DNA from: Bacteroidota bacterium | Lineage (GTDB): Bacteria > Bacteroidota > Bacteroidia > Bacteroidales > UBA4417 | Assembly (NCBI GenBank): GCA_037128115.1 | Contig: JBAXXB010000003.1 | Coordinates: 1-46,871 of the forward strand | Direction: 5' to 3' | Length of the DNA stretch: 46,871 bases | Shown: one piece after another, positions 1 through 46,871 of the stretch | Numbering within the stretch: the stretch's first letter is position 1 | Layout: each line of letters starts with the position of its first letter | Notes under the pieces: generated by a model | Seen by the model: only the letters and a program-made list of their open reading frames with translations | Told to the model about the DNA's origin: nothing | Databases searched by the model: none | Translations under genes and position numbers: made by a program

Positions 1-77
1 ATATAAGGTTATTATTCTGATTAACAATGAATTAAATTATAGAACTCCCCTATAGACTGTCCCTTTTATTTGCATTC

Positions 78-1280
78 ATGCTCCTGTTTTGTTTTTCGAG
101 GGCTTCAGCATATGGAGTGCTAACTCACGAAGCTATTATTGATGCCTCCTGGGATAATGCTATTGTGCCGCTGTTAAAGAAAAAATTTCCCGCTTCCACG
201 CCTGAGGAAATCATCAAAGCACATGCTTATGCATACGGTGGAGCAATACTGCCCGATATGGGTTACTTCCCTTTCGGTGATATTTTCTTCACCCAACTGG
301 TTCATTATGTAAGGAGCGGCGATTTCGTCATGAACCTCTTATCCGAAGCCAGGGACCTGGATGAATTTGCCTTTGCCCTTGGCGCCCTGGCGCATTATAA
401 TGCCGACAAGGTAGGGCATCCGGGCGCCGTAAATCTTTCGGTGAGTAGGGTATATCCTGCTGAGCAGAAGCAATTTGGCGATACTGTTTCTTTTGCTGAA
501 GATCCTGTAGCACACCGCCGGATGGAATTTAGTTTCGATGTCCTACAGGTGGCCAGGGGAGAGTATGCTTCAAAATCCTATCACGATTTCATCGGATTTG
601 AACTGGCACAGCCTTTGCTGGAACATGCATTCCTGATGACTTACGGCATTGAATTGAAAGTGGTTTGTACGGATCTCCCGCTCGCTATAAATACTTTCAG
701 GTGGTCTGTAAATACATTTATACCGCAGCTTACATATGCTGCATGGATTTCTGGGAAAAAGGAAATCAAACGCGAACAGCCCGGCATAACACGCAGGCAC
801 TTCAGCTATGGCATCAGCAAAGCAAACTACCTTAAAGAATGGGGTGAGAAGTACCACGAACCCGGTTTTGGAGCCTATGCTGAAGCATTAGTAATCAGGG
901 TTTTTCCCAAAATAGGCCTTGCACGGATTCTTAAGTTTAAACCTCCCACTCAATCGGCCGAAGCACTTTTTATAACAAGTTTCGACCGCACCGTTTTTGA
1001 ATATGCTCTCATGCTTGCAAAAATCGCAAATGGTCCGTTAACCCTTGAAAATATTAATTTTGATACAGGTAAAAAGACTATGCCCTGTGAATATGCGCTC
1101 GTTGATGAAACCTATAAGGAACTTCTGATGAGACTGCCGCTGCAGGCATCCGGATTAGTGGATGTGCAGCTCCGGAAAAATATTCTTGACTTCTATTTGA
1201 GGGTGCCGCCAAATTCCAGTAATGAAAAAGAAGCCAGGGAATGCACTGATGCACTTAGCTGGCTGGAGGCAGAGAAATAG
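78..1280 (+). CDS. Zinc-dependent phospholipase C family protein, exported
   Basis: Signal-like N-terminus, then YGVLTHEAII, AYGGAILPDMGY, HYVRSGDF and LAHYNAD His/Asp Zn-ligand motifs. The frame is open back to about 36, so the start may lie slightly upstream. Confidence 0.7.
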   Translation: MLLFCFSRASAYGVLTHEAIIDASWDNAIVPLLKKKFPASTPEEIIKAHAYAYGGAILPDMGYFPFGDIFFTQLVHYVRSGDFVMNLLSEARDLDEFAFALGALAHYNADKVGHPGAVNLSVSRVYPAEQKQFGDTVSFAEDPVAHRRMEFSFDVLQVARGEYASKSYHDFIGFELAQPLLEHAFLMTYGIELKVVCTDLPLAINTFRWSVNTFIPQLTYAAWISGKKEIKREQPGITRRHFSYGISKANYLKEWGEKYHEPGFGAYAEALVIRVFPKIGLARILKFKPPTQSAEALFITSFDRTVFEYALMLAKIANGPLTLENINFDTGKKTMPCEYALVDETYKELLMRLPLQASGLVDVQLRKNILDFYLRVPPNSSNEKEARECTDALSWLEAEK

Positions 1281-1583
1281 TGAAAAACATATGTATAAGT
1301 ATATGGACGAAGCCCAGGGGAAAATAATCGGTAAATTCCATATATTACCTGGAATAAAGGCGTTGAAACCACATGTAAATATAATCCAGGGATGGCAGTT
1401 TATTTATTGCCGGTAAACGGAAAACATAGTGACTCTTCATGGCTTCGTATTACACAGCCATTGTTCTTTAATATTGGCTCCGTGCTTATATGTCATAATG
1501 CATATGGTTTTTTTACCAAAGCAAAACTTTTCAGTTTTCCCTTTGTTTAAGTAAAGGATAATAAACAATCAACAATAATCTAT

Positions 1584-2672
1584 ATGAAACAATTTATGTT
1601 ATTTGCTTCCGCGAAAGTGGGAAACATTACGCTTGCCAATCGTATTGTAATGGCGCCTATGACCCGGTGCAGGGCAATAGGGAATGTGCCTAATGAACTT
1701 ATAGCTGAATACTATAAGCAACGTTCGGGTGCCGGCTTAATCATCACCGAGGGCGTATCGCCTTCGCCTAACGGCTTGGGATATGCACGTATACCCGGAA
1801 TCTTCAGCAATGCACAGGTAGCAGGCTGGGAAAAGACCACTTCGGCTGTTCACGATGCCGGAGGGAAAATATTTATACAGTTCATGCATTCCGGAAGGAT
1901 CAGCCATCCGCTGAATATGCCGGAAGGATCACAGGTACTGGCACCTTCAGCGGTTCAGGCTGCAGGGCAAATGTGGACCGATGCTGCACAAATGCAGGAT
2001 TTCCCTTTGCCTAAAGAAATGACCGAAGACGACCTGCTGCACACCAAATCCGAATTTGTAGATGCTGCAATGAATGCCATGGATGCAGGTTTCGACGGCG
2101 TGGAATTGCATGCTGCCAACGGCTACCTGCTCGAGCAGTTCCTTTCGCCTGTAAGCAATATGCGTAAAGATAATTACGGGGGAAGCATCGAAAACCGCTG
2201 CCGGTTCGTACTCGAAGTGGCAGCTGCCGTTGCCGAGGCCATTGGAAAAGAAAAGACAGGGATTCGGGTTTCGCCTTACGGTGTAGCCAGTGATATGCCG
2301 CTTTATACCGAAATTGACGCTACCTATAAATACCTGGCCGAAGAATTGAACAAACTCGACATCGCCTATATGCATGTGGTAGATCATTCAGCCATGGGTG
2401 CTCCCGAGGTGCCGTTGGAAATTAAGAAACTCATACGCGAAACATTCAAAAATACGATCATCCTTTCGGGCGGTTATGATAAAGCGAGAGCCGAATCCGA
2501 CCTGGAAAGCGGTTTGGGCGATTTAGTAGCATTCGGGCGTCCGTTTATCAACAATCCTGACCTGGTCGAAAGGCTAAAGAACGACGAGCCCTTGTCGCAG
2601 GATCTCAAAATGGATCTGTTTTATTCGGCTGACGAAAAAGGATTTACTGATTATCCTGTCTTTAAAGCTTAA
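1584..2672 (+). CDS. nemA: Alkene reductase, old yellow enzyme / NemA-like flavin oxidoreductase
   Basis: NRIVMAPMTRCR, GFDGVELHAANGYLLEQFL and FGRPFINNPDL motifs. Confidence 0.9.
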   Translation: MKQFMLFASAKVGNITLANRIVMAPMTRCRAIGNVPNELIAEYYKQRSGAGLIITEGVSPSPNGLGYARIPGIFSNAQVAGWEKTTSAVHDAGGKIFIQFMHSGRISHPLNMPEGSQVLAPSAVQAAGQMWTDAAQMQDFPLPKEMTEDDLLHTKSEFVDAAMNAMDAGFDGVELHAANGYLLEQFLSPVSNMRKDNYGGSIENRCRFVLEVAAAVAEAIGKEKTGIRVSPYGVASDMPLYTEIDATYKYLAEELNKLDIAYMHVVDHSAMGAPEVPLEIKKLIRETFKNTIILSGGYDKARAESDLESGLGDLVAFGRPFINNPDLVERLKNDEPLSQDLKMDLFYSADEKGFTDYPVFKA

Positions 2673-2711
2673 TAGAAACCCTCATCAGGTTAGCATGCTT
2701 TTCGATTAGAG

Positions 2712-2800
2712 AACAAGGAACAACGAAAGAGATTTATATAGGAGACCCGTTAAACTGATTTCCAGGTCACTTCTAAAATCAGGCATCGTTGTTCTTTGTT
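2712..2800. repeat. Imperfect inverted repeat between convergent genes
   Basis: AACAAGGAACAACGA (2712-2726) and TCGTTGTTCTTTGTT (2786-2800) are 14/15 complementary; there is an inner CTGATTT/AAATCAG stem. Confidence 0.5.
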
Positions 2801-3151
2801 GTACTAAATTCCACATTCGTGGGATAGCGACCGACAAATTCAGTAAATTAATGCCGCTGGGGGAGTGTCCCCTCTATTTAAGTTAAACCCTTCAATATTT
2901 GCCCGGAAGTAAGTTAAAACACAGGGAAACGTCTTCTGTTGAATCGGGTTAGCTATAAAATCAATTACTATAAATTGAAAATGGTATTCTTTTGTTCAAA
3001 TGCATTCCTGCCATGCGGCAGTAAATTAACCTGCACTATTCTACATACGGCAGTGCAAATCCGACATTGTCGGCCATGGTTCAGTATCTAACTTTATACC
3101 CTGCATTTTGTATTATAGATGTCACATCATAGCTGGTAAAACCCCTGTTTA

Positions 3152-3838
3152 TCAGGCAGGGATTCTTATTGTTTCTGGTTCCCGTAAATAGCCATTCGCG
3201 ATTAAGCCAATTTCATTCTCAATTTCAATCGCTCTGCCATCCTTTATAATCATTTTCCGATCGGCAACCTCAAGTACATTCCGATAGTAATGATCAGTGA
3301 TTATAATACCCTTTTCCTTTTTCAAACCAAGTAATAGTATCTTTATTGAATCCTGATAAATGGGCTCTACCATAGAAAAGGGCTCGTCAAGCATTAATAA
3401 TTTATGCGGCAAACCCGAAATCAGGAGTATTTCAAGGTACCTTCTTTCTCCCAACGACAAGGTTCCGATCCGTTGTCGCTCAATCTGAGCTATCCCCGGA
3501 GAATAAAAAATTTTGTTCTGGGCATCTCCATCCCTGTAATATAGGGGAATCACATCCCTTACTGCTAAGTTATCAGGCAAAAAACTTTCCTGTGGCAAAT
3601 ACGAAATATGCATCAGTTTAATATTGCTTGCAGGATTAAAACAAGTATTATCCAATACTATTTCATGCTCATCGGCAGGCAAAACACCAAATAGTATTTT
3701 TAGCAAGGTCGATTTCCCACATCCGTTACGTCCGAATATTCCTAAAATCTCACCTGTTTTTACCCGGATCGAAATATCCGACAGCACTATTCGCTTATTG
3801 AATTTCTTCGCGATTTTGTTTACAATAAGTTCACTCAT
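3152..3838 (-). CDS. ABC transporter ATP-binding protein (LptB-like)
   Basis: Walker A GRNGCGKST, variant signature LSLGE, Walker B LMLDEP, switch ITDH. Confidence 0.85.
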   Translation of the reverse strand: MSELIVNKIAKKFNKRIVLSDISIRVKTGEILGIFGRNGCGKSTLLKILFGVLPADEHEIVLDNTCFNPASNIKLMHISYLPQESFLPDNLAVRDVIPLYYRDGDAQNKIFYSPGIAQIERQRIGTLSLGERRYLEILLISGLPHKLLMLDEPFSMVEPIYQDSIKILLLGLKKEKGIIITDHYYRNVLEVADRKMIIKDGRAIEIENEIGLIANGYLREPETIRIPA

Positions 3839-4108
3839 TTAATAAACCAGTATAAGCAAAAGAAAAGCAATAATCAGGTTGATCATCATCGATTGGAGCA
3901 CCAGCTTTTGCTTTGACATCCCAAGATTATAATAAAAGTAGTATTGATTCCCATGAAATTGCCTGTAACAAAGCAGTCCGATTGCCAGTCCATAGGTTGG
4001 TAATGCTGCTATCCCGGCTAATGGGTTTACTATCATAGACACCAATAGCGAAAATGCTACAGTATATCGTGTCGAATCAAAATAAAATTTTAAAAATGCT
4101 CTGCTCAT
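3839..4108 (-). CDS. Small membrane protein (~89 aa), probable partner of the ABC ATPase
   Basis: Hydrophobic segments and a YYFYYNLGMSK motif; its stop abuts the ATPase start. ATG at 4108 preferred over 4225. Confidence 0.6.
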   Translation of the reverse strand: MSRAFLKFYFDSTRYTVAFSLLVSMIVNPLAGIAALPTYGLAIGLLCYRQFHGNQYYFYYNLGMSKQKLVLQSMMINLIIAFLLLILVY

Positions 4109-4324
4109 CCGTTTTTTTTGGGTATAAAATTCAGTCTTTCTATAATGGCTATGACAAGTGCGCGAATAAAATGTTGCCCAACTGTCAGCCAACGCAAATG
4201 CATATAGAGATTTCAAATGTTTCAATGATCACACATACCCGCCCATTATCCCGTTGTCCCAGTATCGCATTAGCACATTAACACATTCTAAATGTACTAT
4301 TGTGTTTGTTCATTTAAAAACGAA

Positions 4325-4410
4325 AACCACTCAGGCACTCAGCACACTAAGGAACACTTAGGATTTATAAAAGCTTTGCGACCTTTTGCCTTCTTTGTGA
4401 ACCTTTGAGC
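4325..4410. repeat. Degenerate short-unit repeats in inverted arrangement
   Basis: CACTCAGG/CACTAAGG/CACTTAGG units (4325-4363) face CTTTGCG/CTTTGTG/CTTTGAG units (4374-4410). Confidence 0.45.
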
Positions 4411-4441
4411 AACAATATTCTATGCTGTTTAGAATGGCAAT

Positions 4442-5119
4442 TTAGTGTTTTTTCAGTAGGCGGTAACCAATGGATATGCCTATACCCCGGTTTTTTGTTT
4501 TATGCCCCTTGTCAGTATTGTTCGTAATATTTGCAGCCCCAATGCTACAGGATACTCCAAATGCTAAAGCTTTTATCGCTACTCCGGCACCTATATTCAA
4601 ACCAAAATCCATTCGTTTGTAGCTCGGACTGTCACCCGATCCCCAATTGATTTTTGTATTGGATTTATATGTGTGACCCAGGTAGGTTGCTTCCTGTTTC
4701 GAATTGCCCGCGATTCCAAAACCGAGATAAGGTCCTGAAAATATATACGGTTTTGTGTTGCCAAGCTTAAATGTTGCCTTTACATTTAGCGGGATATCAA
4801 TATAGTAAAGTGTGGTATTATCCTTTTGGGCAACCGTTGTACCATCGTCGAGCGTTAATCTTTGGTTGTACCGGTATCCTTTGGTGGTAAGCAGCAAGGC
4901 TGGTTCGAACGAAAATGTTTTATTAAGCGTCACTTCGGCTGTTGCCCCGACATGGAAACCGGGATTTAGCTTAAAAATATCCCTATACGTCCGGTCATTG
5001 TCTTTCGAAAGCATGGTCGATAAGTTGAAGCCCGCTTTTATACCAAAAGTCTGGGCAAAAGGCACCGAAGCATAGGCAAACAGCGCAAGAGCTATAAATA
5101 TTTTTTTATAATTTTCCAT
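4442..5119 (-). CDS. Porin family / outer-membrane beta-barrel protein
   Basis: Signal peptide ending FA-Q, FGIKAGFNLS, YIDIPLNVK, GPYLGFGI, DFGLNIGAG. Confidence 0.8.
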   Translation of the reverse strand: MENYKKIFIALALFAYASVPFAQTFGIKAGFNLSTMLSKDNDRTYRDIFKLNPGFHVGATAEVTLNKTFSFEPALLLTTKGYRYNQRLTLDDGTTVAQKDNTTLYYIDIPLNVKATFKLGNTKPYIFSGPYLGFGIAGNSKQEATYLGHTYKSNTKINWGSGDSPSYKRMDFGLNIGAGVAIKALAFGVSCSIGAANITNNTDKGHKTKNRGIGISIGYRLLKKH

Positions 5120-5396
5120 ACCTATCCAGTTATAGTTCGAATATACTTATCCGTAATTCCTCCATATTCCTGCTGAAGTAAGTTTTTCACAGGTACTACG
5201 GTTTGCTGAACCAATATATGGTTAAAACTTCCGGGTGTAAAAATAGGCTTTTATCTCAAAATAGAAATGCAAATGGAAGTATACTGTTTTGAAGGCTCAT
5301 TGCACTCATACAGGTAAAGATTCAAGGTGTTTTATTGCTAATATACCCTGTTAATTCATTGATAAAAAAACCAATACTTTGAAGTATGATTAAACA

Positions 5397-5484
5397 TGTG
5401 AATAATGTAACTATTAACTGCAATTATGTAACACATTCCCGTATCAGCTTAACAACCTTTGTGCCCATGTGGAAAGAGTTTCAC
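5397..5484 (+). promoter_or_regulatory. Conserved promoter element, copy 1 (before BON gene)
   Basis: TGTGAA 5397; TGTAAC at 5406 and 5427; ACCTTTG 5455-5461; GTG-N10-CAC 5469-5484. Confidence 0.75.
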
Positions 5485-5501
5485 TACCTAAAATTGATAA
5501 T

Positions 5502-6158
5502 ATGAAAACTAATGAAGTACTCCAGAAAGATGTTCAGGACGCGATTAAATGGGAACCGCTGCTTAACGCAGCCGAAATTGGTGTAACCGCAAAAGATGGT
5601 GTCATCACCTTAACAGGTGTTGTCGACAGCTTAGCAAAGAAATACGAAGCCGAAGATGCAGCCCGGAAAGTCGACGGTGTTAAAGCCGTAGTTGAAGAAA
5701 TTAAAATTAAATTCGGTAGCCAGGGCAAAACTACCGATACCGAAATCGCCACCGAAGTATTGAACGCCTTTAAATGGAATTGGGAAGTTCCCGCCGGCAA
5801 AATAAAAGTAAAAGTGGAAGCCGGATGGGTTACTCTTGATGGAGAAATATTCTGGAAATACCAGAAAGATGCAGCAAAAAAAACGGCAAGCAATCTCTTA
5901 GGCGTTAGAGGTGTTACAAACAACATAAGCATCCGATCGGAGATTAAGGAAGATATCGAAAAACGTGCGATTGTGCTCGCTCTTGATCGTAATTCGGCTA
6001 CTAATGGCGAGGATATTACAGTTACTGCCGAAGGTCATACCATTGCCCTTACCGGGTTCGTTCATTCGTGGTACCAGAAAGACGAAGCTGAAAAGATTGC
6101 CTGGAATGCGCCTGGTGTATGGATAGTTGATAACGAGTTGGTTCTTGACTATATATAA
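5502..6158 (+). CDS. Triple BON-domain (OsmY-like) protein
   Basis: Three BON repeats (GVITLTGVV..., GWVTLDGEI...GVRGVTNNI, IALTGFV...APGVWIVDNEL). ATG 5502 preferred because GTG 5469 lies inside the promoter palindrome. Confidence 0.9.
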   Translation: MKTNEVLQKDVQDAIKWEPLLNAAEIGVTAKDGVITLTGVVDSLAKKYEAEDAARKVDGVKAVVEEIKIKFGSQGKTTDTEIATEVLNAFKWNWEVPAGKIKVKVEAGWVTLDGEIFWKYQKDAAKKTASNLLGVRGVTNNISIRSEIKEDIEKRAIVLALDRNSATNGEDITVTAEGHTIALTGFVHSWYQKDEAEKIAWNAPGVWIVDNELVLDYI

Positions 6159-6201
6159 CCGGGAAGCAGGTAATTACACGATGGTGTTCTTCCCGGCTTT
6201 T
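6159..6201 (+). terminator. Possible intrinsic terminator
   Basis: CCGGGAAG...CTTCCCGG stem followed by CTTTT; the loop is long. Confidence 0.4.
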
Positions 6202-6332
6202 ACTTGTATCGTCAGTAAATGCACTGATATTCGATTTTATGAACGGGAATTGCTAATATGAGGTAATGCCGGCTGGATGTGACCCATGGAAACAAAAAAA
6301 TTTAATAGTCATTTATACTAAAAACAGAAATC

Positions 6333-6545
6333 ATGTTTTACGAAAATTATTATTGGGGTATGAACCTCGTGTGGTGGATTGTATGGATAATCCTGCTTTT
6401 TTGGATTTTTGCAATACCTGTTGCCATTCCCGGGCAACGCAAAAGGCCTGATTCGGCTTTGCATATTTTACAAAAACGCTTTGCTGCAGGCGAAATTACA
6501 ACCGATGATTACCGGGAGAAGAAAAAAATCCTTGACAAAGGCTGA
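6333..6545 (+). CDS. SHOCT-domain small membrane protein
   Basis: Trp-rich TM segment plus ALHILQKRFAAGEITTDDYREKKKIL. Confidence 0.85.
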   Translation: MFYENYYWGMNLVWWIVWIILLFWIFAIPVAIPGQRKRPDSALHILQKRFAAGEITTDDYREKKKILDKG

Positions 6546-6698
6546 ACAGGGGGTAATATGTTTAAGGCTATTTCGCTCAGCGATCAGAAAAATTCCTCAT
6601 AAAGCCAGCCGGGACAATGAACCTCTTTTTATTTAGTGCTTTATGCTGAGCCTTTACGGGAATCTTTAAACATAACCCTGAAAATTTACCTGTTCTTG

Positions 6699-6783
6699 TG
6701 TGAATCATGTAACTCTTACCTGAAATTTTGTAACCTTTTCTGCATGTATTGAACTCACCTTTGTATTGTGATAATTAATTCAC
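6699..6783 (+). promoter_or_regulatory. Conserved promoter element, copy 2
   Basis: TGTGAA 6699; TGTAAC at 6708 and 6729; ACCTTTG 6757-6763; GTG-N10-CAC 6768-6783. Confidence 0.8.
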
Positions 6784-6801
6784 TACTTAAGATTCAATAC
6801 A

Positions 6802-7062
6802 ATGAAAACAACAGAAATTTTGCTTAAGGTTGATGATGGCAGCAGCAGAGAAACTAATATAAAAGTAGTAGCAGGAAAAGGATTAAAATATTTGCTGTTC
6901 CTCTTTATGCTATCATCTCTATCTTTCCTGCCCTCCTGTGCGGTCGAACTTCGTACTCCCCAACCAGGTGTTAGCATTGAAAATCACAATGGATATCATC
7001 ATCACCTGGGCAATCGTCATTCCCGCAATGAGCATGTTGATGTAGATATACACAACCGCTAA
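6802..7062 (+). CDS. Small putative lipoprotein with His-rich tail
   Basis: Directly follows promoter copy 2; hydrophobic stretch ending LPSC; HNGYHHHLGNRH. Confidence 0.55.
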   Translation: MKTTEILLKVDDGSSRETNIKVVAGKGLKYLLFLFMLSSLSFLPSCAVELRTPQPGVSIENHNGYHHHLGNRHSRNEHVDVDIHNR

Positions 7063-7246
7063 ACATTTCAGTATTTAGTCGCGCAGCAGGATAAACAGCT
7101 AGTTGTTTGACTTGTAAATTATTGATTTACAACTGACCTGTTTAAATAATAGGTTCTTTTTAAGGAAAATATGAAAAATCACTTCTGCAAAGTGCTAGAG
7201 CGTAAAATTCTTATAAATAATATTTTATGGAAAATACACATTAATA

Positions 7247-7382
7247 CACTAAGCACAATGCACAATGCACTAAGCACTAAGCACAATGCACTAAGCACTA
7301 AGCACTAAGCACAATGCACAACGCACAATGCACAACGCACTAAGCACAACGCACTAAGCACAACGCACTAAGCACAATGCAC
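7247..7382. repeat. Heptamer tandem array, 19 units plus a partial unit
   Basis: Contiguous units CACTAAG, CACAATG and CACAACG. Confidence 0.97.
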
Positions 7383-7443
7383 CAGATTTAATACAATCAA
7401 CAATATTCTAAAACAGAACCAAATAATACTAAATACCAGTACA

Positions 7444-8520
7444 ATGCAAAAAAATAAATTAGAAAAACTCACAGCAGATAAAAGTAATCCTTGTCTTACA
7501 ATATCAATCAACACACATAGGACCTATCCCGATAATGCCCAGGATGCCATTTCGTTAAAAAAACTTTGTGAGGAGGCAAATGAACGGCTGATCCGGGAAT
7601 TCGGAAAAAGGCCGATTGCCCGGTTGCTTGATAAATTAGAGCTGATTCCATTCGAAATTAACGAAAACTATAACCTGGATAGCCTGCATATTTTCCTTTC
7701 AAATACCACAAGGGAAATTTTCAAATCAACCTGGCCAACCAAAGACGACAGGATATTTATATCTGATTCATTCGCCATCGGTCCTGTAATCAAATCAATG
7801 CACAAAAGCGTCGATTATTTAATTCTCGTGGTTTCGCAAAGTGGGGCAAAAATGTTTGAAGCAACAAACGACGCCATCGTTTCGGAAATTCAGAATGACT
7901 ATTTCCCGTTTACTGAAAATCCTCATTTCAACACCGACCCCGAGAAACTTAGCGATCCTAAATCAACTGATAATATGGTCCGTGAGTTCCTTAACAAAAT
8001 AGATAAAGCGGCTGTAAAAATGTTTTATCAAACCAACCTGTATTGCGTGGTTATTTGCACCGACGGTAATTATAGCCGCCTTTTACAGGTAGCCGACAAA
8101 CCTGATATTTATGCCGGGCATGCAAATATCGATTATAATAACCAGGCCGGGCATCAGGTAGCTGAACAAGCGTGGAAAATTATAAAGGAAAAACAGATAG
8201 GACGCGAAAAAGCCGCTATTGATGAAATAAAAGAAGCTATCGGCTATAATAAAGCGATCACAGGTTTATCCGAAATTTACAAAGCAGCGAAAGAAGGCAG
8301 GGGTGAATTATTGCTCATTCAGAATGACTCCGGCCAGGCAGTGAAAATGACAGGTGATAATACGTTTGAATTGGTTGATGATATTACACAACCTGGAATC
8401 ATTGACGATATCACCAGTGAAATTGCCATGGAAGTGATCACGAAAAAAGGTCGTGTGGTTTTTACCGATCTGAATGAATTGACAGGACTTGGAGACGTTA
8501 TTCTGAAAACCCGGTACTAA
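7444..8520 (+). CDS. baeRF3-family (bacterial archaeo-eukaryotic release factor-like) protein
   Basis: PCLTISINTHRT..N..D.I.LK N-terminus, YLILVVSQ..AKMFE, IYKAAKEGRGELLL, DDI...IAMEV..KKGRVVF, ILKTRY; no GGQ. Confidence 0.75.
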   Translation: MQKNKLEKLTADKSNPCLTISINTHRTYPDNAQDAISLKKLCEEANERLIREFGKRPIARLLDKLELIPFEINENYNLDSLHIFLSNTTREIFKSTWPTKDDRIFISDSFAIGPVIKSMHKSVDYLILVVSQSGAKMFEATNDAIVSEIQNDYFPFTENPHFNTDPEKLSDPKSTDNMVREFLNKIDKAAVKMFYQTNLYCVVICTDGNYSRLLQVADKPDIYAGHANIDYNNQAGHQVAEQAWKIIKEKQIGREKAAIDEIKEAIGYNKAITGLSEIYKAAKEGRGELLLIQNDSGQAVKMTGDNTFELVDDITQPGIIDDITSEIAMEVITKKGRVVFTDLNELTGLGDVILKTRY

Positions 8521-8681
8521 AAAGTGGTTACTAGTTTTGGAAAAAGTTAAGCGGGAGCAGAGCAAACAAATCAAAATGCCCTTTATACAGAGTTTCTCGG
8601 ATAAGAACCGCTCAGACTCCTATAACTTGAAAAGCTGAACATTGTTAAAGATATCATTGGGCTCTCATAGTATTAAGCTGT

Positions 8682-8865
8682 TTGAACTTTTTGAGCTTTA
8701 ACCCCCGAACCCTCAATCCCGGAACCTTTGAACCCCTGAACTCCTCTAACCCTTGAACCTTTCAAACCCTTGAACTCTTCGAACTCTTTGAACCCCTGAA
8801 CTCTTCTAACCCTTGAACCTTTCAAACCCTTGAACTCTTCGAACTCTTTGAACCCCTGAACTCTT
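8682..8865. repeat. Array of 8-10 nt TGAACyCyT-like units with a 60-bp higher-order period
   Basis: 8726-8785 and 8786-8845 differ at one base; partial third copy 8846-8865; degenerate units from about 8682. Confidence 0.93.
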
Positions 8866-8905
8866 AAACCATTTCCAAATAACCATTAACTCTCTCCCCA
8901 AAACT

Positions 8906-9793
8906 ATGGATTTCGTCGATTATTATAAAATTCTGGGTGTAGACAAAACAGCGAGTCCGAAGGACATCAAAAGTGCCTATCGGAAACTAGCGCGAAAATT
9001 TCATCCTGATCTAAATCCAAACGATAAGGATGCGAAAAGGAATTTTCAGCAGATCAATGAAGCCAACGAAGTGCTGAGCGATCCTGAGAAACGGAAGAAA
9101 TTCGACCAATATGGTAAGGATTGGCATCATGCTGACGAGTTTGAAAAGCAGAATCAGTACCGGGAACAATCTTCAAACCAAGGTGGACAAAGGTTTCCAG
9201 GCGGGCAATCTGAAGGCGATTTTTCCGACTTTTTTGAAAACCTGTTTGGCGGTTCTGCAGGTGCTGGCCGGGGCAGGCAACCCAAATACCGCGGTGAGGA
9301 TTTTAATGCCGAATTAAAACTCGAGCTTATCTATGCCTATAAGACTGAGAAACAAACTTTAACCATAAACGGCAAGAAAATACGGATTACCATTCCTGCA
9401 GGTATCGAGAACGGGCAAACCATAAAAATTCCGGGTCATGGTGGTCCGGGTAAAAACGGAGGGCCAAATGGCGACCTGTATATTACATTTTCAATAGCCA
9501 ACCACGTCAGTATTAAAAGATTGGGCGATAATTTATACTCAACTGTTGACCTCGATCTATACACTGCGATGCTTGGGGGCGAAATAACAATTGACACGTT
9601 GGATGGCCAGGTAAAACTAAAGGTAGCGCCCGAAACACAGAATGGCAGTAAAGTAAAACTAAAAGGCAAAGGATTCCCTGTGTACAAAAATGAAGGCCTT
9701 TTTGGTGACTTTATTGTGACCTGGAACATCAAAATGCCAACCCATCTAACTGACAGGCAAAAGGAGTTATTTACTGAATTGTCAAAATCTTAA
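8906..9793 (+). CDS. cbpA: DnaJ-class co-chaperone CbpA
   Basis: J domain with HPD, G/F region, DnaJ C-terminal domain, no zinc finger; followed by cbpM. Confidence 0.9.
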
Positions 9794-9803
9794 AACATTA
9801 GCC

Positions 9804-10103
9804 ATGCAAACCGAATTTTTAGTTGCTGTTGATGAGTTCTGTGCCAGTCACAACATTGAAATTTCATTTATCAGTTCGTTACAGCAAAACGGGTTGGTAG
9901 AAATAATCACTTTAGAGCAAACCGGGTTTATCGACGCCGAACAGCTTCCGCAAGTGGAGAAATTTATCCGTTTTTATTATGAACTGGATATTAACATCGA
10001 AGGCATAGAAACCACTTCGTATATGCTCGACCGTATCCGTAGCATGCAGGACGAAATAATTCAGCTGCGCAACCGCCTCCGCCTTTTTGAACTGAATGAG
10101 TAG
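9804..10103 (+). CDS. cbpM: Chaperone modulator CbpM
   Basis: MerR-like, ELDINIEGIE...LRNRL; immediately downstream of cbpA. Confidence 0.85.
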   Translation: MQTEFLVAVDEFCASHNIEISFISSLQQNGLVEIITLEQTGFIDAEQLPQVEKFIRFYYELDINIEGIETTSYMLDRIRSMQDEIIQLRNRLRLFELNE

Positions 10104-10213
10104 ATGACAGAACTAAACTCTTCTGAAGAGTTAGACTATGTTTTTCTGTTATGGGAATAACGACTGATTTAGATATTAAGCTTAATAATCAGGATGCACG
10201 CAGGCAATATCAG

Positions 10214-10298
10214 TGTGAATTATGTAACTCTTTTCAGGAATAATGTAACACTTTTAGGAAGGGATAAACGCACCTTTGCCATGTGGAAATTATTTCAC
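10214..10298 (+). promoter_or_regulatory. Conserved promoter element, copy 3 (before csbD-1)
   Basis: TGTGAA 10214; TGTAAC at 10223 and 10244; ACCTTTG 10272-10278; GTG-N10-CAC 10283-10298. Confidence 0.8.
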
Positions 10299-10334
10299 AA
10301 TGTTCCGCCAGTTGCGGGAATAAAACCTTGAAAA

Positions 10335-10520
10335 ATGAATACTGTTGAAGCAAAAGGAAACTGGAATGAGCAAAAAGGCAAGCTCAAAATGAAGTTTGGA
10401 TATTTAACCGACAATGACCTGATGTTTGAAGAAGGCAAGAAAGATGAGATGCTCGGAAGACTTCAAATCAAACTCGGTAAAACGAAAGAGGAATTGCTCA
10501 AAGTTATTGCATCGCTTTAA
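10335..10520 (+). CDS. csbD: CsbD family general stress protein
   Basis: [34 protein letters not shown]. Confidence 0.9.
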
Positions 10521-10543
10521 CTACGGGCATTTTGAGAAAGATT

Positions 10544-10578
10544 CCGTTTAGCGGGATATATCGCTAAACGGGTCTTTT
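10544..10578 (+). terminator. Intrinsic terminator
   Basis: CCGTTTAGCG/CGCTAAACGG stem followed by GTCTTTT. Confidence 0.65.
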
Positions 10579-10622
10579 GAAAATCAGCATAACCAAATCT
10601 AAAACAATTAACAAACCACCAG

Positions 10623-11069
10623 ATGAAAAGGACAATGATTACTCTCGCTATGGTATCAACGCTTATTGCGGGTACCATATTATCCGGCTGCAAACCTTCG
10701 ACAGCAAAAGTGGAAGCAGCACAGGAAAATGTACAGGATGCAAAACAGGAACTGAAGGATGCTCAGAAAGACGCTACCGCTGAAGAATGGAAGGCATTTA
10801 AAGATGAATCGAATGTGAAAATCAAGGACAACGAAACCCGTATCGCTGAGTTAAAAGCAAAAATGAAAAGGTCGGGCAATAAACTGGATGCACTCTACGA
10901 AAAAAAGATCGATGAACTGGAGCAGAAAAACATAGAATTGAAAGCCAGGATTGATACGTATGAAACCAGTGCCCATAGCAACTGGGAATCCTTTAAGCTT
11001 GAATTTAACCATGATATGGATGAACTTGGAAAAGCCATGAAAGACCTTACGGTCAATAATACAAAATAG
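10623..11069 (+). CDS. Coiled-coil lipoprotein, function unknown
   Basis: Lipobox LSGC; charged helical body; WESFKLEFNHDMDELG. Confidence 0.8.
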   Translation: MKRTMITLAMVSTLIAGTILSGCKPSTAKVEAAQENVQDAKQELKDAQKDATAEEWKAFKDESNVKIKDNETRIAELKAKMKRSGNKLDALYEKKIDELEQKNIELKARIDTYETSAHSNWESFKLEFNHDMDELGKAMKDLTVNNTK

Positions 11070-11086
11070 TCTGAAAAGCAGATTGT

Positions 11087-11119
11087 AAGAGGCGGGAAAG
11101 CAATTTCCCGCCTCTTTTT
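11087..11119 (+). terminator. Intrinsic terminator
   Basis: AAGAGGCGGGAAA-GCAA-TTTCCCGCCTCTT followed by a T run. Confidence 0.85.
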
Positions 11120-11197
11120 CTGCTACCTGTATTTTCATTCTATTCTAAGGACGGGTAACCCGGAAATAGATGGTGTATTGACTTAATCACCGGGAAG

Positions 11198-11282
11198 TGT
11201 GAATGATGTAACTCTTCGAATGAATTGTGTAATGCTCCCGGGTGATAAGAGACTCACCTTTGCAGTGTGAAAATTATTTCAC
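11198..11282 (+). promoter_or_regulatory. Conserved promoter element, copy 4 (before csbD-2)
   Basis: TGTGAA 11198; TGTAAC 11207 and TGTAAT 11228; ACCTTTG 11256-11262; GTG-N10-CAC 11267-11282. Confidence 0.8.
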
Positions 11283-11318
11283 ATTCACCCCTGAAATTCA
11301 GGAATATAAAAACAAGAT

Positions 11319-11504
11319 ATGAATACCATTGACGTAAAAGGAAGCTGGAATGAGAGAAAAGGGAAACTAAAACAAAAATTTAGTTTTTTAACGGATAATG
11401 ATCTGCTGGTCGAAGAAGGCAAAACTGACGAACTGCTGGGAAAACTACAGCTCAAACTAGGTAAATCAAAGGATGAACTGCGCAGGATAATAGCTGCCTT
11501 ATAA
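11319..11504 (+). CDS. csbD: CsbD family protein, second paralog
   Basis: 41/61 residues identical to 10335..10520 by manual count. Confidence 0.9.
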
Positions 11505-11562
11505 TTCACATCATTTTCCGTAAAACCCGGAGATTTGTTCCAATTGTCCTGATAATAACGCT

Positions 11563-12006
11563 ATGAAAACAAATAAAAAGACTATCCTGATGAAAAAGAT
11601 CAGTTTCATTGTTTTTACCTCAATACTGATACTTACGTTGAATTCCTGCGCAACAAAGGCGGGTTTCTCAACCTCAAAAGTTGTCCCTGAAGCACGTGGG
11701 TACGTAAAGGTTGAAGTTGATGACAATAAAGACTACGTGATCAGAATCCATCTCTCTGACCTGGTAGAATCCTCAAGGTTACGTCCATCAAAACGGACCT
11801 ACGTGGTTTGGATGGTAACTGACCAGTATACCACGAAAAATATCGGACAGGTGTTTAGTTCGGCCAGTGATTTCCCGTATAAACTGAAGTCAACGTTTGT
11901 AGCAGTATCTCCTTTCAAGCCAGCCAAGATATTTATTACGGCAGAAAATGACGCATCCATTAAGTACCCTGGCGTGCAGGTTGTGCTTTCAACTAACAGG
12001 TTTTAG
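11563..12006 (+). CDS. Hypothetical lipoprotein
   Basis: Lipobox LNSC; TYVVWMVT, KNIGQ, IFITAE; alternative start at 11590. Confidence 0.75.
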   Translation: MKTNKKTILMKKISFIVFTSILILTLNSCATKAGFSTSKVVPEARGYVKVEVDDNKDYVIRIHLSDLVESSRLRPSKRTYVVWMVTDQYTTKNIGQVFSSASDFPYKLKSTFVAVSPFKPAKIFITAENDASIKYPGVQVVLSTNRF

Positions 12007-12088
12007 CTCATCAAAAACAAGTAAGCTGGAGTGAATTCTAATTTCCATGCATAAATTCAACTCAATAACATTAAACTTAACAGGTAAA

Positions 12089-12250
12089 ATGGGCACTCTT
12101 CTCAATGTAATAGCTGTAATTATGATCATCTTATGGGCTGTAGGATACTATGCATACGGTGCCGGTCCATTTATCCATAGCCTCCTTGTTATTGCTGTCA
12201 TAGCAATGTTATTAAGGGTTATTCAGGGCATTAGGAGTTCAAAAGAATAA
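12089..12250 (+). CDS. lmo0937-family small membrane protein
   Basis: MGTLLNVIAVIMIILWAVG...FIHSLLVIAVIAMLLRVIQG; ATG 12089 preferred. Confidence 0.8.
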   Translation: MGTLLNVIAVIMIILWAVGYYAYGAGPFIHSLLVIAVIAMLLRVIQGIRSSKE

Positions 12251-12375
12251 TATTATTTTGATGACAGGCTCAAATCTGCAGGTATCCCGGCAGGAAATAC
12301 TATTAAAAATAATTCAAACGTTATGTGCGGGATTTCATGCGACTTTGGACTAGTTTATAAAAACGAAAGATTTAA

Positions 12376-13056
12376 ATGGAATATAAAATGAAAAATTCAG
12401 TATTTGCACAAACATATTACCTGTTGGCAATATGCATATTGCTCGGAAGCCAGGCTGTTATGGCCCAGGAACAACAAACGGCAAATGAAACGCAATTTGG
12501 TCTCAAGGGAGGAGTGAATTTTTCTGATCTCTTTACCGAAGGTGCCGACAGGTCTAATACGATAGCCGGTTTCAATGCCGGTTTATTCGCAAAGGTGGCT
12601 GTCGCATCAAAATGGGCCATCCAACCTGAAATATATTATACCACCAAGGGAGCCGAAGTAACGTACAACAACAGTTTTGTTGATGGTACGGCCCGTTTCA
12701 GGCTTAATTACATTGAAATGCCGCTTCTGCTTGTTGCCGATATTGGTGACAAAGTACAAATCATGCTGGGTCCCTATGCTTCTTACCTTGTCGGTGGTAA
12801 AGTGAAAAATTCATCCAATGTCCAGCTGTTTAATTTTGAAGACAATATCAGTGTAAACGACTACAACCGGTTTGATTTTGGAATAGTGGCAGGCATCTCC
12901 ATGGATTTTGGGACAGTAAGTATAGGGTCCAGGTATACCTATGGATTAACTACCGTTGGGAAAGAACGAACCTTTGCAGGATCACAATATACTTTCCCCG
13001 ATGCTAATAACGGCGTATTGAATTTCTTTATGGCTGTTCCGATACTTGGAAATTGA
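12376..13056 (+). CDS. Porin family / outer-membrane beta-barrel protein
   Basis: Signal peptide, FGLKGGVNFS, IQPEIYYTTKG, LNYIEMPLL, GPYASYL. Confidence 0.85.
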   Translation: MEYKMKNSVFAQTYYLLAICILLGSQAVMAQEQQTANETQFGLKGGVNFSDLFTEGADRSNTIAGFNAGLFAKVAVASKWAIQPEIYYTTKGAEVTYNNSFVDGTARFRLNYIEMPLLLVADIGDKVQIMLGPYASYLVGGKVKNSSNVQLFNFEDNISVNDYNRFDFGIVAGISMDFGTVSIGSRYTYGLTTVGKERTFAGSQYTFPDANNGVLNFFMAVPILGN

Positions 13057-13194
13057 AAATTTTCCAGGTCCACCTGTTAAAATGCTGATTTGATTTGTAT
13101 TAAATAATAGACTAACCGGCCATAGCAGGGTTGATAAACGAAAACCATAGCAATTATCTGATTATAGCCAGAACTCACCTATAGTAAATTTTTA

Positions 13195-14247
13195 TCAGGC
13201 TGTTATAATTTGAGTGGAAGTTTCAGTAAAATGAACCCAAATTACCTTGCCTTCAACCAGGTTCAGACTTCGCTGCAACTCAATGCCAACGCTGGCATGA
13301 AGCTGGAACCCCAGGTCTATAAGTACATCAAACCCGGTTCTCGATGCCGATACTTCAATGATCCTCCCTGTAAAAGTATTTGGTTGACTTGCAGGAGTAT
13401 TTTCTGATGTTAAAGTCAGATGTTCTCCTCGTATCATCAGGTGTCCTTGCCCGGAATGTAATTTTTGGGACGAAGCAACTTCAATGTTTTCAGTTAGTTG
13501 TGCTACGCAGCCTGTTAGTGTTTCCTTGATTTTCACTTTAAAAAAATTCCGGATTCCAACAAAATGAGCAACAAACTCCGAACGGGGAGAGTTAAAAACT
13601 TCTGCCGGCGAGCCTACCTGTACTATCTTGCCTTCATGGATGATAGCTATACTGTGAGCTAATGAAATAGCTTCGTCAAAATCATGTGTTACATGTATAA
13701 TGGTCTGTCCTTCGCGGTTGAGCTGACGGAGCAGGGATCGTATATCGGTTTTCAGTTTGGTATCGATGGAGGCAAGGGGTTCATCAAGTAAAAGGACTTT
13801 TGGCTTTTGCACCAGGGTTCTTGCCAAAGCCACTCGCTGGAGTTCTCCCCCTGACAGGGTTGATGGCAGACGGTCAAGGAGTTGCTCTATCTGCATCCGT
13901 TCAGCTATGGATTTAATGAGTTGCTGCTTCTGCAGGGGATGGTACGTCTGCCCCTTTAAGGCATAACCAATATTGCCTCTTACTGTCAGATGGGGAAAAA
14001 TGGCATGATCCTGGAACACCAGGCCGGCCTCACGATCCTGGGGTTTCCCGTTTTCGACGGATATCCCATCCAGGAAGATTTTACCGCTTTTAGGGGCAGA
14101 AAGCCCGGCAATCATTTCGAGCAGCATCGACTTGCCTGAGCCAGACGGGCCCAGGAGAATAAAATATTCTCCCATACTCACCTTGAAACTGATATCATTC
14201 AGGCTAAAGCCAGGGTAGCTAAGGCAAATATTTTGAAGTTCAAGCAT
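13195..14247 (-). CDS. wtpC: Tungstate/molybdate ABC transporter ATPase, probable C-terminal TOBE region
   Basis: GPSGSGKS, LSGGE, LLLDEP; overlaps wtpB. Confidence 0.8.
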   Translation of the reverse strand: MLELQNICLSYPGFSLNDISFKVSMGEYFILLGPSGSGKSMLLEMIAGLSAPKSGKIFLDGISVENGKPQDREAGLVFQDHAIFPHLTVRGNIGYALKGQTYHPLQKQQLIKSIAERMQIEQLLDRLPSTLSGGELQRVALARTLVQKPKVLLLDEPLASIDTKLKTDIRSLLRQLNREGQTIIHVTHDFDEAISLAHSIAIIHEGKIVQVGSPAEVFNSPRSEFVAHFVGIRNFFKVKIKETLTGCVAQLTENIEVASSQKLHSGQGHLMIRGEHLTLTSENTPASQPNTFTGRIIEVSASRTGFDVLIDLGFQLHASVGIELQRSLNLVEGKVIWVHFTETSTQIITA

Positions 14248-15034
14248 TTGGGCCCGGGTTTGTTTTTACGCGCGAAAGGCTGCGAAGCAAGATGAACAAT
14301 GTTAGCGAGATAAGGATAAAAAGCACCGAAACCGGGCGTGCATATTTCAGGCCGAAGGCACCGAATCGTTCGTAGATCAGCACGGGGGTTACCATGGGAT
14401 AATACGCCACGACAATTACCGCACCAAATTCACTCATTCCCCTGGCAAACATAAGGATAAGACCAGAAACAATATTCCTCCAGGCCAATGGCAGTGAAAG
14501 AGTAAAGAATACCCTGGCCGGCGAAGCCCCTAAGGTGAGAGCCGCCTTTTCGAGGCGAAGGGGAACGGCCAGGAACCCGTCGCGGGCCGAATTTACCAGG
14601 TATGGAATGCTCACAAAAGCCATAGCTATTGCAATACCAGCCGGGTGGCCAACAAAGTCGAGCCCCACACTTGACCCTATTTTGCCTAGTACAGAGTTGC
14701 GCGAAACAAATCCCAGTATAGCAATACCCGCAGCTGAATGCGGAATCACAACCGGCAGGTCAATGATACCTGTGACCAGCCTTTTCAAAACAAAATTACG
14801 CCTTGCCATAAGATAGGAAAAAGGTATAGCGGCGAAAGCAAACAAGATGGTTGCCACCATTGAAACCCAGAGTGTAAGCCAGATGCTTTCGCGTACTTCT
14901 GATTCACGCCAGGTATCTAACAGGTCACCCGCAGGTGTCGCCAGGAACATGCCCAGCAGCGGTGCCATTATAAAAAGCAGGAGCAGGGCACCCAGGAACA
15001 TAAACACCAGCTGGAAGGAGGAATACCTGTTCAT
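14240..15034 (-). CDS. wtpB: Tungstate/molybdate ABC permease
   Basis: IIDLPVVIPHSAAGIA, EAA loop LEKAALTLGAS, ARGMSEFGAV. Confidence 0.85.
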   Translation of the reverse strand: MNRYSSFQLVFMFLGALLLLFIMAPLLGMFLATPAGDLLDTWRESEVRESIWLTLWVSMVATILFAFAAIPFSYLMARRNFVLKRLVTGIIDLPVVIPHSAAGIAILGFVSRNSVLGKIGSSVGLDFVGHPAGIAIAMAFVSIPYLVNSARDGFLAVPLRLEKAALTLGASPARVFFTLSLPLAWRNIVSGLILMFARGMSEFGAVIVVAYYPMVTPVLIYERFGAFGLKYARPVSVLFILISLTLFILLRSLSRVKTNPGPNA

Positions 15035-15069
15035 GGTCGCTATTCGTGAATGATTGGTTTGTGAAAAGT

Positions 15070-16044
15070 CTACTTTTTAGTTGCAAAGGGTTTCAAAATC
15101 GCAGGTAGTTTATCATAATTCTGAACCGGCATGGGAATAACCGAAGGCTGCCCGTCTTTCTCCATTATTTTCATGCCCTTGTTTTTGGCAAGCATAAAAG
15201 CGACGAAAGCTTCCGCAGCGGCCCGGTTGGGGGCATCGCGCAAAATAGTCACTCCATAAATCATAGGCTCTCCAACCATAAGCTGTTTTTCACCTGGTTT
15301 ACTCCCGTTAATTTCGACTTTTGCAGTCGCATACAGGCTTGCCATGGAAGGGTTTTTCAGGTTGACCTGGTCGGGGAGTATGACATACTTTAACTTATGC
15401 TGTATGGCAATGGATCGGTAAATGAAAATATAATCAATACTTCCTGATTCGAGGAGTGCAACCATATCGACTTCCTTAGGACGCATATATTCCTGGTTTT
15501 TCCCCAGCATATTTTTAGACAAACCAGGCTTTTTATAGTACTTCTCCGCCAGTTGCAGGGCAAGTACAGTCCTGTATCCGCAGGGATCGCTGTTTGGGTC
15601 GGCCCTTCCGAATGTGACGTCGGGTTTCATAAGGGTTTCGTACCAATTGGCTGAACTGATTTTATCTGAATACCGGCTTTTGTCGGTATAAACAATAGCC
15701 ATTTCGTTGGAGGCAAATTTGATATTCCAGTCGGCATACTTAGGAATCAGCATTTTGTCGATAACCGAATAATCAGCCGAGGCCATGATGTCGCATGGCC
15801 TGTCCAGGTCGGTGATTTTTCGTGCCGAGGCAACAGATCCTGCTGACTCGGGTAATAGCTTCACATTTGGATAGACCTTTGTAAACTCGGTGATAATATC
15901 TTTAAAAGGAACCGACAGGCTGCCTGCATGGAAGATGATAAGATCTCCGGAAATACCGGTTCCTTGTTTCTGTGCTTTTATAGTAAAAGAAGTGACCACT
16001 AATAGAGTCAAAAAGATAAGCCGTAAGGGGGAAATAGTATTCAT
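15070..16044 (-). CDS. wtpA: WtpA-class tungstate/molybdate-binding protein
   Basis: IFHAGSLSVPF, AGSVASARKI, DIMASADY, DPNSDPCGYR, RPKE and YRSIAIQH are typical of WtpA rather than ModA or TupA. Confidence 0.9.
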   Translation of the reverse strand: MNTISPLRLIFLTLLVVTSFTIKAQKQGTGISGDLIIFHAGSLSVPFKDIITEFTKVYPNVKLLPESAGSVASARKITDLDRPCDIMASADYSVIDKMLIPKYADWNIKFASNEMAIVYTDKSRYSDKISSANWYETLMKPDVTFGRADPNSDPCGYRTVLALQLAEKYYKKPGLSKNMLGKNQEYMRPKEVDMVALLESGSIDYIFIYRSIAIQHKLKYVILPDQVNLKNPSMASLYATAKVEINGSKPGEKQLMVGEPMIYGVTILRDAPNRAAAEAFVAFMLAKNKGMKIMEKDGQPSVIPMPVQNYDKLPAILKPFATKK

Positions 16045-16064
16045 CTATGGCTGGTTTTGATGTT

Positions 16065-16092
16065 GCCGTTATGCAAATGTATTCATATTGAA
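16065..16092 (-). promoter_or_regulatory. wtpA -7 promoter (TACATTTG, 16081-16074) overlapped by a ModE-like box
   Basis: CGTTAT-N12-ATATTG at 16067-16090 versus the ModE core CGnTAT-N12-ATAnCG. Confidence 0.55.
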
Positions 16093-16303
16093 CCGTCTTC
16101 CGGGAAAGGAAAGTGATAAATGTTACCGGTAATACAACCTGTAATTCACAGTTTTTTCTGCAGGATCACTGGCGATCGTTTCGTTAGGTACTCTTAAACC
16201 CAAATTAAATGATTCAATAGCAGCTAAATGCATGGATTGATACAAATACTCGCCAGGTAATTTCAGAAAACAGATGAGCCGCCGGAATTTTATTTCGGGG
16301 CAT

Positions 16304-17311
16304 CTAATTCACAAACATTATCGATTCTACCGATTTTATAGCCCTGTCGGAGAAAAAGTCTGCGGCAGGAAAAACCTGGAAATCACCCCCGTCAGCCCCT
16401 TTTTTGAACGGTACAACCAGGAATTCGTCCTGGTCGTTACGGTTCATGACTTCGCTGAAACTGAAGGCGGCATGATAACCATCCTTGCCTGCAATAATAA
16501 ACAAACCGGTTTTCAGGCTTTTTTCATCCACCTTCACGTATTTTGAAAGCAAGTCTTTCAGTAAAATCCCCTTGAATGGAGTGGTGCCGTGAATTCCGCG
16601 CCCCCTGCCGTAAAATACTGCCGGGTAGGTGAGTTTCTCAAATTCTGCTGGCAATTCACTGATGGAATCTAAAATATTTATTCCGTTTGAAACCAGGAAA
16701 CTGCCGCTGTTCATCGGGTTCATACCCTTGTTGATCAGGTATTTGCCGGAGTAAGATTTAACAGTGATCCTGGTCGGATTGCTGATATTCCTGTGTGTAA
16801 GCAGGTCGGAAGCTACTACCAGCCTGCAATCGGTCGGAAGCGGCCATAGGTCTTTTGTTTTGGAAGGAACGATACGTGCAACCTGGGAGGCTACCAGGAT
16901 TTCATGCCGGTGTACGGGGTAATAAATCTCCCCCCAACTAAAAATGACTTTTTCACCCTCATTGTTTTCAATTTCGACATATAAATCGATAATAGGAGGG
17001 AAGTCTGCTTCGTTTTTCTTCTTCAGTACTGCCTTGTTCAAAATATCGTAGAGCGAGTATCCATCGTAGCGATAGGCGCCTACAAACTTGTCCTTGCCAT
17101 CCTGTAAGAGAGTTTCTTTTACTATCACTGACCGGAGAGGCAATGATTCGAGATCAGCAGATCCGGGATTGGAAATTTCGCCCAGGATTTCTATCACCGG
17201 CATCTTTAGCTTGATAGTTTCTGCATCATCATAAAAATCGTTGGTCTGGGCTTTTATAGCAGGAATAGAAAGCAGGAAGATTGCGATCAGGGCAGGAATC
17301 AATTTTTTCAT
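16304..17311 (-). CDS. Exported protein with two molybdopterin-oxidoreductase-like domains
   Basis: Signal peptide from ATG 17311 ending KA-Q; repeats YDGYSLYDIL...GEKVIFSWGEI and FKGILLKDLL...GKDGYHAAFSFSEV. Confidence 0.6.
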   Translation of the reverse strand: MKKLIPALIAIFLLSIPAIKAQTNDFYDDAETIKLKMPVIEILGEISNPGSADLESLPLRSVIVKETLLQDGKDKFVGAYRYDGYSLYDILNKAVLKKKNEADFPPIIDLYVEIENNEGEKVIFSWGEIYYPVHRHEILVASQVARIVPSKTKDLWPLPTDCRLVVASDLLTHRNISNPTRITVKSYSGKYLINKGMNPMNSGSFLVSNGINILDSISELPAEFEKLTYPAVFYGRGRGIHGTTPFKGILLKDLLSKYVKVDEKSLKTGLFIIAGKDGYHAAFSFSEVMNRNDQDEFLVVPFKKGADGGDFQVFPAADFFSDRAIKSVESIMFVN

Positions 17312-17387
17312 CAGGGATAGAATTAAATTATTGCTTTCGGTTTTGAAAGTGTCAGTTCGCGCACTATATGCCATCAATTAGGCAAAC

Positions 17388-19769
17388 TTAGAGATTAACA
17401 CCCACTTCGGCAGTAATAAACCTGCCCGGGCAAACTGCATACTTGCTGTCATAATACTTTGCATCCAGCAGGTTTTGTATGTTCAGGGAAACTTTATACC
17501 GCTTTTTGATGGTTTTCCATAACTTCAGGTCCAGGGTTGTATAGGCCGGGTACTTGTCGGAAAGCAGGATTTCATCCCACACATTCTGGTCGTTAATAAA
17601 CATGCAGCCCGTGTAATGAACAAGCAAACTGGTATTTACAATACGGTTGATCCAGTTGGCTCCGGCTGTAAAAATATGTGCGGGAATATCGGTGAAAAAC
17701 CTTCCGGCCAGGTTTATAGTATCGTTGCCTGAAATCTTATGATAAGCCAGGATTAAAGAATGCGTATACGCATAATTGGCAAAAATGCTCAGTGAGGATA
17801 ATATATCATATTTGACTTCGGCTTCCAGGCCATAGATTTCCACGTCGCTGATGTTGGCCCTTACGAAGATGGGCCTGTCGCCGAAACCCATATCAATGGT
17901 CTGACCATTGCTTACGTAGTATTGAAAATCTTTTCCGCGGGAGTAGTAAACTGAAGTTGTAAAAGTCGATTTTTCAGTTGGTTTCAGATCGATTCCTGTT
18001 TCGTAATTGCTGAGGTACTCAGGTTTGATGGCCGGGTTCGCAATCTTGAACCCGCCTTTAATCCTGCCTGAGCGGCACAGGTCATCCAGCACCGAGGGCC
18101 TGAGTCCGCGTGAGTACATTACATATACCCGGCTGGTTTCGTTCCATTTATACTGAGCTGAAACACGCGGACTTACAGCATTCCAGTTCTGTACCGGCAT
18201 ATCGGGCACCTGGTAACCCATCATAAACTCCGTTTCCATAGTAGGATTTTCGATCCGGAACGATCCATCATAGAAGGAAGCCATATCGAACCTTAGCCCG
18301 GCTATGAGCCTGACCTTATCCTGTAGCAATTTAATCTCATCCTGCGCAAACAGGGCATAGGTGCTCATTTTACCCTGGTTGTAGACAATGTCAGTAGATG
18401 TGTAATATTTATCGTATGCATCCACACTACCGTTCTTAAAATCGAAGCCGCCGGTAAGTACCTGGTGATCGCCAACAGCAGTGCTCAGTGATGAGAATAA
18501 GCCGTAATCGGTGCGGGTCGACAGTACATTATACCAGGTGTAGTCATCCTTCATGTATTCATTCACCTTTTTGTATTTTTCGGTAAGCCTGTAAAGGGAT
18601 GTATTCAGCCTGAACTTTTTGAGTGTTCCGCGGTAGTTAAGAATGATGCCGTACGAATCATGATCGGTGGTGTTGCCTTCGGGCTGGAATTCTTTTTCAC
18701 CCGTTCCACGCCTGTCGTTGTAATAATTCACGCTTGCTTCTATGGTGTGCTTCCCGCCTATTGAATAACCGGTTTTGAAATTCAGTCCGGCTTCCTTCAT
18801 GTTGGACTTAATAATGAAAGGATTAGCATTTCTATCAGATTCTGATTGGGTGATATAACCATCACTTTGTTTAGCCGAAAGGTTGGCCATCCAGTACCAG
18901 GAGTCCGATGCCTTTTTAACCTTTATTTTCCCGCCGGTATTTACCCGTCCACCCAGGGTGTTAAATGTCCCGTACTCGAGGGATGCATTCAGAAAGGATT
19001 TACTCTCAGGGACTTTCGTTATAATATTGATAATCCCGCCCATGGCATTGCCCCCATACACCGCGGAGCCGGCACCCTTTGTAATTTCTATCTTATCGAC
19101 GGAGTTCATATCAATCATATTCCAGTCGACTGTACCTCCATCCGATTTATTGATCGGGATTCCATCCATCAGCACCAGTACCCGGCCCTGTTCCTTTCCG
19201 CTCATGCCACGCATGGTTACAATTCCTTTGGTGCTGAAAATACCGAAGGGCCTGCTGTAGTTGATACCCGGGGCATATTTAAGCGCTTCGTCAATATTCT
19301 GCATAGGCATGCTGTTCAGCATTTTAGGCGAAATAAGATTCACTCGTACCGGGGCATTCAGGATGCGGTTATCAGTACGTGTGGCCGTTATGACTATTTC
19401 ATCCATAGGAATGGATGCAGGGAAAATGGAAAAGGCAGCCAGGCTATTTTCACCCGGTTTTAGCAGGGTCTTATAATGAAATGTCTCAAAACCCACATAG
19501 CTGACAGTGATCAGGGCTGAATCGGAAGCCAGGTTGCAGAGACGAAAACTGCCGTCATGATTGGAAGTGTTAAGCGAAGAGGATACCAGGATAGTTGCAT
19601 CGTAAACCGGTTTCCCGTTAGCAGCATTTAAAATCTTCCCGCTTAAACACGATTGCCCGCTAAGTTGAAAAGATTGAATAAGAAAAAAGATGACTATTAC
19701 AGGAAACAACAGATTTGTCGAAGACCGGCCGGAAAATATACTGCTTTGAACTCCCTTATTATGCTGCAT
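17388..19769 (-). CDS. TonB-dependent outer-membrane receptor
   Basis: Carboxypeptidase-regulatory-like N-domain, DEIVITATR, plug RVLVLMDGIP / IEITKGAGSAVYGGNAMGGIINIIT, C-terminal NLLDAKYY...PGRFITAEVGVNL. Confidence 0.95.
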   Translation of the reverse strand: MQHNKGVQSSIFSGRSSTNLLFPVIVIFFLIQSFQLSGQSCLSGKILNAANGKPVYDATILVSSSLNTSNHDGSFRLCNLASDSALITVSYVGFETFHYKTLLKPGENSLAAFSIFPASIPMDEIVITATRTDNRILNAPVRVNLISPKMLNSMPMQNIDEALKYAPGINYSRPFGIFSTKGIVTMRGMSGKEQGRVLVLMDGIPINKSDGGTVDWNMIDMNSVDKIEITKGAGSAVYGGNAMGGIINIITKVPESKSFLNASLEYGTFNTLGGRVNTGGKIKVKKASDSWYWMANLSAKQSDGYITQSESDRNANPFIIKSNMKEAGLNFKTGYSIGGKHTIEASVNYYNDRRGTGEKEFQPEGNTTDHDSYGIILNYRGTLKKFRLNTSLYRLTEKYKKVNEYMKDDYTWYNVLSTRTDYGLFSSLSTAVGDHQVLTGGFDFKNGSVDAYDKYYTSTDIVYNQGKMSTYALFAQDEIKLLQDKVRLIAGLRFDMASFYDGSFRIENPTMETEFMMGYQVPDMPVQNWNAVSPRVSAQYKWNETSRVYVMYSRGLRPSVLDDLCRSGRIKGGFKIANPAIKPEYLSNYETGIDLKPTEKSTFTTSVYYSRGKDFQYYVSNGQTIDMGFGDRPIFVRANISDVEIYGLEAEVKYDILSSLSIFANYAYTHSLILAYHKISGNDTINLAGRFFTDIPAHIFTAGANWINRIVNTSLLVHYTGCMFINDQNVWDEILLSDKYPAYTTLDLKLWKTIKKRYKVSLNIQNLLDAKYYDSKYAVCPGRFITAEVGVNL

Positions 19770-19835
19770 ATGTCTGATTTTTAACTGGGTATCATAGCCT
19801 GTTGCCTGGTTTTTTGTGGCTTTCAGTGCATATGA

Positions 19836-20786
19836 TTACTTCTGAATTTTGATCGCAATTTCCATGGTTCCGTCGTTTATTTCATCGGCGTGAATCACCT
19901 TAATCAGCCCGTATTTGCCTTCCTGGGTTTTGAAAGGGATGACTTTGCCTGTGTAACCGTATTTACAGTTCCCGCTAACCTTATCCGGTTTATAAGCAGT
20001 CACCAGGAGGCTGTCATTCTGAGCAGCATCAAATTCACCTGTAGTAATAAGGTTGTTGTCACTCGAATAATAATCATACAAAATATTATTCTTCACCGGC
20101 CAGCCTCCAATGAGAGGATAATACCCAACCACCGATACATATCCGGGGCAAATAAAGGTAGGGGAGGGGAGCCCGGAAGTGACATAATAATAAACCAAAA
20201 GGTCAATTTCGCTTTCGTGCCCTGCAACACTTGTTTCATCGAAAATAAAACCGTTATTCACATCCAGGAAATGCCCGGAAGTATTGTTGTTCTGGAAACC
20301 AAGTTTCAGATTGCTGAAGTAATTTATTGGGCTGTAGGCCGTTCCTGATCCTTTATAGATAGTGATGGTTCTTACGGCAGTATCGCGGTCGGCATTCATT
20401 ACCAGTATATGCCATAATTCAACGGCCGAAGTGTCTTTCGAAAAGGTATAATCTGCATCCAGGCCTTCGTTCCCAACAAATATTCCACGATCGAGCTGGG
20501 TGAGTGTGTCGTTGCCAGTTATCCTGTCGATGCGGATATAGGTAAGCGGAACACCTGCACCCGAAGCCATTACACCAATCCTGATGCTGCCACCCACAGG
20601 GATACTCGCCCCGTCCGCTGTATAAGCAACACCGGTTTTAAGAATAAGGGAAGCCTGTTTGATAGTTTCCTCTTTAGCGCAGGACGAAAAAAGAGAAACC
20701 GATACCAGGACTGGCAGAATAAAAAACCAAACAGCTTTTAACAAGCTGAATGGTTTTCGGCAAACAAACATGATTGAACTAACCAT
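19836..20786 (-). CDS. Putative surface lipoprotein
   Basis: Lipobox FSSC; C-terminus FKTQEGKYGLIKV...IAIKIQK; paralog of the upstream gene. Confidence 0.8.
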   Translation of the reverse strand: MVSSIMFVCRKPFSLLKAVWFFILPVLVSVSLFSSCAKEETIKQASLILKTGVAYTADGASIPVGGSIRIGVMASGAGVPLTYIRIDRITGNDTLTQLDRGIFVGNEGLDADYTFSKDTSAVELWHILVMNADRDTAVRTITIYKGSGTAYSPINYFSNLKLGFQNNNTSGHFLDVNNGFIFDETSVAGHESEIDLLVYYYVTSGLPSPTFICPGYVSVVGYYPLIGGWPVKNNILYDYYSSDNNLITTGEFDAAQNDSLLVTAYKPDKVSGNCKYGYTGKVIPFKTQEGKYGLIKVIHADEINDGTMEIAIKIQK

Positions 20787-20788
20787 CT

Positions 20789-21670
20789 TTATTTCTGAAT
20801 CTTAACTGCAATCTGCAGGGTCCCCGCGTCGGTTCCGTCAACAGCGGTTACTTTATACAGGCCAAATTTCCCTGATTGGAGTTTAAAGGCGTAAACATCG
20901 CCAACCGTAAGAACTTTGGCTTTTTTAAATTGATTATTCGGGTCATACGAAGCAAGCAATACCGCATCATTCTGAACGGCGTCGAACTGTGCAACCGTCA
21001 GGGTGGTCTTAACGAAGAAGGTGATGTTTTTGGTTGTGTAGAAATCAGGTGCCGTCGAACCCGTGAAGATTCCCGTAATATTTGAGCCCGGTGCTGCCAA
21101 GGTCGTCATATTAACATGCGAAGCCGTATTTTCATAGAAACAGAACATATCGATATCGGGCTGGTGAGCAAACGCATCGGCCTGGAAATATGGCGTCGAA
21201 GTTCCGTTGCTGAAGGAGAGGAAGCTTTTCTCAGTTGTGTTGTTCTGGGCACCAAATGTGATAGAATTATAAGTCAAAATCTCACCGAAATTTCCCGTTA
21301 TAATCAATGAATCTGCCTTGGAATTGCCTGCAATATCCGTAGTGACAAATTTCCAGACTTCCTTATCAAGGACGCTTTTAATGGCATAAAAGTCGAATGT
21401 ATAGTCAAGGGTACTTATCGTTGAATCGAGTACCGACTGGCCGTTAACCAGGATCTGGAACTTAGCCAGTTTGTCGGTTCCATTCGATTTTAGGATGATT
21501 CCCATTGTAAGCGTATCGCCAAACTTAGCTGAAGTATTTGCTGATATGTAGCCGGTAGCCTGCCTGAAGCTAATGGTTGGAGGGACAGGATCGCTCTCTT
21601 TGGAACAAGCTGTAATTAAGATTGTAGCAGAAATAACAACAAGGCTAATGAGAGTAAACAGTTTTTTCAT
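20789..21670 (-). CDS. Putative surface lipoprotein
   Basis: Lipobox ITAC followed by SKESD (resembles a Bacteroidetes surface-export signal); FKLQSGKFGLYKV...IAVKIQK. Confidence 0.85.
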   Translation of the reverse strand: MKKLFTLISLVVISATILITACSKESDPVPPTISFRQATGYISANTSAKFGDTLTMGIILKSNGTDKLAKFQILVNGQSVLDSTISTLDYTFDFYAIKSVLDKEVWKFVTTDIAGNSKADSLIITGNFGEILTYNSITFGAQNNTTEKSFLSFSNGTSTPYFQADAFAHQPDIDMFCFYENTASHVNMTTLAAPGSNITGIFTGSTAPDFYTTKNITFFVKTTLTVAQFDAVQNDAVLLASYDPNNQFKKAKVLTVGDVYAFKLQSGKFGLYKVTAVDGTDAGTLQIAVKIQK

Positions 21671-21688
21671 GGATTTAAAGAATAAAGT

Positions 21689-21726
21689 ATCGATTAGTAC
21701 TGAATTTCATATCGATGGCAAAAGTA
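21689..21726 (-). promoter_or_regulatory. -7 promoter TACTTTTG (21726-21719) with an adjacent 28-bp ModE-like palindrome (21689-21716)
   Basis: ATCGATTAGTA-CTGAAT-TTCATATCGAT versus the ModE consensus ATCGnTATATA-N6-TATATAnCGAT. Confidence 0.6.
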
Positions 21727-21801
21727 GTTTTTTCTAAATATGCTGCGACATAGGATATAAATTTTATTTCCAAAGTGGATCAGCGAAACCCTTATAAACA
21801 T

Positions 21802-21835
21802 AAAGGCCTGATAATTAAAATTATCAGGCCTTTTT
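21802..21835. terminator. Perfect hairpin, probable terminator of the S9 peptidase gene
   Basis: AAAGGCCTGATAATT-AA-AATTATCAGGCCTTT. Confidence 0.85.
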
Positions 21836-21849
21836 AGATCAGAAAATAA

Positions 21850-23982
21850 TTATAAATTCTGATCGTAATATTCAGCCAGTTTGCTGTAAAGATGCAGCCG
21901 GTCGGTCCCGCTTACATTATGTTCGTGCTGGGGATACACAAAATAATCTACCTGTTTGCCTTTCCTGATGCAGGTCTGTATGAACTGCAGGCTGTTCTGC
22001 CAAACAACCGTGTTATCCTGGGCACCTTGAATTACAAGCACTTTGCCATCAAGCTGGTCCACGTAATTCAACAGGCATGCCTTCTTATAGCCCTCAGGAT
22101 TCTGCTCCGGAGTATCCATATAGCGTTCGCCATACATCACCTCATAGTATTTCCAGTCAACAACCGGGCCTCCGCAGGTGGCTACCTTGAAAACACCAGG
22201 GTTGCGCATTTTGAGTGTCAATGTCATAAAGCCGCCGTAGCTCCATCCGTCAATGCCCATGCGGCTTGAATCCACAAAAGGCAAAGATTTCAGGTAGTTG
22301 ACGCCGACCATCTGGTCCTTGCTTTCTATGTCTCCAAGATGCCGGTGGATGATATGCTCAAAAGCCGTTCCCCGGTTTGAAGTTCCGCGGTTGTCGAGTG
22401 TCCAGACAATGTATCCTCTGGTGGCCAGGTAATTAAAATACAGGTTGGCACCACCCAGCCAGGTATCGGTTACCAGTTGCGAATGAGGTCCTCCATACAC
22501 ATATACAAGCACCGGATATTTTTTTGCCGGATCAAACCCACGGGGAAGCATCAACCTGCCGTACAGGTCGTTCCCGTCATCAGCCTTAAGTGTTACAAGG
22601 GTGGTTTCGCCGAGTTTGTAATCTTTTAAAGGATTCAGGTCTTCGGAGATAACGCATATAGTTTCACCTTTCTCGTTAAGGAGTGAATTTCTTGAACCTA
22701 CAACCATGCTGCTTAAATGATCGAGTATATAATGTCCATCGGGGGACACAAAAGTAGTATGCGTACCTTTGCCTGAGTTGTATTTCGTGGTATTGCCGGT
22801 TTTAAGGTCGACGGAATAAAGTTGGCGTTCCAGCGGGCTTTCCTGGGTTGAGGTGTAAAAAATCCTGGCCTCTTTAGAATCAAAACCCTGGTAAGAGGTT
22901 ACTTCCCATACTCCATGGGTCACTTGTTTGATCAACTTGCCTTCGGTGTCGTATAAATAAAGGTGGTTATACCCGTCCCGCCGGCTTTGCCAGATGAATT
23001 GCGAGGGGTTGGTTTTCAGGAAATATAAACCGTTAAGGGGTTCAACATATTCCTTGTTGGTTTCTTCAAAAAGCGTTTTCACGAAATCACCGGTGGAGGC
23101 ATCGTACTTGTTCAGCCACATATGATCCTGGTCGCGGTTGAGAACAGCGATGAAAATATATTTTTCGTCCGGGCTCCAGGTAATATTAGTGAGGTATTGC
23201 TCGGCGGGTTCGCCGGTTTTTAGGAAGACCGTTTTGTTCTTTACAGGGTCAAAAACCCCGACTGTGACCTGATGACTTGCCATGCCAGCCATTGGGTAGC
23301 GGATGTATTCCACTTTAGCAACCCGTTCGTCGATATTTACAAGGGGGTATTCAGTCACCATGGTTTCGTCCATACGGTAAAATGCCAGGAAGTTGCCTTG
23401 CGGCGACCAGAATGTGCCTCCATCGATACCAAATTCGTTGCGGTGTACCGTTTTGCCGTTCACTATGCCCTTTATGGAATCGCTTGTTACAGCTATTGTT
23501 TTTCCTGCAACCGAAACGTAAAGATTGTTTTCTTTGGTAAAGGCAACTCTGCCGGAAATAGGTTCAAAATCTACATTTTCGGCCTCGGATTCATAACTAT
23601 TTGCCATTTCCAGGTCGTTTGTTAGCGCATGGAACCGGAAAATTTTCGAATCGTTGGTATACCTGAATGTATTTTCATCTTCCCACCTGATGGCAGGCAT
23701 GCTTTTTAATTTCTTCTGCTGTTTCTGATCAACTATGAGGTTGAGGTTCCCGAGGGTAAGTATGGTGTCGGTAGTTCCTGCTTTCAGCAGGTTTTGAACC
23801 AGGCAGTTATTGGCATTCCATGTAAAATGGGTGTTGCTTCGCCACTGGACATTTGACCATTGAGCAGGATAGAGTTTCCGGTTCATCAGGTCATCAATCG
23901 CCAGTTGTTTTTGCTGGGCGAAAAGCGAAGGCACAAGTAATAAGAGCAGACCAAGTAGGGCAGAGGATGATTTTTGAGACAT
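21850..23982 (-). CDS. S9B peptidase (DPP-IV family, prolyl tripeptidyl peptidase-like)
   Basis: Signal peptide, VYGGP, catalytic GWSYGG, DNTV, HEHNV. Confidence 0.9.
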   Translation of the reverse strand: MSQKSSSALLGLLLLLVPSLFAQQKQLAIDDLMNRKLYPAQWSNVQWRSNTHFTWNANNCLVQNLLKAGTTDTILTLGNLNLIVDQKQQKKLKSMPAIRWEDENTFRYTNDSKIFRFHALTNDLEMANSYESEAENVDFEPISGRVAFTKENNLYVSVAGKTIAVTSDSIKGIVNGKTVHRNEFGIDGGTFWSPQGNFLAFYRMDETMVTEYPLVNIDERVAKVEYIRYPMAGMASHQVTVGVFDPVKNKTVFLKTGEPAEQYLTNITWSPDEKYIFIAVLNRDQDHMWLNKYDASTGDFVKTLFEETNKEYVEPLNGLYFLKTNPSQFIWQSRRDGYNHLYLYDTEGKLIKQVTHGVWEVTSYQGFDSKEARIFYTSTQESPLERQLYSVDLKTGNTTKYNSGKGTHTTFVSPDGHYILDHLSSMVVGSRNSLLNEKGETICVISEDLNPLKDYKLGETTLVTLKADDGNDLYGRLMLPRGFDPAKKYPVLVYVYGGPHSQLVTDTWLGGANLYFNYLATRGYIVWTLDNRGTSNRGTAFEHIIHRHLGDIESKDQMVGVNYLKSLPFVDSSRMGIDGWSYGGFMTLTLKMRNPGVFKVATCGGPVVDWKYYEVMYGERYMDTPEQNPEGYKKACLLNYVDQLDGKVLVIQGAQDNTVVWQNSLQFIQTCIRKGKQVDYFVYPQHEHNVSGTDRLHLYSKLAEYYDQNL

Positions 23983-24006
23983 ATCAGGAAAGTGTGCTGG
24001 AATAAA

Positions 24007-24759
24007 TTATTTGGTAAATGTTGATGCCGAGTGAACTGCATCTGCGATTTCGGAAATCAGGCCGGAATTTTTCTCAAAAGCAGTACCTACTACTATAATG
24101 TCGGCTCCTGCTAAAGCGATTTCCCTTGTTTTTTCAGGAGTGTTGAGCCCTCCTCCAGCCAACAGGGGAATACTGATGTTTTGTTTCACCTGTTCGACCA
24201 TTTCCTTTGATACAGGGTTAATGGCCCCGCTACCGGCTTCCAGATAAATCATTTTGAGTCCTAGCATCTCACCGGCCATGGCTGTACAGATGGCAATATC
24301 CATCTTATCGGCAGGAATAGGCATGGTATTACTCATATATTGCACGGCTGTAGGTTTGCCATTCTCAATCAGCATATATCCACACGAAATTACTTCAAGC
24401 GGGCTGAGTCTCAGGTATGGCGCAGCTATTACATGACGGCCGATCAGCATCTCGGCATTGCGGCCGCTGATCAGGGAAAGAAAAAGTATGGCATCGGCTC
24501 TCCAACTCATTTGCATGGTATTGCCGGGAAACAATATCACCGGGATATCGCTGTTTGCTTTTAATGTTTTGATACACTGGTCCAGTTCATTATTCACCAG
24601 CAGGCTTCCCCCTACAAAAAAATAATCCACACCCGAAAGAGCAGCTTTAATGGCTATGCTCTCAACCTCCTTGTTTTTTAACTTATCAGGATCAACCAGT
24701 ACAGTCAGCATTTTCCTGCCTTGTGCGGATTGTTCCAGAAGATGTTGATAAATAGTCAT
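24007..24759 (-). CDS. Geranylgeranylglyceryl/heptaprenylglyceryl phosphate synthase (group II GGGPS)
   Basis: LVDPDK, FVGGS, LFPGN, FLSLISGRN, YLEAGSGA, GGGL, VVGTAFE. Confidence 0.9.
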   Translation of the reverse strand: MTIYQHLLEQSAQGRKMLTVLVDPDKLKNKEVESIAIKAALSGVDYFFVGGSLLVNNELDQCIKTLKANSDIPVILFPGNTMQMSWRADAILFLSLISGRNAEMLIGRHVIAAPYLRLSPLEVISCGYMLIENGKPTAVQYMSNTMPIPADKMDIAICTAMAGEMLGLKMIYLEAGSGAINPVSKEMVEQVKQNISIPLLAGGGLNTPEKTREIALAGADIIVVGTAFEKNSGLISEIADAVHSASTFTK

Positions 24760-25122
24760 TTGAAGCGACTGTTTTTATATCGGTAAGCAATTATTTTTTT
24801 TACGTAAGTGTGCCGAGTTTTGTTGTTCTTGATGCTGGATAAAGTAAAGAGCCGTGAATTGGAAATGATTTCCATATTTCTTGCTTCACTTCTTTTGCCC
24901 CGTGATTTCGTATAAATGAACGCTGAAACATGAAATGATAATTTTTACAGGCTCAAAAATTAAAAAAGCAAATGTAGAGAAAAGGAGATAATGAGTGCGC
25001 TGTTCCTGCCGAAACATTATAAACAATGCCATTTTGCGGGATACTATCAGCTTTTTCATATTCTTTATGGGTTAAAATGGGCGGGAATCGGGTTAGCCTC
25101 CATTAATCCTGCAAGAATAATT

Positions 25123-26079
25123 TTAAAAGACTGCTTTTGCGATTTTACAGATGTTGTCCGACTTGCCCATAGTGTAAAAGTGTAGCACGGGTACTCCGAA
25201 ACTGATCAGTTCGCGGGATTGCTGTATGGCCCATTCTACCCCAACCTGTCTTACCTGTTGGTTATCAGAGCATTTCTCTATTTCTTTTACCAGTTCATCC
25301 GGTATGTCAATGGAAAAGGTACGGGGCAGGGTCGAAAGCTGCGATTTCAGTGATATTGGTTTTAAGCCTGGAATAATGGGAATATGGATACCTGCTTCGC
25401 GGCATGCGTTCACAAACTCAAAATATTTCGAATTATCGAAAAACATTTGCGTGACAATGTAGTCGGCGCCGGCATCCACTTTATCTTTAAGGTGCTGTAA
25501 ATCGGTTGCCAGGTTAGGCGATTCCATATGTTTTTCGGGGTAACCGGCTACACCTATACAGAAATTTGTTGGAACCGGGTTCAGCATTTCTTCCTCCAGG
25601 AATTTTCCCTGGTTCAGTTTAATCACCTGCTTTACCAGGTCGATGGCGTAGCGGTGCCCGTCGGGGTCGGGTTTAAATTGTTTTTCGCCCCTCAGGTTAT
25701 CGCCCCTGATCAGTAAAATATTGTCTATGCCCAGGAACTGAAGGTCGATCAGCGCATTTTCAGTTTCTTCCTGGCTGAACCCACCGCAAATCAGGTGAGG
25801 AACCACGTCGAGCCCATATTTGAATTTAATGGCGGCGGCAATCCCCACTGTCCCGGGCCTCTTCCTCACGGTCCTGCGTTCGAGCAACCCGTCCTCACGT
25901 TCTTTAAAGATGACCTCTTCCCTGTGATAGGTTACGTCGACGAAGGAAGGATTGAATTCAATCAGTGGTTCAATGGTCTGGTAGATGGAATTGATGTTCT
26001 CCCCTTTCAGTGGAGGGAGTAACTCGAAGGTAAAAAGGGGTTTGCCTTTACTGTTATCAATATATTCGGTGACTTTCAT
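25123..26079 (-). CDS. metF: 5,10-methylenetetrahydrofolate reductase
   Basis: FELLPP, PHLICGG, RGD, VAGYPEKH, VTQMFFDN, HFYTMG. Confidence 0.95.
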   Translation of the reverse strand: MKVTEYIDNSKGKPLFTFELLPPLKGENINSIYQTIEPLIEFNPSFVDVTYHREEVIFKEREDGLLERRTVRKRPGTVGIAAAIKFKYGLDVVPHLICGGFSQEETENALIDLQFLGIDNILLIRGDNLRGEKQFKPDPDGHRYAIDLVKQVIKLNQGKFLEEEMLNPVPTNFCIGVAGYPEKHMESPNLATDLQHLKDKVDAGADYIVTQMFFDNSKYFEFVNACREAGIHIPIIPGLKPISLKSQLSTLPRTFSIDIPDELVKEIEKCSDNQQVRQVGVEWAIQQSRELISFGVPVLHFYTMGKSDNICKIAKAVF

Positions 26080-26202
26080 TTTCGGGTTCTTCTTGTGAAA
26101 TTATTTTAATAATGCTATTGAATCAATCCAGGGGTTTTAAACCTGGAGTTGCCTTAACTTAACCAGTTTTCAGATTAACTTGGTCTTATCCATCCTTCAA
26201 AA

Positions 26203-29200
26203 TTAATAATTCAGGTTCGATGCCAGTAATTTTTCTGTTTCGCTGACAGACAGGTTTTTGCGGGAAGCATAATCTTCAACCTGTTCGCGGCTGATACGGC
26301 TGATTGCAAAATACTGTGCTTCGGGGTTTGCAAAATAGTACCCGCTCACGGCTGCGCCTGGGTACATGGCGTAATTTTCGGTTAAAGTAATGCCTGTTTT
26401 TTCGGCATCGAGCAGGTTGAAAATAGTTCCTTTCTCGCTGTGCTCAGGACAGGCCGGGTAACCCGGTGCGGGACGTATGCCGGCATAGCCTTCGTGTATA
26501 ATTTCTTCAATTCCCAGGTTCTCATCTTTCGCATATCCCCAGTATTCTTTGCGTACCTTCTCATGCAAGAGTTCGGCAAAGGCTTCGGCGAGCCTGTCGG
26601 CTAAAATTTTAACCATGATGGCATTGTAATCGTCGTCCTGATCTTCGAAGTGTTTCACCCACTTTTCGATTCCAAGCCCGGCGGTTACTGCAAATAGACC
26701 GATGTAGTCATTATACCCGCACTCTTTTGGTGCAATGAAATCGGCTAGTGATAAGTTAGGGATGCCTTTTTCTTTTTCTTCCTCGTTACGCAGGAAATGG
26801 AGCATGGTATTCCTGCTTCCTTCAACCGATAGTTCCAGGCTGTCGCCCACAGCGTTAGCGGGAAAAAAACCGAAAACACCATTTGCACTTACCATGTGTT
26901 CATCAATAACCCTCTTTAACAGGAACTGGGCATCGTTAAACAGTTTACGCGCTTCCACACCTTTCAGGGGATCTTCGAAAATAGCCGGGTATTTCCCGCT
27001 GATCTTCCAGGCATGGAAGAAGAAAGTCCAATCGATATAACGGCTGATTTCCTGAAGCGGATAATTTTCAAGATATTTTACTCCGGTAAATGCTGGCGTA
27101 ACGGGCTTGTAGGTTTTCCAATCGATTAAAAAGCGGTTGGCACGTGCTTGTTCCAACGACAAATAGGTAATGCCGGCCCTGGTACTTTCGTGCTTATGGC
27201 GCAGCTGTTCATATTTCAAACTAACTGAGTCAACGAAAGGCTTTTTGCCATCCTGCGAAAGCAACGCTGCTACAACACCTGTAGCCCTTGAAGCATCACG
27301 CACATGCACAACCGGGTGGCTGTATTCGGGAGCAATCTTGACGGCGGTATGCATTTCGCTGGTGGTAGCCCCGCCAATCAACAGGGGGATGCTGAATCCT
27401 CTTCGTTCCATTTCGGAAGCTACGAAACCCATTTCCTCCAGCGAAGGGGTAATTAAACCGGATAATCCTATAATGTCGACTTTTTCCTTAATGGCGGCAT
27501 CCAGGATTTTCTCAGCATGCACCATCACTCCGAGGTCGACCACCTCATAGTTATTGCATCCCAGGACTACTCCTACAATATTTTTACCAATATCGTGCAC
27601 ATCTCCCTTTACGGTGGCCATGAGAATTTTACCTGCCGAACTCCTCACCCCCTGCACTTTTTCGGCTTCAATATAAGGTAGCAGAACAGCAACCGCTTTC
27701 TTCATTACCCTGGCACTCTTCACAACCTGGGGCAGGAACATTTTCCCGGCCCCGAAAAGGTCGCCTACCACGTTCATGCCTGCCATCAGGGGGCCTTCAA
27801 TAACTTCGAGTGCCCTGGCAAAATGAGGGCGTGCTTCTTCAACATCGGTAGCCACATCTGCATCAAGCCCGTGTACCAGGGCGTATGTCAGCCTCTCGTT
27901 CACAGGTAATCCTCGCCATGCTTTTGCAGCGGCTTCGGTCTTTTCGGTGGCCTTCATCTTCGAAGCATAGCCGATCAGCCTTTCGGTTGAATCGGGCCTG
28001 CGGTTAAAAAGCACGTCTTCAATAAGTTCGAGTAAGTCAGCCGGAATGTCATCGTAAACCGGCAGGTTCCCGGCATTGACAATTCCCATATCCATGCCTG
28101 CTTTTATGGCATGGTAAAGAAAAACGGAATGCATGGCTTCGCGCAGGTCATCGTTTCCACGAAACGAAAACGAAAGGTTGCTGATGCCACCGCTGATCCG
28201 GGCATAAGGAAGGTTTTTCTTTATCCAGGTAATGGTATTAATAAAATCGACAGCGTAATTGTTGTGTTCTTCAATACCGGTGGCGATAGCAAGTATATTC
28301 GGGTCGAAAATGATATCCTCAGGGGGCACGCCCAACTCATCGACCAGTATATGATAAGCCCGGGAACAGATTTCGGTCCGGCGTTCGAAGGTACTGGCCT
28401 GGCCTTGTTCGTCGAAAGCCATTACTATCATAGCTGCCCCGTAATTCCTGATTTTCTGTGCATGTTCCCTGAAGGCATCCTCACCTTCCTTCATACTGAT
28501 GGAATTCACAATGGCTTTACCTTGCAGGCATTTCAACCCGGCTTCTATAACCTCCCATTTCGAGGAATCTATCATAATGGGCACCCTGGCAATTTCGGGC
28601 TCGGCCATCAGCAGGTGAAGATACCTGGTCATTTCGCGTTTGGCATCGAGCAAGGCATCGTCCATATTGATATCCAGCACCTGGGCACCGGCATCTACCT
28701 GTTGGCGGGCGACGGATAAGGCTTCATCGTATTTTTCCTCACGAATGAGGCGGGCAAATTTCTTAGAGCCTGAAACATTGGTCCGTTCACCAATATTTAT
28801 GAAATTGCTGTTCTCGAAAACCATCAAGGGCTCAAGGCCGCTGAGCCTCAAATGTTTTGGGATAGCTGGAATATGCCGTGGTGTTGATTGTTCCGCAACT
28901 TTGCAGAGTTCCCTAATATGTTCAGGTGTTGTGCCGCAACATCCGCCGATGATATTAACCGATTTATTATGGAGTATAGGTTGAATATGATGAGCCATTT
29001 GCATGGGTGATTCGTCATATTCCCCGAATTGGTTCGGCAGTCCGGCGTTGGGATAAGCGCTTACATAAAAAGGTGCTTTCCTCGAAAGCTCTTCTATAAA
29101 TGGATTGAGTTGTTCCGCCCCGAGTGAACAATTGAATCCGACGCTTAACAGGTCAATATGTGAAACCGAATTCAGGAAAGCCTCGGTAGTTTGCCCCGAA

Positions 29201-29865
29201 AGGGTTCTGCCGCTGGCATCGGTTATAGTTCCCGAAACCATGACAGGCATGCGTAATTTCTTTTCAGCCAGGACCTCGTTAATAGCATACAAGGCGGCCT
29301 TGGCATTAAGCGTATCGAAAATAGTTTCAACCAGCAGCAAGTCCACGCCACCATCGATCAGGCCGCGAACCTGTTCCTGGTAAGCAACCCGGAGCTGATC
29401 GTAACTAACTGCACGAAATCCCGGATCATTTACATCGGGCGACATGCTGGCTGTCTTGCTTGTAGGGCCCACGGCACCAGCAACAAAGCGTGGTTTCGCC
29501 GGGTTGAGCGAAGTAAATTTTTCGGCTTCGGATACAGCGATTCTTGCGGCAGCCACATTCATTTCATATACAATGGGTTCCAGCTGGTAGTCCGCCATGG
29601 AAACCGAGGTGGCATTAAATGTATTGGTTTCAATAATATCAGCCCCGGCTTCGAGGTATGCGCGGTGTATTTCACTGATCACATCCGGCCGGGTGATGCA
29701 AAGTAAATCGTTGCATCCTTTCAGGTCAATTCGGTGTTTGGCAAAACGAACGCCTCTGTAGTCGGATTCCGAAAGCTTATAACGTTGTATCTCGGTACCC
29801 ATGGCGCCATCCAGCACCAATACTCTATTCTCTAAAACTTTATATATGTTATCCTTTTCAATCAT
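26203..29865 (-). CDS. metH: Cobalamin-dependent methionine synthase
   Basis: [23 protein letters not shown]12 motif DVHDIG, activation domain [10 protein letters not shown]. Confidence 0.98.
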
Positions 29866-29975
29866 GCTGCTTGTATGTTAATCCGTTCTGCATGCTTAAA
29901 ACAAAGCAGCAGCTCAGAAGTTTTGAACTCAACACATTCAGTTTCTCCGCATTCCGGGAGCAGGAGTGTGTTTTA

Positions 29976-30081
29976 ATTATAATCTCCGCCAAAGGCGGAT
30001 CAGGTATTGGCACCTTACACACCGTGTGGTGGTGGTTGCCAGAGGTTCGGTGAGCCTGTTCTCTCCCCCCTTCTGTATAAT
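29976..30081 (-). ncRNA. SAM-I (S-box) riboswitch upstream of metH-metF
   Basis: Minus strand reads ATTATACAGAAGGGGGGAGAGAACAGGCTC...CCTCTGGCAACC...AAGGTGCCAATACCTG...TATAAT: P1 ATTATA/TATAAT, GCAACC and GGTGC cores, methionine-gene context. Confidence 0.9.
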
Positions 30082-30120
30082 CCAAACCTCCTTAGTTTAT
30101 GAAAGGAATATTTGAAGCTG

Positions 30121-30128
30121 CAAAGATA
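30121..30128 (-). promoter_or_regulatory. -7 promoter element TATCTTTG for the riboswitch-metH unit
   Basis: Matches the Bacteroidetes TAnnTTTG consensus 40 bp upstream of the riboswitch. Confidence 0.7.
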
Positions 30129-30328
30129 AGAAAGAATGCTTATTTAAACGCATGCCTTCAGATGGAATTTATTATAGGGTGTTAAGGTCTTTAGTTAGTT
30201 GTTAATCAGATGAATGTGATTTTATTCACCAATAAATTGAATTTTCAGAAATCAGCTTTAGTTCATCATCCCAGTGAAATTATTGGTAAACAATAAGCCA
30301 ACTCTGCCATGGATTTCACATAATGCAA

Positions 30329-30359
30329 ATCTTAAAACTGCATTCGGCAGTTTTAAGAT
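30329..30359 (-). terminator. Hairpin downstream of the SAM hydrolase gene
   Basis: ATCTTAAAACTGC-ATTCG-GCAGTTTTAAGAT. Confidence 0.65.
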
Positions 30360-30450
30360 GAAATTTGAGTAAAGGAAAATTGTTTTATGTCAGCGAAATC
30401 TGTGGCAGACTTTGGTGTTTCAGCGTTAAGCCTGGAATGGTTGATGCCAG

Positions 30451-31353
30451 TTATTTTTTTGAGATAAGGGTAACTTCCACATCCCAGTTATTACCGCTTT
30501 CGATCTTATACACTTTTGCAAAGCTCCCCTGGTTTAACGCGAATGATAATTGCATCAGGCTATTCAGATAGGTTACCGGCTTCCCTTTTTCAACCGCGCC
30601 GAAAGTTTGACTGTAAGGAGCGTTGCCTTCATAGACCTTAGTTTTATCATGATAGATAATTACATGCATCAGGTCTCCATACCGGGGATTTAGTTGTTTT
30701 ACCAAATCGGCTGTGATATTAGTCCAAACATTTCCATATTGAATATCAAGAATAGAAATGTTGCCTTTGAGTTTTCCCCCATCCAACACAGCTTTCTGAT
30801 AAGGGATGCTGACTACTTGTTTGGCCAATTCCTTGCCAACCTGTTCGAAGGTTATGGCACCTGCTGCCAGCCTGGCAGCTGTATAAGCATATACATCCCG
30901 GCCATGGAAAGTGTATGATTTTTCGGAATTAGCCCTACGGTTAACGACTTCGTCAATTTCCCGGACTTCAGCTATGCCAAGACTTTCGGCTACCAGGGTA
31001 AGTGTGCCGTTATCGGGTGTAACAAAAAAGTGACCGCTGTTAGTTTTTAATACGACCGATTTCCGGGTGGTGCCCACGCCTGGATCGACCACCGATACAA
31101 AAACGGTGCCTGCAGGCCAGTAAGCCGCGGTTTGTTCTAAACGGTAAGCGGCTTCCCAAATATTATAAGCAGGAATTTCGTCGGTAAGATCGTATAATTT
31201 TAAATCGGGCGAAACACCGCACGCAACACCTTTCATTGCTGAAACGGCGCCGTCTTTTAATCCAAAATCGGTTTGAAAGACAACTATTTTGTTTTGTGCT
31301 GACACTTGATATACAACGAAAAGAATTAACAGTGAGGTGATAATTTGTTTCAT
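30451..31353 (-). CDS. SAM hydroxide adenosyltransferase (DUF62 SAM hydrolase) with signal peptide
   Basis: QTDFG..DGAV, VVDPGVGTTR, TPDNG, TFHGRD (Asp-Arg-His triad), DIQYGN; N-terminus MKQIITSLLILFVVYQVSA-Q. Confidence 0.9.
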   Translation of the reverse strand: MKQIITSLLILFVVYQVSAQNKIVVFQTDFGLKDGAVSAMKGVACGVSPDLKLYDLTDEIPAYNIWEAAYRLEQTAAYWPAGTVFVSVVDPGVGTTRKSVVLKTNSGHFFVTPDNGTLTLVAESLGIAEVREIDEVVNRRANSEKSYTFHGRDVYAYTAARLAAGAITFEQVGKELAKQVVSIPYQKAVLDGGKLKGNISILDIQYGNVWTNITADLVKQLNPRYGDLMHVIIYHDKTKVYEGNAPYSQTFGAVEKGKPVTYLNSLMQLSFALNQGSFAKVYKIESGNNWDVEVTLISKK

Positions 31354-31420
31354 GACAAGCAGGTTAAGTTAAATTATGAAAGTTTTCTGTTTAGTAAAAG
31401 GTAGTGATTCAAGCCTGTAG

Positions 31421-32710
31421 CTATAAAATAATGTCTGATTTACCTGAAAGTTTCGTGTCGAACGAATAGAAAATCAAACCTAGTACTATGGTTGATAATC
31501 CGACCATACTTTCTTTAGGGTGAGCGACAAAGGTGAAGTAGCAGATGTAGATCCCAAAAGCTAAAAACACCGTCGGGAAAATCCAGAAGTATTTTCCTTT
31601 AAATATGTGCCGCTTCATGGATGGAATTGTAAATACCGTTGCTACGGCTATGGTACTTAAAATTTGAAGCAGGAAGGATGCATAGATAAAAATCTGTTCA
31701 AATTCGCCTGTCAAAATGATAAGGATTGCGATAAAAGCATGAACCCATAATGCAAGATAAGGAATGTCGTTCTTCGTTTTATTCATAAAGCTCCAGAGTC
31801 TATTTTCCTTTGCAGTTGCAAAACTCACCCTGGAACCTATCCATAAATATCCACTAATAGTGGCAATTAATTGTAGGGCTATAAAGAAACTCACCCATTT
31901 GGCACCGTTCAATCCCAGGAAACCCCTGGCGGATATGGATGCAACATCTTCCTGGTTAATTAAGGAAACTATGGTTGCATGTTTCAGGAAAACATAATTG
32001 ATGAAAACATATACCAGGGTCACAAACAAGGTGCCGACAATCAGCGATTTAGGTAGGTTTTTTGTTGGATTTTTAATTTCCCCAACTATGTAAGATGCTG
32101 AATTCCAGCCGGTATAAGCAAAAGCAACAAACACGAGTGAGCTGGCAAATTCCGGCATCTGTATTTCTTTTTTCCAGCCGGCACCAAAATCCAGTCCATT
32201 CATGGCATCAGGAGCAATATACAAACCCAGTCCGATCAATGCCAAAACAAATAAAACTTTCAGCAATGTAAACAGGTTGTGAAAATCACTGCTTGTTCTC
32301 AGGCTAAAAGACTGGGAGAGGGCCACCAGTATGATAACACCAATAGCGAATCCTTTGCCTAAGCCCAATCCGAAAATCTGCAGGTATTTACTCATGGCCA
32401 GGGCTGCCAGCGAAACCGGTGCCGAAAAACCCACAATCAGCGATACCCAACTGCTCAGGTATCCGAATACCGGATGAAAACCCCGGGATAAATAGATATA
32501 ATCACCTCCCGTTTCTTTGTAGTAATTTCCTAATTCAGAATAGCAAAAAGCGCCGAACAAGGCTAAAACACCCCCGATTGACCAAAGTAAAATTATGGTA
32601 TAGGTGTTGGTCAAACTGGCAACCTGGTATCCTAAGGATGTGAAAACCCCGGTTCCTATCATGTTTGAAACTACTAAGGCTGTGGCCGTGAGCCAGGTGA
32701 TTTTTTTCAA
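31421..32710 (-). CDS. APC-family amino acid permease
   Basis: About 12 TM segments, NMIGTGVF, YSELG...GGDYIYL, FAYTGWN; TTG start. Confidence 0.9.
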   Translation of the reverse strand: MKKITWLTATALVVSNMIGTGVFTSLGYQVASLTNTYTIILLWSIGGVLALFGAFCYSELGNYYKETGGDYIYLSRGFHPVFGYLSSWVSLIVGFSAPVSLAALAMSKYLQIFGLGLGKGFAIGVIILVALSQSFSLRTSSDFHNLFTLLKVLFVLALIGLGLYIAPDAMNGLDFGAGWKKEIQMPEFASSLVFVAFAYTGWNSASYIVGEIKNPTKNLPKSLIVGTLFVTLVYVFINYVFLKHATIVSLINQEDVASISARGFLGLNGAKWVSFFIALQLIATISGYLWIGSRVSFATAKENRLWSFMNKTKNDIPYLALWVHAFIAILIILTGEFEQIFIYASFLLQILSTIAVATVFTIPSMKRHIFKGKYFWIFPTVFLAFGIYICYFTFVAHPKESMVGLSTIVLGLIFYSFDTKLSGKSDIIL

Positions 32711-32731
32711 GTTTTCGCGAAGGTGTTAAAT

Positions 32732-32767
32732 AAAAAACTTTGTCAAGGTTTTTAGCCTTGACAAAGT
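32732..32767 (-). terminator. Hairpin plus U-tract between the receptor and permease genes
   Basis: ACTTTGTCAAGG/CCTTGACAAAGT stem followed by six T on the minus strand. Confidence 0.65.
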
Positions 32768-32791
32768 ATTATTTCAGTTTTGAGAGGAGGA

Positions 32792-35446
32792 TCAGAGACT
32801 GCAACTTATTCTTCCAAAAAAGTAAGATCCTGTAGTGCCCATTTGAACCGGGGCATATTTAAATACGCCAAAATAGCTGTTTTCATAAACCTGTAGATCA
32901 GGAAAAACATCGAACAGGTTATTTGCACCCACAGCAAACAGGATTTTAGAACTGATTTTATAGGAAACGCTCAGGTCGGTAACTACTTTGCCTGCATGTT
33001 TCTGGTCAATACCAAAAGGTGCTCCACTCCGGGTAACCTCACCAAAATAGGTGTTGCGTAATAAAACGGAGAGCTTCTTAACATCGTAATTCAGGGCAAG
33101 TGTTCCTTTGCTTCTGGGAGTGTTGGTCTCGATAAGGCTTCTTTCCTGAGGTCCATAATAAACTTCTTCCTGGCCAATGAATGCAGTTGGAATGTAATTT
33201 AACTGATCATCCACCTTGTTCTTGTTGTAGTTGTACAGCAATGAAACATTGAGGTTGCCACCGGCTACCTTAAAAGTATAATCAATCACCAGGTCAAGTC
33301 CCTTGGTTGTAGTGTTGATGGCGTTGGTAAAGAAACGGCCTGTTTGCGCCCCATACTGAGCGAATAAAGCCTGGAGTTCAGGAACAGGTTCCCCGTAAGG
33401 ATCATTTCCTAAATTGCCGGTGAGGATAATCCGGTTTTTGATGTTAATCTGGTAGGCATCGATGGTAATATTTAATTTTTTGATGGGTGTATATACAAAA
33501 CCGAGGCTATAATTATTGGATGTTTCCTCTTTCAAGGCAGGAATTCCAAGCTCCTTTGCAAGTTCACTGTCGGTCCTGAAAATGCCGGAATTGAGCATTA
33601 CTCCATCCACCACATCGGTTGCGATATTGTTGAAATAGCTTTGCTGTAACGAAGGAGCCCTGAATCCTGTGCTCATCGAACCACGGACAAAAAAGTTATC
33701 GGTAATCTTATACCTGGAACTTAATTTCCCGGTTGTGGTATTGCCAAAATCCGAATAGTTTTCATAGCGCACGGCTACACCTACAAGGAATCTCTTCGTA
33801 ATGTCCGCTTCAACGTCAGCGTATGCACCTATGCTGGATCTTTGTTTGTTTACTGCATTCAATAGCGAGAAGCCCGGGAATGATTGTGCTCCACCATCTT
33901 TGTAGGAAGCTTCTTCTCCGGCTTTGATCTGGTAACCTTCCAGGCGAAACTCAGCGCCGAAAGCTACATTGAGCCCGCTGAAAATACTTGCATATAAGCG
34001 GGAGGCATCGGCATTGATGGTGTTTTGTAAAAACGAGTGACTTCCTGCGTTAAATACAGTAGGGCTGCTTGCACCCATGGAAGCATTGTTCGTATTAGCC
34101 ACTTCGTATTTGAAGGTATTTTTTCCAATGGTATTGCTTACATCCAAATTCCAGTCGGAGAGCTTAAACCGTAAACCTGAAATCAGTGAAAGATCGCTGA
34201 TGTCGGATTTTAATTCGGGTTGAAAGCCATAAGGGAATAACTCCGGGACTACATTCCCGGTTTCACTCGGTAAGCGCCTGAAACCAAACCCTATACCGTT
34301 TCGTTTGCTGGCACCACCCGAAAAATATAATTCAATGTTCTTGTTTAACGGGATGGATGAGTTTAAGAATCCCTGTATGTTTTGTATTTTGGCGTCACCT
34401 ACCTGGAAATTAAAATCGTCGCGCGTAAGGCCGGCAGCGGCAATTGCATCGTCATCAATCTTACGGGCAGCAGCCGCATCGTCACAAAAATCGTAAGAAA
34501 AATAGTTGTTATATGCCGACTGATCAAAAATGATGAGGTTGTTGTTCTGAGCACGGTTGGTTTTTTCGCGGTTGTTAAATGCAGCTGTCAGGTTAATGAA
34601 CCCACCTTGTTTCCCCAGTTTGGAACCATAATTCAGGTTCAAATCGGTTGTCTGTCCATCGTTTCGCGATGTCTGGCCATACGTTGCTTCGGCCTGGAAA
34701 CCAATATTGTCATTCAATATCAGGTTGATAACGCCGGCAATGGCATCCGAACCATATTGAGCTGCTGCTCCGTCACGAAGAACTTCGATGCGTTTAATCG
34801 CCGAAGCCGGGATGGCACCTAAGTCAGTTCCTACCGAACCGTTTCCAACTGTGTTCTGATAATTAACCAGGGAAGTAGTGTGTCGTCTTTTGCCGTTCAC
34901 CAATACTAATACCTGGTCAGGACCCAATCCTCTCAGCGATGCCGGGTCAATGTGCTCGGTTCCGTCGGATGCTGACTGACGATTGGAATTAAAGGAAGGA
35001 ATGAGATATGTTAATATGTCGTTTGCCGAATTCTGAGGAGTAATGGTTCTCATTTTGATTAAATTCACAACATCAACCGGGACAGGGGTTTCCATTTTGC
35101 TTAATTTTGGATTCCTGCTACCAACCACAACAAATTCAGTGAGACTGGTGCTCTGTAAAACAAGCAGTACTTCAACGTAGTCGCTTTTAGCCACTACCTC
35201 TTTAGTTTCATAACCAACGGAGGATATAAGTAAGGTTGGCAAGATTATTTTCGTTGTAAGAGCGAATTTCCCTGCAGCATCGCTTATGGTGCCAATGTTA
35301 GTGCCCTTGATAACAATTGAGACAAATTCCATGGGTTCTCCTTTTTCATTTTTCAGGAGTCCCTTTATCACATGATTTTGTGAATAGAGCAGGGTGCCCG
35401 AAAAGATTAAAATGGCTGTTACGAAAAGTTTCAGAGAGTTTTTCAT
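32792..35446 (-). CDS. TonB-dependent receptor
   Basis: N-domain, EFVVVGSR, LRGLGPDQVLVLVNGKRRH, IEVLRDGAAAQYGSDAIAGVINLIL, GANNLFDVFPD. Confidence 0.95.
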   Translation of the reverse strand: MKNSLKLFVTAILIFSGTLLYSQNHVIKGLLKNEKGEPMEFVSIVIKGTNIGTISDAAGKFALTTKIILPTLLISSVGYETKEVVAKSDYVEVLLVLQSTSLTEFVVVGSRNPKLSKMETPVPVDVVNLIKMRTITPQNSANDILTYLIPSFNSNRQSASDGTEHIDPASLRGLGPDQVLVLVNGKRRHTTSLVNYQNTVGNGSVGTDLGAIPASAIKRIEVLRDGAAAQYGSDAIAGVINLILNDNIGFQAEATYGQTSRNDGQTTDLNLNYGSKLGKQGGFINLTAAFNNREKTNRAQNNNLIIFDQSAYNNYFSYDFCDDAAAARKIDDDAIAAAGLTRDDFNFQVGDAKIQNIQGFLNSSIPLNKNIELYFSGGASKRNGIGFGFRRLPSETGNVVPELFPYGFQPELKSDISDLSLISGLRFKLSDWNLDVSNTIGKNTFKYEVANTNNASMGASSPTVFNAGSHSFLQNTINADASRLYASIFSGLNVAFGAEFRLEGYQIKAGEEASYKDGGAQSFPGFSLLNAVNKQRSSIGAYADVEADITKRFLVGVAVRYENYSDFGNTTTGKLSSRYKITDNFFVRGSMSTGFRAPSLQQSYFNNIATDVVDGVMLNSGIFRTDSELAKELGIPALKEETSNNYSLGFVYTPIKKLNITIDAYQINIKNRIILTGNLGNDPYGEPVPELQALFAQYGAQTGRFFTNAINTTTKGLDLVIDYTFKVAGGNLNVSLLYNYNKNKVDDQLNYIPTAFIGQEEVYYGPQERSLIETNTPRSKGTLALNYDVKKLSVLLRNTYFGEVTRSGAPFGIDQKHAGKVVTDLSVSYKISSKILFAVGANNLFDVFPDLQVYENSYFGVFKYAPVQMGTTGSYFFGRISCSL

Positions 35447-35551
35447 AAGTTATTTTAGTTTAGTTGAAATGAATAATCCTTTAAAAAGTGTATTGCTTGG
35501 TTAGAGGCTGTTTTTTTATTAAAAATCTGTATTAATTAGATTTACAAGGTT

Positions 35552-35644
35552 ATAAGTGTGACCAGAGAGGTGGGATACTTAATCTGAGTCCCCATTTTTC
35601 ACATTTTGCCAGCCTGAAGTCGAGGGCCATTTGTCACCTCTTAT
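35552..35644 (-). ncRNA. Candidate structured leader RNA, class not recognised
   Basis: Starts about 5 nt after TAACTTTG (35656-35649); closing stem ATAAG..GTGAC/GTCAC.CTTAT; two inner hairpins; alternative AGAGGTG/CACCTCT pairing. Confidence 0.4.
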
Positions 35645-35648
35645 TCGG

Positions 35649-35656
35649 CAAAGTTA
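35649..35656 (-). promoter_or_regulatory. -7 promoter TAACTTTG
   Basis: Exact TAnnTTTG about 200 bp upstream of the receptor start. Confidence 0.65.
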
Positions 35657-36340
35657 AACAGGACTAACTAATTATAAAGTTTCACCCTATACTTGGTTTC
35701 CGGTTAAATAATGAAAGGTAATTTGACTTATCCTATCAATTTACACATTTCAGTTATTTGTACTAAAAATTATCTGGCTATGACTTCAAGGTACGGCAAA
35801 AACATCACACTGTCAACACATTATAAAAAAACACTTTAGGAGCCATACAAAGTACGAAAAGTATCTAATTGCGTTTTTAGGCAGATTTTGATATCAAAGG
35901 TAAAATTTTACCAGTACAATTAAAATGCTTTACCTCCTTCGGAAAGCAAACTTAGCTTTTTATTAGAATTATAATGATTCTATAAATTTTAATTTTCAAC
36001 AAACTACTGTTTGCCATCTAAAAAGTGCAGTCATCCTAGGTTCTCTTTTCACATTCCGACAGGCTGGATCAGGGGCTCTCTCTTCGATTGACTTAAACGA
36101 TTGGACGAATTACAAAATGATTGCGTAAGTCTGGAAGAGTACATGGTGAGTAAATCTGTAAAGCAGATCAGCTTTATGTTGTCAATCATATCGCAAATCA
36201 CAATAATTCCCAAAATTGAAATTTACAATCATGTGCAGGAATGATAGTTAGACTGTGTGTGATTACAGAATCCTTCCCTGGATTCCGAACAATTCATCCA
36301 ATTTAGAGTTATAAGTTTAAATAAATTTAGAAATAAATTG

Positions 36341-36348
36341 TACCTTTG
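36341..36348 (+). promoter_or_regulatory. -7 promoter TACCTTTG of ahcY
   Basis: Exact TAnnTTTG just upstream of ATG 36371. Confidence 0.75.
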
Positions 36349-36370
36349 CACCCCTAAAAATAATAGTATA

Positions 36371-37792
36371 ATGGAACAACTTACTTTTGCGACTACTATG
36401 AAATATAAAGTCCGTGATATAACGCTGGCCGAATGGGGCCGCAAGGAAATTGAAATTGCCGAGAAGGAAATGCCGGGGCTGATGAGTATCCGCCGTAAAT
36501 ACACTGCGGAGAAACCCTTGCAAGGTGCCCGCATAACCGGCTCACTGCATATGACCATTCAAACAGCAGTATTAATTGAAACATTAGCCGACCTGGGTGC
36601 AGAAGTACGTTGGGCCAGCTGTAATATTTTTTCTACACAGGATCATGCTGCTGCAGCCATTGCCGCTGCCGGTATCCCGGTTTTTGCCTGGAAGGGTGAA
36701 AGCCTCGAAGAGTACTGGTGGTGTACCAACAAGGCTCTTGCTTTCGAAGGCGGAAAAGGCCCGAACCTCATCGTTGATGATGGAGGCGATGCTACCCTAT
36801 TGATTCATAAGGGATTTGCTGCCGAAAATAACCCTAAACTGCTCGAAGAAGAAGCTTCGAACGCGGAAGAAGCAGTAATTATGCAACTGTTGCGTGATAC
36901 CTATGTGGAATCACCGATGAGATGGCATGGTGTGGTAGCCGAATGGAAAGGCGTTTCGGAAGAAACTACCACAGGCGTGCATCGCTTATACCAGATGCTG
37001 GAAAAAGGTGAATTGCTGATACCTGCTATCAATGTAAACGACTCAGTAACCAAATCCAAGTTCGACAATCTTTACGGTTGCCGCGAATCCCTGGCCGACG
37101 GAATAAAACGTGCGACAGATGTTATGCTTGCGGGTAAAGTTGTGGTTGTTTGCGGTTACGGCGATGTTGGAAAAGGCAGTGCCCGTTCGATGCGTGCTTA
37201 TGGAGCACGGGTAATTGTTACCGAAATTGATCCTATCTGTGCCTTACAGGCTTCGATGGAAGGATTCGAAATTACTACGGTTGAAGATGCGCTTGCCGAA
37301 GGGAACATTTATGTTACCACTACCGGCAATAAGGATGTGATCACCGTAGAGCATATGCTTAAAATGAAGGACCAGGCCATTGTATGTAATATCGGCCATT
37401 TCGACAACGAAATACAGGTGGATAAGCTCAACAACCTGGCTGGTGTTGAAAAGATTGAAATCAAACCACAGGTGGATAAATACCTGTTCCCCGATGGTCA
37501 TGCCATATTCATGCTTGCCGAAGGCCGCCTGGTGAACCTGGGATGTGCAACCGGGCATCCATCGTTTGTTATGAGCAATTCATTCTCGAACCAGACACTG
37601 GCCCAGCTCGACCTCTGGAATAACAACTACGAGATCGGTGTGTACCGTTTGCCTAAATACCTCGACGAAGAAGTTGCCCGCCTGCACCTCGAGCAGTTAG
37701 GTGTTAAACTTACCGTACTTACTCCCGAACAGGCTGAGTATATCTCAGTTCCGGCCGAAGGTCCTTATAAAGCGGATCATTACCGTTACTAG
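36371..37792 (+). CDS. ahcY: Adenosylhomocysteinase
   Basis: [57 protein letters not shown]; start at 36371 or 36398. Confidence 0.98.
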
Positions 37793-37805
37793 AATTTGGA
37801 CTTTG

Positions 37806-37849
37806 ACATAAAAAGGGCCGTCATAATTTTATGATGGCCCTTTTTATGT
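37806..37849. terminator. Bidirectional intrinsic terminator
   Basis: AAAAAGGGCCGTCATAA...TTATGATGGCCCTTTTT between convergent genes. Confidence 0.9.
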
Positions 37850-37871
37850 TACCCGGAAAATTCAGAATTGA

Positions 37872-38279
37872 TCAGTTATAGATCAATAATGCCTCTCCAT
37901 CGTATGAATACCGGTATTGCATCAGCGGGTATGGTGAAGGCCCTCCATAAGTTGTGCCATCGTAAAGAATAAATTTTGACTTACAAACTGAATCGGTGCA
38001 GGTGCTTCCTGAAGCATCAACGACCACCTTGGCTCCTGTTTTTTCAGGGTCGTAGGGGCAGCAGCGTTCAAATACCGTAAACTGGTCGGGAAGCATGCGG
38101 TAAATGACTATTCCCCTGTAACCGCCGTTAACATATTTATAACTGCCAACCGGAATATAATCCAGTGAATTCGGGTAGAGCTGCAGGTTAACATATACAT
38201 AAGGAATCAAAGGCTGGTTATCCTTTTTGCATGCGGGAACCAGCATTAAAAGAATAATTATCGTAAAAAGCGACCGCAT
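37872..38279 (-). CDS. Rieske-fold-like lipoprotein
   Basis: Lipobox VPAC-KKDN; GGYRGIVIYR, FERCCPYD, CTDSVCKSKF..DG...GP...PL..Y. Confidence 0.7.
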   Translation of the reverse strand: MRSLFTIIILLMLVPACKKDNQPLIPYVYVNLQLYPNSLDYIPVGSYKYVNGGYRGIVIYRMLPDQFTVFERCCPYDPEKTGAKVVVDASGSTCTDSVCKSKFILYDGTTYGGPSPYPLMQYRYSYDGEALLIYN

Positions 38280-38432
38280 GGGTAAGATTTAAAATGTGTT
38301 TTCGTTGTAAAAGTAGTACTTTACTCTTTGAAGAACGAACGCAGCTGATATAAATTGCGTTCAAATCCAATCTCATTTGTAAAGCAAAATGGATTTATCA
38401 TTTCCTTTGCACCCTGTTAAAGAAGAATTTTC

Positions 38433-38732
38433 ATGTTCATACCCGGAAAACAAAGCCGAAGGATTATGTTTGCGACTGTACTGCTTCTGGCTGCATTTTC
38501 ATTTGCAGGCTCCGGCTGCCGTTTGTTGAAAAGAGACAAACAGTCAGTAGCCGAAAAAAAGCAGCATGCCGCCGATAAAAAGATAAGTGCCGAATACGAT
38601 AAAGCGCTGGATCAGCATTATAAAAACCAAAGTGATGATGCTAAAAAGATGATGAAAAAGACTAAAAAGCAGGCATACAGATTCAATAAACCGATGAAGC
38701 GTAAAGGCCACACCAAATCCACCTGTCGTTAA
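38433..38732 (+). CDS. Small basic lipoprotein, hypothetical
   Basis: Hydrophobic segment ending GSGC; Lys-rich helix. Confidence 0.6.
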   Translation: MFIPGKQSRRIMFATVLLLAAFSFAGSGCRLLKRDKQSVAEKKQHAADKKISAEYDKALDQHYKNQSDDAKKMMKKTKKQAYRFNKPMKRKGHTKSTCR

Positions 38733-38853
38733 TTAGGATACTATATTTTATTATCCCGGGTTCGTGCCGCCTTTGTCTGCCTGTCGCCCCTCCTTTTTTA
38801 GGCACCGGAAGCAAGGGCATAGTAAATTGCCCTCCTAATACCTAACCCCCATT

Positions 38854-39552
38854 TTAAGCCGGGTTAGCTGGCGGCTTAGTATCATCCTTAGTTCCGGCAG
38901 GTGTATCGTAAATAATATAATCGTTGTATTTGGCTTCACTGCGGGTGTACCAGTAATCCTTGCCAAAGCCGCAGATGCGGTTGATTTTTGCATATAAAGC
39001 ATTGGCTGATGCAGTGCGTTGCTCTGCAGCTACTTCGCGCTCCATATCGGCATCTTCCTTTAATCCCAGGGCTTCGTCGAACTGTGTGCACAAGCCGCCA
39101 AGCCTGTCGACCATCTGCTGCGTAATGCCTTTTTCCTTCAGAGCATCAAAGTAAGTGCCGGTAAGCCGGAGAACCCGCTTGCAGCAAAGCAGCAGGTCGC
39201 TGTCGCTTAATTTGCTTAACCCGGCCGTACCAAATCGGCGGTAGGTGCCTGAGTCTTCGCCATAGGTATCAGCTACGCGTATCATGTACGAGCGGGTTTC
39301 GACCCTGAGCTGGTCGGCAATACTATCTTTAGCCTTGGTGCGTTCCATGCAGGTGCCGAGGAATTCATCGTCGCCGGGCATGTTTTTAAGATTATCGGTT
39401 GTTTCAAGTATAAAGGTGCGGTCGGCGTAAGTAACGCCATAGGTGGATAATTCAGCCTGGTCGCGGCTCATAAGCGATGCGGTCTTTTCGCCTAACGTAA
39501 TAAGGGTGCCAAACGAAAACCGGAAATCAGTGGTTAATGCCATCTTTTTCAT
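38854..39552 (-). CDS. Hypothetical alpha-helical protein
   Basis: 232-aa ORF with its own TAACTTTG promoter element at 39583-39576. Confidence 0.75.
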   Translation of the reverse strand: MKKMALTTDFRFSFGTLITLGEKTASLMSRDQAELSTYGVTYADRTFILETTDNLKNMPGDDEFLGTCMERTKAKDSIADQLRVETRSYMIRVADTYGEDSGTYRRFGTAGLSKLSDSDLLLCCKRVLRLTGTYFDALKEKGITQQMVDRLGGLCTQFDEALGLKEDADMEREVAAEQRTASANALYAKINRICGFGKDYWYTRSEAKYNDYIIYDTPAGTKDDTKPPANPA

Positions 39553-39799
39553 GTGTTTAAGTGTGAACGTTAGTACAAAGTTACAATACTTTTTTCCGGA
39601 TTATTCTCAACATATCAACTTTTTTTATCACTATTATTTCTACGATTGGGCTATGCTTCAATCGGATATATTTTAGTTCCGGTTGATGCAGGGTATGCCT
39701 TTTATGTGTTGCAATCGGCTTCAATACTGGTTTCAGTTGGAATTGATTTACTGCTTGTCGAATCCAAGAAATTGAACATAGTGATACTCCATTTGCATA

Positions 39800-39946
39800 T
39801 TGCGGTGCTTCGGAGACTTTTTGCCGCGCTTCGGGGGCTTTTCGCTACGCTTTGGCGACTTTTCGCCGCGCTTCGGAGACTTTTCGCCGTGCTTCGGAAA
39901 CCTTTCACAAAGCTTCGGATGCTATTCGCCGCGCTTGTATCGCTTT
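39800..39946. repeat. Seven degenerate 21-bp tandem repeats
   Basis: Consensus TCGCCGCGCTTCGGAGACTTT; units start at 39800, 39821, 39842, 39863, 39884, 39905 and 39926. Confidence 0.9.
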
Positions 39947-40883
39947 TTGCGGGCTGTGCCGTTCAGTTCTACGGGAGTGCTCACCATACCCTTAGGACTG
40001 TTAACTGAATGGAGTCCGTGATAGATATTCCCGAATAAAAAATTTCGGATTTCTACAAGTTAAATGGGAGATATTAAAAATGGGGAAATCAATCCTATCT
40101 GTGGGAATTGCGATTCCTTATTTTCCTGAACTGAGCGAAGGGGTATTATGAGTCATGAAATAGGATCAAAATCAAAATCTGGTGAGCAAAGTATCTATTG
40201 AAGATTCTTCAAAGTTTGTAATGGAGTATCATTCCAGTTTTTTCTTACTTTCTTTTGCCCTGATGACAAAAGGACGAAAAGAAAAAATCTATTTCCAGTT
40301 TGCTTTTTTAATCTTCAGCAAATATGCTTGATTTCCTGAATAAATTTGTCATTAAAATTGAAAATATACTCTGTTTTCGATGAATTCTTATAATGAAGTG
40401 AGTAATATCACTCCAGCACATCAAAATAATATCTTGCCAGAAAAATACGTTAGCGGTTCTTGACGGAGGTATGCGGAAGGCTTGCGCTTAGCAATACACA
40501 GCAACGACAAATGCTTGGAATTGTGCCATCTTTCATGCCTTGTATTGCGCGAAAATACCTCCGGATTAGAAATGCAACGTATTTTTATAAAGCCTAGATT
40601 TTTTATTCGCTCATTGATTATTTTTAAAGTAGCTCATGGGATCGCGGCGCTAATCTGTTCCTTTTGTATTACGACAAAAGGACGAAAATAGAAACTTAAA
40701 AATACATTTTCAATTTATGCATTCTAAAGGAGCTATCCCGAAATAAATTTCGGCTGGTTTTTCACTTTTAGAATATAGGATAACCTGAAACAGAAAAAGT
40801 GAATTTAAAAGTTTGGGTTACAGGTAAAAATTTCTTTTGTCAGGAGAAAAATAAACTTGACTGCTTAAATGATTGATATATTG

Positions 40884-40985
40884 CGTCCACCAGAGGCGGA
40901 CTGTCCCGCTAGATTATTTGCGACAGCAAATAGCTATTGGTAGAATAGCAAATGAGAAGTGATAAAAGTCCGCCTTTGGCGGACG
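40884..40985. repeat. Inverted doublet of REP-like palindromes
   Basis: CGTCCACCAGAGGCGGACT (40884-40902) and AGTCCGCCTTTGGCGGACG (40967-40985) are 17/19 complementary, and each is self-hairpinning. Confidence 0.65.
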
Positions 40986-41151
40986 ATATAATGTTTTTAC
41001 CGGACAATAGTATTTCAAAATCAAATTCCTGCAACCTGTTCTAACTCCGGTCTCTCAAAATAAAATAATATCCTGTACTGATAAACAGGCACCTATAACC
41101 AGCATTTATTTTTTGTACCTTTACAAAAAATCCCAAAGCATCAGATTTCCA

Positions 41152-41622
41152 ATGGAAAATTTCCTCTATATCCTAATAGGTGTTATCTGGGTTGTTTACT
41201 CTTTATATACAGCCCGGCAAAAAGCCCTGAAGAGGCAACAATCGCAGGAAATACCCCCACGGGGACCTTCACAGTCCTCACCCTTGCCGTTACCAGGAAG
41301 CGGAGGAAGGACGTTGTTTGATGAAATTTTTCGGGAATTAAGCGGCGAGCCAAAGCCGGTAATCCAGACTTATCAACCGGCTCAACCCTCTGTGGTGATT
41401 CCACCCGACATGCCTATACAGGACGCGGGAATGCACAGAAATTCGTTCACGAAAGCAAACATATCGAGTTTGCCGACAAGTTTAGCCCGGGATGCTTCCG
41501 GAAACGACTCTAAAACACTGGAAAACCCTCCCCAGGTTGCAAAAAATGAAGGCTTTCCGAAAAAATTCGATCTTCGCGAAGCTGTCATTTTCAGTGAATT
41601 ACTGAACAGGAAATATTTTTAA
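41152..41622 (+). CDS. Membrane-anchored hypothetical protein
   Basis: N-terminal TM segment, Pro/Gln-rich linker, C-terminal FDLREAVIFSELLNRKYF; ATG 41152 preferred. Confidence 0.75.
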   Translation: MENFLYILIGVIWVVYSLYTARQKALKRQQSQEIPPRGPSQSSPLPLPGSGGRTLFDEIFRELSGEPKPVIQTYQPAQPSVVIPPDMPIQDAGMHRNSFTKANISSLPTSLARDASGNDSKTLENPPQVAKNEGFPKKFDLREAVIFSELLNRKYF

Positions 41623-41739
41623 GCCGGAAATATTTCTTGTCTTTAACGAATTGTTAAGAGAAGTTAAAAATCTTTTTAACTTTACACGCTTTTTCAAAGT
41701 AGGCTATTCCTATTTACAGCAACATAAAAACCAATCTTT

Positions 41740-44700
41740 ATGGTAAGAAAATTACTTTTTTTCCTTGTTTTGTTTCTCGCAGCTAATGCAACTCTACTAG
41801 CCCAATCGGGAGCGTTGCAGGGCAAAGTCATCGACAAGGCAACCAAAGAACCAATTCCTTTCACCAACATTATTGTTGAAAGCAAGGGAACACAGGCGGG
41901 TGGTACAGCCTCTGACATCGATGGCAAGTACACGATCAAACCCATTACACCGGGTACTTACGACGTGAAAGCCTCGTTCCTGGGTTACAAGCCGGTACAG
42001 ATTACCGGTATCCCAATCCGGTCGGGTATCATCGAATACCTGAATATAGAGCTGGAATCCACGGCTGTGCAGGTTACTGGTGTAACCATTACCAAGTACA
42101 AAGTTCCACTTATCGATAAAGATAAAACGGTAACCGGTGCCACGGTTACTTCCGAAGAAATTTCGAAGATGCCTACCCGTAGTGCCCAGGGTATCGCAAC
42201 CAGTGTTGGGGGCGTATTTTCCCGCGACGGCGAGGTTGGCAATGTCCGAGGACAGCGGTCAGAGGGTAACGTTACCTATATTGACGGTATTAAAGTACGC
42301 GGTTCAGGCGGACTTCCCGAATCAGCCATCGAGCAGGTTTCGGTCATATTGGGTGGTGTACCTGCCCAGTACGGAGATGCCACCGGTGGTATTATCAATA
42401 TCACAACCAAAGGTCCTTCACGCAGGTTCGGTGGCGGAGTTGAGCTTCAAACCTCACAATTCCTCGATCCTTACGGAAGCCATCGCGTTGGTGTTAACCT
42501 TACCGGTCCTTTATTTATGAATAAGGCAAAAACGGAAGCCCTGCTCGGCTACTTCATTGCAGGTGACTTCAATTATCATAAAGACGGCGCTACTCTTCCC
42601 CTGGGATTATACAAGGTGAACGACGCCAAACTGGCAGAACTGGAAGCAAATCCACTCCGCCCCTCAGGATCAGGTTCCGGAACTTACCAGAACGTGGAAT
42701 TTATCCGTAAAAGTGACCTTGTTCCTTTGAAGAGTTCGCTCAACAGCAGCGGATATGATATTAATGCATCCGGTAAGCTGGATGTTAAAACCGGGAAAAA
42801 TACGAACCTTACTTTTGGCGGATCATATAATATGTATTCGGGCAATAACTTCAACTGGTATTACTCCATATTCGATTACAACCGGAATACATATACTGAC
42901 GGAAGTACCTGGCGTGTATTCGGGAGATTTACCCAGCGTTTTCCTGCATCCAAAGATGGCAACAACCTGATTAAAAATATCTATTACTCCCTGCAGGCCG
43001 ACTACACCAGCATCAAGAGCAAATACGAAGACCCCGATCTGAAAGGAAACCTTTTTGCTTATGGTTATGTAGGCCGGTTTGATACCGAAAAAAGTAAAGG
43101 CTATGATCGTAGGCTTGATACAATAGGCGGTACCGACACTACCCGTATAACTATGAATGGTTACGCGGATTCACTTGTTACCTTCCAGCGTGCCGAGTTT
43201 AACCCGGTTCTTGCCAATTATACATCGAATTACTACAAAATCTTAAGCGAAGAGAATCCTCGTAACCCTCTTCCTTCCCAAATCGACCAGATATACCAGG
43301 GCGGTGGAATGCTTAATGGCTACAGCCCTAACGGAGTATTTGGTGGTGTATATAGTCTGTGGTCGGCTCCTGGAAGCCAGCAGTCAGGTTATGGCAAGAG
43401 TTCCACGACCCAGGTTACTGCCAACATGAATTTATCTGCCGATGTCGGAAACCATGAAATCAAGTTGGGATTCACTTTCGAACGTTATAGCTCCAGCGGT
43501 TATTCCTATGCTCCACAGACATTCTGGACCCAGATGTACCAGTTGACCAATTCACATATCATACAGCTTGATCTGGAGCACCCTATCACCACTATTTACC
43601 CGGCTGTACTTAATGGTGATACCACTACTGTGGTACAAACTGACTATAACAGGTTAAACGATGCCACATCCCAGCGCAGTTTCGATAAAAACCTGCGTAC
43701 TGCCATGGGTCTGCCTGTGAATGGAACGGATTGGATTGATGTAAATTCATACGACCTCAATGCGAATACCATTTCGTACATTGACGGAAACAGCGTACGT
43801 CATACTGTTAACCTGAGCACTCCTTTATCAGTGAATTATTTCAGCCCCGACGAATTCCTTAACAGCGGCAGCCCGTTTGCAGCAGCCAGGGGTTATGATT
43901 ACTACGGCAACAAACTCACTTCGAATCCCAGTACCATGGATTTCTTTAATAAGAAAGATGCCAATGGAAACTATACACGCGAAATTGCACCTAGTGAGCC
44001 TATCTATATGGCCGGTTACATTTCGGATAAGTTCTCGTTCGATGACCTGGTATTCAACGTAGGTGTACGTGTCGACCGTTTCGATGCCAACCAGAGTACT
44101 TTGAAAGATCCATATTCACTCTACCCCGTAAAGACCGTAGGTGAAGTCTCCGACCTGGGCACGCATCCATCAAGCATGGGAAAAGATTATGCCGTTTATG
44201 TTGATAACGTGAGTGAACCTTCCCGCATTATGGGATACCGCAATGGCAACAACTGGTATGATGCCAGCGGAACTGTACTCCTGGATCCTACGCTCAAACT
44301 CGACGCTGGCAACGGTATTTCTCCTTACCTATCGGGTACCAGGGAAATTACAAGCGAATCCTTTGCTGATTATGTTCCCCAGATCTCGGTTATGCCCCGT
44401 ATTTCGTTCTCCTTCCCGATTTCGGATGAGGCTTTATTCTATGCCCACTACGATGTGATTACCCAGAGGCCTAAACAAAATGCCGTTTTCAACCCGCTGA
44501 GTTACCTTTTCTGGGAATACGATTCCAACCCAACCATGACCAATCCTAACCTGAAACCGGAAAAGAATGTGAACTACGAATTAGGTTTCCAGCAGAAACT
44601 TTCCAATTCCTCGTCCATCAACATTTCGGCTTTCTACATTGAATCACGCGACCAGATACAGTCGTACCGTTATACAGGTGCTTTCCCGAAAACGTATTAT

Positions 44701-45441
44701 TCATACAATAACATCGACTTTGGAACTGTAAAAGGTTTAACCATTGCTTATGACCTTCGCCGCACAGGTAATGTACGCGTCAGGGCTAACTATACCTTAC
44801 AGTTTGCCAACGGTACAGGTTCAAACCCAGAAACTTCATCAGCCCTCATACGTTCAGGTCAGCCTAACCTTCGTAACCTTATTCCCCTTGATGCTGACCA
44901 ACGTCATGCCGTTCAGATCAACGTCGACTTCCGTTACAGCGAAGGCACCGATTACAACGGTCCTGTGATCAACGGGATACAGATCCTGAAGAATTGCGGT
45001 TTCAATATTACTATGAATGGAGGTTCAGGTACACCTTATACCCGTTCAAGCAAAATTTCGAGCCTGGTTTCGACTACCAACATCATCCAGGGTTCACTCA
45101 ACGGATCACGTCTGCCGTGGTCGTTCAGGATGGATGGTCGTTTGGATAAGGACTTTGCCCTCGCTACAGGGAAAGATTCCAAAGGCAACAAGAAAGTATA
45201 TTCACTGAATGTGTACCTCCAGGTATTGAATATTCTGAATGCAAAGAATATTATGGCTGTTTATGCAGCTACCGGGAACCCGGATGACGACGGATATCTG
45301 GCTGCTGCCGAATACCAGTCGCAGATCAACTCACAGCTTAATGTCGCTTCATATACCGATATGTACAGCATCAGGGTGAACAACCCGTACAACTACAGTT
45401 CACCACGCATGATCCGTGTAGGTGTGGGAATTAGCTTCTGA
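41740..45441 (+). CDS. Large TonB-dependent receptor with carboxypeptidase-regulatory-like domain
   Basis: Signal peptide, VRGQRSE..TYIDG, GGVPAQYGDATGGIINITTK, NPNLKPEK..NYELGFQQ, terminal GISF. Confidence 0.9.
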   Translation: MVRKLLFFLVLFLAANATLLAQSGALQGKVIDKATKEPIPFTNIIVESKGTQAGGTASDIDGKYTIKPITPGTYDVKASFLGYKPVQITGIPIRSGIIEYLNIELESTAVQVTGVTITKYKVPLIDKDKTVTGATVTSEEISKMPTRSAQGIATSVGGVFSRDGEVGNVRGQRSEGNVTYIDGIKVRGSGGLPESAIEQVSVILGGVPAQYGDATGGIINITTKGPSRRFGGGVELQTSQFLDPYGSHRVGVNLTGPLFMNKAKTEALLGYFIAGDFNYHKDGATLPLGLYKVNDAKLAELEANPLRPSGSGSGTYQNVEFIRKSDLVPLKSSLNSSGYDINASGKLDVKTGKNTNLTFGGSYNMYSGNNFNWYYSIFDYNRNTYTDGSTWRVFGRFTQRFPASKDGNNLIKNIYYSLQADYTSIKSKYEDPDLKGNLFAYGYVGRFDTEKSKGYDRRLDTIGGTDTTRITMNGYADSLVTFQRAEFNPVLANYTSNYYKILSEENPRNPLPSQIDQIYQGGGMLNGYSPNGVFGGVYSLWSAPGSQQSGYGKSSTTQVTANMNLSADVGNHEIKLGFTFERYSSSGYSYAPQTFWTQMYQLTNSHIIQLDLEHPITTIYPAVLNGDTTTVVQTDYNRLNDATSQRSFDKNLRTAMGLPVNGTDWIDVNSYDLNANTISYIDGNSVRHTVNLSTPLSVNYFSPDEFLNSGSPFAAARGYDYYGNKLTSNPSTMDFFNKKDANGNYTREIAPSEPIYMAGYISDKFSFDDLVFNVGVRVDRFDANQSTLKDPYSLYPVKTVGEVSDLGTHPSSMGKDYAVYVDNVSEPSRIMGYRNGNNWYDASGTVLLDPTLKLDAGNGISPYLSGTREITSESFADYVPQISVMPRISFSFPISDEALFYAHYDVITQRPKQNAVFNPLSYLFWEYDSNPTMTNPNLKPEKNVNYELGFQQKLSNSSSINISAFYIESRDQIQSYRYTGAFPKTYYSYNNIDFGTVKGLTIAYDLRRTGNVRVRANYTLQFANGTGSNPETSSALIRSGQPNLRNLIPLDADQRHAVQINVDFRYSEGTDYNGPVINGIQILKNCGFNITMNGGSGTPYTRSSKISSLVSTTNIIQGSLNGSRLPWSFRMDGRLDKDFALATGKDSKGNKKVYSLNVYLQVLNILNAKNIMAVYAATGNPDDDGYLAAAEYQSQINSQLNVASYTDMYSIRVNNPYNYSSPRMIRVGVGISF

Positions 45442-45484
45442 TCGATATCCAATGAAGTATAGAAACGAAAAACAAACAAGTACT

Positions 45485-46871
45485 ATGAAAAATATACTCC
45501 GTATTCTACCGGCGATGTTATTGGGATTACTCCTGGTAGCAAATACGACCAGGGCAGAGCAGTATCATTATAAATCGGGCGTTGCAGCAGTAAAACAAAG
45601 CCTGGCCGCCGGATGCGCTCCGGGAGCAAACTTTAAATGGCTCGAAATTAACAATGTACGTTGCCGTATTAATACCGGTGGCGATATGTGGTGGGATTTT
45701 GAGACCGCACAATACGAGATCCCTAAAGGATCGAAAAAAATGTCCATGTTCTCGGCAGCCCTCTGGATTGGGGGACTAGATGCAAACGGACAGCTAAAGT
45801 TGGCAGCCTTGCGGTACCGCGGGGTGGGTAACGATTACTGGCCGGGCCCGCTCACCATTGATGGAACGGCTTCTATCAGCCCCGATATGTGTGCAAAATA
45901 TGATAAACTGCATTATGTCACCAGGGCCGAAGTGGATGATTTCCTGGCCTGGTACAATGATAAACCTGGTCATCCTGATTATGTGATTCCCACATCTATT
46001 TCGACTTACCCGGCTCACGGGGATGAATCAAAAGGACAAAGCTATTACCTGGCCCCTTTCTATGACAACGATCCTCCAGGATCCGATGGCCCTAACGGCT
46101 CATACGATCCGGCAAATGACGGTGACTACCCGTACTATGACCTTTCGAATGAACTTTGCCATACCAAGACCCCAACCGCTGAAGATATTTATTACAGCAA
46201 ACAGCAAACAGGTAACCTGGTTGACCAGGTATTGAAGGGTGATGCTACCCTCTGGTGGGTATTCAATGATAAAGGAAATATTCACAGCGAAACCGGTGGC
46301 CAGCCTATAGGTTTGGAAATAAGGGCCCAGGCCTTTGGGTTCTCGACCAACGACGAAATCAACAACATGACTTTCTACAGCTACGAAATCATCAACAGGT
46401 CAACATATCGCCTTACCCAGACATACTTCAGCCAGTGGGTGGATACCGACCTAGGATATGCCTGGGACGACTATGTAGGTTGTGATGTAATGCGTGGTTT
46501 GGGATACTGTTACAATGGTACAGCTGTTGATGGAAGCGGGCAGTCGTTTGCATACGGCAACCAGCCACCTGCTGTTGGGGTTGACTTTTTCCAGGGCCCT
46601 TATATTGATCATGATAAGTTAGGAAAGATAAACGGGGACAATCCTTCCCTGAAAGGCGATCCTACCTATCACCTCAAAGGATTTCCTGACCAGTTGTTCA
46701 CTGGCGGAGCTCAATTGGTGCTCTGGGATGGCGACACACTTGAAAAGATTGATGGTACTGATACAACCTTTAAGGTAATTAATTCGGCAGCTATCAATGG
46801 TATAAACTTCGGCAACGGTATCGAAGACGACGAACGTTTCGGTATGCGCAGGTTCGTATACCATAACAATG
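45485..46871 (+). CDS. Large exported protein, truncated by the window end (possible T9SS cargo)
   Basis: Absent from the ORF track because it has no stop in the window. ATG 45485 reads MKNILRILPAMLLGLLLVANTTRA..WLEINNVRCRINTGGDMWWD..YEIPKGS..LWIGGLD..DYWPGP and appears open to the end. Confidence 0.85.
   Translation, partial: MKNILRILPAMLLGLLLVANTTRAEQYHYKSGVAAVKQSLAAGCAPGANFKWLEINNVRCRINTGGDMWWDFETAQYEIPKGSKKMSMFSAALWIGGLDANGQLKLAALRYRGVGNDYWPGPLTIDGTASISPDMCAKYDKLHYVTRAEVDDFLAWYNDKPGHPDYVIPTSISTYPAHGDESKGQSYYLAPFYDNDPPGSDGPNGSYDPANDGDYPYYDLSNELCHTKTPTAEDIYYSKQQTGNLVDQVLKGDATLWWVFNDKGNIHSETGGQPIGLEIRAQAFGFSTNDEINNMTFYSYEIINRSTYRLTQTYFSQWVDTDLGYAWDDYVGCDVMRGLGYCYNGTAVDGSGQSFAYGNQPPAVGVDFFQGPYIDHDKLGKINGDNPSLKGDPTYHLKGFPDQLFTGGAQLVLWDGDTLEKIDGTDTTFKVINSAAINGINFGNGIEDDERFGMRRFVYHNN

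Follow-up and report, generated by a model that had tools for sequence, protein, structure and literature searches.

A composite tandem-repeat promoter marks a likely stress regulon across the Bacteroidota and points to a candidate AraC-family regulator

A promoter architecture of about 85 bp recurs four times in the window (the whole stretch of 46,871 nucleotides analysed here) and probably marks an uncharacterised stress regulon that spans the phylum. Judged by sequence, the motif is conserved in many environmental Bacteroidota. We consider it probable that the architecture is a class-II-type activator-dependent promoter read by a small AraC-family regulator. The motif, its spacing, the regulon, the co-occurrence and co-localisation of motif and regulator gene, the autoregulatory position and the regulator fold were all computed. 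No description of the motif or the regulon was found in the literature.

The composite pattern TGTGAATnATGTAACT-N14-TGTAAY-N22-ACCTTTG matched exactly at positions 5397, 6699, 10214 and 11198 of the + strand, against 0.00 matches expected from 100 dinucleotide-preserving shuffles. The 15-mer alone, with up to two mismatches, recovered the identical four sites (0.6 expected). In all four, two similar boxes in direct orientation lie exactly 21 bp apart, and ACCTTTG starts exactly 28 bp after the proximal TGTAAY. The four-copy pattern with fixed spacings in the preliminary description, which had been made from the letters of the window, is therefore real. Alignment of the copies revealed 44 invariant columns grouped in blocks, with diverged spacers. 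The unit common to both boxes is AAT-N2-TGTAAC, according to the consensus of 21 sites and of 106 related sites, and Tandem Repeats Finder also picked up the 21-bp period in the promoter 3 element. Because the spacers carry no information and the architecture is kept across orders, the copies are probably held by selection and not the product of recent duplication, as had been proposed. Rfam 15 covariance models gave no match with E ≤ 1 at the four sites (window positions 5000-12500). The only matches in that interval were two weak ones at 11026-11125, on the terminator. The features of the four promoters and the genes behind them are as follows.

5397-5432, + strand: putative upstream activator element of promoter 1 (BON), made up of the distal box TGTGAATAATGTAACT and, 21 bp further on, the proximal TGTAAC; 45.9 bits
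5455-5461, + strand: -7 box ACCTTTG of promoter 1 (BON); begins 28 bp downstream of the proximal TGTAAC
5469-5484, + strand: GTG-N10-CAC dyad of the BON promoter, shifted by +3 relative to the other three copies
5502-6158, + strand: OsmY-like BON-domain protein containing three BON repeats, the first gene behind promoter 1 (Pfam BON, E 4.9e-46)
6333-6545, + strand: SHOCT protein (Pfam SHOCT, E 9.5e-07), possibly co-transcribed with the BON gene
6699-6734, + strand: putative upstream activator element of promoter 2; 48.1 bits
6757-6763, + strand: -7 box ACCTTTG of promoter 2, exact pattern match
6768-6783, + strand: GTG-N10-CAC dyad of promoter 2, pattern match
6802-7062, + strand: His-rich small protein of 86 aa without a family, the gene after promoter 2
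10214-10249, + strand: putative upstream activator element of csbD promoter 3; 54.0 bits
10272-10278, + strand: -7 box ACCTTTG of promoter 3, exact pattern match
10283-10298, + strand: GTG-N10-CAC dyad of promoter 3, pattern match
10335-10520, + strand: CsbD-like protein, first gene of the 10335-11069 unit after promoter 3
10543-10572 and 11087-11116, + strand: terminator-like hairpins of the promoter 3 unit
10623-11069, + strand: sll1863-family stress lipoprotein, second gene after promoter 3
11198-11233, + strand: putative upstream activator element of csbD promoter 4; 55.2 bits
11256-11262, + strand: -7 box ACCTTTG of promoter 4, exact pattern match
11267-11282, + strand: GTG-N10-CAC dyad of promoter 4, TGTGAAAATTATTTCACA, pattern match
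11319-11504, + strand: second CsbD, first gene of the 11319-13056 stretch after promoter 4
11563-12006, + strand: lipoprotein-like ORF of 147 aa, after promoter 4
12047-12250, + strand: lmo0937/DUF5670 membrane protein, after promoter 4
12376-13056, + strand: OMP beta-barrel protein, after promoter 4

The BON protein scored 76 bits against the OsmY model, under its cut-off of 174. The His-rich protein has a paralogue on contig C60 (18099-18347) behind a promoter of the same type. The four genes at 11319-13056 follow promoter 4 on one strand and are presumably co-transcribed. No RNA run containing this DNA was found.

The matrix scan proposed in the preliminary description (43 columns) returned 21 sites of 46-60 bits and three variant sites in the 4.77-Mb genome, with none above 12.7 bits beyond these. 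The four copies that were said to define a regulon are thus real but understate it, as each genome holds about 25-45 such promoters, often clustered in islands. Every site in this genome precedes a stress or envelope gene (CsbD, BON, YtxH, lmo0937/DUF5670, OmpA, Mla or Usp). Across the regulon, the products are CsbD, BON/OsmY-like, YtxH, lmo0937/DUF5670, OmpA-like, AsmA/TamB-like, ice-binding-like and Usp proteins and Mla ABC systems. Further stress-type genes encode Dps/ferritin and, in the same island, a ribosome-hibernation-like factor. This content appears similar to that of a general or envelope stress regulon, a resemblance suspected from the start, and the motif system is possibly the missing general stress switch of the Bacteroidota.

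Bacteroidetes promoters follow a -33/-7 consensus. TTTG stands at a fixed index in 88 of the 106 related sites, where TGTAAY starts 28 bp before the A of nAnnTTTG, and is shifted by one base in five more; start sites were inferred from this -7 box. At the position of its first T, 95 related promoters have C (42), T (34), G (18) or A (1), and 90 of them carry an A directly after it. The absence of the first T, reported earlier as a property of these promoters, applies to the four window copies and is overall only a tendency. The claim that the promoters are deliberately weak is not established, because the T is present in those 34 cases.

We searched for the motif and for AraC-family genes in two genome samples. 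The 41 relatives comprised 14 genomes with at least two exact motif matches, four with one and 23 with none. An AraC homologue was present in 14/14, 3/4 and 4/23 of these, respectively, so the co-occurring AraC gene that the preliminary description had called for was found in every motif-rich relative; these counts and those below pool the orthologue with island AraC paralogues, and related genomes are not independent. One of the four motif-less carriers, G012, has five matrix-level sites beside its AraC genes. In a phylum sample of 300 genomes, the exact composite pattern was present in 13, while the control gave 0 in all 301. The AraC family was found in 12 of the 13 pattern-bearing genomes versus 79 of the 287 pattern-less ones, and the latter number has to be read with the diverged sites that exact matching misses. 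Part of this co-occurrence is trivial: the regulator gene sits inside motif-bearing islands, and any island gene would behave in the same way. The AraC gene and the motif were adjacent or at most 7 kb apart in six genomes (G199, G191, G279, G075, G327 and G127).

Regulator orthologues (73-92% identical) were identified at 80 loci from several Bacteroidota orders; the source taxa include Lentimicrobiaceae, Labilibaculum, Paludibacter, Flavobacterium, Ferruginibacter, Crocinitomicaceae and Daejeonella. A motif site of at least 18 bits was present at 73 of these loci. A same-strand site upstream of the AraC gene was located within 200 bp at 32 of the 80 loci; at 14 the distance was 201-700 bp and at 16 it was 701-2500 bp. 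In many lineages the motif lies about 110 bp upstream. Kinase matches occurred at 75 of the 80 loci, receiver matches at 64 and LytTR matches at none. In the other lineages, TTT(G/A) stood at the fixed index in 137 of 168 sites, and a same-strand ATG ORF began 85-330 nt (median 106) downstream of 155 of 169 sites. Among genomes whose orthologues are 65-74% identical, some had weak sites near the gene (G085) or none (G027).

As the preliminary description had stated, no regulator gene is in the window. The candidate, encoding 192 aa, is on contig C60 (2723-3301), in an operon with the order ompA-like gene, small membrane protein, regulator, CHASE3-PAS hybrid histidine kinase and stand-alone receiver. 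The operon is preceded by the same motif. On the + strand, no terminator-like site was found between 1371 and 7794, and one directly follows the receiver gene. The prediction of an AraC-family activator, acting on repeats in direct orientation with a spacing of two helical turns, is thus matched by an AraC gene that lies in an apparently motif-driven operon and co-occurs with the motif.

The regulator consists of an HMA-like ferredoxin-fold domain, a linker helix and an AraC/MarA-type double helix-turn-helix domain. Orthologues are 185-192 aa long, match only HTH_18/HTH_AraC in Pfam and are without a receiver domain. The DNA-binding domain has the canonical AraC/MarA fold, with MarA, SoxS, Rob and AdpA at TM 0.7-0.84 (target-normalised), and its best PDB sequence match is 12aw_A, a 'hybrid two-component system protein' (E 5.3e-07). 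None of the NCBIfam equivalog models reached its cut-off for the regulator. The N-terminal domain of about 60 residues has a beta-alpha-beta-beta-alpha-beta fold (AF2 pLDDT 85.5), and its top Foldseek matches were GolB, CopZ, Atx1/HAH1 and MerP (TM about 0.7, rmsd about 2.2 Å over 65 residues, with E only 0.009-0.1). Pfam HMA gave no match at E ≤ 1 for this terminus. The metal-binding motif MxCxxC is absent; 50 orthologues have an invariant M-V-S-x-R-C (S10, C13) in which SxxC replaces CxxC. The receiver protein retains an invariant phospho-acceptor set (D13, D14, D57, S90 and K112). The hybrid kinase has a receiver of its own, and its C-terminus is a probable Hpt, judging by a weak match of 17.5 bits (Pfam cut-off 24.6).

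We propose that two monomers of the small AraC-family regulator bind the tandem direct repeat AAT-N2-TGTAAC with its 21-bp period. The distal copy, extended to GTGTGAATnATGTAACT, would lie at about -70 to -54 and the proximal copy at about -39 to -34, the usual place of the Bacteroidetes -33 element, as reckoned from the -7 box. From there, the regulator would recruit housekeeping sigma-A polymerase to a -7 box, nA(c/a)(c/t)TTTG, at the fixed distance of exactly 28 bp downstream. In this model, the regulator operon is driven by its own motif, and positive autoregulation is predicted. A signal would pass from the kinase through a phosphorelay to the free receiver, which would control the AraC protein by protein contact. 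Binding, activation, start-site positions, the phosphorelay and the receiver-regulator contact are predictions of the model. The conserved element holds about 51 bits over the 106 related sites; because this far exceeds the need of one regulator, further proteins may also read it.

We weighed three other ways to read the tandem boxes. TGTAAC could be the -35-like box of an alternative sigma factor, as ECF sigma factors commonly use GTAAC-like -35 boxes, or C/A-ACCTTTG could be read by one of two primary-like sigma paralogues (69% identical to each other) in this genome (G000). We regard this as very improbable. The region 16-17 nt after TGTAAC carries no information, a sigma-A-type nAnnTTTG is fixed 28 bp downstream, and the second box copy at -57 is no sigma feature. 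No sigma gene was found among the 70 ORFs of the island in G005, and both paralogues also occur in motif-less members of the genus and so do not track the motif. The earlier statement that RpoS and SigB are lacking agrees with our search, in which models TIGR02394 and TIGR02941 gave nothing above cut-off in G000 (85% complete). Binding by a LytTR-type response regulator is disfavoured and, in our view, hardly credible. The geometry fits, as LytTR regulators recognise direct repeats of about 9 bp with 12-13-bp spacers (a 21-22-bp period), and the G005 island has a LytTR regulator with its kinase at the left end, oriented divergently to a motif site. Against this, the orthologue (E ≤ 1e-40) was found in 12 of 14 motif-rich genomes (not in G008 or G019) and also in 10 of 23 motif-less ones. 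The gene is on contigs other than the islands in G013, G014 and G023 and on a contig without a site (C138) in G000, and no LytTR lies at the orthologue loci.

It is also unlikely, although less so, that a factor outside the module, such as a CRP/FNR-type protein that recognises TGTGA, reads the boxes and that the AraC protein is a mere regulon member. TGTGA is indeed the CRP half-site, the element exceeds what one factor needs, and the shared island location discussed above would serve any island gene. However, the boxes are direct repeats, not inverted ones, and the only Pfam DNA-binding domains among the 70 ORFs of the 80-kb G005 island are in the LytTR regulator at its edge. The AraC gene sits at the locus junction and is the constant neighbour over the 80 loci, with the site within 200 bp upstream in 32 of them. 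The 21-bp tandem geometry also fits the AraC-type sites of hybrid two-component systems (HTCS) given in the available part of PMC3878776.

The dyad is a real but optional part of the architecture. GTG-N10-CAC occurs at 5469, 6768, 10283 and 11267 of the window, 3 nt further downstream in the BON copy. It stands at an identical offset (GTG 4 nt after TTTG) in 17 of 106 related promoters, versus 0.012 expected; of 149 promoters taken from other orders, 13 have it as well. Promoters of csbD (5/16) and ice-binding genes (3/12) are enriched in the dyad, and it occurs in 0/30 of the regulator's own promoters. A second dimeric factor or an RNA hairpin at the start site had been suggested; the dyad itself is confirmed, but is limited to that subset of promoters, and neither reading is established. 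We tentatively favour an operator that overlaps the start site and is bound by a dimeric repressor. A hairpin at the 5' end of the RNA, with a stabilising effect on the mRNA, appears doubtful. It is consistent with eight G-U cells at pair 4 and one csbD leader that folds well (z -3.3), whereas covariation is 0.110 versus 0.092 ± 0.015 in shuffles (59/500 as high), pair 6 is unpaired in 22/36, the BON and His-rich leaders fold no better than shuffles, and conservation is much stronger in the left half than in the right one. Somewhat less likely is that the same regulator has a third site here, of low affinity, as suggested by the likeness of the left half, TGTGAAAAT, to the distal box GTGTGAATnAT; some other reading is the least likely. 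The consensus sites of CRP and FNR are TGTGA-N6-TCACA and TTGAT-N4-ATCAA. We rejected the dyad as a CRP-type site or CRP/FNR operator, as its spacing, TGTGA-N8-TCACA, fits neither consensus, and the 70 ORFs of the G005 island yielded no Crp-family domain.

AraC and XylS bind repeats in direct orientation, spaced by two helical turns, of which the proximal one covers the -35 region. The system described here is like such class II activators (AraC I1-I2, XylS, RhaS, MelR) in its tandem repeats, of which the proximal one is predicted to lie at the -35 region, and like MarA/SoxS/Rob in the fold of the DNA-binding domain. It differs in its sensor domain, which is HMA-like and of about 60 residues rather than cupin or sugar-binding, and in its Bacteroidetes -7 type promoter. 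The LytTR regulators AgrA, ComE and PlnC use short direct repeats of a similar period (21-22 bp) that end next to the -35 region, but the motif here has no linked LytTR gene.

In gene content, the regulon overlaps with those of sigma-B (Bacillus, Listeria), RpoS (Proteobacteria) and PhyR-NepR-EcfG (Alphaproteobacteria). The PhyR-NepR-EcfG system has a receiver-domain protein at the end of its phosphorelay, as the system here would also have. The likeness comes from gene content, since a putative activator at housekeeping-type promoters takes the place of an alternative sigma factor. A general stress regulon under an alternative sigma factor was rejected, as no RpoS or SigB model exceeded its cut-off in G000 (85% complete) and the sigma-A-like paralogues do not track the motif.

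The Bacteroides HTCS are the closest comparison. Their AraC domains have predicted tandem direct-repeat sites with centres on average 21 bp apart, according to the part of PMC3878776 available to us. The accessible portion of PMC13292587 describes EMSA and footprinting evidence for binding to a tandem half-site repeat once the receiver is activated, and a block of DNA binding by the unphosphorylated receiver. Sensor kinase, receiver and AraC domain are all shared, and so is a tandem element of about 21 bp (for HTCS, PMC3878776). Our regulator is not an HTCS proper, as it has 185-192 aa with only HTH_18/HTH_AraC, and kinase and receiver are separate genes. Three proteins thus replace one polypeptide, the regulator carries an HMA-like domain absent from HTCS, the sensor is CHASE3-PAS and not a periplasmic sugar sensor, and the targets are stress and envelope genes and not polysaccharide utilisation loci. 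The system is further set apart by its predicted autoregulation and by 73-92% identity across orders. We interpret it as a possible taken-apart version of the HTCS, in which the receiver gates the AraC domain in cis.

The composite pattern of TGTGAATnATGTAACT, a second TGTAAY box at 21 bp and ACCTTTG at a further 28 bp occurs on the + strand at 5397, 6699, 10214 and 11198. It was found nowhere else in the window and in none of 100 shuffles, which bears out the four sites and the exact spacings of the preliminary description. Its 15-mer alone, with up to two mismatches, recovered the identical four positions (expectation 0.6). Aligned, the copies share 44 invariant columns in blocks, separated by diverged stretches, and each carries a GTG-N10-CAC dyad downstream of its -7 box (displaced 3 nt downstream in the BON copy). 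A mobile or duplicated cassette was rejected because the spacers hold no information content and orthologous genes in distant lineages carry sites. The four copies are a conserved functional element and not a recent duplication, as had been proposed.

The motif is not confined to the window. Relaxed searches of the G000 assembly, in which the window is contig C3 (4.77 Mb, 524 contigs, 85% complete), revealed 21 sites of equal architecture, spread over seven contigs. We made a 43-column matrix from these sites and ran it over the complete assembly on both strands, a check that the preliminary description had suggested. The scores were bimodal: the 21 sites reached 46-60 bits, and the next best position after these and three variant sites scored 12.7 bits, so the motif is genome-wide and highly specific in G000. 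Allowing up to two mismatches, the composite pattern occurs at 24-46 places per genome in five genomes (reversed control 0, 0, 0, 4 and 0).

The repeat unit of the element is AAT-N2-TGTAAC with a period of 21 bp, and the distal copy has a 5' extension (GTGTGAATnATGTAACT). The 7-base spacer separating the boxes and the stretch of roughly 20 bases ahead of the -7 box carry no information content. The Bacteroidetes promoter consensus is TTTG at -33 and TAnnTTTG at -7. Among 106 promoters from six related genomes (sites of at least 30 bits), the TTTG index of the -7 box is fixed in 88 and off by one base in 5, and the consensus of the box is nA(c/a)(c/t)TTTG. At the position of the housekeeping T we counted C 42, T 34, G 18 and A 1 (n=95). 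The reported loss of this first T therefore holds as a tendency but not as a rule, since 34 of the 95 promoters have it. That these promoters are weak was not established. Contig C22 carries the three variant sites (6222, 6858 and 7618, - strand, 20-30 bits), three promoters inside 1.4 kb with the distal boxes GTGATAAT, GTGGTAAT and ATGGCAAT. The genes downstream encode small proteins (60-80 aa), including a Cys-rich one. Similar variants are present in the related genomes G013 and G005, and such promoters may be the targets of a paralogous regulator.

Functional annotation of the first genes and their same-strand followers in G000 (Pfam and NCBIfam) revealed an OsmY-like BON protein, a SHOCT protein, CsbD proteins (at least four), YtxH and lmo0937/DUF5670 proteins (two of each) and a stress lipoprotein of the sll1863 family. 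There are also OmpA-like proteins, a DUF748/AsmA-like protein and ABC systems of the MlaEFD type, of which there are two. The remainder includes a Big_5/ice-binding-like protein, DUF3943 and PAP2, DUF6600, Usp, Nramp and several family-less small proteins. In the closed chromosome of G005, the sites cluster in an island of about 75 kb with the same gene set, extended by TamB/Omp85, L,D-transpeptidases, an M48 peptidase, CbpA and more OmpA-like proteins. Across the loci that hold orthologues of the candidate regulator described below, 169 sites reach at least 30 bits, and 155 of them precede an ATG ORF on their own strand that starts 85-330 nt further on (median 106). We scanned 149 of these ORFs with Pfam (one duplicate and the last five were left out) and counted the first genes by hand: 30 AraC, 20 OmpA, 16 CsbD, 10 ice-binding (and 2 with Big_5 only), 7 DUF5670, 3 each of MlaE, cupin and single receivers, 2 each of YtxH, GH130, DUF6600 and Haem_bd, nine singletons and 37 family-less proteins. 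Large Big_5 and ice-binding-like (PF11999) proteins are regular members across orders (for example L001:682-3795, - strand), which hints at a link to cold or freezing, or to surface hydration.

Between the second promoter and the third, the window holds the following features:

7444-8520, + strand: baeRF family 3 protein of 358 aa (Pfam E 3.5e-36), between promoter 2 and the CbpA/CbpM-like pair
8906-9793 and 9804-10103: CbpA/CbpM-like pair
7243-7382 and 8722-8865: intergenic tandem-repeat arrays flanking the 7444-8520 gene

The 7444-8520 protein scores 268 bits on the NCBIfam model of the AOC03_06830-family ribosome hibernation factor (cut-off 330), and no motif lies directly upstream of its gene. 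The flanking arrays are built from units of 14/28 bp, present in about 10 and 5 copies, and of 60 bp, present in 2.4 copies with 97% matches. Similar repeats of the GAACCCTTGAAC type are also found on contigs C322 and C509.

As the preliminary description had noted, the window contains no regulator gene; our candidate sits on contig C60 of the same genome. There, a motif at 1371 is followed by genes for an OmpA-like protein, a 70-aa membrane protein, a small AraC-family regulator, a hybrid kinase and a single-domain receiver. No terminator-like site was found on this strand between 1371 and 7794, and one lies immediately 3' of the receiver gene. The regulator has HTH_18 and HTH_AraC matches and is 185 aa long from its ATG, or 192 aa from a conserved start 7 codons upstream. 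Its AlphaFold model (pLDDT 92.4) has a canonical MarA/SoxS/Rob-type double helix-turn-helix domain, and the best PDB sequence match of this domain is a Bacteroides hybrid two-component system protein. The N-terminal 60 residues are predicted to form a beta-alpha-beta-beta-alpha-beta fold (pLDDT 85.5), for which HMA metallochaperone domains are the best matches in structure (TM about 0.7, rmsd about 2.2 Å, E only 0.009-0.1); an invariant SxxC stands in place of the CxxC of HMA. Neither Pfam nor NCBIfam has a model that claims this domain or the whole protein, and no curated NCBIfam model names it. The orthologous kinase of G005 has CHASE3, PAS, HisKA, HATPase and receiver domains; the last 144 residues of the kinase give a weak Hpt match under the Pfam cut-off. 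The receiver shows 79% column identity over 38 orthologues and retains D13, D14, D57, S90 and K112. Islands of motif sites in G014, G033, G002 and G008 (L013, L014, L012 and L019-L023) contain one to three further paralogues of the regulator, 39-72% identical.

We profiled the co-occurrence of motif and regulator, a search that had been suggested. Among 41 genomes of the genus and order, an AraC homologue was detected in all 14 with at least two exact 15-mer matches, in 3 of 4 with a single match and in 4 of 23 with none. G012, which has the homologue and no exact match, holds five matrix-level sites (34-45 bits) beside AraC genes. In six genomes (G002, G005, G008, G013, G014 and G033) the AraC gene lies within motif islands, behind a motif. 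No genome in a phylum sample of 300 had three or more exact 15-mer matches. However, a matrix scan of the orthologue loci led us to reject a narrow distribution as an artefact of exact matching and sampling. The degenerate composite pattern was detected in 13 genomes of this sample (reversed control 0 in all 301), and the AraC family (E<=1e-40) in 12 of these 13 versus 79 of the 287 others. In G199, G191, G279, G075, G327 and G127, the AraC gene and the motif are adjacent or at most 7 kb apart.

An orthologue search with one genome per species yielded 80 loci with regulators 73-92% identical, from records labelled Lentimicrobiaceae, Labilibaculum, Ancylomarina, Paludibacter, Flavobacterium, Crocinitomicaceae, Vicingus, Ferruginibacter, Flavipsychrobacter, Lacibacter, Saprospiraceae, Daejeonella and Cytophagales. 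A matrix match of at least 18 bits is present in 73 of the 80. The kinase was matched in 75 and the receiver in 64, nearly always directly downstream. In 32 loci the closest site ahead of the AraC gene and on its strand is within 200 bp (mostly 104-116 bp); the distance is 201-700 bp in another 14 loci and 701-2500 bp in 16, and 18 have no such site, 5 of these lacking upstream DNA. These loci indicate that regulator, motif, spacing and core regulon are conserved jointly across several orders. Because relatedness makes the genomes non-independent, and because the regulator gene itself belongs to the islands whose motif it would read, the co-occurrence counts weigh less than the recurrent site about 110 bp before the regulator gene in distant lineages, which is the strongest argument. 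The original observation is confirmed. Judged by comparative evidence, the predicted stress regulon, with CsbD, BON, SHOCT and lmo0937 among the motif-driven genes, and the predicted AraC activator are substantially borne out; the latter is extended by a candidate regulator with a kinase-receiver module, and the system is present across Bacteroidota.

Other readers of the boxes were considered. A LytTR regulator would fit the 21-bp period, and one LytTR gene lies at the edge of the G005 island. However, two motif-rich genomes lack its orthologue and 10 of 23 motif-less ones have it; in three genomes it is located on contigs different from those of the islands, and it occurs in 0 of the 80 orthologue loci. 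We rejected this regulator. The element is also unlikely to be the promoter of an alternative sigma factor, as nothing downstream is conserved except a -7 box of the housekeeping type, and the G005 island yielded no sigma gene. All RpoS and SigB models stayed under their cut-offs in G000, in line with the earlier statement that neither is present. A second sigma-A-like paralogue was rejected because both paralogues occur in motif-less relatives too. These primary-like sigma-70 proteins of G000 (C259:965-1831 and C266:1955-2815; L105 and L106) are about 290 aa long and 69% identical, have a Bacteroidetes RpoD-type N-terminus and show no link to the motif; most of the 41 relatives searched have at least two copies. 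Finally, another, unlinked factor may read the boxes, given that the roughly 51 bits of the element exceed the need of one protein.

The dyad is a real, optional and conserved module. The palindrome reported at all four window sites is confirmed, but across the 106 related promoters it occupies the identical offset (GTG 4 nt after TTTG) in only 17, or 20 with shifted copies (expected 0.012). It is present in 13 of 149 promoters from other orders: 5 of 16 for csbD, 3 of 12 for ice-binding/Big_5, 1 of 20 for OmpA and 4 of 64 for other genes. None was found at the regulator's own promoter (0/30) or at DUF5670 (0/7) in that set. The left half (GTGAAAAT) is far better conserved than the right. The dyad may serve as an operator, form a 5' hairpin or offer the AraC regulator a third site. 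Against a hairpin, the covariation score is 0.110 versus 0.092 +/- 0.015 for shuffles (59 of 500 as high; 36 distinct copies), pairing is poor past five base pairs, and, of the four leaders in the window, only one shows better folding than its own shuffles. The second factor that had been suggested for the start site was not established. A second small hairpin (CCGCCAGTTGCGG-like) follows directly after the dyad in csbD leaders (window 10303-10319 and 11290-11302; L010, L015 and L019), and related genomes have comparable sequence in their csbD leaders. This hairpin may represent an RNA element of the leader or a further protein-binding site. Rfam gave no match at the sites.

To our knowledge, the alternative sigma factors in charge of general stress responses in model phyla are missing from Bacteroidota, and what substitutes for them is an open question. 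Searches of the main texts of openly accessible papers, including the ECF classification paper, gave no description of the motif, the regulator or the regulon, and none of the motif as an operator. A strongly conserved signalling module of three genes, together with an operator whose information content is unusually high, provides a concrete candidate for the missing switch, and would predict a regulon from sequence alone in hundreds of environmental Bacteroidota. Cultured carriers among the orthologue records include Labilibaculum, Flavobacterium restrictum and Ferruginibacter. The system would also give context and function to "unknown" small proteins such as CsbD, YtxH, DUF5670, the sll1863 family and ice-binding-like proteins.

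We propose the following mechanism. The proximal TGTAAY box would lie at about -39 to -34, where the -33 element is expected, so the AraC regulator would be a class II activator substituting for that element. The tripartite CHASE3 kinase would phosphorylate the free receiver protein, which would gate the HMA-like/AraC activator through protein contact. It is conceivable, though on balance we doubt it, that such a "split HTCS", with its receiver-gated activator and with the optional start-site dyad as a second control layer for csbD and ice-binding genes, acts as the master switch for general stress and dormancy throughout Bacteroidota, and fills the same role in environmental Bacteroidota as RpoS, SigB or PhyR-EcfG elsewhere.

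[quoted passage not shown] One study describes EMSA and footprinting in which one such regulator binds a tandem repeat of half-sites, each domain placing two recognition helices into adjacent major grooves, and an unphosphorylated receiver domain that prevents DNA binding (PMC13292587). By sequence comparison, the element described here shares the geometry of these tandem half-sites. The module may show how HTCS-type regulators can function with their parts on separate proteins.

Follow-up and report, generated by a model that had tools for sequence, protein, structure and literature searches.

The DNA stretch analysed in this work (the window) is 46.9 kb long and comes from a freshwater Bacteroidales bacterium. 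The earlier note on this DNA had described seven genes on the same strand, and all seven were found as open reading frames on the minus strand. They encode two lipoproteins (LipoA and LipoB), a TonB-dependent receptor, an exported protein that is called X here, and the transporter WtpABC. The features of the cluster are listed in Table 1. An upstream TTG is an alternative start of the X reading frame, which would then begin at 17377. The hairpin that was said to insulate the cluster from the upstream gene was also found. A gap of 260 bp lies between the lipoA-lipoB-receptor-X unit and wtpABC, and these two units appear to have separate promoters.

Table 1. Coordinates and characteristics of the features at the locus.
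Feature	Position	Strand	Characteristics
Intrinsic-terminator-like hairpin	21802-21833	-	14-bp stem, 4-nt loop, directly 3' of DPP-IV gene
lipoA promoter block	21693-21726	-	-7-like element and degenerate operator palindrome
lipoA	20789-21670	-	293 aa lipoprotein (Cys22), Ig-like (27-128) and HmuY-like/DUF4466-like domain (130-293)
lipoB	19836-20786	-	316 aa, lipoA paralog, lipobox LFSSC then AKEE
TonB-dependent receptor	17388-19769	-	793 aa, CarboxypepD_reg-like N-domain, plug, barrel
X	16304-17314	-	336 aa from MKKLIP; signal peptide, two degenerate SUOX/PruR-type domains (36-191, 195-336)
Candidate ModE-type operator	16070-16087		TATG-N10-CATA palindrome upstream of wtpA
wtpA	15070-16044	-	Periplasmic tungstate/molybdate-binding protein; NF003196 above cut-off
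wtpB	14240-15034	-	ABC permease; best match NF040839 WtpB
wtpC	13195-14247	-	ABC ATPase; best match NF040840 WtpC

The wtpA product scored 380.5 bits against the NCBI WtpA equivalog (cut-off 355). It also matches the solved archaeal WtpA/ModA structures 3cfz, 2onk, and 3cg1 at E values of 1e-67 to 6e-74. The top matches of wtpB and wtpC are the WtpB and WtpC equivalogs, with 275 bits (cut-off 340) and 317 bits (cut-off 440), respectively. The window transporter is similar to archaeal WtpABC (Pyrococcus furiosus WtpA; Archaeoglobus fulgidus ModA/WtpA-ModBC) in its gene order A-B-C and in the family match of wtpA. However, it is a bacterial system of Bacteroidales, its wtpB and wtpC score below the equivalog cut-offs, and it is accompanied by X in the periplasm and by a receptor cassette for the outer membrane. 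No description of a receptor cassette or of X as a partner of Wtp systems was found in the literature searched.

The predicted structure of X (AF2, pLDDT 95.4) consists of two SUOX-fold domains (Z 11-12 in structure comparison), which bears out the tandem molybdopterin-oxidoreductase-like protein of the earlier note. The Pfam search of the window protein gave no match, and matches to PF00174 were seen in distant X homologs. Both domains share the fold of the sulfite oxidase family (PF00174: sulfite oxidase, SorA, YedY/MsrP, and the Moco domain of nitrate reductase) at Z 9.2-11.8, with Z 11.5-11.8 for Moco domains. In contrast to that family, X has neither a heme domain nor a dimerisation domain and lacks the ligand cysteine. 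The alignment to YedY is weak (E 0.59) with no cysteine at the ligand position, and no conserved cysteine was found in 53 aligned X homologs, and X is without a conserved Mo-binding cysteine. X also resembles the pterin-binding PruR structures 7kp2 and 7rkb (Z 11.2-11.3; domain 2 over 117 aa). PruR of Proteobacteria is described in passages of PMC11194511 as a periplasmic, cysteine-less SUOX-fold protein that binds pterin. Measured against these passages, X is similar at the level of the fold, being likewise exported and having a degenerate Moco-domain fold without the Mo-ligand cysteine, but it has two tandem domains and is linked or fused to WtpA, not placed beside a DcpA-type c-di-GMP enzyme (PMC11194511). 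X is also fused to an Asparaginase_2 domain in 67 protein clusters, which the best reading does not account for.

LipoA and LipoB are paralogs with ~26% identity, and both consist of an Ig-like domain and an HmuY-like domain. The lipobox cysteine is invariant in both, in agreement with their earlier description as lipoproteins. The predicted model of LipoA (pLDDT 94.0) matches the DUF4466 structure 4ei0 over 241 aa of the whole protein (Z 15.7; Foldseek E 6e-12), and its C-terminal domain matches HmuY 3h8t over 127 aa (Z 9.8, rmsd 3.8). The latter gives structural support to the analogy with HmuR-HmuY that had been drawn before. Among 39 lipoprotein relatives, Pfam HmuY and Pfam DUF4466 were each matched by one. 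The receptor exhibits Plug, barrel, and CarboxypepD_reg domains, and none of the curated substrate subfamilies fits it in a profile search against their cut-offs. It comes closest to the heme and B12 receptor subfamilies and stays far below the cut-off of each (for example TIGR01785, 206.8 bits against a cut-off of 316.85). The window is similar to the HmuR-HmuY (heme) and BtuB-BtuG (B12) systems in that surface-type lipoproteins lie ahead of a receptor. Unlike those systems, its partners are tungsten/molybdenum genes and not heme or B12 genes, it adds a dedicated periplasmic tandem-SUOX protein, it lacks a B12 riboswitch, and its receptor falls under the heme and B12 cut-offs. The earlier note had named control by a B12 riboswitch as a point against its reading, and neither a B12 nor a Moco riboswitch was found at the cluster.

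The earlier note had placed ModE-like boxes at both promoters. This is half supported: an operator-like palindrome does precede wtpA, and its core lies 43 nt before the ATG. The full site is ATATGAATACATTTGCATAA (16088-16069, minus strand), and it overlaps the TAnnTTTG-like element TACATTTG. This core is the sole copy in the window, where a mean of 0.81 is expected by chance; because about one chance copy is expected per window, it is the position of the site that counts. No exact core was found at the lipoA promoter of the window. This promoter exhibits TACTTTTG at 21726-21719 followed by CCATCGATATGAA, and TACTTTTG fits TAnnTTTG, the Bacteroidetes -7 element. All ten aligned upstream regions (the window and nine close relatives) share the conserved block TACTTTTGCC.CCGATATGAAT. 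Within the promoter, ATATGA-N8-ACTAAT (21712-21693) is a degenerate operator copy with three mismatches to ATATGT-N8-ACATAT, a level that is also reached by 103/437 control regions, and this site is not significant alone.

The palindrome was derived by comparison in this work and not from a known matrix. The comparison covered 131 upstream regions of wtpA, ModE-like, AFOR (tungsten-type aldehyde:ferredoxin oxidoreductase), lipoprotein, receptor, X, and wtpB genes, with 437 control regions. ATATGT-N8-ACATAT with at most one mismatch is present in 11/131 upstream regions against 3/437 controls, and the three controls lie in intergenic regions beside ModE-like genes. The core is present in 25/131 against 15/437. 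At least at the wtpABC promoter there is an operator-like palindrome, which is found repeatedly in a putative regulon of related genomes. This is similar to the molybdate regulon of E. coli ModE: an AT-rich palindrome lies upstream of the transporter gene of the window, and HTH proteins that best match the ModE N-domain are encoded in its own genome and beside many related loci. The regulators differ from E. coli ModE in being short (~120-125 aa), without Mop/TOBE domains, and below the TIGR00637 cut-off.

The own genome of the window is 85% complete. It encodes AFOR, MoeA, a molybdopterin oxidoreductase, and two ModE-N-like regulators. At this completeness, neither MoaC, a TOBE domain, nor a ModA or Tup system besides this Wtp was found, and no core site was found at its AFOR or ModE-like promoters.

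The earlier note had proposed to test whether the genes of the cluster co-occur and are linked with wtp, modE, and tungsten-enzyme genes, and the outcome is favourable. Among 331 evenly sampled Bacteroidales species genomes from 216 genera, X is present in 75 genomes (54 genera) and WtpA (E of 1e-30 or lower) in 110. WtpA is present in all 75 genomes with X against 35/256 genomes without it. AFOR is present in 74/75 genomes with X and in 108/110 genomes with WtpA. In 47/75 genomes, X and wtpA share a contig and are at most 9 kb apart; 45 of these pairs are co-oriented, 21 lie within 500 bp, and X may be upstream or downstream of wtpA. The receptor orthologs of at least 700 bits are all in genomes with X and WtpA (18/18), 12 of them at most 3 kb from X. 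Genomes with X hold 13/15 of the matches at 550-700 bits and 12/40 of those at 300-430 bits. Because related genomes are not independent, all these co-occurrence counts overstate statistical significance.

The neighbourhoods were counted at 72 loci with a called X reading frame, with labels from a crude ORF caller and cluster HMMs. Directly upstream of X, 34 loci have a receptor and 28 have a lipoprotein. Within ~7 genes of X, 45 loci have a wtp gene, 24 a ModE-N-like HTH gene, and 8 an AFOR gene; 21 loci have both receptor and wtp near X. Receptor and X occur without a nearby wtp gene in 13 loci, and none of receptor, wtp, and ModE-like genes is near X in 11; many of the contigs in both groups are short. 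The association of X is closer with WtpA than with the receptor.

One alternative is that X assists WtpA alone in the periplasm, for example as a second tungstate binder or as a protein for selectivity or conversion of tungstate. The lipoproteins and receptor would then import another nutrient whose genes are merely co-regulated or often adjacent, such as a heme or iron compound, a pterin, or a different tungsten-enzyme cofactor. X may serve WtpA without any outer-membrane step because the receptor is not directly upstream of X in 38/72 loci and 24/72 loci have X with wtp and no receptor, including compact ModE-like-wtpA-X-wtpB-wtpC operons. Natural X-WtpA fusions in three protein clusters (P0163, P0338, and P0339) fit this alternative and also support the preferred reading below; in P0163 the WtpA part begins after the signal peptide and is 52% identical to the WtpA of the window. 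The heme and B12 subfamilies as the top curated matches of the receptor and the hemophore-like domain of the lipoproteins would also fit. However, in seven of the 72 loci, from several genera, the lipoprotein-receptor-X cassette interrupts the wtp genes between wtpA and wtpB/C (for example L091, L103, L116, L136, L143, and L147). In 7/11 receptor cassettes unlinked to X or wtp, the core found at wtpA, ModE-like, and AFOR promoters precedes the first lipoprotein gene. The confinement of the closest receptor orthologs to genomes with WtpA and X, the widely missed heme and B12 cut-offs, the absence of a B12 riboswitch, and the scarcity of Pfam HmuY matches also argue against this alternative, which we regard as unlikely.

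A second alternative is the salvage of preformed Moco, tungstopterin, or a precursor, with the receptor importing this pterin cofactor and X holding it in the periplasm. The Moco/pterin-binding fold of both X domains, the precedent of PruR in the passages of PMC11194511, and the failure to find MoaC in the own genome are in its favour. This variant of the earlier note is nevertheless disfavoured because 70/75 genomes with X carry MoaC, and four of the five exceptions are 85-89% complete. The own genome also has MoeA, and X is fused to or embedded with an oxyanion-binding protein close to solved WtpA/ModA proteins and an ABC permease, not a cofactor transporter. We hold cofactor salvage to be quite improbable. 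Chance adjacency of an unrelated lipoprotein/receptor operon and wtpABC in the own genome would fit the 260-bp gap, the probably separate promoters, and the finding that wtpA adjoins X in only 8 of the 80 most similar loci. It is opposed by all the evidence from co-occurrence, embedding, gene fusions, and the shared motif and is very unlikely.

Sequence, fold, and comparative genomics show a functional association of lipoA, lipoB, the receptor, and X with wtpABC, ModE-N-like regulators, and AFOR-type tungstoenzymes. The preferred reading, to which we give a probability of roughly 0.6, is that the cluster is an outer-membrane module for tungsten/molybdenum capture and uptake that feeds WtpABC. 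The uptake reading of the earlier note is partly supported. Co-occurrence, linkage, and the shared palindrome are in its favour; the pterin-cofactor variant is disfavoured, the lipoA box is weak, and no result points to a larger tungsten/molybdenum species as the cargo. No system of this kind was found described in the literature searched, in line with the statement of the earlier note that none is known from Bacteroidetes.

In the proposed uptake module, the two HmuY-like lipoproteins would be located at the cell surface and bind a tungsten or molybdenum species there. This species may be a small complex, a thio-metalate, or tungstate/molybdate that is free and very dilute. The receptor would carry this cargo over the outer membrane on TonB energy. 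X, with its two degenerate Moco-domain folds that lack the Mo-ligand cysteine, would take up or process the cargo in the periplasm and hand the oxyanion to WtpA. WtpBC would then import the oxyanion to supply AFOR and the de novo synthesis of tungstopterin. Judged by the comparison of hundreds of genomes, these parts probably act jointly to scavenge a scarce metal, as a two-membrane acquisition system for tungsten and possibly also for molybdenum.

The ORF scan of the window identified a cluster of seven genes that encode two lipoproteins (lipoA and lipoB), a TonB-dependent receptor, an exported protein that we designate X, and the transporter components WtpA, WtpB, and WtpC. The earlier note had described such a cluster, and its observation is essentially correct overall. 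The genes from lipoA to X are spaced by 2, 66, and about 73 nt. A gap of 260 nt separates X from the three wtp genes, and inside the wtp genes a gap of 35 nt is followed by an overlap of 8 nt. The remainder of the window consists of housekeeping genes that are unrelated to the cluster. The coordinates of these features, and of those in other loci (L numbers) and in other contigs of the same assembly (C numbers), are shown in the table.

Coordinates of features in the window, in other contigs of its assembly, and in related loci
Feature	Location	Strand	Remark
Seven ORFs, lipoA to wtpC	13195-21670	minus	ORF scan
X	16304-17314	minus	336 aa, exported
TATG-N10-CATA	16070-16087		only site in the 46.9 kb; 43 nt before the wtpA start
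DPP-IV-type peptidase gene	21850-23982		upstream of the cluster
Hairpin	21833-21802		14-bp stem; at the end of the DPP-IV-type peptidase gene
Region sampled for words	13195-21726		at least half of the sampled words present in four public DNA runs (freshwater metagenome label, two studies)
358-aa protein	7444-8520		bacterial archaeo-eukaryotic release-factor family 3 domain (PF18845, E 3.5e-36)
Methyl-cycle neighbourhood	24007-31353, 36338-37792		PcrB-like protein, MTHFR, B12-dependent methionine synthase (1220 aa), SAM hydroxide adenosyltransferase, S-adenosylhomocysteine hydrolase
Aldehyde dehydrogenase genes	C119:5486-9252 (L087)		adjoin a ModE-N-like regulator gene
Paralogous lipoprotein and receptor	C55:1-9700 (L084)		lipoprotein cut by contig end
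X fused to Asparaginase_2	~10001-11930		after mutS2; e.g. L023, L025, L029, L031, L033-L034, L036-L037
193-aa protein without family	L047:11299-11880		after X; also in 15 other loci
~245-aa and 265-300-aa proteins without family	L142:4236-5772, L151:7763-9374, L144, L153		between X and wtpA
Protein with T9SS C-terminal sorting domain (Por_Secre_tail)	L100:12929-13783, L134:11068-12480, L119:10485-11870, L139:12748-13524		second or neighbouring lipoprotein position

WtpA passes the cut-off of the equivalog family NF003196 (380.5 against 355 bits) and scores 338 against 242.75 for TIGR03730. The best families of WtpB and WtpC are NF040839 WtpB and NF040840 WtpC, with scores below the respective cut-offs (275 against 340 and 317.4 against 440). 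Solved archaeal WtpA/ModA proteins match wtpA of the window at E values of 1e-67 to 6e-74, and this homology makes WtpA a putative high-affinity tungstate/molybdate-binding protein. The genome that carries the window (84.9% complete) also has one tungsten-type aldehyde:ferredoxin oxidoreductase (AFOR) with ThiF/MoeB-like genes nearby, MoeA, and a molybdopterin oxidoreductase. The search for ModA and TupB in the same genome yielded only weak matches to the Wtp genes of the window itself. Wtp is therefore the sole recognisable W/Mo importer there.

The signal peptide of X is MKKLIPALIAIFLLSIPAIKAQ. A set of 5.8 billion proteins yielded 2,259 homologs of X at E<=1e-3 among 4,223 candidates, and a library clustered at 50% identity yielded 284 representatives at the same threshold. 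Among the 120 homologs listed, none has a precomputed Pfam domain, and the names supplied by the sources are all 'hypothetical protein' except for one 'predicted transcriptional regulator'. X, LipoA, and LipoB belong to no Pfam or NCBIfam family, Pfam gives nothing meaningful at E<=10, and X does not match PF00174 even at that threshold. PF00174 is matched directly by distant homologs of X, and PF00174 clusters are its nearest named neighbours in the ESM Atlas. Some distant relatives (protein clusters P0201, P0209, P0237, P0254, P0260, and P0340) have tandem PF00174 fused to a tetrapyrrole-methylase-type TP_methylase domain (PF00590).

The AlphaFold2 model of X, built from a 53-sequence alignment, has a pLDDT of 95.4 and a pTM of 0.90. 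Residues 36-191 and 195-336 each adopt the fold of the sulfite-oxidase (SUOX) Moco domain, on which Foldseek and VIA-align agree. Both domains resemble those of nitrate reductase, SoxC, SorA, and chicken sulfite oxidase (Z 11.5-11.8 over 133-136 residues, rmsd 2.7-3.1). The description of X in the earlier note as a tandem molybdopterin-oxidoreductase-like protein was thus right as to fold. X also resembles the PruR pterin-binding proteins (7kp2, Z 11.3; 7rkb, Z 11.2). The available text of PMC11194511 describes PruR as a periplasmic SUOX-fold protein without Cys that binds pterins, and names Tyr/Trp and Asn as the pterin-stacking residues. X is similar to PruR as an exported protein with a truncated SUOX fold and without Cys, but a DcpA-type GGDEF/EAL partner with a periplasmic loop was not found among the X neighbours examined. 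Conserved acidic and basic positions, namely D170 and R175 of domain 1 and E288, D319, D323, and R324 of domain 2, could form a pocket for an anion or ligand.

The paralogs LipoA and LipoB share an invariant lipobox Cys. The residues that follow it are acidic or lysine-rich (CSKESD and CAKEE), which fits the surface-export signal of Bacteroidetes. The AlphaFold2 model of LipoA (39 sequences, pLDDT 94.0) predicts an Ig-like domain at residues 27-128, and residues 130-293 resemble the hemophore HmuY (3h8t, Z 9.8 over 127 residues) and PinO (6r2h, Z 9.7). The whole of LipoA resembles the DUF4466 structure 4ei0 (Z 15.7 over 241 residues; Foldseek E 6e-12). The lipoproteins of the window do not match the Pfam families HmuY and DUF4466 (PF14064 / PF14725), and among 39 relatives one matches HmuY and one matches DUF4466, both below the usual significance. 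The receptor consists of a CarboxypepD_reg-like domain, a plug (PF07715, 5.9e-23), and a barrel (PF00593, 1.2e-47), and its plug and 22-strand barrel domain place it in the TonB-dependent superfamily. Sequences in the PDB are similar to the receptor in the plug region only (best E 1.3e-24), with no informative close homolog.

Several variations of the outer-membrane part were also identified. The protein with the T9SS sorting domain takes a lipoprotein position in some genomes, and therefore the surface partner can be anchored by T9SS instead of lipid. The outer-membrane part is tandemly duplicated in L090, L117, L119, L120, and L131, where lipoprotein-receptor is followed by lipoprotein-lipoprotein-receptor-X. 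The paralogous receptor on contig C55 shares 36% identity with that of the window. On this contig, T9SS-sorted and TPR proteins come after the pair, which has no X, adjoins an ars cluster (ArsR, ArsC, C-GCAxxG-C-C protein, and arsenite methyltransferase), and is not informative on cargo.

The taxonomic distribution was determined with profile searches for X, the WtpA family, AFOR_C, MoaC, and the receptor in an even sample of 331 Bacteroidales species genomes. These genomes are related, and no p-value of co-occurrence is to be taken at face value. X is present in 75 of the 331 genomes (54 of 216 genera), and WtpA (E<=1e-30) in 110. All 75 genomes with X have WtpA, whereas only 35 of the 256 genomes without X do, and the pattern of 75/75 across 54 genera is strong despite the relatedness. 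AFOR is present in 137 genomes, including 74 of the 75 with X and 108 of the 110 with WtpA. The receptor matches, ranked by bit score in the same genomes, are compared with this background of 75/331. All 18 matches of at least 700 bits are in genomes with X, all of which have WtpA, and 12 of them are within 3 kb of X. Between 550 and 700 bits, 13 of 15 matches are in genomes with X (nine within 3 kb of X); between 300 and 430 bits, 12 of 40 are (three within 3 kb). Eleven high-scoring receptors are unlinked to X and wtp, and lipoprotein genes lie upstream of ten of them; one unlinked receptor (L169) starts at a contig end and another (L167) also has a ModE-like gene upstream.

The 80 loci closest to the cluster all belong to Bacteroidales or Bacteroidota MAGs. 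The receptor adjoins X in 35 of them, both lipoproteins are present in 34, and wtpA is nearby in only eight. By themselves, these loci would point to a conserved module of lipoprotein, receptor, and X that is linked to wtp only now and then. In the even sample, X and wtpA lie at most 9 kb apart on one contig in 47 of the 75 genomes with X; 45 of these 47 pairs share an orientation and 21 lie within 500 bp of each other, with X on either side of wtpA. About 9.4 kb on each side of X was then taken from 74 genomes, and the genes were labelled with HMMs from the 80-locus set. Two loci (L095 and L149) were dropped as our own caller gave no X ORF, which left 72 loci, many with contigs that end close by. 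The receptor is directly upstream of X in 34 of the 72 loci and a lipoprotein is upstream in 28. At least one wtp gene is within about seven genes of X in 45, a ModE-N-like HTH gene is near X in 24, and AFOR is near X in eight. The receptor and wtp occur together in 21 loci, wtp without the receptor in 24, and the receptor without wtp in 13. The remaining 11 loci have neither of these nor a ModE-like gene. Isolated X genes are flanked by unrelated housekeeping genes (such as RecO, RecJ, PorZ-like, GH31, exonuclease VII, and PPDK).

The recurrent gene orders around X are that of the window, ModE-like-wtpA-X-wtpB-wtpC, ModE-like-wtpA-receptor-X-wtpB-wtpC, and (ModE-like)-wtpA-lipoprotein-lipoprotein-receptor-X-wtpB-wtpC. 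The lipoprotein-receptor-X cassette lies between wtpA and wtpB/C in seven loci. It is hard to see why the cassette would be embedded in the transporter operon, in several genera and in several arrangements, unless the products cooperate. The earlier note had proposed a comparison of the occurrence of these genes across genomes, and its interpretation passes this comparison with both co-occurrence and linkage in its favour. Small conserved proteins without family also recur in these loci: that of 193 residues in 16 of the 80 closest loci and the pair between X and wtpA in four loci. NAD-type aldehyde dehydrogenase genes occur in or beside W/Mo loci (L096, L097, L110, L113, L123 (wtpA-Aldedh-X); L093, L118), and their best families, including those of the genes on contig C119, are piperideine-6-carboxylate and glutamate-semialdehyde dehydrogenases. 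We speculate that they may be tungsten-independent substitutes of AFOR under the same regulon.

X is also found in fusion proteins. Three clusters of homologs (P0163, P0338, and P0339) are fusions of X with a WtpA-like protein. The C-terminal part of P0163 shares 52% identity with WtpA of the window and begins at WtpA residue 26, which is past the signal peptide, so it is a true fusion and not read-through. Another 67 clusters (P0271-P0337, about 642 aa) have X at the N-terminus, with its signal peptide, fused to Asparaginase_2/isoaspartyl-peptidase (PF01112). A 642-aa form of X follows mutS2 in 28 of the 80 closest loci, and the MAGs with the Asparaginase_2 fusion are mostly labelled Rikenella or Rikenellaceae. 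These fusions count against a simple picture. All five tested genomes that carry them also have WtpA, at unlinked positions.

Palindromes were enumerated in the regions upstream of wtpA, wtpB, ModE-like, AFOR, lipoprotein, receptor, and X genes (131 regions), and a further 437 upstream regions of these loci served as controls. The palindrome TATGT-N8-ACATA was picked out in eight target regions and no control region. ATATGT-N8-ACATAT with at most one mismatch is present in 11 of the 131 targets and in three of the 437 controls, all three in intergenic regions that adjoin ModE-like genes. The core TATG-N10-CATA is present in 25/131 targets against 15/437 controls, and precedes the first lipoprotein gene in seven of the 11 unlinked cassettes. 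The earlier note had placed ModE-like boxes at both promoters of the cluster. The palindrome before wtpA is in line with one of these, but the exact palindrome is absent before lipoA, where the block TACTTTTGCC.CCGATATGAAT is conserved in all ten aligned sequences (the window and nine relatives) and has the left half-site with a degenerate right half. The whole-genome scan of the assembly gave 82 TATG-N10-CATA sites in 4.77 Mb, as many as expected by chance, and none at its AFOR and ModE-like promoters. The candidate regulators are HTH-only proteins of 120-125 aa that match the ModE N-domain best, with scores below the cut-off; the two in this genome (120-124 aa) reach 67-70 bits against TIGR00637 (cut-off 98.5). 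A full-length ModE has the HTH and two Mop/TOBE domains, whereas no TOBE/Mop domain was found in this 85% complete genome. Regulation by a ModE-type system with the palindrome as candidate operator is plausible on these motifs and domain matches.

The fold of X may suggest an active Moco enzyme. X is not a canonical Moco enzyme, and this candidate was rejected since none of the columns that are invariant or conserved at >=90% in 53 homologs is a Cys. The sole match in the PDB profile search with the X alignment is YedY (E 0.59), and in this weak alignment no Cys of X lies opposite the Mo-ligand Cys. A heme or B12 system was also considered, as the best curated families of the receptor are heme/hemoglobin and B12 receptors. 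Both scores are far below the cut-offs (TIGR01785 heme/hemoglobin, 206.8 against 316.85; TIGR01779 BtuB, 115.8 against 599.7). Rfam searches at E<=5 over 12800-22200 gave no Moco, B12, or other riboswitch, and only weak matches of sRNA/miRNA models on the terminator hairpin. This system was rejected because of the missed subfamily cut-offs, the lack of a riboswitch, and the W/Mo genes as partners.

The salvage of a finished cofactor is a further alternative. MoaC was not detected in the 84.9% complete genome of the window, nor in five sampled genomes with X (G000, G047, G184, and G281, which are 85-89% complete, and G226, which is 97% complete). MoaC is present in 151 of the 331 genomes and in 70 of the 75 with X. 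Obligate salvage is disfavoured, since nearly all carriers have kept MoaC and X is tied to an ABC system for oxyanions. The primary partner of X is probably WtpA, because X often accompanies wtp genes where the receptor is absent, and the receptor cassette appears to be an optional extension at the outer membrane. The complex prediction for X (residues 23-336) and WtpA (residues 27-324) scored 0.01 against a mark of 0.32, which is evidence neither for nor against this pairing.

As to mechanism, the lipoproteins would be surface-exposed binders, the receptor would carry a W/Mo species, and X would hand the metal to WtpA. Free oxyanion at trace levels, a complex with a metallophore, and a thio-metalate are the candidate cargoes. 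The boldest reading, which is tentative (probability of roughly 0.4), is an energised outer-membrane route for group-6 oxyanions in Bacteroidales, with the HmuY-like lipoproteins as 'tungstophores' and a dedicated receptor. X, a new periplasmic family with two Moco domains that have lost the cofactor ligand, would then load WtpA as a chaperone or converter of tungstate, molybdate, or thio-metalate, and the NAD-dependent aldehyde dehydrogenases in the regulon would be tungsten-sparing substitutes of AFOR.

Group-6 oxyanions are generally assumed to diffuse through porins, and Azotobacter takes up Mo-catecholate metallophores. We know of no dedicated system to which the passage of tungstate or molybdate across the Gram-negative outer membrane has been tied. 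No description of TonB-dependent W/Mo uptake or of a periplasmic Wtp accessory protein was found in the full texts searched, which cover few subscription journals. The available text of PMC11672702 and PMC13144720 gives only ABC systems and ModE as W/Mo systems, and that of PMC11734730 reports that a T6SS-secreted ModA of Pseudomonas docks on IcmP.

If the cluster does serve W/Mo uptake across the outer membrane, W/Mo would join the short list of nutrients acquired through a TonB-dependent receptor and lipoprotein. X and its roughly 2,259 homologs would make up a new family of periplasmic accessory proteins of Wtp transporters, in which a Moco-binding fold is reused as a metal- or ligand-handling module. 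The palindromic operator and the short ModE-like regulator would form a concrete, testable regulon. The system would also help to explain how AFOR-type tungstoenzymes are supplied at trace metal levels in anaerobic Bacteroidales of freshwater, sediments, and digesters.

Follow-up and report, generated by a model that had tools for sequence, protein, structure and literature searches.

Proteins with the DUF62 fold that hydrolyse SAM have been known for years, and their physiological role is still disputed. The described proteins closest to the enzyme analysed here are cytoplasmic DUF62/(R)-SAM hydrolases, namely PH0463 of P. horikoshii, MJ1651 of M. jannaschii and StDUF62 of S. tropica, together with the solved protein 2zbu. 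In the chemistry expected of these enzymes, an activated water attacks C5' of SAM to give adenosine and methionine, and an Asp-Arg-His triad serves as the water-activating feature that sets hydrolases apart from halogenases; according to the two papers that describe this, the triad-bearing DUF62 proteins characterised so far all hydrolyse SAM (PMC10491745, PMC4859513). Hydrolysis of (R,S)-SAM has been doubted as the physiological role even for a cytoplasmic DUF62 in a recent study (PMC12120602, 2025). Our literature search, which covered titles and the beginnings of abstracts outside the subscription journals, found no report of an exported DUF62 protein or of a SAM receptor, and term searches within three of the papers revealed no reference to a signal peptide or the periplasm. 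Two kinds of acquisition system are relevant for comparison. Import-then-process systems include the polysaccharide utilisation loci (PULs) of Bacteroidetes and the Haemophilus NAD route, which uses periplasmic NadN and e(P4) and then PnuC, and these share the logic of a cofactor or polymer that passes the outer membrane and is cut in the periplasm, with uptake of a fragment by an inner-membrane carrier. Intact SAM is transported by DMT-type carriers in Rickettsia and Chlamydia and by Sam3 of yeast, an APC permease that illustrates that members of this superfamily can carry sulfonium compounds.

Here we analysed a stretch of 46,871 nucleotides from a freshwater Bacteroidota genome (the window, to which all coordinates refer). 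It contains a cassette of three intact, co-oriented genes on the minus strand, which encode a TonB-dependent receptor (32792-35446, 884 aa), an APC-superfamily permease, probably of the LAT/SLC7 type (31421-32710, 429 aa) and an exported enzyme of the DUF62/SAM hydroxide adenosyltransferase family (30451-31353, 300 aa). Gene calls and Pfam domains agreed with an earlier sequence-only reading in placing these three same-direction genes between metH (26203-29865, minus strand) and ahcY (ORF start at 36338, plus strand). On the metH side, the cassette borders a metH-metF unit (metF at 25123-26079, minus strand) controlled by a SAM-I riboswitch; the receptor gene has the permease gene on one side and an intergenic region of 890 nt on the other.

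The enzyme scored above the gathering cut-offs of both family models, PF01887 (181.3 bits, cut-off 26.3) and PF20257 (70.7 bits, cut-off 25.5), and the two domains cover residues 24-290 of the 300-aa protein. Among solved structures, hydrolase-type proteins are its nearest relatives (2zbu, E = 5e-46). When it is aligned to solved hydrolase-type DUF62 proteins, D90, R97 and H150 fall on the triad positions, corresponding to VVDYGVGTSRK and FHGRD of 2zbu. All three residues are also without variation in 84/84 exported homologues, and the retention of the Asp-Arg-His triad that had been claimed for this protein is confirmed. Triad spacing is +7 and +60, as opposed to +7 and +59 in PH0463, the triad of which is given as D68-R75-H127 (PMC4859513). 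The same paper names PxNGL and IDxxFGN as DUF62 family motifs, alongside the residues D16 and N215; reading the window enzyme at these places, we found PDNGT-L and LDIQYGN, with D29 and N208 as the equivalents of D16 and N215, and both D203 and N208 are constant across the exported homologues. The two Pfam domains, the triad and the family motifs are thus common to the window enzyme and the cytoplasmic hydrolases. Unlike the (R)-SAM hydrolases, however, the window enzyme stays far under the cut-offs of the corresponding NCBIfam equivalogs (131.6 vs 350 for NF058624 and 124.3 vs 470 for NF053629). With the fluorinase FlA and the chlorinase SalL it shares the fold and the SAM-binding framework, SalL aligning over residues 20-289 with E = 8e-37. 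SalL, however, has Y, T and Y where the window enzyme has D90, R97 and H150, and the triad stands in place of the halide-coordinating residues of the halogenases (T80-S158 in FlA, Y70-G131 in SalL). Together with a score of 100.9 against the fluorinase model TIGR04507 (cut-off 400), this speaks against a SAM-dependent halogenase. At the position aligned to SalL R243, presumably the Arg that binds the methionine carboxylate, the exported clade has an invariant Leu. Overall, the comparisons support a hydrolase-type DUF62 enzyme, for which we infer SAM as the substrate from family membership only.

The window enzyme differs from the cytoplasmic DUF62 proteins in its conserved Sec signal peptide (MKQIITSLLILFVVYQVSA|QNK; residues 1-19, 31297-31353, minus strand), with cleavage at A|Q. 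By inspection and simple counts over 84 homologues, K/R is present in the n-region of all 84, A/S/G at -1 in 82/84 and Gln at +1 in 83/84, and column conservation is 0.32 in the leader vs 0.82 in the mature part. The mature start at Gln agrees with the Q-rule for Bacteroidetes signal peptides (PMC5837995). Sequence and domain extents revealed neither a lipobox Cys nor a T9SS C-terminal domain, and since the DUF62 domains fill residues 24-290, the protein has no space for a type IX secretion tail. The enzyme is therefore almost certainly exported, in line with the Sec leader followed by Gln that the sequence-only reading had described, and it is predicted to reside in the periplasm, where, unlike in the cytoplasm, there is no endogenous SAM pool. 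It follows that the exported clade would be unable to act on cytoplasmic SAM.

A further difference from the cytoplasmic proteins is that the window enzyme is genomically tied to an outer-membrane importer. The receptor, the leader of which ends in ...LYS|QN, consists of CarboxypepD_reg-like, Plug and barrel domains, and its matches to PF07715 (68.2 bits) and PF00593 (135.5 bits) provide the Plug and the 22-strand barrel of a TonB-dependent receptor. Of the named models, those for siderophore and haem receptors match it best, none of them anywhere near its cut-off. A SusC/RagA-type PUL receptor was rejected on the TIGR04056 score (79.1 vs 368.25) and the lack of an adjacent SusD-like gene, and a BtuB-type vitamin B12 receptor on the TIGR01779 score (70.9 vs 599.7) and the lack of a cobalamin riboswitch in the window and at 13 receptor-bearing loci. 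Adjacency to just any receptor could be a chance event in a receptor-rich phylum, but adjacency to this particular family is not explained by chance. A search of the window's genome returned no full-length paralogue of the receptor (next match 44 bits vs 1951).

To be counted as linked, a receptor of this family had to lie at most three genes from the DUF62 gene on the same strand, and 45 of the 80 closest loci carry one. The receptor gene directly precedes the enzyme gene in 31 loci and directly follows it in 8; in another 5 it lies two genes upstream, and in 1 three genes upstream. If only loci flanked by 3 kb or more on each side are considered, 37/59 are linked. Receptor orthologues beside exported DUF62 genes elsewhere show 33-72% identity. 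The eight loci in which the enzyme precedes the receptor have gaps of 0-14 nt or overlapping genes, and genome G016 has a divergent pair with a receptor 72% identical to that of the window; in total the pair occurs in four kinds of arrangement, including both gene orders. Each of the two deep clades in the receptor tree contains linked receptors, and the enzyme tree is unlike the receptor tree, which, at weak branch support, hints at repeated re-pairing. No receptor lies nearby in 34/80 loci, several of them on short contigs, and neighbours of the enzyme other than the receptor are heterogeneous across loci. In an evenly drawn sample of 400 Bacteroidia genomes, only seven encode this enzyme, one of them with the receptor adjacent and three without any family receptor at E <= 1e-40. 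The receptor family is itself rare, with one member in the window's genome and an occurrence in 34 of the 400 genomes, and 30 of these 34 do not have the enzyme, which indicates that the receptor family does not depend on the enzyme and that its cargo may be broader or different; the neighbours of unlinked family receptors gave no functional clue. Collectively, the genomic data support a functional tie between the enzyme and this TonB-dependent receptor.

The permease exceeds the cut-off of PF13520 (151.2 bits), has TIGR00911 as its best model (166 vs cut-off 701.8) and finds its nearest solved relatives among SLC7 light chains and BasC (6f2g, E = 2e-36). It is a single-copy gene in its own genome. 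The proposal of a dedicated trio holds for receptor and enzyme, which recur as a pair (45/80 loci), and fails for the permease as a third member: a same-strand permease is found at 4/80 DUF62 loci, all within the small clade of the window, where the trio is kept in L004, L005 and L007 and partly in L006, and is missing from L008 of the same clade. In a second lineage (7/80 loci), the next gene downstream is on the opposite strand and encodes another LAT-like permease (24-25% identity). Orthologues of the window permease are present in 92 of the 400 Bacteroidia genomes, in unrelated contexts; no riboswitch was found beside 20 of them and their neighbours gave no functional clue. None was found in the seven other enzyme-carrying genomes of this sample. 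We found no sign that the permease carries SAM; in the window lineage it could import released methionine.

Between receptor and permease lies a hairpin followed by a T-run (32727..32767, minus strand), composed of a 12-bp stem (32737-32767) and TTTTTATTTA and situated 27 nt before the permease start. It folds with -18.3 kcal/mol (z = -6.4) and is kept in L004, L005 and L007 with compensatory A-T to G-C changes in the stem. A stable GC-containing hairpin, a T-run and conservation in relatives, as expected of an intrinsic terminator, support a conserved terminator-like element, and the hairpin that had been noted at 32732-32767 is hence real. The gap that separates it from the permease gene is too short to hold a promoter, and this gene begins with a non-ATG codon (TTG in the window, GTG in L007). 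Hairpin and start codon together probably keep expression of the permease and enzyme genes lower.

The sequence-only reading had further tied the cassette to the adjacent methyl cycle, a claim that the context does not bear out. The SAM-I riboswitch (29974-30083, minus strand; 67.2 bits, E = 1.3e-13), the only SAM-I element of the window, heads metH-metF as a unit separate from the cassette, an arrangement also seen in L004, and the cassette has its own promoter region. An Rfam scan of the receptor leader (35400-36400, E <= 10) returned four chance matches, to snoRNA and viral pseudoknot models. No riboswitch was found beside the receptor/enzyme pair in eight related loci or beside five unlinked family receptors, and no other SAM or methionine signals were found on the cassette, here or in the eight related loci. 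The metH/ahcY neighbourhood is confined to the closest relatives of the window and counts as one evolutionary event, so that the methyl-cycle story is a local elaboration in one lineage and not a general rule. The genome encodes four PLP enzymes of Cys/Met metabolism and thus gives no indication of methionine auxotrophy. PF02773 (metK) was not found in this genome, but this cannot be read as absence of metK, since completeness is 84.9% and contig C310 has a second SAM-I riboswitch right at its end.

Considering these data together, we propose that two genes, for a specific TonB-dependent receptor and a periplasmic hydrolase-type DUF62 enzyme, make up the functional module that is conserved. 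The cargo that the receptor brings through the outer membrane would be a scarce adenosyl-sulfonium compound, most likely SAM and possibly as the epimer mixture expected outside cells; the enzyme would cut it at C5' in the periplasm into adenosine and methionine, and inner-membrane carriers would bring in the pieces. In the window lineage, a LAT-type permease is inserted between receptor and enzyme and the cassette stands beside methionine-cycle genes, which would fit methionine as the valued product there. We give an even chance to this reading, in which SAM, or an adenosyl-sulfonium compound close to it, is imported and then cleaved in the periplasm, and the module has been complemented in this lineage by a possibly methionine-importing permease. 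The narrower claim of a first TonB-dependent uptake route for SAM itself, in which environmental SAM, for the most part racemised at its sulfur, would reach a DUF62 hydrolase in the periplasm, is put forward tentatively, as slightly more doubtful.

The same architecture might instead serve a cargo other than SAM, that is, some other adenosine whose 5' substituent leaves readily, for example decarboxylated SAM, a natural product derived from SAM or an antibiotic of the nucleoside type, and the pay-off would then be adenosine or purine salvage or detoxification instead of methionine. We regard this as unlikely, though well short of improbable. It would fit the distance of the exported clade from the characterised equivalogs, its invariant Leu at the SalL R243 position, the lack of a methionine or SAM regulatory signal on the cassette and the doubts raised about (R,S)-SAM hydrolysis by a cytoplasmic DUF62 (PMC12120602). 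Gene neighbourhoods point the same way in places: the G194 enzyme stands beside a nucleotide pyrophosphatase/phosphodiesterase and an alkaline-phosphatase fragment, and Puia-type loci have a nucleoside hydrolase gene a few genes off. On the other hand, every characterised triad-bearing DUF62 protein in the sources cited above hydrolyses SAM, the PxNGL and IDxxFGN motifs and the D16/N215 equivalents are kept, an amino-acid permease is present at the locus in two separate lineages, and in the window lineage the cassette lies among methionine-cycle genes.

The full model of the sequence-only reading, one dedicated three-gene operon with a methionine-specific permease feeding the adjacent methyl cycle, appears improbable to us. 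Co-orientation, short gaps and the missing promoter space between hairpin and permease speak for it, as do the arrangement conserved in L004, L005, L007 and partly L006, flanks formed by ahcY and the riboswitch-controlled metH-metF unit, and a LAT-type permease, since neutral amino acids are what this family transports. However, trio and context are restricted to one small clade in which L008 has neither, metH has its own riboswitch whereas the cassette has none, and the permease orthologues occur in unrelated contexts, without riboswitches, and were not found in the other seven enzyme-carrying genomes. It is still more improbable, in our estimate, that receptor and enzyme have no common pathway, the receptor importing something unrelated such as a metal chelate, the exported enzyme acting on substrates that arrive by other routes and adjacency being inherited synteny. 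The frequent occurrence of either gene without the other (30/34 receptor genomes, 34/80 enzyme loci), the resemblance to siderophore and haem receptors far under cut-off and the non-independence of observations in related genomes would be in keeping with this, but the four arrangements, in which the genes occur in either order and also divergently and which extend over two deep receptor clades, are not, and neither are the tight gaps in the eight enzyme-then-receptor loci. Moreover, with about one family receptor per genome, chance adjacency would by a rough estimate be far rarer than observed.

The proposed import-then-cleave module would follow the logic of PULs and of the Haemophilus NAD route, with some differences. 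Unlike in PULs, the receptor has no SusD partner; an adenosyl sulfonium would be a new substrate class for a TonB-dependent receptor, and only some lineages have a gene for the inner-membrane step at the locus. The intact-SAM transporters likewise acquire external SAM, but they take it whole into the cytoplasm, whereas the window enzyme would destroy it on the outer side of the inner membrane. If the proposal is true, DUF62 hydrolases gain a physiological role as nutrient-releasing enzymes, and the preference of some of them for the biologically inactive (R,S) epimer would be explained. Confirmation would add SAM or a close analogue to the small molecules scavenged via TonB-dependent receptors and would be relevant to how cofactors are cross-fed within communities of soil and fresh water. 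With an exported clade beside a specific importer, the question of the role becomes directly testable in culturable Chitinophaga and Pedobacter strains.

Some further elements were seen around the cassette. A leader motif, CTGnCnnAATGTGAAAA, with two copies 450 nt apart, was considered as a tandem regulatory RNA and rejected for lack of conservation; it is found nowhere else in the genome, and its proximal copy lies in a stretch missing from the three closest relatives. K-mer counts over the 300-nt upstream regions of all loci gave only lineage-specific words and no shared upstream motif. A possible Bacteroidetes -7 promoter box (consensus TAnnTTTG), TAACTTTG (35649..35656, minus strand), was read some 200 nt before the start codon of the receptor gene and is a candidate only. 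The position of the box is not kept in relatives because the window has inserted sequence in that segment of the leader. An inverted repeat past the enzyme gene was not reported by the terminator scan owing to its weak T-tail; as read from the sequence, it has 11-bp arms and a 5-nt loop (30331..30357, minus strand), lies about 95 nt beyond the DUF62 stop codon and possibly marks the end of the transcription unit.

The sequence-only reading had described three co-oriented genes as a candidate operon for SAM scavenging, and all three are intact on the minus strand of the window, separated by short gaps. They encode a TonB-dependent receptor of 884 aa with CarboxypepD_reg-like, Plug and barrel domains (32792-35446), an APC-superfamily permease of 429 aa with a TTG start (31421-32710) and a DUF62 enzyme of 300 aa (30451-31353; PF01887 181 bits, PF20257 71 bits). 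Downstream of this cassette, a SAM-I riboswitch (29974-30083, minus strand, 67 bits) heads a separate unit consisting of metH (26203-29865) and metF (25123-26079) on the same strand. Upstream, ahcY runs in the opposite direction across an 890-nt intergenic region. Its ORF is listed from a TTG at 36338 (plus strand); the likelier start seems to be an in-frame ATG at 36371, downstream of TACCTTTG (36341-36348), a sequence that resembles the Bacteroidetes -7 box consensus; this start would give 473 aa, matching the calls in the related loci L004 and L007. The source assembly comprises 524 contigs, and the titles of close relatives name uncultured Bacteroidales or Bacteroidota from metagenome bins.

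Among solved structures, the top relatives of the DUF62 enzyme are of the hydrolase type (2zbu, E = 5e-46), and the chlorinase SalL comes next. In a structure-relative alignment the 2zbu protein carries the same residues as D90, R97 and H150 of the window enzyme, whereas SalL has Tyr, Thr and Tyr at these positions. According to PMC4859513, the triad of the hydrolases is D68-R75-H127, and PxNGL and IDxxFGN are motifs of the family; PMC10491745 describes the His-Arg-Asp triad as the water-activating feature that halogenases lack. The triad spacing in the window enzyme (+7, +60) fits the hydrolase family, and both motifs are present (PDNGT-L and LDIQYGN). To these we added an alignment of 84 exported homologues, made up of the window, 79 of 80 related loci (L051 was left out because a contig end falls inside the gene) and four further genomes. 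The Asp-Arg-His triad already noted in the window enzyme proved invariant in all 84. The NCBIfam (R)-SAM hydrolase equivalogs matched far below their cut-offs (131.6 vs 350 and 124.3 vs 470) and, judged by these profile scores, the enzyme is therefore a family member and not an equivalog of a characterised enzyme. Two other DUF62 paralogues lie on other contigs of the same genome. One is leaderless (258 aa; L002:1159-1935, minus strand) and has the triad His replaced by Pro (TFPTRD vs TFHGRD); the other is divergent (304 aa; L003:1324-2238, plus strand) and starts with a lipoprotein-like leader (...LSVSSC); Glu takes the place of the triad Asp, and the His position falls in a gap. In this assembly, which is 84.9% complete, a full triad is thus confined to the exported DUF62 protein.

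Export of the enzyme is predicted from its N-terminus, where residues 1-19 (MKQIITSLLILFVVYQVSA) read as a typical n-h-c leader, ahead of a Pfam domain that begins at residue 24. Across the 84 homologues the leader is less conserved (column mean 0.32) than the mature part (0.82), Lys or Arg occurs in every n-region, and Ala, Ser or Gly occupies -1 in 82 and Gln +1 in 83. Gln at +1 corresponds to the Q-rule that applies to signal peptidase I substrates in Bacteroidetes (PMC5837995). The protein lacks a lipobox cysteine and leaves no space for a type IX secretion tail. Inspection and these counts support the Sec signal peptide followed by Gln that had been proposed for the enzyme.

Scanning a single genome for each species gave 440 relatives, of which we took the best 80 (69-89% identity; Chitinophagaceae, Pedobacter, Mucilaginibacter and unclassified Bacteroidota) for gene calling, clustering and mapping of the window proteins. 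Within these best 80 of 440, a receptor of the window's family lies at most three genes away on the same strand in 45 loci: directly upstream of the enzyme in 31, two genes upstream in five, three upstream in one and directly downstream in eight, where the two genes overlap or are 0-14 nt apart. Where at least 3 kb are available on both sides, the receptor is found in 37 of 59 loci. In G016, a sampled Bacteroidia genome, receptor (72% identical to that of the window) and enzyme (62%) are divergent, about 195 nt apart and surrounded by unrelated genes, which brings the receptor-enzyme arrangements to four. The remaining recurrent neighbours are lineage-specific and functionally unrelated. A conserved trio did not emerge: a same-strand permease accompanies the enzyme in only four of the 80 loci (L004-L007; in L006 a contig end falls inside its gene), all of the window's own small clade, and the metH/ahcY setting is likewise confined to that clade, with metH downstream in three and ahcY upstream in three. 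In a further member of the clade, L008 (86% identical), the 2 kb upstream contain no receptor and no permease. In eight Ferruginibacter-type loci (L024, L034, L042, L045, L052, L054, L055 and L057) a DPP-IV-type peptidase of one cluster lies just upstream of the pair, with one unclustered ORF between in L042; a same-cluster peptidase is present in the window (21850-23982, minus strand), about 6.5 kb from the enzyme gene, a proximity that may be coincidence or old synteny.

An even draw of 400 Bacteroidia genomes contained the exported enzyme in seven (E <= 1e-50) and the receptor family in 34 (E <= 1e-60), 30 of which lack the enzyme; the enzyme did not turn up in the 12 listed genomes of the same order. 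Four of the seven enzyme genomes hold a family receptor (E <= 1e-40), adjoining the enzyme in only one, and among five genomes of the 80-locus set with a receptor-free enzyme locus, four hold a family receptor elsewhere, with neighbours that give no functional clue. From these counts, the closest relatives of the window often have the pairing, but it is not universal, and the receptor family as a whole does not depend on the enzyme. The window's genome has no full-length paralogue of the receptor (the next match covers the N-terminal domain only, 44 vs 1951 bits), and full-length matches at 33-72% identity therefore represent one receptor family. FastTree analysis of 47 members gave two deep clades, each with linked and unlinked receptors: clade A comprises the receptors of the window, its relatives and G016, together with those from Chitinophaga and Pedobacter that lie downstream of the enzyme gene, and clade B the Ferruginibacter-type receptors upstream of it. 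In the enzyme tree, the window's enzyme falls nearest to enzymes without a receptor or with a clade-B receptor, on branches below the starred support level, a position that hints at repeated re-pairing of enzyme and receptor.

The permease is probably an SLC7/LAT-type carrier, for which TIGR00911 is the best model, below its cut-off; it matches BasC (6f2g, 2e-36) as well as human SLC7 light chains and is the sole copy in its genome. Of the 400 genomes, 92 have orthologues (26-47% identity), as a rule a single copy each; the seven other enzyme-bearing genomes have none. At the 20 examined of 29 orthologue loci from other genomes, no riboswitch was found within 1.5 kb and the neighbours have no link to methionine; eight of these loci have a peptidase M23 gene upstream. 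Seven of the 80 loci, all of one other lineage, have a different LAT-like permease (24-25% identical) as the next gene downstream, encoded on the opposite strand.

No recognisable riboswitch was found on the cassette or beside the pair in eight related loci, and no shared word emerged from the upstream regions. A possible -7 box, TAACTTTG (35649-35656), which matches the same consensus as the ahcY box, would imply a leader of about 200 nt; it lies in a segment of about 170 nt that is an insertion specific to the window and is missing from the three closest relatives. Two minus-strand copies of a motif of about 21 nt (35596-35616 and 36046-36066) are 450 nt apart in the ahcY-receptor intergenic region, the proximal one within the window-specific segment, and the genome holds no further copies. 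The receptor-permease gap contains a 12-bp hairpin with a T-run (-18.3 kcal/mol, z = -6.4), and just 27 nt lie between it and the permease start codon, a TTG in three genomes and a GTG in L007. The hairpin recurs in L004, L005 and L007, where two positions of its stem show changes from A-T to G-C. The conserved hairpin and the non-ATG start fit a predicted lower expression of the two distal genes. L007 also carries an insertion of about 260 nt with short tandem repeats (L007:6375-6610) between terminator hairpin and permease start. Elsewhere in the window's genome, a second SAM-I riboswitch (71.9 bits; contig C310:5188-5295) lies at the very contig end, downstream of a Cys/Met PLP enzyme gene, its regulated gene cut off.

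Taken together, the neighbourhood and sequence data make it a well-supported prediction that one particular TonB-dependent receptor and the exported, triad-bearing DUF62 enzyme act together. The simplest mechanism, taken from the chemistry of every characterised triad-bearing member, would have the receptor bring in SAM or a close adenosyl-sulfonium compound, which the enzyme would then split in the periplasm into adenosine and methionine. In the window's lineage, a neutral-amino-acid-type permease has joined the pair, and the cassette has methionine-cycle genes on both sides; at the least, this would agree with methionine as the prize in that lineage. We give SAM scavenging by receptor and enzyme roughly even chances, given that no SAM- or methionine-responsive control was found, that the enzyme-receptor link is patchy beyond the closest relatives, and that methionine auxotrophy of the window's genome is not obvious because it encodes four Cys/Met PLP enzymes; metK (PF02773) was not found, a miss that is uninformative because the assembly is only 85% complete.

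The same architecture might instead serve another adenosyl cargo or purpose, a reading helped by the missing methionine control; we regard it as possible and less probable, the known chemistry of the family pointing to SAM. The full methyl-cycle operon of the sequence-only reading draws on the metH and ahcY flanks and the presence of the permease at the locus, features restricted to one small clade, and receives small weight. So does mere neighbourhood of an unrelated receptor and enzyme, which would suit a receptor family that mostly occurs alone and sits poorly with four separate arrangements of the pair. Our search of the literature outside subscription journals found no publications on exported DUF62 enzymes or a SAM receptor.

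In G194, another sampled Bacteroidia genome, the exported DUF62 gene adjoins a nucleotide pyrophosphatase/phosphodiesterase gene and an alkaline-phosphatase fragment (L092, 4898-8632), neighbours that hint at extracytoplasmic nucleotide or nucleoside scavenging. The window itself contains a second uptake cluster (13195-19769, minus strand), in which a TonB-dependent receptor (17388-19769) is accompanied by an unassigned protein of 357 aa and by an ABC transporter whose binding protein is SBP_bac_11. A bacterial archaeo-eukaryotic release-factor-like family 3 protein is encoded at 7444-8520 (plus strand; PF18845, E = 3.5e-36) and is followed by a DnaJ-type protein at 8906-9793.
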